Assembly (NCBI GenBank): GCA_973895155.1
Contig: OZ316891.1
Coordinates: forward strand, 16,953,651-17,017,650
Reading direction: 5' to 3'
DNA: 64,000 nt
From: Marsupella aquatica
Taxonomy: Eukaryota; Plantae; Marchantiophyta
Shown here: piece by piece, positions 1 to 64,000 of the stretch
Layout: each line of letters begins with the position of its first letter
Position numbering within the stretch: the first letter of the stretch is position 1
Position numbers and translations under genes: made by a program
The notes under the pieces: generated by a model
The model's input: the letters and a program-made list of their open reading frames with translations, nothing else
What the model was told of the DNA's origin: nothing
Database searches by the model: none

Positions 1-606
1 ATCAAATGTACAGCCCCACCTGGTTTCACACTCCCGGGCTCAGCGGCCAATAGCTTCTTCAATCCGTAGCACCACCATCCGTACACATGGGCTGGGTAGT
101 TCTTGATGTCCATAGCTACCACGAAATGCTCCTCATTCAGCACTCCGGATTGCACGTTGCCAAGAACCCGTTGATGCACCTTGGCCAGGAAGCCCTTATA
201 CTCAACATCCTTGACAGCAGAAAGAGGGATGGCGGTGGTGGAGGTAGGATTGGTCACCCAAGTGGCCACCATTTTCAACGTGAGTTCTCCCCTGATATTC
301 CGAGGTGTGAATGAGAATTTCTGATTCTCAAGAAACAATAGCTTAGCCAACTCCACATGGGGCACTACACGTTTGAGACATTCAAAGTAGATTCCCTCCG
401 TTCGGAACTCCATCCCGGCCTCAATGTCCCAGCTCTTCCCTGAAGGGATGGTAATCTCCACCTTCATGAATTCTGTAAGCCCGGTGGCTTGGAAAATGTT
501 CCGACAATCCTCCATCACCTTGGTGGAGGTCTTGGGATAAATTCGACGAAAAATCTTCCTACCCACCGGTGAGGAACCCGCTGCCAATCCCGTGCTCATC
601 ATAACT
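1..606 (-). CDS. Partial retrotransposon accessory ORF ('D', plant-mobile-domain-like), split by element A; N-terminal part at ~13759-13877
   Basis: My translation is open from ATG 599 to the window edge (MSTGLAAG...IFQATGLTEFMKV...GWWCYGLKKLL). Removing element A and one TAACT copy gives an in-frame join (..REEREV-MMSTG..). It is absent from the ORF track because no stop falls in the window. Confidence 0.55.
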
Positions 607-1965
607 TGTGGTATGGGTGTCCCTGCAATTTTTTCTGGAAACTTGTTTATTTTTAGCATATCACAAGATTTACTTACACTTTAGACACCTTCCGGCCAAC
701 ATTTACTTGTTCTGGACACTTATAGAAATATTTGACATCTCCGGCTTTCCTGACGATTCCTAGTGTACTTTGCCCGACGCTGTGACCAGCGCCCGTTTCT
801 TTTACTCATGACGCTTTTGGCAGTGCCCGACCGCCACCAAGACTCTATGAGGATTTCGACCGACGCTGTGGAAAGCGTCAGCTTCAACACACGACGCTGT
901 GAGCAGCGTCCACCCTAGTATTGACGCTGTGAGCAGTGTGAGCAGCGTCCGTTGGTTTTACTTAAGACGCTTCTAGCAGCGTCCAGATTCTCCCGACGCT
1001 TCTAGCAGCGTCCGCTCAACACTTAGTTTTTGAAGTAGATTACTAGTAAAGTAGTATTCTACCACCCTTGTTGAAGTACTTATGCTGTGCTTCTCCCTTG
1101 TTTAGTTTTAAGCTTGGAAAGGCACGACTGTTCTTACCTCCTCCATTTTAGGATTCCAGCACTTATAAGACAGAGTAGAATGCTCATTTGAAGTAGAGAG
1201 AAATAGAGTTAATACTGTATTCAGAATTGAGTCTTCTGAATAGTTTTCTCCTCCTTCCATTGTAACAAGGCATGCTGTGAGTGTTTTGTATGGAAGTAAA
1301 GCTATATTGATTGAAGTTAAGATTGAATTCAAGAGATTCCTGTGGTGATTGAATTCAGTTGCAGATTTCTGAAACTCGTATTGAATTCACTGCTAGGCTT
1401 GCTTGCAGAGTCGGGATTCGCTAGCCAATTCAAGAATAGTTAATGATAAATGAGAAGTAAATTCTGATTCTCAGAGTAGTTAGTACTGTTGCTTTGATTC
1501 TGGAATATGGTTTAGAGTTTGACTGAATTGCGTATCGCTGATGTCAAACCATGTTGACGGCATTTTAAATCATATCATTCATTTGCAATCAGAAAGCTTC
1601 TGCTTCATCAGATTGAGAATTCCATTATCATTAACCTTTGTGTTTTGAAGAGTGAGATGGATGAATTATGAGATAGATTTCATGTCTATACTGAGCCCAA
1701 ATCCTTTCTGAAGGAGTGGCAGTAGCTTGTAGTCTCTAAATCCTTACTCATTTCTTCTCTAATTCATAAATCAGAAGTTCAGTTACTTTGTTGTTTGTTT
1801 ATTCGATTTTTTTTATTGAGAAGTGAAGTCAACATAGAGCTCAAGACTCTAAATCACTCGGAGTGATAAAAGTTATACAATTCATTCTGAAATCTGTTCT
1901 TAAAGGGATCGAAACCCTGGTTTTAGGTGAGGAGAGTCACTTTTGATACTTAGCACTATACGACA
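607..1965 (+). repeat. 5' LTR of element A (1359 bp)
   Basis: TGTGGTATGG...TATACGACA; direct repeat of 12395-13753 with one difference noticed (G1805 vs A13593). Confidence 0.97.
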
Positions 1966-1971
1966 TCTTTT

Positions 1972-1989
1972 TGGCGCCGCTGCCGGGGA
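1972..1989 (+). other. Primer-binding site, tRNA-Asp type
   Basis: TGGCGCCGCTGCCGGGGA, 6 nt after the LTR end; one base from the Athila-type tRNA-Asp PBS TGGCGCCGTTGCCGGGGA. Confidence 0.9.
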
Positions 1990-3183
1990 ACGAATTTAAG
2001 ATTGAATTGACGTACAGGCAGTGTATGCCAGAAGGAGCTAGACGGGAGAGGAATTCACGTTCTACTATAATTGTGAAGATGCGTCATCACTCCAGTTAAA
2101 AAGATGAAGAGCTTCCATTTCGAGGTGATGCCGTACTCTATCCAAAGCGCCCCGGAAGCTCTCTTAAGAGTATTGGAAAAATTTGTGGTGCCAAACTTAA
2201 GAGAAGAAACCGCCCTCCCACCAGAAAAGGCCTCACAGAGAGGAGCTGTTGCTCGTCAAGTTGCTTTGGAGATAGTCGAAGACACCAAAGACACTTTGAG
2301 TGACAAGTGAAGTTATTCTAACGTTGCTCGGGACGTATGATTTGTAAAATTGTCCAACCATCCTGGTTCGTGTGACCGATGCCACCTATCCGATCTTTGG
2401 GAACATTAAGAATTAGGAATTTGAGGAATCGTTATGTTAATTCTTGGGTTCTGAGCCTGAGAGGGAGGAATGGCATACATTGGTTAACTATCACCTGGTG
2501 GGAAGATGAAAGTTTGCATTTAGTAATATTAAGGCTGAATGGTAGGATCACACAGGAGTGATATTTAGTCATTTCCATTCGGGAGTTAGCGGAAAGAATC
2601 ATGCACCAGGAATTGCGTAGAAGATTAGGAAGGAGTTAGACGTCTGATTAGTAGGATGGCCTAGTGTAGCGTACCATGTGGTAAAGAAATTTCAGGGTGA
2701 AGGAAGTCGGAGATTATGGGGAACGCCCGGTTCCAGTAATCGCCACCGTAAAGGAGATAAGGAAGGACGCCGCGAAGAGCGTCCAATGCGATTCGTCCCA
2801 GAAGATTCCGCAAGTCAGGACGCTTCGAGTAGCGTCCGATCCCAGTGGACGCTGTGAGCAGCGTCCGGTGGAATCTGTGACGAACCAACGTGCGCGACGC
2901 TTCTGGTGTGCCTTTCCGCGTCTCAACCTGAAGGACGCACCAGAGAAAACGAGGTTTTAGAATCTCGGCTGGTCACTGAAGGGAAGTATTAGCTACGGGA
3001 TAGCAAGGGGGAGGAATCATGCAAGGGATGTTGAACGACGCTACGGGAAGTCACTTTGAGGAAGCAGGTTCATATCTCCCGGAGTGGGGTGATAACGTCG
3101 CACCTAAATGGTGACTCCTTGCATAAAGACTCCTGAGGAGCGGGTCTGGTGTCTCAAAATCACCCGTGCTTGGAGAATGAGGG

Positions 3184-6100
3184 ATGTCTGAGGGAGATCC
3201 ACCGAATAAAAGAAAACCTACCAAGACCTCCAGTAATTCGGATGCTGCAAAATTAGTAGTGACCCCTCGCACATTGTTACCCGAATTCCAGTCACCAGGA
3301 GCACCTGCACCGGGTAGTGTGTGGAAACAAGTGGGATCTATTCAAGAGGCAAGTGGCTCTTTGGAAAGGCCCACGTCGACCCGACCCCTGTTTGTAAATC
3401 TTCGTTCAGGTCCAAAACTTATTGGTTCTCAAAAGACCAAGCTCCGCCAGCAGACAGTACGTTCGGTGAACCAAATTGACTCTGGTGTGGATAGTACCAC
3501 TGAGAGGGCCTTATCTCATACCGAAGGAAGAAATTTGGGTTTGCCCGAGAATACAGTTGCAGAATCGCTGGCCCAAGATAATTCTGTCGATCTTTCACAA
3601 TTGGATAATCCAGAACCACTGAGTGAAGCCGGTGGTTCGTCTTCTAGTGAGACAAGCAGCAGTTCAGGCTTGGGCAGCCCAAACCCATTTGCTACCCGAT
3701 CAGCTCTTCCTTTCGTTACCCTCCTAGCTCCAACCACGATGGCTCGAAATAATGTGAGGTACGACCGGTTCTTCGGTACTTCCAAGGAGGATGCAGAGGT
3801 GTATTTGAAAGAATTTGAAGCTGCAGCTGCATCCAATGGACAGAGTCAAGACGCTGAAAAAGCCAATCTGTTTGGTGGTCTAATGAAAAAGGGTGCTCAG
3901 AAATGGTATGACCGTTTTCCGGACAAGCAGGATTGGGGGAAATTGAAGGCTGCTTTCTTGGCCAAATATAAAGAAGAAGGAGCAGCTGCGCGTGCCTTTG
4001 CCCGAATCTCACATCTGCACATGAAGAAACATGGGTCTGTGAGGAAATATGCCGACAAATTATTGGATTTGGTAGATCAATATAATCCAGCTACCTCGAA
4101 ATCTACTATCAAGGACTGGTTTATTAACGGTTTACCCTCCAGGATTGCTCGTTACGTGAGACGAGAAGGTGGCACCACTTTGGAAGAAGTACAAGAGGCA
4201 GCCCAGAAGTACGTAGACTCGGAGATTTCAGAGAGAAAACGAGTTAAGAAGGACCTGAAGAAAGACAAAAGAAAGAAGAAGAAAACGTCCAGGTCTAAAT
4301 CTGACTCGGAGACGGAATCAAGTGAAAGTAGCACTAGTGAGGAGGACGAGAGTACAAATTCGAGCACTAGTGATAGTTCAAGCTCAAGTTCCGACTCAGA
4401 ATCCGTTGCTCCTAAAAAGAAGAAATCCTCTGTAAAAGGGAATAATAAAGTTCCCAACCAGAAGAAGATGGATCGCATGATGGAAGAACTCTCTGGCCAA
4501 TTGTCCAAGTTGAATGTCAATATCGCCGCGGTAAAACCAGTACGAAGGTTGCCTGCTCCCATGAGAATGAACATATGGTGCACCCGATGCAGTCAGCAGG
4601 GCCATTACCCGAACGAGTGCCCCACATTACGAACCCCGGTGAATTATGTAGATGGTCAAGAAGAGGCTGAGGAGTATGAGTACGATCCCACGTATACCGT
4701 CCAAACAGCACCCCCTGGACAGTATTTCCCACCACCTCCTGCTTCCAGACCGACTTGGGGACCACCTAAGCCCACTTTCAATAAACCAACGTCAAGACCA
4801 CCCATGGGACCCCCGGGAGGATACCCACCACGAGGAATGCCGCGTCAAAAAGGGGCTTGTTGGAATTGTGGCCAACCTGATCATTATTCACCCCAGTGCC
4901 CTTATCCCAAACAGGAGGTGGGGTATACACCTGTCTGTGGGAACTGTGGAAAAGAAGGACACTTACCGGTGGAATGCCCGAATCCGGCTAAGCCTAGGCT
5001 GATGGTTCGATTTGCTCAAGAGCCAGTTAAAGAAGCAAGTCGACCTGAAGCCAAGATTCGGATGGTTTATTCTGAAGAGATGGAGCAATGCAGCTTCATT
5101 CAACATATGGATGTAAATCGGGTGGAATTAAAGCCAGATTCACTTTTTCATCAACCAGTATCCGGGGTGGTGCCTGATGTCTTGGTAAGTCATTTAGTGA
5201 AACCTGAAGTAGTTGGTATGCCGAATGATCGAGTTCAGAATCGGGATAAAGTTCTGACTAATATTTACGCAACTACTCGTTCGAAGAAAAAGGAGACCAA
5301 GAAGCACGAGCATCAGAAGGTCGCGAAAGCTCCCAAGGATGAAGGGCGCAAGCCATGTAAGGAAGGCCTCGACAAAGAAGACGACCCTGCTTATGACCGA
5401 TATGACCCAAAATACTTCTTGCCCGACATCTCTTTGGAAGTGAAAGACCATCTGGAAGAGCTAGTTAAGGAGCAAGTGCAATCTCCTAACCCACCAGTAG
5501 TAGTCAAAGCTAAAGAGCCACTGAAAAATCCAGGTTATGATATTGTTGAAGATGTCAAGAATCATCCTGCACATATCACCATTGGGGAATTATTACAGGA
5601 CAATCCGGTTTATAGGCGACAGCTGAGGAGCCTCCTTGCAGGAAAACGGAGGAAGAAGAAGTTACCTTCTGTGGATGTGCTACGAACAGAGTGGGAGGAC
5701 AAAGGACCGATGGAAATTGAGGTTCAAATCCAGGGGTGTGTCATTCGGAGAGTTCCTGTGGATGGAGGAGCCAGCGTTAATCTGATTACACAGTCAGCAG
5801 CATTTAATTTGGGTTTCACTAAGTTTGAGCCCACTCCCAAGATTTTGCGCATGGCGGATCAGTCTCGTGTGGTACCCATAGGGAAGCTGACCAAAGTAGA
5901 AACTTTGATTGCTGGTGTCCCTTTTCTGTTGGATTATGTGGTTATTAATCCGGAAATACCATCCAGCTTTCCTGTTTTGTTAGGCCGACCATGGTTGTAT
6001 AAGGCTCAAGTTCAGGTTAATTGGCAATCTCAAGAGCTTTCATTTGGGAAGCCTAAGGTGACTGTTAGTTGGGTTCCGGAACCACATTTTGGAGAAACAC

Positions 6101-6237
6101 AAACAGATGATGGGTACACCTCGGATTTTTCGACCTCTTCGCTAGTCCTGCAGCCATTGGAATTTGAACTGGAGGAAGTTCGTTACTTGGAAGTTTATCT
6201 GTCTGATGCTCCCATAAAACCAACTAGGCCCTCCTGA
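3184..6237 (+). CDS. gag: Gag + aspartic protease of element A
   Basis: 1017-aa ORF; capsid-like region (YLKEFEAAA...AQKWY...WFINGLP); three CCHC knuckles (CTRCSQQGHYPNEC, CWNCGQPDHYSPQC, CGNCGKEGHLPVEC); protease VDGGASVNLI...LLGRPWL. True start codon uncertain. Confidence 0.93.
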   Translation: MSEGDPPNKRKPTKTSSNSDAAKLVVTPRTLLPEFQSPGAPAPGSVWKQVGSIQEASGSLERPTSTRPLFVNLRSGPKLIGSQKTKLRQQTVRSVNQIDSGVDSTTERALSHTEGRNLGLPENTVAESLAQDNSVDLSQLDNPEPLSEAGGSSSSETSSSSGLGSPNPFATRSALPFVTLLAPTTMARNNVRYDRFFGTSKEDAEVYLKEFEAAAASNGQSQDAEKANLFGGLMKKGAQKWYDRFPDKQDWGKLKAAFLAKYKEEGAAARAFARISHLHMKKHGSVRKYADKLLDLVDQYNPATSKSTIKDWFINGLPSRIARYVRREGGTTLEEVQEAAQKYVDSEISERKRVKKDLKKDKRKKKKTSRSKSDSETESSESSTSEEDESTNSSTSDSSSSSSDSESVAPKKKKSSVKGNNKVPNQKKMDRMMEELSGQLSKLNVNIAAVKPVRRLPAPMRMNIWCTRCSQQGHYPNECPTLRTPVNYVDGQEEAEEYEYDPTYTVQTAPPGQYFPPPPASRPTWGPPKPTFNKPTSRPPMGPPGGYPPRGMPRQKGACWNCGQPDHYSPQCPYPKQEVGYTPVCGNCGKEGHLPVECPNPAKPRLMVRFAQEPVKEASRPEAKIRMVYSEEMEQCSFIQHMDVNRVELKPDSLFHQPVSGVVPDVLVSHLVKPEVVGMPNDRVQNRDKVLTNIYATTRSKKKETKKHEHQKVAKAPKDEGRKPCKEGLDKEDDPAYDRYDPKYFLPDISLEVKDHLEELVKEQVQSPNPPVVVKAKEPLKNPGYDIVEDVKNHPAHITIGELLQDNPVYRRQLRSLLAGKRRKKKLPSVDVLRTEWEDKGPMEIEVQIQGCVIRRVPVDGGASVNLITQSAAFNLGFTKFEPTPKILRMADQSRVVPIGKLTKVETLIAGVPFLLDYVVINPEIPSSFPVLLGRPWLYKAQVQVNWQSQELSFGKPKVTVSWVPEPHFGETQTDDGYTSDFSTSSLVLQPLEFELEEVRYLEVYLSDAPIKPTRPS

Positions 6238-6243
6238 CAATTA
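6235..6243 (+). promoter_or_regulatory. Stop-codon readthrough signal TGA-CAA-TTA
   Basis: A single in-frame stop separates gag-PR from RT; the next six bases match the CARYYA leaky-stop consensus. Confidence 0.8.
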
Positions 6244-9210
6244 ACTTCATCATCGGAAGTGGGCCCAGCAGCAGACGAACCTCCTAATACTGAGGCTAAT
6301 AGGGATTTACACCATGATATGGGAGTGTCAGCTACCCTTGAGCCATTTGCACCAGAAGTATCCAAACTTGGACTTCAGCCGGCAAACCTCACGGATGGAA
6401 TTGTGGATCCAAAAGCTTGTCAGAAAATCGAAATTGAGCCAGGCAAGTTTTTGAATATTGGTAAGCATATCGAAGGAGAGCTACGGGAACAGTATATCAG
6501 TTTATTAACCCAGTATAAAGATGTCTTTGCCTGGAGTCATTCTGATTTAAAAGGTATCCATCCACATTTGGGCGAACATCGTATTGACCTTATGGAAGGA
6601 GCAGTACCTGTCCGACAGAGACAGTACCGTTTGAATCCCAAATATTCCATCCTGGTTAAAGACGAGTTGGACAAGCTCACGACTGCTGGATTTATCTACC
6701 CGGTCTTGAGTAGTGAATGGGTCTCACCAATTGTCATTGTCCCCAAAAAGCCGGGACCCGATGGTAAAACGAAAATTCGCGTTTGTCAAGACTTCCGGAA
6801 GTTGAATGCTGCCACTCGGAAAGATCATTATCCTTTGCCATTTATTGATCTGGTACTTGATTCAGTGGCCTTGCATGAGTTATACAGTTTTTTAGATGGG
6901 TACTCTGGTTATAACCAGGTGTCCATTCGGAAGGAGGATCGCGACAAGACTACGTTCACCACCGACTGGGGTACATATGCATTTACCATGATGCCTTTTG
7001 GGCTGTGTAATGCCCCGGGTACTTTTCAGCGCATTATGATGATTATTTTTCAAGAATATTTGCGGCATTTCATGGAGATTTTTATTGACGACTTTTGTGT
7101 TTACGGGTCAGCGGCTGAACACCTCGTCCATTTGGAGAAGACATTTCAGAAGTGTAGAGAGGCTCAGTTGTGTCTTCATCCAGAAAAGTGCTTTATTGGT
7201 ATGAAGGAGGGAATTTTGTTAGGCCATGTTATTTCACAACGCGGCATTGAGGTTGATACAGAGAAGGTTAGAGTAATTATGGAGTTGCAACCACCGACCG
7301 ATTTAAAGCAGCTTCGTGCTTTTCTGGGACATGTGGGGTATTATCGTCGGTTCATTTATAAACATGCTAATATTGCCTTACCCTTAACCCAACTGTTAAA
7401 AAGTGATGTGGAATATACATGGAATGAGGAGCGGCAGCAAGCATTCCAGTTGCTCAAGGATCGGTTAATCTCTGCACCTATTTTGTCACCCCCAGATTGG
7501 ACTAAGAAGTTTCATGTCTTCATTGACTCTTCTGCGTTCTGCATTGGAGCTAATCTCAGTCAGAAGGATGTGGAAAACCGTGACCATCCAATTTACTATG
7601 CCAGCCGCCAAATGAGTGCAGCCGAGAAAAACTACTCCGTCACTGAACGGGAAGCTTTGGCCATCGTCTTTGCGTGTAAGAAATTTCGTCACTATTTGTT
7701 GGGGTATCAGGTTACTTTTCACACTGATCATAATTCCTTAAAATATTTGGTTAACCAAGTGGATCTCTCAGGACGAGTAGCCCGCTGGGTTTTACTACTC
7801 CAAGAATTTGATTATGAAGTTCATGTCCGACCTGGCAAACATCATGAGAATGCAGACTTCCTATCTCGGTTACCTGGTCCGGAGAATCAGCATAATCTCT
7901 CCGATGAATTTCCTGACGAGCATTTGTGGCACATTGAAGGGGAGTCTTCTCGATATTTTAATATTGTGCACATGCTGCTTCATGGAACGTTCCCTGAAGG
8001 CTTTAATGCGGAAGAACGAGCTGTCTTTGCTCATAAGGTGGGTCCCTATACCATTATTCGGGGCACTTTGTTTAAACAAGGTCCTGATCAACAATTGCGA
8101 CGTTGTCTAGAGGATAGGGAACTTCCCCAAGTAATTGAAGCTTTACATTCAGGAGAAACCGGTGGGCATTATGCTGTGAATACCACAGTTAAGAAAATTT
8201 TGGATGCTGGATACTGGTGGCCTACTATGCATCGAGATACTTACAATTTTATTAAGACCTGTGATCCCTGTCAAAGGATCGGGAAGCCCACTGCTAGTTC
8301 CAAATGGCCTCTTACGCCTATCCTTCCGTTGGCACCATTTGAGAAATGGGGGATTGATTTTATTGGCCCAATTTCTCCAGCAGCTCGGAAAAGCCGAAGC
8401 AAATATATTATTCTGGCCACTGATTATGCCACCAAATGGGTAGAGGCGAAAGCTACTCGCAAGAATGATGCTATAACCGCAGCTGCATTTCTCTTTGAGC
8501 ACATTATCACCCGGTTTGGTTGTCCTTTGGAGTTGGTAAGCGATAGGGGTTTGCATTTTCTTAACTCAACTATTGAGTTAATCACTGACCTTTATCTTAT
8601 CAAGCATCGCAAAACTACTCCTTACAACCCCCGAGCTAATGGCTTAACCGAGAGAGCTAATGGCATTATGGGCAAGATTCTGAATAAAATGGTAGAATCT
8701 CACAAGACAGATTGGGATGTGAAGCTCCATTCTGCATTATGGGCTTACCGCACCGCTGAGAAGATTACAACTCTTCACACCCCCTTCTATCTGACCTATG
8801 GCCTGAATAGTATTATTCCAATAGAATTTTCGTTACCAACGGAACGTATCTTGGTACCACACCGACTCTCTCCTTCAGATAGTCTCTCACATCGGTTTTC
8901 CAATATTGTTAAATTAGAAGAAGTTAGACTTTTAGCATTAGACCATACAGTCACCATTCAGAACCAGCGTAAACTTGCTTATGATAAGAAGCTGCGCGTA
9001 GTGCAGTTAGATGTTGGTGATTTAGCATTAGTCTTTGATTCTCGTTATATGCTATTTCCTGGGAAACTTCATACTCATTGGATTGGTCCTTACCGAGTTA
9101 CACACATCTGGGATAATGGTTCAGTTTCATTGACTACCTTAGATGGTCACCCACTTAACACTAGAATCAATGGGTTTAGGATTAAACGGTACTATGAGTC
9201 TTCCATTTAG
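6238..9210 (+). CDS. pol: Pol (RT, RNase H, integrase) of element A, in frame with gag-PR
   Basis: RT motifs LDGYSGYNQ, MPFGLCNAP, FIDDF; RNase H DSS/EALA/TDH/ADFLSR; integrase HHCC and DDE (WGIDF, SDRG, GLTERAN); GPY motif. Confidence 0.96.
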   Translation, partial: QLTSSSEVGPAADEPPNTEANRDLHHDMGVSATLEPFAPEVSKLGLQPANLTDGIVDPKACQKIEIEPGKFLNIGKHIEGELREQYISLLTQYKDVFAWSHSDLKGIHPHLGEHRIDLMEGAVPVRQRQYRLNPKYSILVKDELDKLTTAGFIYPVLSSEWVSPIVIVPKKPGPDGKTKIRVCQDFRKLNAATRKDHYPLPFIDLVLDSVALHELYSFLDGYSGYNQVSIRKEDRDKTTFTTDWGTYAFTMMPFGLCNAPGTFQRIMMIIFQEYLRHFMEIFIDDFCVYGSAAEHLVHLEKTFQKCREAQLCLHPEKCFIGMKEGILLGHVISQRGIEVDTEKVRVIMELQPPTDLKQLRAFLGHVGYYRRFIYKHANIALPLTQLLKSDVEYTWNEERQQAFQLLKDRLISAPILSPPDWTKKFHVFIDSSAFCIGANLSQKDVENRDHPIYYASRQMSAAEKNYSVTEREALAIVFACKKFRHYLLGYQVTFHTDHNSLKYLVNQVDLSGRVARWVLLLQEFDYEVHVRPGKHHENADFLSRLPGPENQHNLSDEFPDEHLWHIEGESSRYFNIVHMLLHGTFPEGFNAEERAVFAHKVGPYTIIRGTLFKQGPDQQLRRCLEDRELPQVIEALHSGETGGHYAVNTTVKKILDAGYWWPTMHRDTYNFIKTCDPCQRIGKPTASSKWPLTPILPLAPFEKWGIDFIGPISPAARKSRSKYIILATDYATKWVEAKATRKNDAITAAAFLFEHIITRFGCPLELVSDRGLHFLNSTIELITDLYLIKHRKTTPYNPRANGLTERANGIMGKILNKMVESHKTDWDVKLHSALWAYRTAEKITTLHTPFYLTYGLNSIIPIEFSLPTERILVPHRLSPSDSLSHRFSNIVKLEEVRLLALDHTVTIQNQRKLAYDKKLRVVQLDVGDLALVFDSRYMLFPGKLHTHWIGPYRVTHIWDNGSVSLTTLDGHPLNTRINGFRIKRYYESSI

Positions 9211-9232
9211 AATTCCACCTGGGACAGGTTGC

Positions 9233-9248
9233 AATTTAAGTGGAGGGC
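9233..9248 (+). other. Internal copy of the polypurine tract
   Basis: AATTTAAGTGGAGGGC, identical over 16 nt to 12377-12392; lies 22 nt after the pol stop. Confidence 0.85.
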
Positions 9249-9593
9249 GGTAGTTATACTTAGTTAGAATTAGTGACCCTCCCTAGTAAGTATTCGGCAT
9301 ATTTTTTTAATTTTTTTTAGTTACTTTCAGTTTTTACATTGGACGCTGTGAAAAGCGTCCATTGTAACTCGACGCTGGGGAAGCGTCCACTTAGTTTACA
9401 AAGGACGTTGTGCAGAGGTCCGCTTTTGTATTAGTTCAGTTGCATGAGACGCTGTGAGCCGATGACTAGGCATCTTGTACAATGGCGGATTGCGACAGCT
9501 CAACGGGACGCTGAGGAGTAAGCAGTCGCGCTTCGCCCTAGTTCACTATGGAACACGATTCTCACTGAGCTTACGGAGCTAACAAGTCACGCG

Positions 9594-11828
9594 ATGGCGG
9601 AGACTGAGCTGACGACGCGACCAATACTCGCAGACATTCCATCGAATGCAGTGCATAGGCGGCAGTTGAAGACGGCTCTGGCAAAAATGGGCTTGAAGAA
9701 GCTGCTTCAACTTCCTTGGAAGATTTGCGAATTCAGCCTTATCGATCAAGGTGTCTGGGACGCTGAAGAAAGGATTGGTGTGCGCTCGCGTCCCAGTGTT
9801 TGGACTGAAGCGCTCATAGCGAAGGTCTATTCGACGCCGATGGAGGGCGAGGATTTACAGAGGGTTGATTGTGAGCCTCGGGTTTATGTAGAATCCTTCT
9901 TCGCTCCAGGATCCTTCAAGAGGCGGAATGGATGGCTAGCGGCGGACTGCTTAGATAATTCTCTGCAGCGTCTATTTCGATTTCTGGCACCAATTTTCTA
10001 CCCAGAAAGCCAGACGCGCATCACTCTTTCGTTCGCTGCAACGGTGATCTGTTCATTAGAACAGACGCAGTCTATCAATTGGACGAAGGTTTTGCACCGA
10101 GTAATTCATACTCAGGTCAAAAATTTTCGTAGCAGGCTGAAAACGGGGAAAATAAGGTGTACCTACTTGGCCCCTTATTTAGCTCACATTTACCATAAGT
10201 ATGACTGTCTGCTTGTCTTGGAAAAAGATTTTTATCGCAACAATCAGAGAGCATCTACCGGTGAAGCAAATTATATGCCTGAAGTACGAGAAGTCCGAGC
10301 CAATTCCACAGTGGTAGAGCTATGTGCAATACTCGACTGTGAGGAACCTGAACTGGTGGGTGAAGTTCGGAAATTGAAAGAGACAAGAGCATCAGCTGAA
10401 GGGAGTGACGATCCGATTCTTCACCAACCAAGAGAGGCTCAAGTTGCCGAAGATGTTCCTTCAGCAATGCCAACAGGGTTGGAGCATTCTATGTCACCTC
10501 GACTCTCGTGTTCACCTTGTGCTGCCGAGCCTATTTATGATGTTGATCAGGATAATTCTGCTTCTCGGATGAATGTTGAAGATGAGGTGAGGGTGGATGA
10601 AGAAGGTTTTTCAGGGGAACCTCTTCAACATTCTACTGCTGAGGACGAGTATGATGGATTTACTTCTACCCCTGTTTTGGTTCCCATAGAGGCAAATAGT
10701 GATGCTTTGCAGGCTTTACAGGAGTATGATTCGTCCGACTCTCTTAGTTCTAGCCCAAATATAGGTGAAATCCCTCTGGTCCAGGAGTCAGAAATATTAA
10801 GCTCAGCACCAGTTTCATTGGCTACAAACGAGGATAAAAACATTCGGGAGGAGTTTTCAGTGACGTATACTCGAAAATCTTGGAAACGGTTGCGCCATGC
10901 TATCAGTCGACAGATCTTTCCTGAAGCATCTTCCCAGGATTTTGAACAGGGAGAAGCACCTATCGGAACAGACGAGCTACCCCTTCCTGTACTTTTGACA
11001 GATCGAACTAACCAGGAAGTCTCTTTACCTAGCGATAATTTTAAAGAAGAACTTCCTGTTTTAGTACCAATGCATCCCATTGCAGATCAACCAGCTACTG
11101 TTGCAAGAGAAGAATTTGAACCACTGGAGCCCGAACCTTCTGCTCCTTCGTCTCCTGTTACATTGCCAATTCGACCAGTTAAGGAGTCAGTGATTCCTTC
11201 CGCTATGCCAGATGTAATTTTCCGTTGGATAGGAGCACCAAGTGATGGAGAAGAAGACGAAGACCCTCGCATTATCAGAGTACCTCCTCGACTTCGGCAT
11301 ACAGTGGATTTGCCACCCCGAAATCCTATCCCTAATTTGGCTTCAATTCACAGGTGGGAGAAGAAACATTTTCGAGTAGCTTTTCGACATCTGGAGATGG
11401 AGAGCATTTTGCAGCAGCAGCAGATTTTGCCAATGACATCCCATCCGAGGATTCGTAGTTTGATTCGCACATATGAACCTGGGAAGGCGGTTCCTCCCAT
11501 TGATAAGGACAGACGACATAAGTTTTCGGAGTTCGAAATTTGGTGTTGGGTGTATATGCTTCGACGAGCTCAAGCTCCATTTCCGCCCCTTGTGCCGGAA
11601 ATTCCATGGCCCTATCCATACTATGTTTGGGTTTGTCCTGGTGGGTTTGCTATTCCAATTAAATATGAGAAGAAGCTTGTTAAGCTAAGGGAGCAGTTGA
11701 TTACCAAACAATGTATGCTACCGGCTTCCCAAGGGTTCAAGTCGCTTAGGTGTTTAGCGTTCCTACCTATTATTCCTTCTTATCCGGATGTGATTATTCA
11801 AGGTGTTTTATCTAGGACACAGATTTGA
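9594..11828 (+). CDS. Extra (accessory) ORF of element A: N-terminal plant-mobile-domain/ATHILA-ORF-like region, acidic linker, Pro-rich C-terminus
   Basis: 744-aa intact ORF; motifs MGLKKLLQLPW, RPSVWT, NGW..DC, FLAPIFYPE, INW, YLAPYLAHIY are shared with ORFs at 38716-37913 and 51149-51780. Pfam assignment is inference. Confidence 0.85.
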   Translation: MAETELTTRPILADIPSNAVHRRQLKTALAKMGLKKLLQLPWKICEFSLIDQGVWDAEERIGVRSRPSVWTEALIAKVYSTPMEGEDLQRVDCEPRVYVESFFAPGSFKRRNGWLAADCLDNSLQRLFRFLAPIFYPESQTRITLSFAATVICSLEQTQSINWTKVLHRVIHTQVKNFRSRLKTGKIRCTYLAPYLAHIYHKYDCLLVLEKDFYRNNQRASTGEANYMPEVREVRANSTVVELCAILDCEEPELVGEVRKLKETRASAEGSDDPILHQPREAQVAEDVPSAMPTGLEHSMSPRLSCSPCAAEPIYDVDQDNSASRMNVEDEVRVDEEGFSGEPLQHSTAEDEYDGFTSTPVLVPIEANSDALQALQEYDSSDSLSSSPNIGEIPLVQESEILSSAPVSLATNEDKNIREEFSVTYTRKSWKRLRHAISRQIFPEASSQDFEQGEAPIGTDELPLPVLLTDRTNQEVSLPSDNFKEELPVLVPMHPIADQPATVAREEFEPLEPEPSAPSSPVTLPIRPVKESVIPSAMPDVIFRWIGAPSDGEEDEDPRIIRVPPRLRHTVDLPPRNPIPNLASIHRWEKKHFRVAFRHLEMESILQQQQILPMTSHPRIRSLIRTYEPGKAVPPIDKDRRHKFSEFEIWCWVYMLRRAQAPFPPLVPEIPWPYPYYVWVCPGGFAIPIKYEKKLVKLREQLITKQCMLPASQGFKSLRCLAFLPIIPSYPDVIIQGVLSRTQI

Positions 11829-11840
11829 AGGACACCATTT

Positions 11841-12317
11841 ATGAGAGATATCAAACGGTGTTGTCATTTATATGTATATAAGCCGTTACTTTTGCAGCAT
11901 CCTGCAATTGTTTCCTTCTTTCTCCTTCGAATTGATATTTATCTGCTCATGTGGGACATCAAAGCTACTATGGATTGTTGGAATTCTTTACCCCGTGCTT
12001 TCCAACATTCCTTTGAAGGCAAGATCAAACTGGGAGGACATGCTATTCAACACTTTGTTATTGATCCAGGCTCTCGAATTAATTTCCTCTCCCACAGACT
12101 GTGCCAGCAATTTGTTCATCAAGAAGTACAACCGATATCTGCTCAGATATCAATCGATGGACGAATCATTAATCTTTGGGGAAGAGTTAAAGGAGTCCCA
12201 ATACAGATCGGAGAAGAATTCCATGACCTCGATTTTTATATTCTGGATTCGGATATCTCCCAACTCCCGTCAATGATTTTGAGCACTACTTGGATTATTA
12301 AGCCAGAATATTATTAA
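11841..12317 (+). CDS. Second retropepsin-like (aspartic protease fold) ORF of element A
   Basis: GKIKLGGHAIQHFVIDPGSRINFLS...GRVKGVPIQIG...LDFYILD...MILSTTW parallels the element's own protease (VDGGASVNLI...LLGRPW). Confidence 0.7.
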   Translation: MRDIKRCCHLYVYKPLLLQHPAIVSFFLLRIDIYLLMWDIKATMDCWNSLPRAFQHSFEGKIKLGGHAIQHFVIDPGSRINFLSHRLCQQFVHQEVQPISAQISIDGRIINLWGRVKGVPIQIGEEFHDLDFYILDSDISQLPSMILSTTWIIKPEYY

Positions 12318-12376
12318 TGAAGAACATGTCACTCGCTTCTGATTCAATTCGGTCATGTCTTGTGGGGGCACGGCGA

Positions 12377-12394
12377 AATTTAAGTGGAGGGCTA
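12377..12394 (+). other. 3' polypurine tract of element A
   Basis: AATTTAAGTGGAGGGCTA abuts the TG of the 3' LTR. Confidence 0.9.
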
Positions 12395-13753
12395 TGTGGT
12401 ATGGGTGTCCCTGCAATTTTTTCTGGAAACTTGTTTATTTTTAGCATATCACAAGATTTACTTACACTTTAGACACCTTCCGGCCAACATTTACTTGTTC
12501 TGGACACTTATAGAAATATTTGACATCTCCGGCTTTCCTGACGATTCCTAGTGTACTTTGCCCGACGCTGTGACCAGCGCCCGTTTCTTTTACTCATGAC
12601 GCTTTTGGCAGTGCCCGACCGCCACCAAGACTCTATGAGGATTTCGACCGACGCTGTGGAAAGCGTCAGCTTCAACACACGACGCTGTGAGCAGCGTCCA
12701 CCCTAGTATTGACGCTGTGAGCAGTGTGAGCAGCGTCCGTTGGTTTTACTTAAGACGCTTCTAGCAGCGTCCAGATTCTCCCGACGCTTCTAGCAGCGTC
12801 CGCTCAACACTTAGTTTTTGAAGTAGATTACTAGTAAAGTAGTATTCTACCACCCTTGTTGAAGTACTTATGCTGTGCTTCTCCCTTGTTTAGTTTTAAG
12901 CTTGGAAAGGCACGACTGTTCTTACCTCCTCCATTTTAGGATTCCAGCACTTATAAGACAGAGTAGAATGCTCATTTGAAGTAGAGAGAAATAGAGTTAA
13001 TACTGTATTCAGAATTGAGTCTTCTGAATAGTTTTCTCCTCCTTCCATTGTAACAAGGCATGCTGTGAGTGTTTTGTATGGAAGTAAAGCTATATTGATT
13101 GAAGTTAAGATTGAATTCAAGAGATTCCTGTGGTGATTGAATTCAGTTGCAGATTTCTGAAACTCGTATTGAATTCACTGCTAGGCTTGCTTGCAGAGTC
13201 GGGATTCGCTAGCCAATTCAAGAATAGTTAATGATAAATGAGAAGTAAATTCTGATTCTCAGAGTAGTTAGTACTGTTGCTTTGATTCTGGAATATGGTT
13301 TAGAGTTTGACTGAATTGCGTATCGCTGATGTCAAACCATGTTGACGGCATTTTAAATCATATCATTCATTTGCAATCAGAAAGCTTCTGCTTCATCAGA
13401 TTGAGAATTCCATTATCATTAACCTTTGTGTTTTGAAGAGTGAGATGGATGAATTATGAGATAGATTTCATGTCTATACTGAGCCCAAATCCTTTCTGAA
13501 GGAGTGGCAGTAGCTTGTAGTCTCTAAATCCTTACTCATTTCTTCTCTAATTCATAAATCAGAAGTTCAGTTACTTTGTTGTTTGTTTATTCAATTTTTT
13601 TTATTGAGAAGTGAAGTCAACATAGAGCTCAAGACTCTAAATCACTCGGAGTGATAAAAGTTATACAATTCATTCTGAAATCTGTTCTTAAAGGGATCGA
13701 AACCCTGGTTTTAGGTGAGGAGAGTCACTTTTGATACTTAGCACTATACGACA
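12395..13753 (+). repeat. 3' LTR of element A (1359 bp)
   Basis: Direct repeat of 607-1965, followed by TSD TAACT. Confidence 0.97.
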
Positions 13754-14199
13754 TAACTTCTCTCTCTTCCCTTTCCCGTGTAATCCGAGTCTCCACGTAG
13801 TCACGGTAAGCAGCCTTGTATCTCCGAATGCGTGACGCACTAAACTCTGGTTGATCTAGCATCCATGCATCCCGAAATCAATTTCTCAATCACCAATCCC
13901 GTCACCCGTGGCAATGTCAATTCCCTGGCCCGAAACAGCCCCCGTAGCCCGATCACTTAAATTCTCTCAATTTCCCGTCACTACTCCGTGCGGCCGCCAC
14001 TAATGCCTGGAAGAATGACGCCAGCAAGCCCCACTAATCCACCATGAAAGAGAGAGCTTCAAAAATAATTAGAATCTGGAGAGAGCTTCCGGCAAGAGAG
14101 AGAAGAACCCCGTTTTTGCTTTCGGCAATGAGAGGGTCGTGCAAAAGGAAGAGGGAAAGAAAAAGGAAGGAAAAAAAATAGAACCGAAAAAACTCCTGG

Positions 14200-14450
14200 C
14201 GCCTTCGCCATGCGCCCCGGCCCATTTCTCGGGCCTTACCCTTGCGTCCTCCTGCGCGCGGCCCTATGCAGGGCGCGCGGCCATTCCTCCCGGCTCGCGG
14301 GAGGCCCTTCAACTCCCCCCCGCTCGCGTGATCCTCCCAGCTCGCGGGAGGCCCTTTAACTCCCCCCCCCCCGCTCGCTTGCGCTCCTTCAGCTCGCGGA
14401 GCCTCATTAATTGCCCGGGCACGCAGCCCTATGGGCTCGCGAGGCAGCCC
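14200..14450. repeat. GC-rich cluster of GCTCGCG(GGAGGCCC) motifs upstream of ORF D
   Basis: About six copies, e.g. GGCTCGCGGGAGGCCCTT, AGCTCGCGGGAGGCCCTT, GCTCGCGGAG, GGCTCGCGAGG. Confidence 0.6.
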
Positions 14451-14784
14451 CTCTTTCTCTCGGACGGCCACTAATGGGACTCGCCCTCCTGAGGAGGGAT
14501 TTATTTAAAAAAAAACCCCCCCCTCTCCTGACTTTGCAATGGGGGTCTCAACAATAGCTCTTGAAGCAAAACGGTAAGTCCTATGGGGCTGGTCCTGGCT
14601 AGTTTCAAGGTCCCAAAATATTTGCCCACTTAGGTCGCCGCAAATCTTAGAACTATTATGAGAGAAAGAATATAAAGTCACCTGGGGCATCATCAACCTA
14701 TAATGACGGAATTAACTAAAAATTAAAAAATGGCTTATTTACATTGACTATTAACAAGGTATCGGCCTTTGCAACCAGTTATGT

Positions 14785-15446
14785 GTGACTTCCCGTGACG
14801 GGGTACCCGTCACACTAGCGACATACATCGGGCAACAGGTTTTGGCGTACTTCCAACCAACCTTCTTCATGTTAGAGCACCAACCATGGATCGTAAGTCG
14901 CTTGCAGAAAGAACTCATGGCAAAGGGGAACGAGATTGGGCGCCTCCAAATACTAATAGAACACCTTGAGAAGGAGGCCACCACCCATTGTGAAGAGTTA
15001 GTCCGCATCGTCGAACAATGGGAAGGACTCACCCAAGAGTTGGGCGCGGTGCAAGCAGATCTCAAGAAGCTGGACAACATTGTGCTTCAGCTGCGCTCAG
15101 AGTCCTCGGCTCGGGTTACCAACCTCACCGACCTCAACAAACAATTCCTGCAGGCAACTCATCAGGTGGCTAGTCTCTCCACCGAGCAAGATAAATTGTT
15201 GGTGCAGGACCAGACCATTGTGACTCCATCGATCAGCTCAGCCTAGAGGTAGCACGGCTCCAGACCGAGGCCGACAAAGCCGCAAACAAGATAGAGGAGG
15301 CGGTACGAGATAACAAGGCCTTGCAAGAGCGCATTACCCTGCTTGTAAGTCAGCGGAATGGACCTGGACCCACCTTTGATCAAGGCGGCTTGAGGTCTCG
15401 TCCTGACAAGAGGACAAACCCTAGACCGACGGCAGCTCGCACGTAA
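14785..15446 (+). pseudogene. 3' part of a coiled-coil accessory ORF, probably in the LTR of gypsy element 'E' (host of B)
   Basis: Heptad-rich ORF 14785-15246 continues after a frameshift (LEVARLQTEADKAANKIEE...) to TAA at 15446. Host sequence resumes at 40260 after element B. Confidence 0.5.
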
Positions 15447-15823
15447 GGGGTGGTTAGCGGAGGGAGCGGGCAGGCGCCGCTCATTATGGTTGGGTCAGCG
15501 GCATCTTTTTTTCATTAGGCTTAACGACAGAATAGTTGTCATTAGGCGCCAATTAGTGGCGCAGTAGGAAGGATTAGGACAAGATCAGTTAGGATCATCC
15601 GGCGTAGGATGGAGTCCATCAACGGACTAGAATTCTGGTCAATAGACTTAGCTACTGACACCCCGGTCAGCGCCCCCACCACTGACGGTCAACCGGTCAG
15701 AGAAGATGTGGTCGACTAGTCATAAGGTAGTTAGTCAGTAGGCATTACCCTGGAAGGTAGTATCTTCCGGTTCCTTTCCGCAAGCGTAGTATTTAGGCTT
15801 CCCCTTCCGTTGTGGAGGGGGAG

Positions 15824-18800
15824 TGTGGTGCGTCCCATGGCTCCCTAAACCCAAGAAACCCCCCTGCACAAGCCAATTCCTGCAGGTTTTGCTCTCGACG
15901 AGGCCGGTTTCGCAGCTTAGCGGCATGGGACGCTGCTAACTCTGTACTAACATTTTACACACATCTACTGGACAGATCCTCCATCGGGTCATGAGATACG
16001 TAGTTGGCCTATTCTATGCCTTCCCTTGTCTTCCTCTCGTGGTCTTCCTTTAGGTATGTTTGGATTCTGCCGCTGAAATGATCCCCAACTGGCTTGGGTA
16101 AGCCGCTAAGACCTCTCTCAGCTCGACACATCCAACTCTTACTACCTTGCTTACTCCCTTCTCTTGGTTGATGTGGGCAATCTTCAAACAAGTTAATGCG
16201 ACACACAAATAGCAAAATGACTCCTTCTGACTGAGTTATACCATGCACTTGTCATACAAACAATACTTCTCATACACACGATCTACAAACTAAGCTGTGA
16301 GGCCAACTCTGTTCATCTCTTAGGCATGAGGAAACATGAATATACACAAGGGTCACAGTATAACTAACCGAGAGCTTCTTTGACTACTTGATCCCAGCCC
16401 TGTTGGTGCACTAAAAACTTGCTAATGAAGAAGGCCCTGAGCTCCCTACTGCCCAGGTACTTATCTTGGCAATGGATCCGTCTAATTCCTCACAGCGTAA
16501 GCCTAATCTATCCTAATTGTAATCTACCTATGTACAGTGAGACAGGAGCACAAGTGTTGCTCTTACTAGTGGATCCGCAATCCCACTAATCTAAGTGTCA
16601 GGGCTGCCTCTTGGTCCTGATCCTAATTCTAAACTTGGAGATTTGAGCCCGCCCTGCCCACTCACGCCTCCTCCCTCCACGTCCTCCCTCCTTAAAAGGA
16701 GCGGCCCCCACCACCGTCATGGTAGCGGTGGCTGATCCTCAATGGACGCCCCCAATGCTTCCTCCGCAGCCACTGCCGTAGGTCCATCCTTTGACAGATT
16801 ATTTGCCCCGGACCAAGTCAACTCTCCATCGGCCTGACTGGGTCCACCCTTGGCTTCGGCCTTAGCATCGGCCAGGGCCTCCGATATGGCTACGGCCTCC
16901 CTGGCCTGCTCTAGTGGTGGATCTGGTACACCGGCTTCATCACTGTTTGTTCCAGCTTTAGCCTTGCCATCCCCGCCTTCTAGGACGGTTAGATCCTCTG
17001 TCATGACCCTGCCTGAGGTTGGTGCCGGGTTTACCTCCTTGGTTACAATGACTTGAGAAGCCGCATTACTCCTTGACCCAAAAGGTTTCCGCTTCTTCTT
17101 TTTCCCTATTTTGGCAGCTAGTCCATTCCCCTTGCCACTTACTTTCGACACCGGTGTGAGTGTCGCGGCTTGTCCTTTGGCCAGTACTACCCCTGGCAAC
17201 TTGGTTGCCCCAATTGGAGTTGGAATTGATGAAGCCAAGCACTTAAATATTGCGGCTTGTTTCTTCAGCCGCTCCGTTTGGTTGTCGGCTCGCCGCTGTA
17301 ACTTCTCCATCTTCCTCGTGCTTTCTTCCAACTCCTCCTGCGTTTCGTCCAGGTCCTTGCGCGCCTCCTCCAACTCCTTCTGGGCTTCCTCCAATCCCTT
17401 CTTTAAGGTAGCCCTCTCATCCTAGGTTGCTCTTAGCTCCTTGTCGAGCTTCATTATGACCTCAGACTCCATTTTGTTCATCTTGGCATAAGTCTGATCA
17501 AGCTGGTCGTCTTTCTCACGCAGGTTGGCCTTGAAGCTGGCCGTCAGGGATGCAAGCTCCTACTGCAGCACAATAATCCCTTGATAGGATTTCCCTAACT
17601 TGGCCTCCTACTCAAGAGCTCCGCGGATATCCTCGAGCTCCCCCTTCAATGCCCTCTCCTTCCTCTGGGTCTCCGCCATGGCCCAATTGTTGGTTGCTAT
17701 GTGGGCCTCCTCTGCGTCCCTCAGCTCTCCCTTCCCTTGATTGCATTGGCCAACTCCCCTTGGATCCAAGTCAGTTTATCCTTGATAATTTGATTATCAA
17801 ACTGAGCGGTATCTAGTTGCCCCTACATGATGTTTAGCTCATGCCGCTTAATCTGCAGCTCATCTTGGGCTTTCTTGGCCGCCTTTAGGTCCTCTATCTT
17901 GGCTTCCTTCTCTCTAAGCCATCGAATGACCTTGTCCTTCTTTCTTCTCTCCAAAACCACCGCTTCTTCCAATCGGCGTTTTTCCAACATCTGCCTCTGG
18001 AAAAAGGGTCCCTGCTCCAACTCCTCCCCAAAGATGCTGAGCGCAAGTTCCCCACACATCTCCCCATACTCCATGGCTCTTTCTCAAGCATAGGTGGAGT
18101 GAGTAGTAGTCATCGGCATCAACCACCGCAGCCTTTGTTCCCAAGCCGCCTTTCGGATTTCTTCTATCGTGGCTGGAGGGCTGCTTCATTTTTCTGCAAG
18201 CCGCCGGATGTCCTCTGGCCATTCTCCCCCAGGTAAATCCTTCTCCCTAGCCAGGGCTGCCTCCTCTTCTTCCCTAAGTCGGTCCTGAAACTGCTGTGCC
18301 GTCTGATTTATTCCCAAAGCTTGGGGGAGCGACATCTGGTGGGGGAGACTTGAGGCTACTCTGCTGGGTATGGTCCCCTCGAACTACTCTTGGAAGCATG
18401 GGGATGAAGCGGCCACAAGTCCTTATTCCTGGGACATGATGGTCCAACCCGTAGCCGCAGTCATCTTTGCCGTAGTCCTCCACCACCTCCTCCCCGGCTT
18501 GGACTACCAACTCCCCCCGTTGCTCTCCTTGTCTTCCTAGGAACACGGCCTCTTGCCGATCATAACTCACAGGTCCTAGTTCCTCCTCCGGCTTCTAGGC
18601 TGTCTTCTCCCTCTGTTTACTGCAAACAGGAGCTTTAGGCTGCTCTCCCTCGGCTTTGGGACTCAAGGCTCCTACATACATTTGAACCCCCATCTTGTGT
18701 TCCGGCCTCCTTCTTTCCTTGGCTCCGGTAAAGGGGTTTTCCCTCATGAGTCGGCTTAGGCCAAATTATGGGGCAGTGTCCTGTACTGGTGTCGTTGCCG

Positions 18801-20520
18801 TCCTCTTTTCCTTCTCCAACAATTTCAGCAGATTCTGCATGCCTGGTTACTGCATCGACAAGTCTTCCACCCTCGGCCTAAACACCTGCTCGATTGTAGG
18901 ACTGTTGGGCTGGTTGGGTTTCTTTGCTGTCGGCCTTTGTTCCAAAACCTCCTCTGGTGCCCTTGCCCGTAGGGAAAGTATCGGGGCAAAGATCTGACTC
19001 CGGGCATACCGACACAACAGCGGCATGTGATAGCGAAGCTGGGACACGCTTCCCTTGCCGATCACCCGCTATTCCTCCTTCAAGATCTTCTTCAGTTGGG
19101 TGAGGAGGTACCCGTTGTAGTCCCGGCTTGGGTCTGGCCTATCCGCCAGGTAGACCTGTGCCTTGCCGATCTCTGGCCTCGGTAAGTTGCAATGCATGTT
19201 ACCCGTAAGAAATTGATCATCTCTCCAATGTGCGGGTTGGTGCAGGTGTTCCGGAAGAAGCCATTGTTTGTTGATGGTCCTGGGAACGACCGGAACTCCT
19301 TGTCAAGCAAGGTCTTCCTGGTATCTACTTTGGTCTTATTGCCCATTGGCAAGCCAAACGCTTCGGCAATCACCCGGGGAGTGAGATAGAAATCCTTCCC
19401 ATACACCCTTGTGGAATTGGTCTCGGGCTCCCATGATCCCACAAATTCTAATAAGTTTGATTCTATTCTCCGGCTTCAGCCATGGTAATTTCACGAAGGC
19501 TTCCAAGCCGGATCCGGCCATGAAGCCCTGGTACTTTCGAGTCTGCATAGCCGTAAAGCATGCATCCTCTTCATGTGCAAAGTGTAATTGCACTTCCTCG
19601 GGGGAGGGTTGCCGCCCAGCCTTTCTAGATTTCATCCCTTGTTGGAACGGCATTGATGGGGTCGACCTCCTCTTCTTTGGCTTCTTCCTGCCTCCTGCTT
19701 CCCTGTTCAGCTGGCTTCCTTGGAGCCTCCAACCTCATTCTCTTTGCAGGGGTGGCCTCTTTGTTGTTGTTCCCTTTCCTCTTCATAGCGGCTGCCGTGG
19801 ATGTTTCTCCGAGCACGGTTACCTTTGTCCACCCCTCCGTGCTACCCTTCAACTCCCAGTGTATATCATTGTAGCGGTTGATGGCTTCCCGGATGCCGAC
19901 AATTCTATTCTTGCAAAATAGAAGGTCGTCTAGCTCGTCGCCAGTAGGTATCCACAGGAATTCAGCCTTGATGAGTTCTCCTCCTAAGAAGGTAGACTTT
20001 TGCAGCTCCCACAATTGAGCGAGCTCCCGCCGTTCTTGAGCTGCTCTTTCTGATTCTTTGTCCTCGTAGGTCCTAATGTACTACTCAGTTGCCCGTTCGA
20101 ACAGGCATCCCCAAAAATGAGTAACTTGATTGACGTTGCTCATACCCTTCTTGAGTTGATAGTCGGTATCTACTCCCACCCAGAGTGCTTGCCTAAGCAG
20201 CTGACAGTAGTTGGTTTCACATAGTCGTCTGCTTAGTTCGTGCTTGCAAATGAGCCACCATTCCTTGCGATCGGTCCTTACCCCCCTCCTGCCTAGTCTT
20301 CCTTCCCGTTGGTTACCCATAGCCGCCGACGCTTAGCGTGCCCTAACCCTAATCGTGTTCCCTCCCCCGGCGTCCTTACTTCCAGCCTCGGCTCAGGTTC
20401 CATAGTCACCCTTAATTATTTATATTTTCCTTGTTTTTGTTACTATACTAATGTGTTTCCAGGGTACACTCCTGATTTTACCATTTAAACTGGCCTAGTG
20501 ATTCCTGGCTAGGCATCACA
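15824..20520 (-). repeat. 3' LTR of element B (4697 bp)
   Basis: On the minus strand starts TGTGATGCCTAG immediately after the PPT and ends GGACGCACCACA at the TSD; colinear with the solo copy 33290-37912. Confidence 0.92.
16717..20403 (-). pseudogene. Decayed LTR-encoded ORF of family B
   Basis: ORF fragments (19625-20014, 19336-19653, 19092-19442, 17823-18074, 16717-17394) align in order to the near-intact copy at 34207-37797. Confidence 0.88.
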
Positions 20521-20537
20521 TAGCTCCCCACTTAATT
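20521..20537 (-). other. Polypurine tract of element B
   Basis: CAATTAAGTGGGGAGCTA|TG on the minus strand; close to the PPT of element A. Confidence 0.88.
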
Positions 20538-20776
20538 GCGAAGCGTCCTTGCGAACAACTTCATCTTTGTCCATATAGTATTTCTTGAGGTGGTCGTAGT
20601 GAATGCGAACTGGGTACACCTCTCCAGTAATGTTGGCCAATTGTACGGAGCCATTGGAGAACTTCATGGTTACCCTAAAGTGTCCTAATCAGCGAGTGTA
20701 AAGTTTACCTGGAAACCTGCTATACCTACTGTCATAAAGCAATACAAGATCTCTTGTGTGAATACTAATTGGTTTC

Positions 20777-20913
20777 TGTTCAACTTCGTAACAATCATCA
20801 CACTCTTTACTCCTTCCTATCCTCTTATACATGGGTGGTTACTAAGGCGGTTAATAGTGTAACTGCCTTAGTCCTAACCCTTTTGGGTAGACCTAGTCTA
20901 AGGAGTTATAACA
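20777..20913 (-). repeat. Copia 3' LTR (137 bp)
   Basis: TGTTCAAC...TTATAACA; identical to 26601-26737. Confidence 0.95.
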
Positions 20914-21711
20914 CTCCCCCTTGGATGCGACTTTTATGTCTAGAAAAGATGCAGACATCCATGGTCTACCTAAAGTAATAATTGAATTATTTGATTGGTC
21001 TATAGTAGTATCTGATGGGGTATTGTGGTAGGGGTGTAGCCTCATTAAAACCTCCCCTTCTTACTGATGGGAGGAAAGAGTGTTACCACCCCTCCATTAT
21101 AGGTTAAGAGTAAGGGGAGTATTGTGGGTTCGTATACCCATTTATTTGTGGTAATGTTTGTGCAACACTAATTCATATGAAAGTGCCTTCGTAAAAAGAA
21201 TGAGTTGTTGTCATCCTGTGGAACAGTCGATGTTGTGTGTATGGAACGGGAGATTAGGTTTTTGGTTCGCACAGACTGTCTTCGACGTGTGAGCTCGCGG
21301 TCGTTAGTTACTGGAAAATGAAGCGAAGTGTAGTGTCCTCCTGCTTGAAGTGTTTTATGTGTAAGGGTCAGTGATCGGGATTCCTGAGCTGCTCTGTAGT
21401 CGTGCTCAATGCTTTAGTATGCACGAAGTGTTGGGAGATCAGGTCGGTGCGCAAGTGTTGATCAGTGAACTCGGATGCACTGTGGCATCGATGGTTGAAG
21501 GATGACAGACAGTAGTTAGCGCATTGTGGTTTGTGCTCTGCTGGTGCTGTTGTTGGTGTTCAGCTGCGTTCACTCGTTCGAGTTCCGGTTGGCTGTGGAT
21601 GCAGCCTCATGTGTTCGGTGAAGTGTCGTCGAGTGGGGTCGTGCGGAGCTCTTTGTTGGTTGTTCTCTGTTCGTCCTTGTTGTCTGCTTTCGGTAAGATT
21701 GTTCCTCCCCC

Positions 21712-24700
21712 TCAGTTTTGAAAGGTTGTTCTTTGCGCATTTTCCTGTATAAATTCCGATAGGCTATGCATTCCGATTGATCTGGTTAGTGTTTTATGTA
21801 CAATTGGAGGCAAAGGTTTCGTGAATAAGTCTGCTGAGTTTTCTGAACTCGGGATCCATTGTACGTCTATCGTGTCACCTAGCTGCTCATGTGCGAAAAA
21901 GAATTTCGGGGCTATGTGTTTGGTTCGATCACCTTTTATGAAACCAGCAGAAATCTGTTCGATGCAAGGCCGGTTATCTTCATAGATCACAGTTGGTGAA
22001 CTCAGTTTAGGCATACCTGAGGTTTCTTGGATGTAATTGATCACGTTACGTAGCCATATGCATTCTCGACTCGCCTCGTAAAGGGCGATTATTTCTGAGT
22101 GATTGGAGGAGGTCGTGGTTAGAGTTTGTTTCGTGCTCCTCCACGATATCGCTGTAGGTCCGATCTTGAAGATATACCCAGTCTGAGACTTTGCATCCGC
22201 TGGGTCTGATAAGTATCCTGCATCTGCAAATCCGGATAGTATAAAGTTTGTGTTGCTCTGAAAAAGAAGTCCATGGTCGATAGTGCCGCTCAGGTAACGC
22301 ATTATCCTCTTTACCCCATTCCAGTGTCGAATAGTAGGTAATGAACTGTGGCGTGCTAACAAGTTAACTGCGAAAGCGATGTCGGGGCGGGTTTGGGAAG
22401 CCAAGAAGAGCAGTGCCCCTATCGCCGACAAGTATGGCTTTTCGGAGCCAAGTAGTGGCTCTGCCTCTGTTCTCTTTCGGAATATGTCCTTGTCTTTGTC
22501 CAGTGACCGAAGGTCCATTGGAGACCTGACAGCTTTTGCCGTGTGCATATGAAATTGCTTCAACATGCGGCGAGTGTAAGTTGATTGGTGGAGGAGTATG
22601 CCCTGCTTGAGGTACTCGAACTGAAGGCCGAGGCAGAAAGCAGTTCTACTGAGATCTCTTATCTCAAAAACCCTATTGAGTTTTTGGATTGTATCTTCCA
22701 GAATCTTTGGTGTTCCGAAAAGATTGAGGTCGTCTACATAAATCGCCACAATGATTATCTTTGTGCCTTCATGTTTGATGAACAGACACGGTGTGGGCTC
22801 AGATGTTTTAAATCCCATTGCTAGCATTTCGTTTTTAAAGTGTTGGTACTAGGTACGTCCGCTTTGCTTCAAGCCATACATTGATCTCAAAACTTGAACA
22901 GCAAATTTAGTTCTTGCGGTAAGTGCTTTATGGTCTGTTGCTTTCCATCCAATCGCTTTAGCTGTGGTATGTAGTACCGACTTATTTGTATGGCCAAAAG
23001 GGCCATCACTGTGGGCTGTATGCTCTTGTACTTTCGGCTCCCCCTGAAGGTGGTGATCCACTCGGGTTAGTAATTCGGGTGGGGCCTCCATATATATTAT
23101 AGTGTCCAAATGGCCGTAGAGGTAAGCGGTGACAATGTCTAGTTGATGCATTGTCAGGTTGTGGTGAATGGCGAATGCGATTAGAATTCTATATGTAATC
23201 ACATCCATGACTGGGGAGTAGGTTAAGTCATAATCTCTGCCAGGGATCTGGGTAAATCCCTTGGCCACCAGTCTAGCTTTGTATCTCACGATCTCTCCTT
23301 GGGCATTTCTCTTCTTTATAAAGGTCCACTTGTAGCCGGTCAGATGTGTTTCAGGTGGGGCAGGCTTGATGGGTCCGAATACCTGGCGCGAGATTAAAGA
23401 ATCCAGTTCCGAGTTTATGGCATTCTGCCATTCATGCCAGTCTGCTTGGGCTCGGGCCTCAGTTATCGTTGCCGGGTCAGGTAACTCTCCCATTATTTCT
23501 TGCGAAATTTGATAGGCAAATATATTATCGATAGGGGTTGAGACTCTGTCTCTGATTTGGCCTGTGTAGTTATAGTTAATGGCAATCTCCTCATTTTCTG
23601 TTGTGATAGGTGGTGTGGGTTGTGGGTGTGCGGATGCAGGTGGGTTCTGTGGTCTTCTTTGCCGAGGCTGTTTGTCCCCGGCTCCAGGTGGTCGGCCCCT
23701 TTTCTTCTTTGGTTCTGTTGTTGTTGCTGGTTGTGTCGTTATATCGATTCGGGATGGTGCGTTTGCGGCTGGTAGATGTGACCTGGTTACTTTTGCCACG
23801 TCTGCGAATGAATCTGGGAGTTCATCCATGATTCTAGTGAGGTGTAGGATGCGTTGGACCTCGGTATCTGTTTGGGCAGATCTCGGGTCATTCCAGAATT
23901 GTGAATTGATTTGCCATGTGAGGTCCTTTTTTAGTACAGCTTTATTCTCCTGGTCTGAGGTTAATTTCGGGAATATCTCTTCATAGAAGTGACAGTCCGC
24001 GAATCTCGCCTTGTATACGTCAACTGTAGTTGGCTCTAGATATCGTATTATTGATGTGGAATCGAATCCTATGTATATACCCTTCTGCCTCTGGGGTCCA
24101 AGCTTGGTGCGTTTGGGTCCCATGATGGGCACCAGGACTTGGCACCCAAAGGTGCAGAGGTGAGCCAAGTTAGGTGCAACGCCGAATGCCAGATGGTGAG
24201 GTGAGCTGGCATTGAAAGCTGATGGTCTGTATCTTAGTAAGGCGGCAGCGTGTATGATAGCGTGGCCCCAGGCAGATTGTGGTAGATTGCTCTGCATGAT
24301 TAGTGGTCTCGCTATTGTTTGGAGCCTTTTAATCAGGGATTCGGCTATCCCGTTTTGGAAGTGCACATAGGCAACGGGATATTCTACTTCTATCCCGGAT
24401 GCAGTGCAGAAGTCATCAAATGTCTGGGATGTAAACTCCCCGGCATTATCGACTCTTAATGTCTTGATTGGGTAGTCCGGGAACTGAGCTTTTAATCGCA
24501 GGATGTGGGCCAATAGTCTGGAGAAAACTAGGTTACGTGTTGAGAGAAGTGAAACTTGGGACCATTTGGAGGAGGCATCGATAGTGACTAAGAAGAAGCG
24601 GAATGGACCACTGGGGGGTCAACTGGGCCACACACATCGGCATGGATTCGCTCTAAAAATCATGGTATATTTTTGTCTGTGGTTGAGGGGGATGGTCTCA

Positions 24701-26270
24701 TGGTGAGTTTTCCTTGTGAGCAGGCTAGACATTGAGTTTTCATTGAGGTTGGGTGTACTGTGTTTGGTATACCGTGTGTATCTTTGATGATCTTGTGAAA
24801 CATCTGTGTGCCTGGGTGTCCTAGGCGTCGGTGCCAGATGTCCACGGATGGCAGTGCAGGAATATGCGTGTGGAAGGTGTGTATTTGTATGGCATAAAAA
24901 CCCATTGGAAAAGCTGTGAGCGTTTCCTTAATTTCTATGTCGTTTTGCGTCTTAGCTATGAGCTGTAGTACTTCTCTGGAATTGTGGGTACTAGTATGGA
25001 TGAGGAGGCCATTTTCTCGGATGTCTCTGAAACTCAATAAGTTACGTGTGGCTTTTGGTGCGTAGATGGCCGATTGGATATGGATCACGGTTCCCTTAGG
25101 CAGTATTAGTGTGGCTGGCCCGTTGCCTTCTTCTAGCTGATGGTTTCCCATAATCGTGGTGACTCTCCGTTGGGATGGGTTAATGTATTTGAAGTAGGTT
25201 TTGAGTCTCAGGATTGAATGGGAAGTCCCACTGTCGAGTATACAACAGTTGGGATCTTCTAGTGCTTTAGATGTGTCCAACGGAAGGACAGTATGTATTT
25301 CAGGTAAAACTTCTGGGGTCTCTAAGAATGTGCCGTAAGTTTCATACTCAGGAGTATTGATGTTCTTTTGGTATAGGGCCACGAGGTGAGCCGGTGCTCG
25401 ACATTCCTTCCTAATATGCCCTCTCGTTCCACATCGATGACAAGTGAGTGGGTTATCGGACTTATCTGAATTTGTGGTGGTCCTTGTCCAGCTGTTGCGA
25501 GTTCTTCCCGGATTTGATCGGCCGCGTCCCCTGCCTCCACGGGACATGCTCCTTCCCCCTCGTTGGGAGTAGTATCCTCGGCCACGAAAGGTATTCCTTC
25601 CTCTACTGCTCCCTCTTCCCCGGAATGATGTACTGCCGCGTCGCCATGTATTGAAGTGAGTTTCGGCTTGAGGTTGAGGTGGTAGAGTGCCTGGGGGTCG
25701 CTGCTTAGTGTTCTGCAACAGTAAGATTTGATGTTTCTCTGCCAACAACATGTGTGAGATCAATTCCGAGTAGGTTGTAAATCGCATGTTTCGGTATTGA
25801 GTTGATAATACCAGATTTGTTGAGTGGAAGGTCGATAAAGTCTTTTCAATTTGTTCTTCGTCATTGACCGGGTGGCCGCAAATCGCCAATTGGGAGACGA
25901 TGCGAAAAAGTTTGCTGTTGTATTCAGCGATAGTTTTGTGGTCCTGCACGCGAAGATTAATCCAATCGTGCCTTGCTGCTGGCAGGAAAATGGTCCGGGT
26001 GTGATCAAATCGAGAATGTAATTCGTCCCAAAGAATTCGGGGATTGTACGCATTCATGTACTGGCGTTTTAGGGAATCGACCAGATGGTGCCGAATCAAG
26101 ATCAATGCCTTGGCCTTCTCCTGGAGGGTGGGGCCATTGTCAGTTATGATAGTGTCCTCTAAATTCTTAGATGCCAAATGTGCCTCAACGTCTAGAGTCC
26201 AGGATAGGAAATTGGCGCCATCTATAGATAGCGCCTGGAAGTATAATTTCTCAATTGTATTTGCGGCCAT
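21712..26270 (-). pseudogene. Copia gag-pol polyprotein with a few lesions
   Basis: CHRCGTRGHIRKEC, LDSGTSH, WHRRLGHP, RVDNAGEF, YKARLVAKG, YVDDL, FADAG, ADLFTKPL. Stop at 24660, frameshift near 24615, TGG>TAG at 22849. Confidence 0.93.
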
Positions 26271-26586
26271 TGTATCTGTGGTAGTGAGATTTGCTCAGCC
26301 TGGTATTGTTGAACAGTGAGCCGGAATCGATGTGTAATTGGGAATTGAGGATGGGAATTCTCTGGGTCCTGCTGTGATTTGGACTGATTCGATTTTTGAT
26401 TCTATTGCTGCTATTTCGATGTTGAATGTCCCTCAAAGGATTAATTGCAAGTATCCCTCATCATCCTTCGAGCAGGATCCTTCAAGGAGTCCCGATTCCA
26501 TGGGATCGATGACCCCAATCCTCCTTGAAATGTAATTGCTACCATATCCGGCTCACGATCTTGAAAAAAATTTGTGTGCTTAAAAC

Positions 26587-26600
26587 TCGTGCTGATAACG
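26587..26600 (-). other. Copia PBS, half-tRNA (tRNA-Ile) type
   Basis: CGTTATCAGCACGA directly after the 5' LTR; no TGG, so not a tRNA 3'-end PBS; complementary to the plant tRNA-Ile(IAU) anticodon arm as recalled. Confidence 0.7.
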
Positions 26601-26737
26601 TGTTCAACTTCGTAACAATCATCACACTCTTTACTCCTTCCTATCCTCTTATACATGGGTGGTTACTAAGGCGGTTAATAGTGTAACTGCCTTAGTCCTA
26701 ACCCTTTTGGGTAGACCTAGTCTAAGGAGTTATAACA
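26601..26737 (-). repeat. Copia 5' LTR (137 bp)
   Basis: Identical to 20777-20913. Confidence 0.95.
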
Positions 26738-29664
26738 GTTTCAACTTTTTATCATACTGTTGTTTCATGGTATTCTGTCTATATTCTACTCTCTCGGTTG
26801 AAATCATTCTTGCCTCTTCTAAGGCTTCTAATCTATATTCTCTCTCCTTTAGACTTTCCTCCTCTGAGGCTCTCTCCTCAATTGTAACTTGAAATGTAGG
26901 AATTTCAAGTTGCATGGGTACCAAAGCTTCTTGTCCAAAGGTTAAGAAAAAGGGTGTATGATCGGTAGTGGATTTATAGGCTAAATTGTAAGCAAAAATA
27001 GCAGCAAACAATTTGTCATCCCAATCGAGTTTGTTTTGGGCTACAATCTTGTTTAATATTTTTCCTATAATTCCATTGGCTCGTTCTGTCAACCCATTTG
27101 CCTTTGGGTGGTAAGGAGTAGTAGGCCTATGTCTAACTAAATACTGCTAATTTAAAAGACTAATTATATCATTCAGAAAATGGGTTCCTCTATCACTAAC
27201 TAATTCTAGGGGTGCGCCATAGCTGGTGAAGATCTGCTCATACATGAATCGAGCCGTAGTAATTGCATCATCCTTTGTTGTCGGCCTGGCCTCTACCCAC
27301 TTAGTTGCATAATCCGTGGCCAGGATTATGTACTTGTTCCTTCGAGGATGGGTCAATGGTTTTAGGGGTCCAATGTAATCAGTACCCCACTTCTCAAATG
27401 GTGCCAGAGGTAGAACAGGGTGCAGTGGATGTCTTGTGGACGCCCTTGGTCCTCCCGCTTGCTGACAAGGATCGCATTGTTTGATAAACTGATAGACATC
27501 TTTGTGCAAGGTGGGCCACCAGTAACCGACATTTAATATCGTTTTATACGTGGTTACTGGAGAAAAATGTCCTCCGGCCTCCTCTCCATGCATAGCTTGT
27601 AAGACACATTTTACCTCTCCCTTCTCCAAACACCTTTGAATCGTGCCGCTGATTCCATACCTGTGGAGCACGCCCTTAATGCATTGATACTGTTTGACCT
27701 TCCGCAAAAAGAGTGCGGCTTGTTCTCGGCTTAGCCCTGGCTGTAATCTGGATGTGCTGAGAAATCGTAAAATCTTGGGGTACCATGTATCAGCTAATTC
27801 CACAACGAATAGCTCCTCGTTGGGAAATCAATCATCAATGCAATCCATGCCAGGTTTGCCTGTGATCCTCGAAAAGAAGCTGGCATTGGCGTGTAGTTTT
27901 CCCGGCTTGATTTTTAGCTCATAGTCAAATTCTTGTAATAGCAATATCCATCTTGCTACCCTGCCTGTAAGGTCCGGCTTATTTACTAGGTACTTCAAAC
28001 TTTCATGATCAGTATGAAAGATTACCTTGTACCCTAGCAAATAATTCCTAAACTTTTTACAAGAATAAATGACTCCTCATGCTTCTCTTTCTGTGGTGGA
28101 GTAATTTTGTTTGGCATTGGCAAGCTGGCGGCTTTCAAAGTATATGGGATGGTCCCTTCCTTTCTCATCCAACTGACTTAGTACTGAGCCGATACAGAAG
28201 CCTGAAACATCACAAAGACATGAAAATCCTTGTTCCAGTCTGGTGCTATCATGACTGGGGTCTCCACTGACATTTGCTTTAATTCCACCACTGCTGTTAC
28301 TCGCTCTGGTGTGGGTTCAAAGTCTGCGTCTGCCTTGAGCATGTTGGTTAATGGTAAAGCTAGCTTGGCAAAATCCTTTATGAACCGGCGATAATAGCCA
28401 ATGCACCCCAAGAATGATCTTACATCCTTTATGTTCTTAGGTTGCATGATATCTAGCCATACTGCTAGCTTACCCTTGTCAATCTCAATGCCCTTCTTTG
28501 ATACCTTGTGACCTAGCAGTACACCTTCTGTAACTCCAAAGAAACATTTATCTGGGTGTAACTTGAGACCTACCTCTTTGCATCTCATGAAGGTCTTCCT
28601 GAGGTATTTAGCATGTTTCGATGCCTTCCCAAATACTGCAAAGTCATCAATGAAGATTTCCATAAACTTTCTCAAGTAGTCATGGAAAATGTTCACCATT
28701 AATCGTTGGAACATAGCTGGTGCGTTACAGAGTCCAAACGGCATATGATTGAAGACATAGATCCCCCATTCCATGATGAAGGCTGTCTTGATTTGGTCTT
28801 CCTGCCTAATCCTAATTTGGTTATAACCAGAGTACCCATCCATGAATGAGTATAGTTCATGATTGGCTACCATGTCTAGTACCATATCAGTAAAGGGTAA
28901 AGGAAAATGATCTTTCAACGTAGCCTCATTTAACTTCCTGTAATCCTAACAAACCCGGATCTTGGGTTTACCATCGAATCCAACTTTCTTGGGAACTATC
29001 ACAATTGGAGACACTCAATCTGAGTGTAGGACTGGAGTGATGAATCCGGCTTCAACTAGGTTGTCGATTTCAGCTTTGACCATTAGGGAATACTTAGGGT
29101 TCATCCTTCAAATTGGTCGTCAAAATGATTTGGCCCCTAACATTAGATCAATTCGTGTTCTCCTAATTTTGGGTCTACTCCCTTCAGGTCTTGGTGGCTC
29201 CATGCAAACACATCCTGAAATTCAACCAGTAATTCACTGATCTCCTTCTCAAGTTGAGGTGCTAGGTCCCGCCCTAAGTTCAATTCCCTTCCTTCTCCTA
29301 AGTCAAGCTTCCGATATTGTTGTGTTTGGATCATATTAATCTGCTTCTTCAAATTTGGGTCTAGCTCGGCTTCCAGCCTCTCCAATCTCATACCTCCATA
29401 AACTGGAATCTTGCCTGTACTAGCCGAGTCGGTTGACTTGATTTCTACTTTGTTATCCGCAAACTGTTCCCTTGCCGGTCTATTTGGTTTTGAATTGGTG
29501 GTTGGCTCCCCTTCCTGACTCGGCTCTGGATTGTTTCTGTGCATCTCATCCATTCTTGCTTCTTGAGGGTGAGGCCGTTGTGCTCTTCCGGCTTCTAGTA
29601 GGGCCTCAATTTGTTCAGCCCTCGTGATCGGCTTGTAAGTCGATCCCTTGGTATTTAATTTGTT

Positions 29665-29724
29665 GCCGAGGATAGACAATGTTGTGGATCCTGCCGGCTC
29701 TGCCACAACGCCTGAGAAAAATCC
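29665..29724 (-). promoter_or_regulatory. Candidate -1 ribosomal frameshift signal of element B
   Basis: G_GAT_TTT (29724-29718) is phased in ORF 29655-29891; the -1 frame is the pol ORF 29143-29748; an 8-nt spacer is followed by a GTTGTGG/CCACAAC stem. Confidence 0.6.
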
Positions 29725-32700
29725 ACTGTCTCTTGTGCAGCTCCCCACTTAGCCGTTTCATCCAACTGGTCCACCTCTTGTGCTTCCTTCGGAATTGAAG
29801 CTAAAAAGGTGGACTCTATGGCAAAGCAATCCTCAGTTTCTTCTTCGCATTCCTCCAAGTCCACTGGGAGGTACTTCTGGTCCGAAGACACTTTCTTTGG
29901 GTCCGAGTCAGTTTGTCCTTGATAATCTCATTATCAGACTGAGCGGTATCCAGTTGCCCCTACATGATGTTTAGCTCATGCCGCTTAATCCGTAGCTCAT
30001 CTTGGGATTTCTTGGCCGCCTTTAGGTCCTCTGCCTTGGCTTCCTTCTCTCTAAGCCGTTGGATGACATTGTCCTTCTTTCTTCTCTCCAAAGCCACCGC
30101 TTCTTCCAATCGGCATTTTTCCAACATCTCCCTCTGGAAAAAGGGTCCTTGCTCCAACTCCTCCCTAAAGATGCTGAGCGCAAGTTCCCCACACATCTCC
30201 CCATACTCCATGGCTCTTCCTTTAGCATAGGTGGAGTGAGTAATAGTCATCGGCATCAACCACCGCGGCCTTTGTTCCCAAGCTGCCTTTTGGATTTCTT
30301 CTATCGTGGCTGGAGGGCTGCTTTGTTTTTCTGCAAGCCGCCAGATTTCCTTTGGCCATTCTCCCCTAGGTAAATCCTTCTTCCTAGCCAGGGCTGCCTC
30401 CTCTTCTTCCTTGAGTCACTCCTGAAACTCCTATGCCGTTTGTTTTATCTTGTCAAAGCTCGAGGGAGCGACATCTGGTGGGGGAGACTTGGGGCTGCTC
30501 TGCTAGGTGGGGTCCCCTCAAAGTACTCTTGGAAGCGTGGGATGAACCAGCCATAGGTCCTTACTCCTGGAACATGATGGTCTGACCCATAGCCAGAGTC
30601 ATCTTTGCCATAGTCCTTCACCTCCTCCTCCTTGGCTTGGACTACTGACTCCCCTCGCTGCTCTCCTTTTCTTCCTGTGAACACGGCCTCTTGCCGATCA
30701 TAACTCACAGGTCCTAGTTCCTCCTCCAGCTTCCAGGCTATCTTCTCCCTCTGTTTACCACAAACAGGAGCTTTAGGCTGCTCTCCCTCGGCTTCGGGAC
30801 TTGTGGCTCCTACATACAATCGAACCCCTGGCTTGTGTTCCGGCCTCCTTCTTTCCTTGGCTCTGGTAAAGGGGTTTTCCCTCATGAGTTGGCTTAGGCC
30901 CACTTCTAGGGCAGTGTCCTGTACCGTTGCCGTTGCCGTCCTCTTTTCCTTCTCCAGCAATTTCAGCAAATTCTGCATGCCTGGTTGCTGCATCGGCAAG
31001 TCTTCCACCCTCGGCCTAACCACCTGCTCGATCGTAGGATTGTCGGGCTGGTTGGGTTTCTCTGCTGCCGGCCTCTATTCCGGAACCTCCTCTAGTGCCC
31101 TTGCTTGCAGGGGAAGTACCGGGGCAAAGATCTGACTCCGGGCATACCGGCACAACAACGGCATGTGATAGCCAAGCCGGAACACGCTTCCCTTGCCAAT
31201 CACTTGCTGTTCCTCCTTCAAGATCTTCTTCAGTTGGGTGAGGAGGTACCCGTTGTAGTCCCGACTTGGGTCTGGCCTCTCCGCTAGGTAGACTTGTGCC
31301 TTGCTGTAGAGTAGGGTTTAAGGAAATATGAACTACTTTCCTCTTAAATAACCAGAATTCGTTCCTGTTAAGAGCTTGTGAGACCTAAAAGATTGTATTA
31401 ATATACTTTGAGATAGTTAAGCTAACCTATCTCAGATTTTAAGCCTTTACCGACATGCTTAGGTCAGGTGGAAGGAGTTTTTAATACATCCTCAGGTATT
31501 GTGATGTTTGCATCATCAATAGTGCAATAATTAATTCTAAAACTATAACAAAACAACCAAAAGCCGGAGGCGTAAAGAGAGAATTAGGCGAGCCTTAAAT
31601 GTCTCATCTCCTCTCGCCACTTAGCAATCTATGACTAAGTTAGGCACGATTAAGAGTCAACAGAGAGTCTGACTAAATTAGGCTGATGCCTAAAGCTAAT
31701 CCTTAAAGCCAACCATCTAAGAATTTGTAAAAGATGCATATAAGATAGCCCGTATTAACTTTCTGACCTATGTCAAGGCAAAGGTGCTACTGATTACTCC
31801 GAACTAACTTATTCTTCTATTCAATACTTCAGATTGCTCTTTTAGGACTACGCAATTTGTGAGTTCTCGTATGGTGCTTCTTCCACTAATACTTAATAAG
31901 CCATAAGTATTCCATAGTCAACATGAATCTTTAGACCTTTGCATGATCTCAGGCATGCATTTTCAGTCAGCCTAAAGGTTAACTATGACATTGCTAGTCA
32001 CTTTCCATAGATTTTCTAGCAAGAATGGTCACACACTAATGTCCAAACACAAAGCATAGATCACCAAAATTATGAATCTATTACTTCTCTTCAAAGAAGG
32101 AGACTTTCAAAAGTGAAATGCAAGTCTGAGTAAAATGGTGGAAACTTTCCCTCTTATACTTAGGGACAAGTCTCCTCTAAACAAAAGTTGAAGAGGTATG
32201 CCTCTTCAATTCCTAACCTAAGTGTAAAAGTAAAAAGTAATGCTAATGTCTGAAACTAGACTATGAGATAAAGTGCTCAGCAAAAATTCAAAGTCTAATT
32301 CTTCCTATACTAAGTTTTATAGGGCTTCAAACACGAAACCGGATCAAAAACCGGGTGGGAAACCGGATGGGAAGCCGGTTCAACTTCCGGATGGAATAAC
32401 TTTTTACTCTTCAGGAGTTGAAGTGTCAGGCTTCACCGATGTGGAGTCTACTGCTGGATCAATGGAGTTGAGAGCGTTTGGCATGAAAGTGATACCTCCA
32501 AAGGTAGTAGTAAATGGTGAGGTCGGAATGGGTGGAAAATTGGGTGTAACTGTGGTAGAAGTGATATCAGGATCAGGAGAGTCAGCCCATCCTTCTGCTG
32601 GTGTCACCTATGGAGATGGAACAGTGACTTTCTCTCAAATTGAGTCTGCTCCTCATCAGAAAGGTCATAGAATTTCTTCAGTTCAGCAAGGATAAGCTTG

Positions 32701-33289
32701 AGGGCAGAGAGGCATTCTTCCACCTTGTCACCATAGTCATGTGCAATCTGGATGACTAAGGGCATGAGAAGGGGATTGGGAACATCAATGAAGTACTGCC
32801 TGAATAGTTGGGTCTGTACCAGGTCCTCTCCCTTGGTTTCTACTAAGGGTTCCAGGTGATCCGTAGCTCTGGAAATGTTATCGAAGAGTAGTTGCTCCGC
32901 TGTGGTCTTCTCCTTTGCCTTGTGCAACAACTGCTCAAGATGATAGTTCTTCTTCTTCTCTTCCTCTAATGATTTCTCTAGCTGCTCAATCTTGACCTTG
33001 TTCTCATCTCCTTTCATCAGGTCCTCCACTTTCTTCACAAGGTCAGCAGGAGCTACACCAGTCACCTGGGAGAGCCTTGAGAGCACTGGTTCCATGATTC
33101 CCATCTTGGTCTTGATGGCCAAAAGATCCTTGAATAAACAAGAAAAATGGTGTAAGGTAGAGTGCGAAAGACCGGCTGAAGAGGTAGTAGCGCCACTCAT
33201 CGGGTAGGAAACCGGGTCAGAAACCGGTTCAGAAGCCGGATCAGAAGCTGGTTCAGTTTTGTCGAGCTTCCTCTTTTTGGTTGGCCCTA

Positions 33290-36200
33290 TGTGGTGCGTC
33301 CCATGGCTCCCTAAACCCAAGAAACCCCCCCAGCTCAAGCCGATTCCCGCAGGTTTCGCGCTTGGCGAGGCCGTTTCCGCGGCTTAGCGGCATGGGACGC
33401 TGCTAACTTCCTTCTATTACTATTAGCCTTTTACACACATATACTGGACAGATCCTTCATCGGGTCATGAGATACGTAGCCGGCCTAATCTAGGCCTTCC
33501 CTTGTCTTCCTCTCCTTCTGGTTAGGTATGTTTGGATTCCGCCGCCGGAATGATCCCCAATAGGCTTGGTTAAGCCGCTAAGACCTCTCTCAGCTCGACA
33601 CATCCAACTCTCTCACTCCCTTGCTTACTTTCCTTCCTTCTGGTTGATGTGGGCACTCTTCACACAAGTTAATGCGACACACAAATAGCAAAATGACTCC
33701 TTCTGACTAAGTCATACCATGCACTTGCCATACAAACAGTACATCTCACACACAAGCTCTGCGAACTAAGCCGTGAGGCCAACTCTATTCAGCTCTTAGG
33801 CATGAGGAAACATGAATATACACAAGGTCACGGTATGACTAACCGAGAGCTTCTCTTACTACTTGATCCCAGCCCGGCTGGTGCAAACTAAAAACTTGCT
33901 AAAGAAGAGGCCCTGAGCTCCCCGCTGCCCAAGTACTTATCCTGGTAGTGGATCCACCTAATTCTTTGCAGCGTAAGCCTAATCTACCTAACAGTAACCT
34001 ACCTGCCCGAAACTACCTATGTACAGCAAGGCAGGAGCACAAGTGTTGCTCCTACCAGTGGAACCGCAATCCCACTAAGCTAAGTGTCAGGGCCGCCTCC
34101 TAGTCCTGATCCTAATCCTAAACTTGGAGATCAGCGCCTGCCCTGCCCACTCACGCCTCCTACCTCCACGTCCGCCCTTCCTAAAAGGAACGGCGCCCTT
34201 GCACCATCACGACACCGGTGGTGGATCCTCAATGGACGCCCCCAACGCTTCCTCCTCAACCACTGTCGTAGGTTCGTTCTCTGACAGATTACCTGCCCTT
34301 GACTGAGTCAACTCTCCATCGGCCTGATTGGGTCTATCATCGACATCGGCGTTGGCTCGGGAATCATTCTCGGCTACGGCCTCAGCCTCGGCTATGGTCT
34401 CCCCGGCCTGCTCAAGAGGCGGATCTGGGATACCGGCCTCATTATTGAGTAGTTCGGCTTGGGCCGCGCCATCCCCACCCTTGGTGATAGCGGGATCTAT
34501 TGCCGTGTTCATGCCGGAGGTTGGTGCTGGGTCTACCTCCTTGGTCACCACGGCCAGTGGAGTCGTATTACTCCTTGACCCTGAAGGTTTCCGCTTCTTC
34601 TTCTTTTCTGGTTCGGTAGCTGGTCCCTTCCCCTTCCCACTTACTTTTGTCACTGGTGCAGGTGGCGCGGCTTGTTCTTCGGCCAGTACCACTCCTGGTA
34701 ACTTGGTTGCCCCAATTGGAGTTGGGCCTGATGAAGACAAGCACTTAAATACTGCGGCTTGTTTCTTCAGCCGCTCTGTTTGGTTGTCAGCCCGCCGCTG
34801 TAGGTTCTCCATCTTCCTCGTGATTTCCTCCAACTCCTCCTGGGTCCCATCCAGGTCCTTGCACGCCTTCTGGGCTTCCTCCAGTTCTCTGTTCAAGGTA
34901 GCCCTCTCCTCCCGGGTTGCTCTTAGCTCCTTGTCGAGCTCTGCAATGATGACAGACTCCATCTGGTTCATCTTGGCGTAAGTCTGATCGAGCATCTCGT
35001 CCTTCTCCCGTAGGTCGGCCTTGAAGCTGGCCGTCAGGGACGCAAGCTCCTGCTGCAGCGCCATAATCCCTTGATAGGATTTCCCTAACTCGGCCTCCTT
35101 CTGCTCAAGGGCTCCGCGGATTTTCTCGAGCTCCCCCTTCAACGCCCATTCCTTTCTTTGGGTCTCCGCCATGGCCCGGTTGTTGGCTGTTATGTGGGCC
35201 TCCTCTGCATTCCTCAGCTCCTTCTTCCATTTCTCCCTGTCCTTGATTGCGTCGGCCAATTCTCCTTGGGTCCGCGTTAGTAGATTCTCGATCATCCGAT
35301 TATCAGATTGTGCGGTATCCAACTGGCCCTGCATGATATTTAGCTCATGCCGCTTAATCCGCAGCTCATCTTGGGCTTTCTTGGCCACCCTCAGGTCCTT
35401 GATTTCGGCTTCCCTTTCCCTAAGCCGACGGATGACCTCGTCCTTCTTGCTTCTTTCCAAGGCCACCGCTTCTTCTAATTGGCGTTTCTCCAACATCTCC
35501 CTCTGAAAAAAGGGTCCCTGCTCCAACTCCTCCCCAAATATGCTGAGCGCCAGTTCTCCACACATCTCCCCGTACTCCATGGCTCTGTCTTTAGCATAGG
35601 TGGAGGAAGTAGAAGTCATCGGCATCATCCACCGCGGCCTCTGCTCCCAAGCCGTCTTGCGGATCTCTTCAATCGTGGCTAGAGGTTTGCTTCCTTTTTC
35701 GGCTAGCCGCTTGATGTCCTCCGACCAATCTCCTCCTGGCAAATCCTTTTCTCTAGCCAGGGCTGCCTCCTCTTCCTGCCTAATTCGCTCCTGAAATTCC
35801 TGCGCCGTCTATTTTATGCCGTCAAAGCTCGGGGGAGCAACATCTGGTGGGGGAGACTCAGGGCTACTCTGCTGGTTGGGGTCCCCTCGTACTACCCTTG
35901 GAAGTGTGGGGATAAACCGGCCACAGGTCCTTACTCCTGGAACGTGATGGTCCGACCCATAGCCGGAGTTATCATGGCTGTAGTCCTCCACTGCCTCCTC
36001 TACTTCTTGGACTTCCGGCTTCTCCCTCTCCTCTTCGTCGGTAGGAGCTTCAGGCAATTCTGCCTCAGATTCAGAGCTTGAGACTCCCACGTACATTCGA
36101 ACACCCTGCTTGGATTCTGGCCTGATTTTGCTTAGGTTGACCTCTGGGGCAGTGTCCTGCATTGTTGCCATTGCCGTTGTCATTGCCGATGCCGATCTCT

Positions 36201-37912
36201 TCTCTTTCTCCAGTAGTTTCAGTAGTTTCTGCATGCCTGGTTGCTGCATCGGCAAGTCTTCCTTCCTTGGCCTAAACACCTGCTCGATCGTCAGGCTAAC
36301 AGGTGGTTGAGGCTTCTCTGCTACCGGCCTCGGTGCTGGGGCTTCCTCGGGTGCCCTTACCTGCAGGGGAAGTACTAGGGCAAAGGTCTGACCTCTGGCA
36401 TACCGGCACAATAGCGGCATGTGATAGCCAAGCCGCGACACGCTCCCCATGCCGATTACCTGCTGCTCCTCCTTTAAGATCTTCTTCAATTGGTTGAGGA
36501 GGTACCCGTTGTAGTCCCGGCTTGGGTCTGGCCTCTCTGCCAGATAGACCTGTGCCTTGCCGATCTCTGCCCTCGGCAAGTTACAATGCATGGTCACCCG
36601 CAAGAAGTCGATCATCTCTCCTATGTGTGGGTTGGTGCAGGTGTTCCGGAAGAAGCCATTCTTCGTTGATGGCCCGGGGAACGACCGGAACTCCTTGTCA
36701 GGCAAGGTCTTCCTGGTATCAACTTTGGTCTTATTGCCTATCGGCAAGCCAAACACTTCGGCAATCACCTTGGGAGTAAGATAGAAATCCTTCCCATATA
36801 TCCTCGTGCAATTGGTCTCGGGTTCCCATGACCCCACAAATTCTAATAGGTCTGAATCCGGCACCTCCGGCTTCAGCCATGGTAATCTTACAAAGGCCTC
36901 TAAGCCGGATCCGGCCATGAAGCCTTGGTACTTCTTGGTCTGCATGGCCGTAAAGCATGCATCCTCCTCCCGTGCAAAATGTAGTTGCACCTCCACCGGT
37001 AGGGTTGCCGCCCAGCCTTTCCAGGTGTCATCCCTGGTTGGAATGGCATTGATGGGATCGACCTCCTCCTCTTCGGCTTCTCCCTGCCTCCTGCTCTGCT
37101 GCTCGGCTGGCTTCCTTGGTGCCGCCGACCTCGTTCTTTTTGCCGGGGTGACTTCATCGTTGACGGCTCCCTTCCTCTTCATCTCTGCTGCCGTGGAGGT
37201 TTCTCCTAGAACCGTTGCCGGGGTCCACCTTTCCGTGCTACCCTTCAATTCCCAGTGTATGTCGTTGCAGTTCTTGATGGCCTCTCGAATGCCGATGATT
37301 CTGTCTTCGCAAAACAGAAGATCGTCGAGCTGATTGGAAGTAGGAGTCCACAAGAACTCGGCGTTGATGAGTTTGCCTCCTAAGAAAGCCGTCTTCTGTA
37401 GCTCCCACAATCGAGCGAGCTCCTGCCGTTCTCGAGCTGCCCTTTCTGATTCCTCGTCCTCGTAAGTCTTGATGTACTCAGTTGCCTGTTCGAACAGGCA
37501 TCCCCAGAAATGTGCCGCTTGATTGACGTTGCTCATACCCTCCTTAGGTCGATCGTCGGTATCTACTCTCTCCCCAAGTGTTTGCCTAAGCAGCTGACAG
37601 TAGTTGGCCTCCCGTAGTCGTCTGCCTAGTTCGTGCTCGCAAATGAGCCACCATCTCCTGCAAGCGCTCCTTACCCCTCTCCTCTTCCGGTCCTTTCTCC
37701 CGTTGATCCTTCCTAGCCGCCGACGCTTAACGCGCCCTAACCCTAATCTTGTTTTCACCCCCAGCGTCCTTACCTCCGGCCTCGGCCCGGGTTCCATGGT
37801 CGCCCCTAATTGTTTATATTTTCCTTGCTTTGTCCCTATACTAAGGTGTTTCTAGGGTGCATTCCTGCTTTACCCACTTAACTGGCCGAGTGATTCCTGG
37901 CTAGGCATCACA
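33290..37912 (-). mobile_element. Solo LTR of family B (B', 4623 bp)
   Basis: Same termini as the B LTR; perfect TSD CCCTA at 33285-33289 and 37913-37917. Confidence 0.95.
34207..37797 (-). CDS. LTR-encoded ~1196-aa protein (basic N-terminus, plant-mobile-domain-like core, long coiled coil) with one premature stop
   Basis: ORFs 35809-37797 and 34207-35742 are in the same frame, separated only by TAG at 35811-35809; the other two LTR copies have CAG or CAA there. Confidence 0.85.
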
Positions 37913-40382
37913 CCCTACAAAGTCGATATCTTCCGGCTCTGGGTCATCTTCAGACTCTGGTAAGCTCTGAATTTCTGGATCCAAGACTCCATATTTCACA
38001 TAGCTGCTCTTGGTGCCAAATGCACTCTTCTCATGTTTGAATAAGGTTTGGTCATGAGAGTATAGATGTACCAAGTAACAGGAGAGAGCAGTGGGGGCTC
38101 TGTTGGACAAGGCGGAGACCTGCTTCTCTAGAACACTTGAGAAGATAGTAGCCCATGATACCTCTCTGGTTTTGAAGAAGGAAGCAATGATAGTACTTCC
38201 TACTTTAAGAATCACCCTCCTTGGTTTCTCTGGATATATGAGGGGGACTAGGAATGCCATCACGTTCCTGAGGTCCTTGTGAGTACACTGGTTGATGGTC
38301 CATCATTCTTTGGCATCCATCTTGCCACCAAAGTATTCCACTGTGAGATTCTCTCCTCTGGGGCAGAAGCCACTCCCTTTCACTGGTAGCTGAAAAGCTT
38401 CTCCAACGAATGCCTTGGTCCAAGCTTCTGGTCGAGCTCGTGCAGTCTTCTGAAATTCTATGGGAGGAACTCCTGCCAGCACTTCCCTTACCATGTCTTC
38501 ACTCAGAAATCCCCAAGTAAGATCCATCAAGGAGGCACAGCCCATTAGTGTAAGATCTTTTCGGAGCTGTTCCTTCTCAACTGCATCAGTAGGAATGAGG
38601 GGTCTCAAGGGCTTCATGGTGATCTGAGCCTCCTTCCTCTTTGAACGTCGTACTTCAGGCTTTACTGGAGTCCCACTCTGAGTCTTGGAAGAAGGACTGC
38701 TCTTGGCACTCTTCATACTGAAAATGGTGGTTGGAGTAGCAAACAGATTTGAACCGGTGAAGGCACAAGGTAGGAGCTAGAAGTGAATATAGCCTCTATA
38801 ATTACTCCGTCGCGTATATCAACCAACCTTCTCTATCTCAGCACACTTTCAGCGAAAATGAACGTCCAGCAAGCGAGATATAGCAGAAACCGGTTTGCCA
38901 CCGGTTCAGTTCCGGTTCAGAAACCGGCTCAAGCCCCGGAAGTAGACAACTATCAAAACAGGGGGCCTTAGCGCCAATCTCCACATCCCCAGCCTTCCCT
39001 CCAAGCGTAGGAGTAGGCTGCCACCTCACACGAGTCTGTCAAGGCTCTCTTATACCTTTCTCTCACAGAAACTAGAATGGTCCTATAATCCGGACCCAAG
39101 ATCCTCAATCGGAAGGGAAGAGCCTCCTTTCTCTATTGCTTCGACAAGCCTATTCACTCGGGAGCTCAAAACTTACTCTATTCAGCTTTGAGAGGTGTGA
39201 GAAGAGCAAAACCGGTTCGGCCTTAAGAGGGATTCCGGCTCACTGTCAGGAGTCCAATGCTTATGGGTTTTCCCCAGGACGAAGAGCGTAGCCTCGGCTT
39301 CAAGAACCTGGTGTTAGATTTTCTTGATAGCGTCCGGAGACGATTTTACGGCTTCCGGTTTGTGGTCCGGTTTCCTTCTCTTTACCAAGAAATACTTTCT
39401 TCCGGTTGAGCCTCTTTTCCTTCTCTTAATCTCTTGAATGGTTGTGAGACTTTCAATAATGGTTTGCTTAGCATTTAAGGTTCTTCTTTCCCGCTTCAAA
39501 GGCAAAAAAAATTAATTTTTCCACTTTCTTTATTCCTTTCTTCTTAACCATGTTATCACACTTGCCAATCTTTGGCCTCGGCAAGTTGCAATGCATGGTT
39601 ACCTGTAAGAAATCAATCATCTCTCCGATGTGCGGGTTGGTGCAGGTGTTCTGGAAGAAGCCATTCTTCGTTGATGGTCCTGGGAACAACCAGAACTCCT
39701 TGTCAGGCAAGGTCTTTCTGGTATCTACTTTGGTCTTATTGCCCATTGACAAGCCAAACGCTTCTGCCATTCTTGAGTTGCTCTTTTTGATTCTTCGTCC
39801 TCGTAGGTCCCAATGTACTCAGTTGCCCGTTCGAACAGGCATCCCCAAAAATGAGCAGCTTGATTGACGTTGCTCATACCCTTCTTGAGTTGATAGTCGG
39901 TATCTCCTCCCGCCTAGAGTGCTTGCCTAAGCAGCTGACAGTAGTTGGTTTCACGTAGTCGTCTGCTTAGTTTGTGCTTGCAAATGAGCCACCATTCCTT
40001 GCGATTGGTCCTTACCCCCCTCTTGCCTGGTCTTCTTTCCCGTTGGTTACCCATAGCCGCCGGCACTTAGCGCGCCCTAACCCTAATTGTGTTCCCTCCC
40101 CCGACAACCTTACTTCCGGCCTCGGCTCAGCTTCCATAGTCACCCTTAATTGTTTATATTTTCCTTGTTTTTGTTACTATACTAATGTGTTTCCAGGGTA
40201 CACTCCTGATTTTACCATTTAAACTGGCCTAGTGATTCCTGGCTAGGCATCACAGGGAGAAGACTTAGTTCATCTTAGCGCAAGAAAAGGCGAGGCACAA
40301 GGAGTTGGTAGGGAACATCAGGGCTCGTTTGATTTCACAAATTAAGGGGAATTAGATTTGCTACATAGGCTTGATAGATGGC

Positions 40383-40677
40383 TTGGGGGTCTCACTACAT
40401 GGGGACCTCCCCATCACCTGCGACGTTTTTAGGCCTTGGACCCCCTAAAATGTAAGAAAAACATATTATTTTTTAACCCCTATAAAGTTGGAATATTCTT
40501 GGAATATTCCAAAAATTGGATTAAAAAGGCCCTAATGTTCTTATAAGTCTCAAAATTGAATTTAAAAGACCCTATTGTTCTTCTACAAAAATTCTTAAGT
40601 CTTCCCTTACAACCAATAAAATGACCCTATCCTTCGTCGCACATGATATGCCATTTTTGTGGAAGTGAAACCCCCGA
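40383..40677. mobile_element. MITE (~295 bp)
   Basis: TIRs TTGGGGGTCTCACT / AGTGAAACCCCCGA; flanking direct repeat GATAGATGGC at 40373-40382 and 40678-40687 (8 bp ATAGATGG if the TIR is extended by one base). Confidence 0.82.
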
Positions 40678-41622
40678 GATAGATGGCTATGGGGCTGGTA
40701 GATTCTGTTGACAGATGGAGATGGGGTGCCTACTGTTTGTGGGCTGGTGATTGTTGGGATCTCTCCCGTTTCATGGACTGGGCAATCTGCAACCCGGTTG
40801 GAGGTTTTTGATTAGGGTACTGCTCTGGGATTGGTAGGTGCTCCTGAGAAGACTGTAGGCTTTGGATTGTGTGGCACTTTTTCTTGACTCTCAGGTATAC
40901 TCGCCTGTTGGCTTTATGTGTTCTTCTTGGCCTTTCTGGCTTCTATTGCCCTTGGGCCTGCTGGTTCCCCCCATCCGTGGGTTCACGGGGAATAAATGTT
41001 TAATTAAAAAAGAAAAGGCGAGGCACGGGGAGTCCCGGCCTGAGCAGGGTCAGAGTGCACTAAGGAGTGAGATCCGGAGTCGAGCTTGTTCTTTGCTGAG
41101 TAAATGTAGTCTTTTCCCTCTGATTCTATCGTGAGTAACTGGTATTGTGTGCATGCTTTGTCTGGGCAAAGGCACCATTTCAAGGGACGTACCGGGTGCG
41201 GACTAACAGTAAGGATTGCCACAAATTACATGTTGCAAGGTTCTAAGTCGCGTCAATGGCTTGAAAGTCCCAAGCCAGGAGTTAGTCTGAGTCACTAATT
41301 GTGGGAATATTCCAGCGGTGGAAAACAAATATACCTATGACCAGTGCTAGTTGCGTAAATATTATACCGGTAAGTATATCGACTTAGCCCGACTTAGGGC
41401 TAATTAGGACTACTACACACCTCCTTGCTTGAACCCTCACCCCTACTAGTGGTTGTGGTTGCCCTAGGGAACTAACTCGGATTTAAGGCCTGGGTTATGG
41501 GCGCGACATACGGTGACCGGTTTTTTGGCGCTAGATGGAGGGGGCACTCATTTTGCCTTATGAGTGGAGCCGTGTAGTGAGCTATTAACCTGTGATTTTG
41601 TCCTTGATGCATAGAAAGGGGC

Positions 41623-43757
41623 ATGCCCCTTACCCGCTCGCGATCTGCGTATTTACAACACACAGACGGAGCATCAAGTTTGGAAGGAAACACTGCATCT
41701 AGAAGAGCGGGGAGCTTGGCTTCCCATGCGGGATTGCTTATTGCAATGGGAACCCAAGCACCAACTACGGGAGGGCCTCCACTGGTTCCACTGGTTGAGC
41801 CAGCCCCGCAAGTACCAGGTGCATTGCGTTCCCCTACGGCTCAGAACATGTCGCAGCGATCTTGGTTCCACTATTGATCCTTCAAGGGACGACCCCAATG
41901 AATGGCTAGCTGAATTTGAGGCCACAGCCAAGGCAAATGGCAAGGAAGCCATTAAGCTAACCATTCTTCCAGGCGTGCTACGGGGAGAAGCACGGCTGTG
42001 GTTTAACTTGCAACCCCCCGGCTTCATGTGGGGCCAGTTCCAGATGGCATTCTTGCAAGAGTTTAGGCCTATGGGTATCAAATCTCGGGCTCTGTCAAAA
42101 ATTGGATGGATGTAGATGGGTAAGCATGACTCACTTCGCAAATTCCTACAGAGATTCCAGAAGGTTGCCACCAAGATTTGGCCTAAGCCCGATGACTCCT
42201 CGTTGAGGAAATGGTTTGTCAATGCGCTACCTCAGAAGATGGCGTTTTCAGTGCTAGAAAAGAAGACCACCACCCTACAATAGGCAATCGATAGTGCAGA
42301 ATCCTTCAGGGAATTGCACTATGCCTCTCAGCTTAATCGAAGGACCAAGCATAAGAAGAGTAGGAGGTATCATACCTTCAGCGATTCCGACTCTAAGTAT
42401 CATAAGAGGAAAAGGAAGAAAAGACGGTGGCATAAGAAAAAAGGGGTGGATGAGCTCCTCTTCAAACTTTGACTTAGAGTCTAGCGATTCACTATCCAAT
42501 AGTCCAACCTCAACTGGCTCATCCTCCAGCGACACCGAGTCAGATTCTCGTAACCGCCAAAAGGAAGAAGGGATCACGGTCAGATACGGGTAAACATAAA
42601 CCGCGAACAAAGGTTGTCACCACAGACCCCAAGGCCGCGGAGGTAGAGAAGTTGAACGAGATCACCGACCGGCTAAAAGCACTATCCGTGCATTTGGCGG
42701 AGAAACCGCCAGACAAAAAGAAACCACCGGAAACCCGAGCGCGTGCTTGGTGCTCCAAGTGTTATCAGTCTGGACACGTGGTGCAGGAATGCCCAAGATG
42801 GAACACTCGTGTACACCAGATAGAGTTGGAGCTCGGACAGTCCAAGCTAGAGGGAAGCATGATGGAATACTTCTTCAAGGATCCGGTCGAGGCGGTGTTC
42901 CAGATGAGTATGATGGGACCTCGCACGATAAGCAGCCACAGTCCAGGGTTCCATACTCCATATCCGTATCCAGCAAATGGGCGTGGCCCCTAGGTGGTTA
43001 GTAATCCAAGTATCCCACCTAAACCCGGAGTCTGGCGGACCCCAGTGTGCTATAATTGCGAGAAACCTGGTCACTTTGCCCGAGAATGCACGGAGCAGCG
43101 GAAGCAAGGGGATGGGAGAGCACTTCCATTGTGCCAGGTCTGTCAAACCTAGGCACATTCCATGACAAACTGTCCCTTGGTGTTAGCCGCAAAGGCCGGA
43201 GCCGTCCGAGCCGCTCTACCCGCAACCCCACCGACTATGAATGCGGTGGCGTAGATGGTAACGGTGGAATGGCAGGATGACACCACCGAGTGGATCGACC
43301 TAATAGAAGCAATTGAGCAAATAGGGGCACGCGCGGATGACGAATGTTACCGTGTTTCTACCCGATCATCTCGCAAGAAGGACAAGTACGAGGATGGACG
43401 GGCGCAAAAGGATGACAAGCAGAGAGATGTGGTCGCGGAGAAGCATAGTCCGGTAGAACCAAATGAGCAGGAAGACTACCAGCGGGATCACCCAAAGTTG
43501 TTTTACCCGCAAGTAGAGGAGCTGGTCAAGAAGCAGTTGGAAGCCTATAAGGCCCAAGAGCACAAAAAAGCCATTAAAAAGGATATTGCCGATACTAAGG
43601 CCGCTGAAGAAGCTGAGGAAGCTAAGGCTGCCTCGTAAGCTCAAGCCAAGGAAGCAAAAGTGTCAAAATCTACGACCCCACCGACCAACCAGTACAACAT
43701 CAAGAAAGACGTTCAAAATTGTGCAGCCACGGCCACCGTCAGACAATTGTTACGGAC
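41623..43757 (+). pseudogene. gag: Degenerate gag of gypsy element 'E', truncated before the protease
   Basis: DPNEWLAEFEATAKANG, ARLWF, Lys/Ser-rich linker, WCSKCYQSGHVVQECP, CYNCEKPGHFAREC and YNIKKDV, in the same order as gag of A; many stops and frameshifts. Confidence 0.85.
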
Positions 43758-44119
43758 CCCATTAGGGGTCTCTTGCAAATTCTCTGCCATGAGGTTGCAC
43801 CACATCATCACAACTAGCCACAAACAGGAATGATCCTACTTTTAACAATAACAAACATGCACATTCCTATTTGTGGCAAAAGCAACGTAATTTTTGGGGC
43901 GCCATGCCGTAAATACTAAACGTAAAAAAAACCAAAATACAAAGGAAGAGATGTCATTTAGTAAAACAAAGTTACCATTTTGATGTTTGTCAAAGATATA
44001 TCAGTGTTTTATATCAAAATGTTTGTATTTTTTAATTGTTTACAAGTTTGAAAAAATCAATTGATAGAAATGTACATAATTAAAACCCATTTGGCTTCAC
44101 ATTGTAAAACTAAATAATA

Positions 44120-44610
44120 AATCTCCTTAGTACTTGATAAAAAAAATTAATGTTTGATTCATTGGAAAATTCAAGATCAAGATTTAGAAACTCGTGATCT
44201 CTTTAGTAATGTCTTGATAAAATCTTTCAATGTCACTCATTGGAAAGCTAGAGTAAAATTAAAAACTCATCATCTCTTTAGTACTTGACAAAATCTATCA
44301 ATGTTAGGTTCATTGGAAAGCTAGAGAAATTCAGATACTCATGATCTCCCTATTTCTTGACAAATAATCTCAATGTCACACATTAGAAAGCTAAAAAGAT
44401 TGAAAACCTCCTGATCTCTTGAGCACCGTGACAAAATCTGACATAAAATTTGTAAATGTCAGACTCAATGTTAGAAAGCTAAAAGAATGAATCATGAACT
44501 CATAATCAAAATTTCTTATACTAACACTCATTGGAAAGGCAAAGATATTCAAAAACTCATATGGAACTTGACAAAATTTGTCAATTTGAGGCTCATTGGA
44601 AACCCTTTCT
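44120..44610. repeat. Degenerate tandem repeat, ~70-80 bp unit, ~7 copies
   Basis: Recurring CTTGACAAAAT...CAATGT...CATTGGAAAGCTA...ACTC.TGATCTC. Confidence 0.7.
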
Positions 44611-47600
44611 CGATTAAGAGATATCACAATCTTGTCACCGTCACAAACTTAACTGCTACAAATTGATTTCTTTGATTACATCACCATCGCTTGTCCACAA
44701 TGCTTGCTTCCCGGCTTGAATTGTTTGCATCTCTTAGATAGTCTTCAACTAAAGCTCACTCTGAACACAGGTTGACGCCAAATGCAGCCTCTATGTCAAA
44801 GAAACAATTTTTGGTCTTCCCCTCACACCATAGCTTTCTTAAATAAAAATAATTACAAATCCTTTGTTTGAAGTGACGGCTCGTTTGTTTTGTGTGAACA
44901 TTCTTCCCACCAAATTGACAAGCGCTCTTTTGCCAACAGTTGAGTGTTGGGCTCTAGTCTGTCTTGTGGCGGTAATGCTCAATGTAACTCACAAACAATC
45001 AATCAAGAATGGTTGAAAGATTATTTCTCCAATGTGTAAGCAAAACCTATAAGAAAACTCAATTCCTCCACATTCAACCTTTCGTTTGATTAATCTCTAT
45101 CTTTTGAGCATTTGTTTTTGTACAAGCAAACACCAACACCATCGGGAGACTCAAAACCGTTGGTTACCGCCTTGATGAAAATTGATTTCACTTAATCACG
45201 CAAACATTCCTTGGATGAACATGGAGGTCCACGGATTAATTGTAGGATAACCCAAAGTATTGGCAACAACTCAAGGAGATGCTGATAGGAAAAAGGCAAA
45301 GACGGCTCCCTCGGGTAAGCACCTTAGCCGACTATATGATGATTTACCAGGACCTAGAAGCGCCTGAGATTTCTATCGAGATATTGGGCTGCACTATTTA
45401 GTTTGTACCGATAGACGGCAGGTCCGGAGTAAATATCATGATGGAAGACACTTCCGTGAGGTTAGGATATACGTCATATTAACCTATCGCCCGTGCCATT
45501 TGGCTAGCAAACGACGTTGTCATGATAATTCAATTATTCATGATGAAATCATTACCACTAAGTATATAAGTAAGTATATAGGTTAGCTTTATATATTGTT
45601 ATGGGGTAACTAAATAATTTGACTATTATGTGTGTGCATGCAAGGTAAGCAACTATGCAAACCACAAGATGCATGCACAAATTGTTTGGATGCATGTGCA
45701 AATTGTTTTATTTGCATGCAATAGTCATTTTATGTACTATTGCATGTCATACTAGCTAGCATACATGATATACTAGCACACATTCCTACATTGGATGTGT
45801 GCCACTTGGCTTTCATCCAAACGTTTGGGCGTAATCCATGCCCTCTTGGATTCAATATAAATAAAGTGGTGAGGGGCACTCTCTCCTCATTCTCATATTT
45901 TGATAATTTCCGCGTCGAAACGATGCTCTTTTCTTCTCTCATCTTTCTATTCTATTCTTTGCCTTATGTACATAGTAGTGGGGCATCCTTTGGCCAGGAT
46001 AGCAAAGGAATGAGTGGTAGACTTATAGATGGGACCTTAGGGAACAAGGTCTCTTTGGAAACTTAGGGGTGGGGCATCCTTTGGCCCGGATAGCAAAGGA
46101 ACAAGAGAGTCATTATGAATCCAGGAGGGAGAGATATCCTTAATCTTCCCCTTCGTAATCCATTTTTGGTTAGAGTCCATCTTTTAGATAAGCCATCCAT
46201 GAGGCAGCATTTAACTTATCACTTTGGAGCTCAATTTGTAGCTGCTGTTATGAGTTCTAATGAGCCAATAGTATACCTAGTAGTGTCTTACCGAGAGGAG
46301 TGGGAGTGCATTATCTTTGTCCTTTATTGAAGTCATGGATCTAAATAGGAGTCCATATGATATTCCTATCTCATTTTCTCTTGGAGATATTAGGATTGTA
46401 TGTCATAGAAAAATTAGTTTCCGAGATGTGTTGATCCGCAAGTATGGTGAAGTAGGATTTAATAGTATATTAGTTTCACCTGAACCTTTCTTAATACCCA
46501 CCACCCTTCTTACAAGAGTTGTCATTTTGGTTTTAGTATAGAACTTATGGGCATGCAAGGTTAACTTCATAAGAGCCAACATGCTCTTACCAGAAAACAC
46601 GGTCACCCGGACAATGCCCAAATCATACCGTTGGGAACATTGACCAAAATATCTACGTGGATTGGGGGTCTCAAGTTTTTCCTAAATTACCTGGTGATGC
46701 GACCAGTCCGACCCTTATCTTACCCGATACTGTTGGGCAGACTTACCCTGGTTATACGGTGCCCTAGTCATTATCAATTGGGGAAAGAAGGAGTTACAAT
46801 TTGGTAACCCAACTACAACGGTATCATGGAAGGAGGAGGACTATCAGGGCAAAACTCCTTATTGAAATTGATTGTCTGCCCAATCCAATACTTGGGCTTT
46901 TCTTCCTTCTCCTTCAAATTGAATGTCCCAATTGGAATTGTCCACTTATCAAATCAATTTATATATTTTTTGTAAAAATGATTTACAACACACTTTGGTT
47001 GCTTGGGCTTGAAGGCGTTTCTTCTCTTCTCTATTTTGATAGCATATCTCTCTCTCTCTAGGGTTAGTACCATCTGTACTCATGGAGGTCCATCCTTACT
47101 TCATAATTCTAATTATTCTTTCATGAATGTGCTCCATTAATAAAAAATAGAAAATACTTATCAGACTTCCTCCATAGATCCTGACTTCTAAACCACATTG
47201 TTACCTTAATTTGGATCAAATTTAAAATCCCCAAATTTTTGTAATCATTTTTGTTTATTGGCTCCTACAGCAATTTAAATTGAAGTTGTCGGGATTCAAA
47301 TTCCTTCTACCGCACAACACCAAATCCTTGAGCACTATCTTAAATCAAAAACATTGGCTTACATATGATAACAAACAATCTTAATTACCAATGAATTGAT
47401 ACATCTATCAATTCATTTCGTCAAGACGATTGGCATCATTTGCAATCCCTTTATGCCCCATTCATGACGATTCATTCTTGGCACCAATGGTCGGGCGTTC
47501 TGTCTCCTGGATCTTGTTACTATCTTCCTCCTTGAGGATTTGATGGTGCACCTTCCTCATCCTTTTGACATACGTTTTGGGTGCATTCTTGATTGTGAAT

Positions 47601-47695
47601 GGTTGTACGTCAAACTTAAACACCAAGGGCGGCATCCACAAATTGTCCTCCATCACAAACGGTTTGTAAAACTTGGCACAGTCTTCAAACTTCAA

Positions 47696-47850
47696 TTTTA
47701 TTTTATTTATTATTTATTATTAATTTTCCACATAAAACCCGCAAAACCCTACGGGAAAGGGGGCCAAAAAGGCAACAAAGACGCCCAAAAAGAGCAAGCC
47801 AGAGCCCGAGAGGAACACTACAAGGCCGCTAAAGAGCACAATACTTCTAT
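47696..47850 (-). mobile_element. Short LINE 3'-end fragment
   Basis: A (TTA/TTTA)n tail next to CCCGCAAAACCCTACGGGAAAGGGGGC, similar to the LINE 3' end at 48376-48403. Confidence 0.4.
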
Positions 47851-48216
47851 TGCAATTGTGACGGGTCCTAGCAGAATTTTTTTGATACATCTAAGGCACC
47901 CGTGACAAGTCCTAGCATTAGCATTTCAGGTCAGTGAGCCTAGAAAATCAATAGCGAACAGGAGCAGTAGCTCGACCCCTGGCAGCCCAACCAGGGAAAA
48001 GACCAAAGCAGGGGAGAGTAACCCTGTCAAAGAGTGAACAAGGCGTAAATTCATGGCATTAGTTCGAGAGAGATAGTGTGAACCGTGCCGTAGGCCTCAA
48101 AATCCAGTTCAGACATTCTATGACAGTTTCCTCCTTGGTCCGCAATTTTATTTTTATTTCCAATCTATTGGCAAAACTTCAATCCGCTGTCTTCATAACT
48201 CAATTTCTTAATTTAT

Positions 48217-48360
48217 TCCCCGGCAGCGGCGCCAAAAAGAATATGTGGTAAGCGTTTTAGATGACACTTGTATAAAATATATCTTAGAAACTTGAATTCG
48301 TTCCCATAGGGAATAAAGGAAATCAAGTTATGATAGTATTCCTTGGAATTGTAGCCATTT
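48217..48360 (-). mobile_element. PBS and 5' LTR end of decayed gypsy element 'F' (internal remnants extend left to ~45900)
   Basis: 48234-48217 reads TGGCGCCGCTGCCGGGGA, identical to the PBS of A, 9 nt from an LTR-like ...TTACCACA end at 48244. Confidence 0.7.
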
Positions 48361-50715
48361 TATATATTTTAGTCCCCCCGCGAAAAGCCCCACGGGGAGG
48401 GCGCACAAACAGAACATATTCCGGGGAGACAGCCCAGACAAAACAGAGGACCAAACCACAAAAAACCACCTCAAACCCACATCAGGCAGGGAATTAATCT
48501 CCCGAGCGACACCTAACAGCAAAAGAGGACGACCACACAACCTAATAACCATCTAGAGGGCATCCATGCCCCCAGAACCATATACATTCAACGGTCTCAA
48601 CGTTCCAACCTCCCAGCAAAATCAGAGTCAACCAGCGGAAGTGAAACTGGTCCCCCCACCGCCGAGCCAGCTCCTGCGAAGCCCATCAATACATGATTTG
48701 GCCCGTAGCAGGCGTGTGCACTTCCTCCCTGGGGGGCAACGCCGACCAGAGGCAAATAAGTTCTCCACTGCCTCCAACAGGACAAGTCCCAAGTCAAACA
48801 CTCGTCTCCCCCCCATCTGAAACATGTGAGTGTTTCTCCCAATCCAGAGCCTCCAGAGAATCTGGTGCAAGACAAAAAGTTGCGCCACTCCCACAGGCTC
48901 CCTCCCACAGGCAGCATCTAAAAGGGCCATCAGCCCTTGTCCAATTGGCATATCCAGCGCACTCAATGAGGTCAAACAGATACGCCAGCAGCAGACAGCA
49001 TGTGCACAATGGAAAAAAAGGTGAGGGATGGTTTCCAGCCGTTCGTTGCACAACTTGCAGGCACCGTTGCTCACCTCTAATCAAAGCTCAAGGGCCCCAG
49101 TGAACAAGCCCCCCACAATGATCCTCCAAATAAAGGTCTTGCCTCTGGTTGGTAAATCCAATCTCCACAGTCTGTACCAACTCTCATTCCAACCTCTCTC
49201 CTCTCGGGTAAGAGACCAGATCCTATTCAGGCGTTTGTGATTTGAGGTCTTGGGCCGCAGGAAGTCATACACTCTGCAATTCTCAATTCTGAAATCCTTC
49301 AATGGTTCAGGTCTATCTGTCCACCTCCACTGTTTGGCATACAGGAAGTACTCTAACTGGCAGTGTGAAGCGCTCCATATACTTTCCAAGAACTTCCATG
49401 CAAGCAATCGATGCTCCGCAGAGAAGCCACACATATTGCTCCATCTAAGTGGGAGGTCCTTCCAACATCCTTCCTCCGCCGACCAACCATCACCAATCGA
49501 TCTCATTCCCAACCGGCCACAGATCGTTGCAATGTCCATAATGGCCAAATTAGGAAGAGAATGAAAGCCCACCATGCATCTGAGTGTGTCGGTGATGCTC
49601 CACCGGGCAGGCGGCCCCCCCCGGCCAGGCTCAAAGGATAGATGAGCTCTCACAAGCTCCCAGCATTGCCAGAGACCCGTAGTGTAGGGGAGCCCACTAA
49701 AAGTACGAGGTGTACATAAAAGCAATTGGTCTTGGAAGGAGTAACCATTTCTCCTAATAACCTTGTAGTTCATCCACCCCAACAGTCCCAGATTGGCCGC
49801 CAACATCTTGGACCATTCCAGTTCAGGCGAGTTCAGTGCTTTAGTGAACCATTGCGAGAGCAGGGCATCAGAGTGACTGCGGAAATCCCAAAATCCCAGT
49901 CCCCCCTCCACCCGTGGCAGTGCCATCCGGTCCCAAGCCACCAACGGAACCTTCTTCCCTCCTGAATCGTTGTATCCCCATAGAAAATCCCTATTGAGAG
50001 CAATAATCTTCTTGGCTAGACCAGCAGACGCCTTGCAATACATTACATGATAGATCGGAATAGCAAGCAATACCTGTTTAACTAGTAATGATCGACCAGT
50101 AAAGGGGGTATAACCACCGTGACAGCAAACAGTAAATAGTTACTCGTAACAGCAAATGGGTGGTAAAAATTTTGGAATTTTTTGGGGAATTTTTTTGGGG
50201 GGGGGGGGAATTTTTTGGGGGGAAAAATATTAAATTTTTTTTGTGATTCAGTTTTTTTTGGCTAGCGCCCGGAGCTAGTAATAGTATCGCCTTACACTAG
50301 AAAAACATTGTCATGTTTTAAATTATTTTGAAAATTGTGACTTTAATGACACATTTTTAGATTGTATAGTTTGCTCGTAATAGTAGATCAGTTTGCTATT
50401 TGCTGTCACGGTGAAAACCCTCCAGTAAAGGAAAGCAGCTTGTTGGACCAAAGAGCAAGCCTGGCACAAATTTTGTCAAGGCAGAATTTGTGCAGTTGTT
50501 CCGTGCTCAAGCCCACACCAAATGGTGCACACCAAGATATTTTTGCATCTCTCCCCTTTGACTGATATGACAGCCCGTGTTATTCAGCCAAGCCGAGACC
50601 TCCTCCATTGCCAATGGGATCACAATTGATTTCTTCAAATTCAGTTGAGCACCGCTAGCCTTCTCGTAACAGTCAAGAGCAGTTGTTGCTTCTTTGTAAG
50701 TAGTGGGTAATTCCA
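48360..50715 (-). mobile_element. 5'-truncated L1-like LINE (RT C-terminus, zf-RVT region, 3' UTR)
   Basis: YEKASGAQLNLKKS, KYLG, LSFTGRSLLVKQVLLAIPIY, VAWDRMALPRVEGGLG, KTFIWRI, CKLCNERLETIPHLFFHC, WRLWIGRN. Boundaries approximate. Confidence 0.9.
50105..50421. mobile_element. Mutator-like MITE inserted in the LINE
   Basis: TIRs GGGGTATAACCACCGTGACAGCAAA / TTTGCTGTCACGGTGAAAACCCT; direct repeat CCAGTAAAG(G) at 50096 and 50422; removal restores LINE frame KLLSFTGRS. Confidence 0.88.
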
Positions 50716-50807
50716 AAAGTAGGAAGAAACTGAAAATTTTTAAATTTTCTATGGTGTTTAAACTATAATTATTGCTAACATAGCGGAGATAGCATTCTGT
50801 CGGCAAG

Positions 50808-50952
50808 TTACGGGTTCCCAAGTCTAAGTTACGAGTAAACTCTTGTTTACGAGTTTACTAGTTACTAGTTAATAGTATCCTGGTTTATGAGTTTACGAGT
50901 TCACGACTATTTACTAGTTACGAGTTTACTAGTTAGGGCTTTACGAGTTTTG
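50808..50952. repeat. Cluster of (G)TTACGAGT / TTACTAGT motifs upstream of accessory ORF 'G'
   Basis: About ten short copies in ~145 bp. Confidence 0.7.
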
Positions 50953-51148
50953 CCTTACGCGTTGGCGACCGGGGATCGCGACGTCTTACGGCTACATTCA
51001 ACGGGACTTAGAAACGGAATGGCGAGCGTGCATTGAAGCGAAGGCAAGGTAGACCTTGGGCGCTCACTCCTGACTAAATCCCTACCTCCTCTATTGATCC
51101 TTTCGGCCTCCCCATTTCTTTGCGCTACTACAAGAAACAATTTGAGCT

Positions 51149-53574
51149 ATGGATGGCCTGGGAGCTGATGAGCAGTACCGAGTTGACGCATTGGCAATTC
51201 CTAAGAGCGTAGTCGCTCGAATTCCACAAGCGCCCGATAGTTATGCAAATTTACAGACTTCATTATAGCAGCTAGGTCTGGGGCATCTACTTGTCGTTCC
51301 TTGGGACGTAGAACTTGACTCATACTTGCAAGATTTTGTGAAGGGGTCGCTGCTTGCTCCTGAATTTTGACAGACCATTCAAGCTCGGCCAAGTCTGTGG
51401 ATTGTGGAGCAAATTGCTCGTGCCTTCCGCTGCCCTTCAGAAGGAGAAGGATTGTATTCAAAGAAGAAAGATTTGTCTACTCCCTACTTCTCTGGGATTC
51501 GCAATCTCACAAATGGCTGGAATCTAACACAGTGTACTTATCCAGATTTGAGAGTGCTTCTGGAATTTCTAGTGCCAATTTTACACCCAAAAAAGCCAAC
51601 CAATTGCCCAGTGGCTTTGGTGAACACAATTGTAGTTGCACACAGTGGAGCCATCGAAGTGAATTGGGCCTTGTTAATTTTCAATGTGATGAAGGATCAG
51701 GTGAGGAGCATGAAGGCAGGTAGACCTACCTATTTGCAGGTATATCTGTCTTAGCTCTATCAGGCTTATGGTTGTTTACATCCAGAGGAGAGAACAGAAA
51801 AAGGATTACTCCTGATCAAACTAGGCATTGAAGAAGAAATTGGTGTGGAAGAACCAGTGGATGCTATTCCCCTGGATTCTAATGATCAGAATGTGGATGT
51901 TGATATGGATTTGGAAGATGCCTTAGTGGGTGAACTTGAAGTTTCATCTGCTCATGATATGGAGTTGGTTCGACATCCTCTGGTTAACTTGGTGTATCAA
52001 GAGAAGTCAACGTGGAAAATCAACCTGGAGCTGAAAAAGCTGAGGACGTCTCTGAGCAACACGAAGCTGTTGCTGACCCGACCACTGCTGTCATCCTGAG
52101 GGTTGATCCGACTACTTCTTCAAAGGTAGAGTTCAACCAGCAACTTATTGATAAGTTAATTGCTCTTTTCGGTTGTGATGATGTGGAACTCTATAATGTT
52201 GTCTGTAATTTAAGATCAGAGGTAGTCAGCTTATCATCCCCATTTCCAGATCAATTAACTCCTATCAGGACCACCTCCCCTATTGTGGGATCAGCCTTAG
52301 AAGAATTCGTTGCTCTCAGTCCTGTTGCACCACCAAACCTGCCTGTAGAGCCAAGTGAACCTGTTCCTATGACAAAGGATGTAAATTATGTTGCCATTGT
52401 AAATGACTTACTGGACATGCTACAGTGTGAGCCACAGGAGATTATGTCCGTTGTTAGCCACTTAACTCAGAAATCTCCAGTTATTAAAATTCCCCATCAT
52501 CCAGATCCTTACTCATACAGTCCTGATTCCAACTATGAACCCATTGATGGACCTATCTTCACTCGGGGTCGCTCTGAAGATCCTTATGTTAGACGGGATC
52601 TCTCTGATGACTCTGACCCGCCTTTGGATAATGACACTTATAGATCTTATGACAATTCCCTTGAGTCATCACCAAGGCAGGGGTTTGAAGATGTTGATAC
52701 AGCTTTGAGGTCAAACCCAAACCTAGTAGCAGTGGTTACGTCCTCTACTCAGACTCCCAGGAATGCTACTATTGAGAAGAAGTATCCCAGGCTTCCCCAG
52801 GCTCCAGTACAGAAGTATGTAGACATCTGTAAGGTTATGCATGCCAACATGCCACCACTTGGAGAATTCTGGAGATACTATTACTTAAAGAAAATTGAGG
52901 CGAGCTACATTTTTGACCTAAAGTATCATGGGACTTCTCGATTGGAAATGGCCCAGTTTGATGAGCACTGGACTGACTCTGTCTACTTTTGACCTATTCT
53001 GGCAATGATGTTGCTGCAAGGTGATGTAGAAGTGGAGGATCCTGACCTACTCCTGGCCTACTTTGGGAATTTTGCAGCTTATGTTCTAGACTTTGTGCTT
53101 ACTTTTCTCATGCAGAGTAAGAAATCAACTTCTTGGCAGAACAACTACATCCCTAAGGAACCTAAGGTTATGTTGGTTTCAACCAGCACATTGGTTGATA
53201 AGCAGAGAATCTGGGATAATGTCACCACTCACACTTTGGGCAAGTTCAACCGGTACTTTAAGGATGTATGTTGGAGACTTCGACCTTTCTACTCGAAGAT
53301 GATGAGAACTGAGGATTTCATGGCCTATTATCCCTAGGTTCATGCTGCTACCTGCAATCACTATGATGTGATTGGAATTTATAGGGAGGCACTCCGAATA
53401 GACTCTTGTTATTTGATGAGGAGAATGCCTGTGATGTATCCAGATAGGCAACTGAGATGTTTGCCCTATTCTCAAGGTTCAGCACGACAGGCTGAGCTCA
53501 TGGAGGTTGTCCAATCAGGCACTATTGCTTTTGTGGAGCTTCTCAAAATCAACGACATTCAACACCGAGACTAA
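51149..53574 (+). pseudogene. Decayed accessory ORF 'G', homologous to the extra ORFs of A and C
   Basis: LGLGHLLVVPW, ARPSLW, NGWNLTQC, EFLVPILHPKKP, VNWA, TYLQVYL; several in-frame stops and a frameshift near 52010; distinct C-terminal region. Confidence 0.8.
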
Positions 53575-53884
53575 GGCAGAAGTCCTAAGTGTTTTTAGTT
53601 AGTTTAGAGTAGTGCATCTTGTCCGATTTTTAGAAATATGTTCTAGAGCTTTAAAAGCTGTCATACTTCTTTAGTATATAGTCTGGGGGTATTTACATAA
53701 GACAGGAAACGGGAAACCAGGAAACCAAAAACAGCAACCGATGACAGGAAATAGGAAACGGGAAAGACAAAACATTAACAAAAAATGCTCAAAATGTTTC
53801 CAGCGTGAACCAAGATGTTGACTTCGAAACAGGTTTTTTAGAAGATTTGTGTCAAATCCAGGCAAAATGGTAGAGACCAAGAGC

Positions 53885-53956
53885 ACCTACTAGTGTGAAA
53901 GAACTAAGGGGATTCCTTGGCATGGTGGGTTACTACTGAAGATTCGTAGAGGGCAT
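53885..53956 (+). pseudogene. Small gypsy RT/RNase H linker fragment
   Basis: PTSVKELRGFLGMVGYY*RFVEG, lying between two copies of a ~40-bp direct repeat. Confidence 0.6.
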
Positions 53957-54026
53957 TTCCATTACACAAGAAACAGGAATTTCAAAGATTCGTGTCAAAT
54001 CCAGGAGAAATGGTCGAGACCGAGAG

Positions 54027-57000
54027 TAGCGCCAGGCGCTCGTTTTATAAAATTTTGGGAACAGTACATTTAAACCCAGGTATTCCCAGAAAGTATAGGC
54101 TCGCACCAGGCGCTACCAAAACTAGTTTATAAATGTCCGCTATCTACTCTTTACACAAGCGAATCAAAATACGATAGCGATTAGAAAATTGTAATGTAGT
54201 CTTTCATCCAGTACCACAAATGAAAGGGGCTAGTCCCGAACACATTGGTTACACATTGCCCACACACAAAACACATTGCCGTCTTTGTGCATCGGGAGAT
54301 TAGAGAACATTGGGCGCCTCCATCAGGAAAGTGAGCACACTAGCGCCGGGCGCTAGTTCTGTCGGTCGTGGACGAACCGCACTCATCATCGAGTCCAGCC
54401 ATAGATCGGGCTCTGTCAGGGACAAAACCATGCTCACGATTGCTGATAAATGCCAAGGATGGCGTAATCTCCACACCTCTTTGAGAGTCCTTGGCAGGAA
54501 TGGTTGTATTCTGGAAATCAATCCTCCCTAGGTCCTCCTGGGTGCGCATGTCATCCTGACGAGTCGGGCTGTGAGGAAGAGGAGGACAATGAATTTTAAA
54601 TCTTTCCAAAAAATTCCTTGGCGGGGAATCTCTGAGCCATGGGATAAGCGTCTCGCTCGGGCTAATAGCCTCGCATGGAGGAAGCTTCAGCCTATTTCGA
54701 AAGTTACTCGTCTCGCTCCACTCAGGCTCTTCAGTGACGGGCAGCGGACCCTCCTCTGAAATCATCTGAGACAAACTAGGAACTTCGGTTCGGTGATCCA
54801 TTTTAGGTCAGCGATGGCGATTCGGAAACAAGTGGAAGCAAAAGAGATTAGGTAACGAAAATCCAAAACCGAGATCTCGGTACAAAATGATCACGATGAA
54901 ACGCGAACACAAGGATATACGGAACAATTGAGACCGTGGTTGCCTCAAATGGTGCGTGGAAGGAAACGTTCAATATGTCAGTTGGACATTACGAGAATAT
55001 ATCCATTAGTATAACGAAAATAGAGTATGGAGTAAAATTATAGTAGCGCCTGGCGCTAGTATAACATTGTAAGGTAGTAATGAAAGAAACGAGCCTAAGC
55101 ATGTTGCAATAGATAGTTATATTTCCCAAACCACATTACATGAGTTCTCATTTGAGTAGCGCTCGGCGCTAGCATAACCTCAAAATGAAGGTAATTAATA
55201 TTCTGAACTAACCTCATCAGATAACTCTGACCCGCTTGATTTAGACCTATCGGTGGACTTTGCTTCGTCGTCTATGAATTTGCTTTTGCATATATCATCA
55301 ACATAAGGGTTTCTTAAAAACTTCCTATCAGAACCCCTCCTCAGTTTAAGGCCATTATTCTCCCATTGGAGCGTCCTCACACTATCTACTCTCCTCGCCG
55401 CATTCTCAACGTACGAAGGTAAAACAAATGGTTTTTCCGGAGTCCCAACATAACTCCTGGCAACTTTCCTCCTCAGTTGGAAACGCCTTCGTTGATTCCA
55501 GTCAGACCTGAGGATGAGAATTTCCGGTGGTATGTCAACACAATCCATTTTCTGACAATATATCTAAAAAAGGATTGGAAAGCGAAAGCGAAGAGTGAAT
55601 TCCGGATGAGGGAGCTTGACAGGAAGCTTACGAGCATTACTCAGAAGAATCTCCGTTGTCGCTACCTTCATCAATTTCATGATCGTCTCCAGTTTGAGAT
55701 CCTATGGGAATGACAGAATCCGGCTCTTCCTCCCCTTCCTCCGCATCCTCTTCATCGTCGGAATCAAAATTCAGTACTGATCTAAGCTTGTCTCTCTTCC
55801 TCTTCACAACCACATTTGCGGGAGGAGCTATTATTGGAGGAACTTTTGGAGTTAGAAGATCCAAAAATATCCTTGAGGCTGTTTCAATGAACTCCTTCCT
55901 GTTTTCCACCCCAAGAACAAATCGACCAAAATAGTCCCCGGCCACAAAAGTACTCCCAGAACCGACAGCCCAATCAAAAACAATATCTCCTGGGCAGGTA
56001 ATTAACTCTAGTACCGACTGCATAAATCCAGGATGGAGTCTAGCATTTCCGGCAATCAAGCTCGGGACTAGTATCCACCTTCGCAAACGGAAGTCCTATC
56101 AAATTTGTGCTAGAGGGATCCTCGGTTTTTGATAGGGGCCTGAACTTTGGGTCCTTGGGGATTTTTACTTTTGATGAGATTCGAGAAAAAATATCTAATC
56201 GCAAAGTGAATACCTGAAATGAACAAAATAATGTCAGGTTATGACCCAGAGAGATTAACAGCGCCAGGCGCTAGCAAAAGTTTCAGTAATGTTTGTGTAT
56301 TTACCTGAACATCGGACTTGGCCCGGTACATAGGGAACCCCATCACCACATTATATGTCGAGAGACACTGGAATTTCTTTGACTCTTGACACGTTGAGAT
56401 GACTTGCGAAATCTGATCATAATCCCCCGTATGGAGGATTGCAATCATTCCATCATCAGCCAAGAAAGGATCCATCGCTCGGAAAAAAGATCGAGCTATG
56501 GTGTAGTCAGGAATGTTCCATTTCGGAACTTTCCGGTCGAGCAACGTTGGCTTCAACCCAATTGGTAGATAGATGAAACCAGCGTCAACACCAAAAGGCC
56601 TCTCCTTCCCACCCCTCACGACTCCCTTCGGACGGCATCCTGATTTGACGAGGTCTTTAACCCACTTCTCGGCATCAGTAACCCAATCTGGCTTCTCTTC
56701 CTTATTGAAAACACTATCATAAAATTCAGTAACGCTGGACTCAACTAAACAATGTCGAGATGCTCTGGATTTAAAATTCCCAACATCCCTCTGAAGTCTT
56801 GTGGCAGATAGACTATCTCTTTCCGAATGCCCAGCCTCACGCGTCTTCTTATTCTTTTTCTTTGTGCTGGTTGCATCGATAGGTTTGGTCAATTTCCCCA
56901 AATTCATAGGGGTAATTGGATCTGGTAAAGTACTAGTATTTGCTTTAGATCCTTCTGGCGTAACCTTGGTATCATCTGTCGCGTCCGATATCTTCTGACC

Positions 57001-60000
57001 TGAGGTAAGAGTTCAACAACTACATAATTAGTGAATTACTTGACGGAAAATGGAAACACACAATAGTAGCGCCGGGCGCTAGCACAAATCTGCAGAAAGA
57101 TGATAGATAAAACCTACGTTTCCTCCCAGATTGAGTTGACGCACTTGGCATAGCAGTGTCAACTTTAACCTTCCCACGAGGCTTTCGGCTTCTATCGACA
57201 TGAATAACGACTGTCTCGCAGATCTTTTGTAATTCTGTTCCAGACTTGTCGACCTCACCAAGAAGTCCTTGCTTCATCTCAGAGACAATCTTTGGAGGAA
57301 TCTGAGACTTTGCCAATTTTTGAAACCAATCCTTCTCTGTTTCGTCGAAAGGTGAATCCCACTTGTCTGTGTCGAGATACCAAGGGCAGTGGGTTCTTTC
57401 CCATTCGGTCATGGTGCATGGTGGGAATTTTCCCTCTGTTGGATACATTGAATACAATTCCCCAACCTGATCTCCCTCCTTTGCCACAATCCATTTGTGA
57501 AATGCAGCTAGATACGCCCACAATGATTCAGAGGAATGAATCTCTATCCAGATATAGAAACGATCCAAATACCTCTTTGCTCTTTTCTGATTTTTTTCGG
57601 TGTACACCTCCTTATCCGGATATTTTGAAGGCCACATCGTGTTGAAGAACTTCGCCTTGACAAGGTCACTAAACTTTCTAAAATCACCGCAAATAATATC
57701 AATCAGACATTCAATGGAATCACACTTTGACTGAGCAAGCCGATCGACGGGTAGCGTGTCAATGGCAGCCAAAAGTGCCGATTGTAACATCCCAATCGCA
57801 ATACCCTCGACGGTGTTCCAAGTCTGCCAAGTGTGACACCACTGCTTGACTGGATCATCGTTCACGCTTGCAGGGTGGTAGAATTGTTTTCGCAATTCTG
57901 GGGTACAATGAGCCACAAGCAGGGTACACCTAAGTTTTGGGTCAAGAGCGGAAACTACTGTGAATAACCTGGCACGATCCATAGTGCAGACAACACTGTC
58001 TGGTTTCTTCTCGCGCTTGTTCTGCTCTGTTAGTACGTACATCTTTGCACAAGTGCTAAAGAAATCTTCAAACTCAGGGCTAAGGAGAGGAGTTATCTTG
58101 GATGTTTCTTGGACCAATCCTTTGTGGCCTCTTTCAGCATTAGTGCATGCCTCTTTGCAATGTCATCTGGTGCCCATGGATTGCCTTGACTTGCAGCCAA
58201 CGCCATGTCCATCTTGAACTGGTTTGTGTAAGATTTTATTTTGTTTTCACACAAAATGTACACAAGAGCTTCAAGAGGCATCTTTCTGGTGTACCATGAA
58301 TGCTTTCGCATTTTGACTTTAATGTACTCAAATTTTGCAAAATTGGCACTATCTATAATTGACTTGTAGTGCTCCAAATCGTGCGAGAGAATCCACGATG
58401 GTTCGACTACAGCCTGCCCTAACCTGCGATCACAGGAGGTGATTAGCAGCGTCGGGCGCTAGCAAAAACAGTAATACCAAATGCTCAATTCAAATTGTTG
58501 TCGAAATGAGGAACTAGAAAAGGGAAATGAATAAAACCAAAGTTTATGAAGAAATTCTTACTGGTTCACTATGTGCATCGCCGCCTCGATCTGAATTTGG
58601 GAAGCTTTGTCTCCCTTGAAAATCGTACAAAGGACTCTTGGGTGATACTTGACGTTGTCGGGATTCTCCTTGGTGACGATTGTCCAAGAGTAGAGCCGGT
58701 GATTCCCATCAAAAACGCAAAACATTTTGTCTTTCAGGTAATGGAAAGCTGGATCGGCCTCGCATTCCAATTCAAACTTCTCATTCTCTCCAACCCAAAT
58801 GGCGTCCCAACCCTCCCTTATCTCTGGAGTACATATTTGCTCCACACCTTCTGAATCAGTTGGCTAGACGAAGAAGCACATCCCAATCCTCGGATTGTAT
58901 CCACTGCTTCGGAACGAGTCCTTTAATTTCTCAATGGAAGCACTTTCCTTCTGCAAAGTTTGGACCACCTCCATGTGAAGCAAGCAACAAAGTGGGATCC
59001 GTGGCGGTTCCTTCTCTTGCCCGCGAAAATCTTTACCAAACGACATGATGTGTTGTGTAATCACGTCGTCCATCCCTAATCCAACCTCGCTTCCTTCTCC
59101 CATCGCAAAATCGATCACAGTATCCGTATCCATCCTCCCCCTCCTTGGCTTTGGAAATGGCGGCGAAGTGTTCGAAGACGGGATTGCTCCGCTTGAACTT
59201 GTTACTCGACGTGAGTAGACAGACCCAGAAAATGAAGATTTGGTGGACTCGCACTGACCTTGATCTCGGTCAGGAACTGTAGTATATTCTCCTGGAGAGC
59301 TTGGGGCGCTTGAAGGTTGCATCGTGGAGGGCCCAAATACTAGAGGTGGTACTCTCTACACTCACGCTCCTAACAAGATTACCGTACACATAGTGTACAT
59401 CTCACACCTTTAAAACATGACCAACAGAGTGCCGTCTGTGCCTCGTTAAGATGTACGACACGCACAATAGTGAAAATGACCAACCAATCGAATCATGGAC
59501 AAGTGGTCAATACTGGTTGGACATTGGAGATGAGCTCATTCCCTCTTTCGTTGATAAGATCTGACGGGGGACCATCAAGAGTGATCGGTACGTTGGTTTT
59601 GTTACCGTTAAATCTAACCGTTGGATGTTCGAATGAACGATTATATGATACTAGCGCCGGGCGCTATTGACTCTATAACATCATAACATGCCTTTCACGG
59701 TGGTTGAATTGTAAAGATGATGCCAGCGCCAGGCGCTATTTAAATTCAAAACATCCCATTAGAGTCACCAATGTTAAGTTTCATCAAATTGACACGTTTT
59801 ACCTAAATAAAAGTACTTAATTTGGAAATTTCATGGTTTTTGATGAAATTGGGGAATGATAGTGCCTGGTGCTAGTACAAAATAGCTAAATGAATTATTG
59901 CTTTTCGAGGGTTTCGTCGGTAATTATTGGGACAAATATAGTGAATCGAACCCTTGTCTTTTAGTAGCGTCGGGCGCTACTAAATGTTTTCATACGATTT

Positions 60001-62355
60001 AAGTGACATAACCTATGTTATTGATGATAAGTGTCGTTGGCAAAATGACAAATGTCATTTATTTGCATTCCGTAACGACTAGTACCCGTGTTGTCGTTTG
60101 CAAATGATAAGTTAATCAGTAGCGAATTGAGTTCTCTTCACTTATATGAAGCAATGTAATTCCTTTCCTCCCCACATTTTTTGGTGGTTGATTCGTTTTG
60201 CAACATTGTCCAACTATGTCTACATCAGTTGTGATTGTTCGTCCGGATACTGGGGACATTGTTAGCATCCCAGTTGGTTTAGCCAATACTTACAAACAGA
60301 TTAGTGAGAGTTATCTTTGTGGAAGATTTGACATTTCTCTGAATGATATTATTTCGATCAATCCTGAGCATAATTCTGCTGATGAGAAAGGATCAGCAAT
60401 GTTTGATGTTGACGATGGAATTAGATTTTGGCACCTGAATGCTGGCATTAGATACTCGATAATTCTTTGATCGGCTTTAATTTCTGTCGAGAAAGATGGA
60501 AAACTTCCAGCTGTGATTCACATTTCTGACAGTGATGATGAGGATATATTGGCTCCAGTGATGCAGATGTCACCCTCACCAGAGACTTGTATCAAGGCAG
60601 AAGGGACCATTTCGAGCCAGCCATCAATGGCGAGTGTTGTTTATCGTCGGAGTGCGATGGATGCAATTCTTAAATCTACTGGTCATAGTGAACTTTCGCA
60701 GTTTATTCGGACTTGTGATTTTAGGCATGAGCAGGTGAATTGTCTTCCTAGCAAATACAATGGAAATATTGTGTTTGAACTGCCACCCACGGAAGGATTG
60801 CTATCAAAAGGTTCTAGGCTCCGCGATATGGATCGGCCGAAAGACTGCTACTTTTGGACTCGGATCTTTCCAACTTCTACGAATGTGCAACCTAAGAAGT
60901 TGTGGGAATTTGGAAAAGTCACATGCACAGGATCACTTGAATGTCGAAACCAGAAATGTGAGTATCTTTTGCGGAAGAAAATAAGGAATTTGAAGGCTTG
61001 GGATGGTACGCCCAAGCTTGCTGGGCCACACTGCGTAGGAAAGATTATTGAGGATGGTGGGGTAGTATGTCATTACTGCCAACAACTGCCCTTTTGTAAT
61101 GAAGCTTGCACTGCAACGATGTTTTATATGTACCCATAGTTACTTGTAGACTCGGATACCTGTAGTCACATGTCACGTCTCGCTGTGCATGTTGGAACAC
61201 ATGCACATCCCTCTCGAAAAGTGTTTTCTCATGGTGCAAAGAAGATTGCGCAAGACATTATCAAGAAACAACACGAGGCAACGCCGTCTGCCACACCGTC
61301 GGGTCTAAAGAATGCCATAACTGGGTCTTTGCGAAAGGCTCTCTGCGTGTCTAACAATGATATAGAGGAATTGGAGGAGAAAGAAATTTGGGAGTCATTG
61401 ATGGTAGTTTCTTCCCCTCAAAAGTTTGCATCTCTCTTTCGTAGTGTTCGGCAGGATCAAAAAGGTAAGGGCGAGTTAGAGTTTCTAGTTGAAATGCAGA
61501 AATGTATCAACTTTCCCTTTTTACAACGATACATGCTCCCTGGTCAAGGACGTAAGGAGGACAGACCTCATATTTTTAAAATGACGGTAAAGGGACATGG
61601 ATCTGGTGTGGATTTGTTACGCCAAATGCAACCTGGAGGTAGACTCGAAGGGGCCTGGGTAAGTTTTGATGTCATGAGGAGGCTGACAATAGAGTGGATT
61701 ACAATTAGTGCTCACGTTTACGATCACAACTACCGAGCTCTTTGCACAATTTTCACTTGTGAGTTGAAAGCGGAAGATACTGAGTCCTTGGAAAAAGCTT
61801 GGAAATTGATGATTGAGGTTTGCCGTGAGAATGGGTTGGATGATGTAGTGATCCATGGATTCATGGCTGACAATGCTCAAGCTGGATGGAACGCGGTTCG
61901 GAATGTCTTTTTTGGTGGTCATCCTAACCCCGAAAAGGAGCGATCTGACGCATTTCACTTTTATCAATCATTTCATTGACACTCCGTTGAAGGAGTCCTG
62001 GAGGGGAAATGAGAGGAGCACAGCAAGTTGTGGGACTCCTTAAGGAATGCTTCAACTTTTGTTGGAGCGTACAGGATTTCAAGGGATATTGATTTATGGT
62101 GGAGATCTGGGAACTATGTTACAGGAAAACTTCGGATGCTCCAAGGCTGGCTTTCGTGGTGGGTTGTCCGATGGTGTCAATGGGGAAATTTTATTCGTCT
62201 GGTGAGTTTCTTAATCATATTTGTTCCTCATAATTGACATTAATACCAGCGCTCGGCGCTAGCATTACTAAGTCATTCTTCGGATTACCCAGGACTGTTA
62301 TTCCGTTCTATTTGTGAAATTATTTTGATCATATTCATGGTAGCGCCCGGCGCTA
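54027..62355. repeat. Dispersed 15-bp palindrome TAGCGCC-N-GGCGCTA, 14 copies
   Basis: Starts at 54027, 54101, 54341, 55044, 55157, 56259, 57067, 58447, 59652, 59724, 59860, 59965, 62247, 62341, with 0-2 mismatches; one more copy at 50263. Confidence 0.92.
55637..59322 (-). pseudogene. Intron-containing gene: ParB/Srx-like N-terminal domain + beta-class N6A/N4C DNA methyltransferase-like domain
   Basis: ParB-like: IEKLKDSFRSSGY...VFDGNHRLYSW. MTase-like: FLADDGMIAIL and LELITCPGDIVFDWAVGSGSTFVAGDYFGRFVLGVE. GT-AG introns 58561-58424, 57117-57000 and 56304-56214 (first two checked to join in frame). Stop at 58864; frameshifts near 58110 and 56060. Confidence 0.78.
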
Positions 62356-63998
62356 GTTTACTCGTAGCTTTATAATATGATACTGTGGCTCATAATCATA
62401 GTTGACGCTGTTTGGATATTGCTTTATTTAATATGGTTTCAAATACACATTTCCTTAACATTGCTCCTATGTTTAATCCAGGACAAAAGTGTCAAAGAAA
62501 GTGCTATGATTCCCAACTGTACAACTTCGGAAGCGGCCCATTCTATAATGAAAGCTTGGCAAACAAAGAAGAAAGCTGGTCTATTCGAAGCTTGTGAGAT
62601 GGATCAAAACAGAGCATTGTCGCAAGTTGCGGCATATACAGCCTATCGGAGGGGGCTAAATCGTGGTAAGGGGCCTACGATATGGGAATTGGCATTCCGT
62701 TCTACAGATCAAGCTGGTTCTTCCAAACTTTTCCAAGATGCTTCTAATATGCTCCTTTTCGGTGCGGCTGAATTCAACCTGGAAAGGAATGCCCCACTGA
62801 ATGGGGATGTTATGACAAAGTCCATGAAGAGGAAAGGACAAGCCACAGGGAACGTCTCTGCACAAGACTCCCATCGGCATGACACTATTCTGGTAACATC
62901 GCCAAATACTCGTGGTATGAAGAGAAAAAATTTGAATAGGGAGGAGTTCTCCCTGTTGAGCAGACTCCTCCTGTCTGTGAGAATGTTGTGGTGGATATAT
63001 CTGATAGTGATATCGGAGAAGACATTGATTGGACTACTCCACCTTGGAGGAGAACCACCAGGTCTTGTTTGGATCCGCGAGCTGCACCTCCCACTTGTGA
63101 ACGGCCTTTCAATCAGTCGTTAGTGTTGGAGACGGATGTCCGACCTGGTGAATGGCACCTACGAAGAACGACCAAACATGGAGCAGGCCCTCAATGTAAT
63201 GGATCGTTGGGTGGGAGATCAGATCGAGATGAATGTCGCAATCGTCTGAAAAAGGTTGGGTACCCGTCAACAGATGGAGTAGTTGGCATTGTTGTGAAAG
63301 GTCATTGTATATTCAGGGGAGAACCACATCCTGAAATGATTTGGTTTTGTGCGAACAATGCTTGCTATAAGAGTTGGCCACGTCGTAATGTCGTGAATCT
63401 TCCACCATTTCCCTATACGCTTCCTGTTCTGAAAGGGACTAACCTTTCTGAAGCAGAAGTCCAATTCTTGACGGAGAAAGGGGTCCAAATCGGTCGTGAG
63501 GCCGGAACTCAGCATGTTCCATCTCCGTTTGAGTTGCGAATCAATGTAAATGTTTTCCCTGAGAAAATCAATCTCCTAGAGCCAAATATTCGCCTTCGGA
63601 GTAGAAATGGGAAGAATACAATCCCACGATCAAATCTTTCACAAGGTCACTACACGAGAATTGAATCTGCCAGCAAGGAGCCCATGACCCTAATTCGGCA
63701 GTGCGATGTTTCCAACGGGAACTCTTGGGGAAAACAATTTCAAATCCAAACCCATGAGAAACTCCGAACTGCAAAGACGTACTGGATGCAAATTTGCATT
63801 TTCCCGTGTTGTTCTTGTGAGGACTTCTATCATCGCCATTCCCATGGAAGACCCTACATGCCTTGCAAGCACCTATACTGGGTGTATACCAACGTCCTCA
63901 AACTTGATGTCGTGGATTCAACACTGGCTAGTCAGCCGATTCTCACTGTGGGGGAGATTAGGCTCATTCTTGCACGGCAGAATGCTCTGAATTTATAG
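60216..63998 (+). pseudogene. MULE-family DDE transposase with GCM/WRKY-like N-terminal Zn domain and C-terminal SWIM finger
   Basis: CTGSLECRNQKC...CHYC...HVGTHAHP; WVSFDV; FMADNAQAGWNAVRNVF...AFHFYQS; TTSEAAHSIMK; CSCEDF...PCKHLYWV; intron 62202-62481; stops at 60468, 61137 and 61977, plus frameshifts. Confidence 0.85.
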
Positions 63999-64000
63999 GG

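Follow-up and report, generated by a model that had tools for sequence, protein, structure and literature searches.

The window analysed here, a stretch of 64,000 nt, contains a decayed multi-copy DNA transposon with two divergent genes. Its left end lies likely at position 53686, and the window stops short of its right end. The likely left terminus (53686 to 53760) begins with GGGGTAT and sits inside another high-copy repeat. After position 53685, the contigs of all four runs exit the window into one alternative continuation (7, 11, 8 and 6 contigs), and the contig joints 53709>54021, 53759>54021 and 53860>54072 connect the terminal part with the part that carries the palindromes described below. 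An earlier note on this DNA had let the locus start at 54027. The palindrome array does begin there, but the element itself likely starts about 340 bp further left. The transposase gene is encoded on the forward strand (ATG at 60216) and the cargo gene on the reverse strand (ATG at 59322), with 894 bp between the two starts, in agreement with the head-to-head arrangement at about 0.9 kb that had been described. The copy is also decayed as had been stated, with five in-frame stops and three frameshifts. Bacterial contamination was ruled out by the GT-AG introns, the LTR and LINE neighbours and the presence of multiple copies in two organisms. A search for the linkage of transposase and cargo in other copies yielded no bridging contig.

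Exon 1 of the transposase (60216 to 62201, forward strand) encodes a Cys/His-rich N-terminal region, which is followed by D (FDVMRR), D (MADNA) and DxxH (SDAFH), and is interrupted by four in-frame stops (60468, 61137, 61977 and 62010). An intron of 280 nt (62202 to 62481) separates it from exon 2 (62482 to 63998), which contains a candidate catalytic E (TSEAAHS, placed by eye), a C-terminal SWIM-type finger (CSCEDF...PCKH) and a frameshift between 62922 and 63021. Mutator-like elements (MULEs) are characterised by a DDE transposase with a C/DxxH motif, kinship to IS256, a SWIM finger, terminal inverted repeats and target duplications of 9-11 bp. Seven homologues of exon 1 were found at 44-59% identity, and D, D and DxxH are kept in all eight full transposase homologues (as CxxH in the relative L002). 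In a scan of metagenomes, 2 of 95 stretches were confirmed, both too short to extend into a cargo gene next to the relative L001; L002 has about 0.9 kb upstream. The IS256 model matches L002 with E=0.003, which is below the cut-off of the model. Exon 2 is 27% identical to exon 2 of L002, and the latter matches SWIM (PF04434) above the cut-off. In the window's own finger the C-x-C...C-x-H residues are present without a Pfam match, and the Pfam models for MULE, SWIM and ParB matched none of the window ORFs scanned (15 in one scan, 4 in another). Transposase relatives were not found in viral contigs. The support for the MULE/SWIM transposase is weaker than had been claimed earlier, as it is obtained through L002 and not from a Pfam match of the window's own ORFs. 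Judged from these sequence features, the element is likely of the Mutator type.

A 317-bp MITE lies nearby within a LINE (50105 to 50421). It is flanked by a 9-bp target duplication (CCAGTAAAG), has imperfect terminal inverted repeats and carries one palindrome copy, at 50263. Its first 7 bases are identical to those of the left end of the element. Contigs of the empty site, which skip 326 bases, were found in run X2 (3 contigs) and run X3 (1 contig). The 9-bp duplication was observed at this MITE, which has the palindrome and the first 7 bases in common with the element, and it speaks for the element only indirectly. The MITE is likely a non-autonomous passenger of the element's family.

The cargo gene consists of four exons with about 1,110 codons, joined by three GT-AG introns in phase. 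Exon 1 (58562 to 59322, as all cargo exons on the reverse strand) contains a ParB/Srx-like pattern, with a helix IEKLKDSF..SG followed by DGNHR, and a stop at 58864-58866. Intron 1 has 138 nt (58424 to 58561). Exon 2 (57118 to 58423, about 435 codons, with a frameshift near 58150) encodes a middle region that is the candidate sequence-specific DNA-binding part. Intron 2 of 118 nt (57000 to 57117) leads to exon 3 (56305 to 56999), which encodes a linker and the catalytic half of a methyltransferase fold, with YLPI at the position of motif IV. Homologous exon-level ORFs stop at the same place as exon 3, at intron 3 (91 nt, 56214 to 56304). Exon 4 (55637 to 56213) encodes the SAM-binding half of a beta-class amino-methyltransferase fold, with DWAVGSGST, then G-x-E-x-R, and an acidic tail. 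It contains a frameshift between 56097 and 56056, on both sides of which the Calypogeia protein P0020 aligns. P0020 spans the joint of exons 3 and 4 as well as this frameshift downstream of the joint, so that the spliced gene proposed earlier is confirmed by a homologue in addition to the in-phase introns. The fusion of the ParB-like exon with the methyltransferase is a predicted gene model, and no fetched protein holds both ends.

Homologues of the cargo are conserved at 25-69% identity and share the intron position. For exon 3 there are 36 of them, with E-values down to 2e-75, and four of the 20 homologous proteins looked up are from the liverwort Calypogeia fissa. Exon 1 has three homologues at 63-79% identity, all of which are open across the window's stop. 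By this sequence conservation, the cargo is a conserved protein and not debris. Exon 2 gave no match in Pfam, in PHROG or in a word search, and no clear one in the Atlas. The Atlas returned unnamed matches with scores of at most 0.90, the word search among longer proteins found none in 1,721 candidates, and the N-terminus of the Calypogeia protein P0026 gave a weak pairwise match (E=1e-4). A helix-turn-helix was not identified in this exon by Pfam or Atlas. None of the six cargo ORFs matched a Pfam family of plant transposon accessory proteins, and comparing the ParB-like, the methylase and the transposase query with PDB sequences brought no useful result.

The earlier assignment of the cargo to the beta-class amino-methyltransferases stands. 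Exon 4 matches PF01555 with E=4.3e-7 (30.5 bits, cut-off 26.7) and PHROG DNA methyltransferases with E-values down to 2.9e-6, and the cargo has the beta-class order, with the half containing catalytic motif IV first and SAM-binding motif I last. When the profile of exon 3 was compared with 25 reference methyltransferases by hhalign, an E-value of 0.0015 and a score of 31.2 were obtained (HH probability 17%), whereas 40 column shuffles reached at most 18.7. This alignment places the F-x-L-P strand of the cargo on DLIFADPPY of the reference enzymes; two loci from the unpublished genome G025 were left out of the reference alignments, and no conclusion drawn here depends on that genome. In an AlphaFold model of P0016, residues 121-270 have a pLDDT of 71-92 and the SAM-binding half is under 50. 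Foldseek found no match to this model at E<=0.001. With VIA-align, the best match was Trm14 (Z 5.8, rmsd 3.4, 70 aligned), M.MboIIA was found at Z 4.3 (rmsd 3.4, 85 aligned), and 24 of 50 rows were titled methyltransferase or methylase.

The catalytic motif IV, (D/N/S)-P-P-(Y/F/W), is absent from the cargo in the window. The relaxed pattern D/N/S-x-P-aromatic occurs in 23 of the 25 reference enzymes and in none of 34 homologues that cover the position (two of the 36 do not cover it and were dropped; two of the 34, P0041 and P0043, are weak matches that were kept). In these 34 the first position is free (A, Y, F, C, S or R), and an aromatic residue never occurs at the fourth. Around the former active site, the L-P, W-N and G positions are near-invariant, and the H-P-T-Q-K-P stretch of the phage enzymes is replaced here by RLHPGF or RMSVGF. 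Both DWxxGxG and G-x-E-x-R have survived in the window, as in the three Calypogeia proteins that reach that region. As far as homology shows, the C-terminal half of the predicted protein combines the beta-class order and a kept SAM-binding motif with a catalytic motif replaced throughout the clade. Because motif IV is missing in the window and in all 34 covering homologues, the cargo is likely a pseudo-methylase, predicted to be catalytically dead, and the self-written mark suggested in the earlier note is not supported.

A ParB-type N-terminus of the cargo is possible at the level of a sequence pattern. The arginine patch DGNHR on which this claim had been based is present in the window and identical in all three homologues, but homology to ParB was not significant in any test. 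An HMM built from 30 ParB domains placed the box I helix and GxxR of the ParB-like homologue P0047 in the right order with low scores. The match by hhalign (E=0.14) was within the range of shuffles, and the halves did not rise above shuffles; PHROG ParB-like families (E=0.054 and 0.27) and TIGR03187 (DGQHR, E=0.06) were likewise below significance, and Pfam ParB did not match the exon 1 homologue. AlphaFold modelled the ParB-like exon poorly (pLDDT 41, 5 sequences), which makes a fold search on that model meaningless (best Z 2.9). In the Atlas, P0047 falls into clusters with DUF3723 (score 0.95), a family carried by 31-71% of their members, which, with recognition below the trusted level, is a lead only; a literature search gave no paper containing both DUF3723 and ParB. 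Relatives of this exon were not found in GTDB genomes, phages or plasmids.

The palindrome TAGCGC-NNN-GCGCTA (TAGCGCNNNGCGCTA) has 16 matches in the window when up to 2 mismatches are allowed. Shuffled windows contain 0.60 on average and 3 at most, and none of 100 reaches 16, which rules out a chance origin. Besides the copy in the MITE and one with 2 mismatches at 9526, there are 14 copies at 54027-62355, and the locus is therefore studded with one 15-bp palindrome as had been noted. Five copies lie downstream of the cargo gene (54027, 54101, 54341, 55044 and 55157, within 54027 to 55171) and four in the shared upstream region (59323 to 60215; copies at 59652, 59724, 59860 and 59965). Each of the four introns holds one or two, namely at 58447, 57067 and 56259 in introns 1, 2 and 3 of the cargo and at 62247 and 62341 in the transposase intron. 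Within the element, palindromes are thus confined to the introns, the upstream region shared by both genes and the left flank. The six exons hold none of the 14 although they make up 66% of the element (p=2e-7, a naive value that ignores coding constraint). In the relative L001, whose transposase is 69% identical, the homologous intron contains three copies of the same half-site with a 2-base spacer, where none is expected, and otherwise aligns poorly with the window intron. This difference in spacer length between subfamilies (3 bases here, 2 in L001) is new here. When prokaryote genomes (33 loci) and viral contigs (122 loci) were scanned, mostly single sites were found, and tblastn detected no relative of the transposase or of the ParB exon at these loci.

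The base composition gave no clear signal. The CpG observed/expected ratio of the element is 0.76 (0.45-0.74 in six neighbouring repeats), whereas its CHG value is the lowest (0.87 versus 0.98-1.17). CpG retention does not set the element apart, and as an indicator of protection these counts are uninformative. TGA and TAG account for all five stops, the pattern expected from C-to-T decay of methylated sites, which is why the window copy was probably not shielded from such decay.

Arabidopsis VANDAL elements are Mutator-like elements. VANC21 binds short motifs in the introns, between the genes and in the non-coding termini of its own element, and hypomethylation also affects an unrelated TE in which VANC6 motifs are present (PMC5735166). 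Our element resembles this system in having an extra gene, short non-coding motifs that differ between subfamilies, and hitch-hiking by other elements. However, the VANC motifs are 8-9 bp long, asymmetric and tandemly repeated, whereas the palindrome has 15 bp and is dispersed, and VANC action has been shown by experiment while the function of our cargo is predicted from sequence. The giant DNA transposon Sola1-1_Ec32 of Ectocarpus carries a gene of 1,104 aa with ParB-like and N4C/N6A methyltransferase parts on the strand opposite to the transposase, and its authors propose that the accessory protein binds and modifies its own element (PMC12477816). Layout, domain order and length are alike, with a weak ParB part in our case. 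The hosts differ (a brown alga and Sola1 there, a land plant and likely Mutator here), the methylase is predicted to be active there while the catalytic motif is absent here, and the string "palindrom" does not occur in the main text of that paper. In red algal Plavaka elements, the cargo gene PAG2 contains PF01555 and PAG3 shows a weak match to a ParB-like domain (HHpred E=0.29), inverted repeats lie beside the ParB-type gene with self-binding proposed, and the cassette has moved from one superfamily to another, in Chondrus also into Mutator (bioRxiv 10.1101/2025.02.11.637652). In those elements, two different genes encode ParB and methylase, as fusions with a 2OG oxygenase and a SET domain, and the repeats are tandem arrays; here, one fusion is predicted and the palindromes are single and dispersed. 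The architecture of a transposon with ParB and methyltransferase, as well as the idea of self-binding, is already published for brown and red algal transposons.

In phage ParB-N6N4-methyltransferase fusions, an N-terminal ParB fold carrying GxxR precedes an amino-methyltransferase, an order also predicted for the cargo (PMC12704722, PMC4738411), and the nucleotide preference is reported as not predictable from sequence (PMC12704722). One bacterial protein of this kind, found in G011, is 619 aa long and carries DGAHR. These fusions are prokaryotic and without introns, whereas in the cargo 43 residues are inserted before DGNHR and the middle region is long. The earlier note had also pointed to the N4C methyltransferases of Marchantia. 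DN4MT1a/b is an active host methyltransferase with TSPPY that acts genome-wide in sperm (bioRxiv 10.1101/2021.02.12.428880). The link is retained at the level of the fold, as a bacterial-type beta-class methyltransferase fold is common to these liverwort proteins, but the cargo has YLPI at the TSPPY position and lies within a transposon. The lack of TSPPY rules out that it is of the DN4MT1 type. In the open-licence literature, with Repbase and subscription papers outside its scope, we found no report of such a system in liverworts or other land plants. New here are the land-plant host element of likely Mutator type and, as read from the homologues, the loss of the catalytic motif across the whole clade.

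By analogy, the cargo is most likely a candidate VANC-like self-recognition factor. The reading that we prefer, to which we assign an even chance, is that of a decayed multi-copy element, likely of the Mutator type, whose predicted dead-methyltransferase cargo would bind the 14 palindromes, mark the family as self and shield it from silencing. Self-recognition through the palindromes, as suggested earlier, has gained indirect support from their avoidance of exons (14 of 14), their presence in every intron, their conservation in the L001 intron and the copy in the MITE. ParB proteins act as dimers on palindromic sites. The two-fold symmetry of the palindrome suggests a dimeric protein ligand, for which the cargo would, given this property of ParB, be the best candidate. 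The middle region encoded by exon 2 would read the TAGCGC half-sites, and an NTP-gated ParB-like switch may load the dimer at a site and let it spread along the element. The dead methylase domain would then serve as a DNA-gripping or SAM-sensing module rather than as a writer. As with VANC, occupancy might reduce or prevent CG/CHG methylation, or attract an activator of the host, so that the transposase would stay expressed, and a changed spacer could provide each subfamily with a private address.

Several other explanations have to be weighed against this. Transposases bind their own element, and the Cys/His-rich N-terminal region of the transposase might bind the palindromes for complex assembly or autoregulation, with a separate job for the cargo. 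The MITE, which needs only mobilisation, keeps one copy, and five of the 14 copies lie within the left 1.5 kb, as would be expected; the other nine, in introns and the promoter region, lie deep inside, 2.5-8.7 kb from the left end, and L002 (34% transposase identity) has no such palindrome within 4,690 bases, about 0.9 kb of which are upstream. We regard this explanation as rather unlikely. The same estimate applies to a cargo that binds the palindromes for the logistics of transposition, as a clamp bridging the ends, or as a repressor limiting copy number. ParB is described as bridging and condensing DNA, the four copies in the 894-bp shared upstream region look operator-like, and a CpG-retention signal is absent. 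Sites in every intron of both genes, however, resemble the arrangement in VANC systems more than that of operators, and the clamp itself is only hypothetical in this element.

It seems distinctly unlikely to us that the cargo has methyltransferase activity by way of an atypical catalytic loop and labels the element privately as self by writing 4mC or 6mA at the palindromes or close to them. Although the SAM-binding motif is kept in all four sequences reaching that region, the L-P, W-N and G positions hardly vary, the Ectocarpus and red algal cargo proteins are predicted methylases and Marchantia has active N4C enzymes, both the variable first and never aromatic fourth position of motif IV in 34 homologues and the replacement of H-P-T-Q-K-P speak against it. 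We consider it very improbable that the palindromes are RNA hairpins involved in splicing or stability, or relics of micro-duplications, with the cargo as a captured gene that is carried along passively. Folding is feasible for a stem of 6 bp and a short loop, and a copy is present in every intron; but 9 of the 14 copies lie outside introns, the distance to the acceptor varies (30-227 nt), the sequences flanking the copies are mutually unrelated, and the cargo is conserved with its intron position.

In a bolder form, which we think unlikely, land-plant elements of the Mutator type would own a ParB/parS-like addressing system, in which a prokaryote-derived, NTP-gated sliding clamp loads at family-specific palindromes located in all introns and spreads along the element, and a disarmed methylase evicts or blocks host methylation. 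A one-base change of the spacer would create a new address, and MITEs would parasitise the system via a single site. If true, this would place a ParB-type clamp on eukaryotic chromatin and offer a re-targetable anti-silencing tool. The element provides a candidate site (the 15-bp palindrome), a natural specificity variant (3- versus 2-base spacer) and a minimal passenger (the MITE with one site), in a host lineage related to the transformable model Marchantia, and the idea of self-recognition can therefore be put directly to the test. With the catalytic motif lost throughout the clade, the question moves from the mark that is written to the role that a dead methylase may have on its own element.

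Five public runs from three organisms contain all or some of the window, and none of them is recorded as RNA. Contigs from four public runs were aligned to the window and gave 405 to 4,129 pieces per run at 80-100% likeness; in 48000-64000, all 30 bins were covered by contigs of the four runs. Rather than one locus, the region thus represents a family of diverged copies. Beyond base 53685, contigs of all four runs diverge from the window into one common alternative continuation, and contig joints link 53709-53860 with 54021-54072. On these grounds we read the element as inserted at 53686 within another repeat, about 340 bp further left than the start at 54027 proposed in the earlier note. The transposase stop falls two bases before the window's end, so that the element's right end and its target duplication lie beyond view. 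The repeat split by the element (50700-53685) is of high copy number; at 50847-50949 it has short units of the TTACGAGTT type repeated in tandem, and it has a reading frame (about 51150-53574) that is full of stops and, for the part scanned, has no Pfam match. To the left, polyproteins resembling those of Gypsy and Copia elements, as well as part of a LINE, were read by eye, and the window is repeat DNA of a plant-like type. A near-intact Gypsy-like element at 3181-11828 has an extra long ORF behind pol; at 21712-26294 lies a Copia-like element whose long frames are open.

The transposase (plus strand; exon 1 60216-62201, exon 2 62482-63998) has four in-frame stops and one frameshift, which bears out the decay noted earlier; in each of the four runs, most other copies lack the stop at 61137. 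Seven homologues were found at 44-59%, and Pfam recognised neither these nor the window's transposase ORFs. The more distant transposase of locus L002 (34% identity) gave a SWIM match above cut-off and a weak IS256 match (E=0.003), and D, D and D/CxxH motifs are conserved in the transposase alignment. A 317-bp MITE inside a LINE (50105-50421) has imperfect terminal inverted repeats and a 9-bp target duplication. Based on these transposase matches and motifs and on the 9-bp duplication, judged by the known superfamily hallmarks, the element likely belongs to Mutator, as originally suggested. The first seven bases of the MITE are identical to those of the element's likely left end, and empty sites for it were found in contigs from two runs. 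At 898-4161, L002 encodes an apparently intact two-exon transposase of the same family, whose intron is very short and identically placed; the locus lacks the palindrome and makes a useful outgroup.

The locus had been described as studded with one palindrome, and the counts agree: TAGCGC-NNN-GCGCTA has 16 matches in the window at up to 2 mismatches (0.60 expected), of which 14 lie inside the element and one at 50263 in the MITE. Of the 14, the left flank has five, the 894 bp separating the start codons have four, and the four introns share the other five; none overlaps an exon, though exons make up 66% of the element. The sequences flanking the copies are unrelated to each other, and the copies are therefore single, dispersed sites rather than a tandem array. 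The best independent test is the homologous transposase intron of L001, a metagenome contig whose transposase is 69% identical to the window's: it contains the palindrome three times, built from the same half-site but with a spacer of 2 bases (0 expected by chance), while the remainder of the intron aligns poorly. No palindrome was found within the 4,690 bases of L002. One palindrome copy in the L001 intron is centred in an inverted repeat of 60 bp that is near-perfect (1172-1231). In the window's left subterminal region, a 58-bp direct repeat (84% identical; 53826-53883 and 53970-54026) ends beside the first palindrome.

The cargo gene (minus strand, 55637-59322) was modelled with four exons, in-phase GT-AG introns and about 1,110 codons, interrupted by one stop and two frameshifts. 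The proposed relation to beta-class amino-methyltransferases was confirmed as sequence homology: exon 4 matches PF01555 above cut-off, and the profile of 36 exon 3 homologues, found among 1.84 billion representatives, aligns at the catalytic strand to a set of 25 reference enzymes of the beta class (E=0.0015; score 31.2 vs at most 18.7 across 40 shuffles). Four of 20 looked-up proteins were organism-named, all from the liverwort Calypogeia fissa at about 30% identity, which points to a liverwort or some other non-seed plant as the likely host. One of these Calypogeia proteins (P0020) covers exons 3 and 4, and another (P0026) joins an exon-2-like piece to the methylase (E=1e-4). Since none of the retrieved homologues has exon 1 on the same protein as later exons, the full four-exon fusion is a prediction of the gene model. 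Motif IV reads YLPI in the window. In this clade, the only one reached by our exon 3-seeded search, D/N/S-x-P-aromatic occurs in 0 of the 34 homologues covering the position (most commonly ALPT, 10; YLPT, 5; FLPN, 3) vs 23 of the 25 reference enzymes. A methyltransferase without catalytic motif IV is expected to be dead, and the sequence thus predicts a dead enzyme. The predicted fold is confident for the catalytic half only and gives weak structural matches, although methyltransferases account for roughly half of the entries listed. Two stop-free minus-strand frames 3' of the gene (54340-54807 and 55195-55563; 155 and 122 codons), with two palindromes between them, had no Pfam match and are possibly a third small gene, or chance.

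Exon 1 has three homologues (63-79%), all open through the window's stop. The arginine patch reported earlier, DGNHR, is present in all three; the exon's assignment to ParB stayed below significance in every statistical test run. By eye, the pattern is ParB-like: a helix like LeeLaaSi..G, a 43-residue insert, then GxxR. The ParB-like domain of red algal PAG3 was likewise detected only weakly (HHpred E=0.29; bioRxiv 10.1101/2025.02.11.637652). We consider exon 1 probably a ParB/Srx-fold domain; which nucleotide such domains bind is not predictable from sequence (PMC12704722). A bacterial ParB-methyltransferase fusion of 619 aa (L223; G011:C1:14526-16142) has DGAHR, and a pattern search found no D/N/S-P-P-aromatic motif in it. 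For P0047, a homologue of 58562-59322, the Atlas puts the ParB-like exon closest to clusters of fungal DUF3723 proteins. Starship elements carry DUF3723 as an accessory gene, and the Atlas placement is a hint that this domain may be ParB-like as well.

The site's symmetry, conservation across subfamilies, exclusion from coding sequence and retention by the MITE point to a dimeric, element-encoded protein as its putative ligand. For this role the cargo is the leading candidate, and the palindrome layout mirrors the targets of VANC, the anti-silencing proteins of Arabidopsis VANDAL elements (PMC5735166); that the transposase is the ligand instead seems unlikely. We favour, at even odds, the cargo being a self-recognition and anti-silencing factor, in which a ParB-like switch would be combined with an unassigned middle region that reads DNA and with a methylase domain that is dead. 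Counting against anti-silencing, CpG retention is barely higher in the element (0.76) than in its neighbours (0.45-0.74), CHG retention is lower, and the in-frame stops resemble decay of methylated cytosines. This copy, its cargo broken, could have been served in trans.

Other roles for the cargo fare worse than self-recognition and anti-silencing: a clamp or repressor is improbable, and so, slightly more, is an active atypical methylase; the SAM-binding motif is retained, the catalytic one is not. An RNA-level or neutral origin of the palindromes is very unlikely.

The cargo and palindrome system is a real feature, and its kind is already in print for algae as a prediction, self-binding included, because elements from Ectocarpus and red algae and phage fusions have been published. 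In Ectocarpus, Sola1-1_Ec32 carries opposite its transposase a ParB-like plus N4C/N6A methyltransferase gene of 1,104 aa, similar in size to the cargo; its product has been suggested to bind the element that encodes it and to modify it (PMC12477816). In red algae, Plavaka elements carry a PF01555 gene and a ParB-like gene with adjoining inverted-repeat arrays, whereas the palindromes here are dispersed and single (bioRxiv 10.1101/2025.02.11.637652). In phages, ParB-methylase fusions are common (PMC12704722). Among open-licence papers, with the algal ones taken without supplements, our literature search found no report of such cargo in land plants, of a catalytically eroded clade of it, or of palindromes dispersed in introns whose spacer is specific to the subfamily. 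The proposed mechanism is open to direct testing and would be unexpected for plant transposon specialists, yet it is anticipated by the algal reports.
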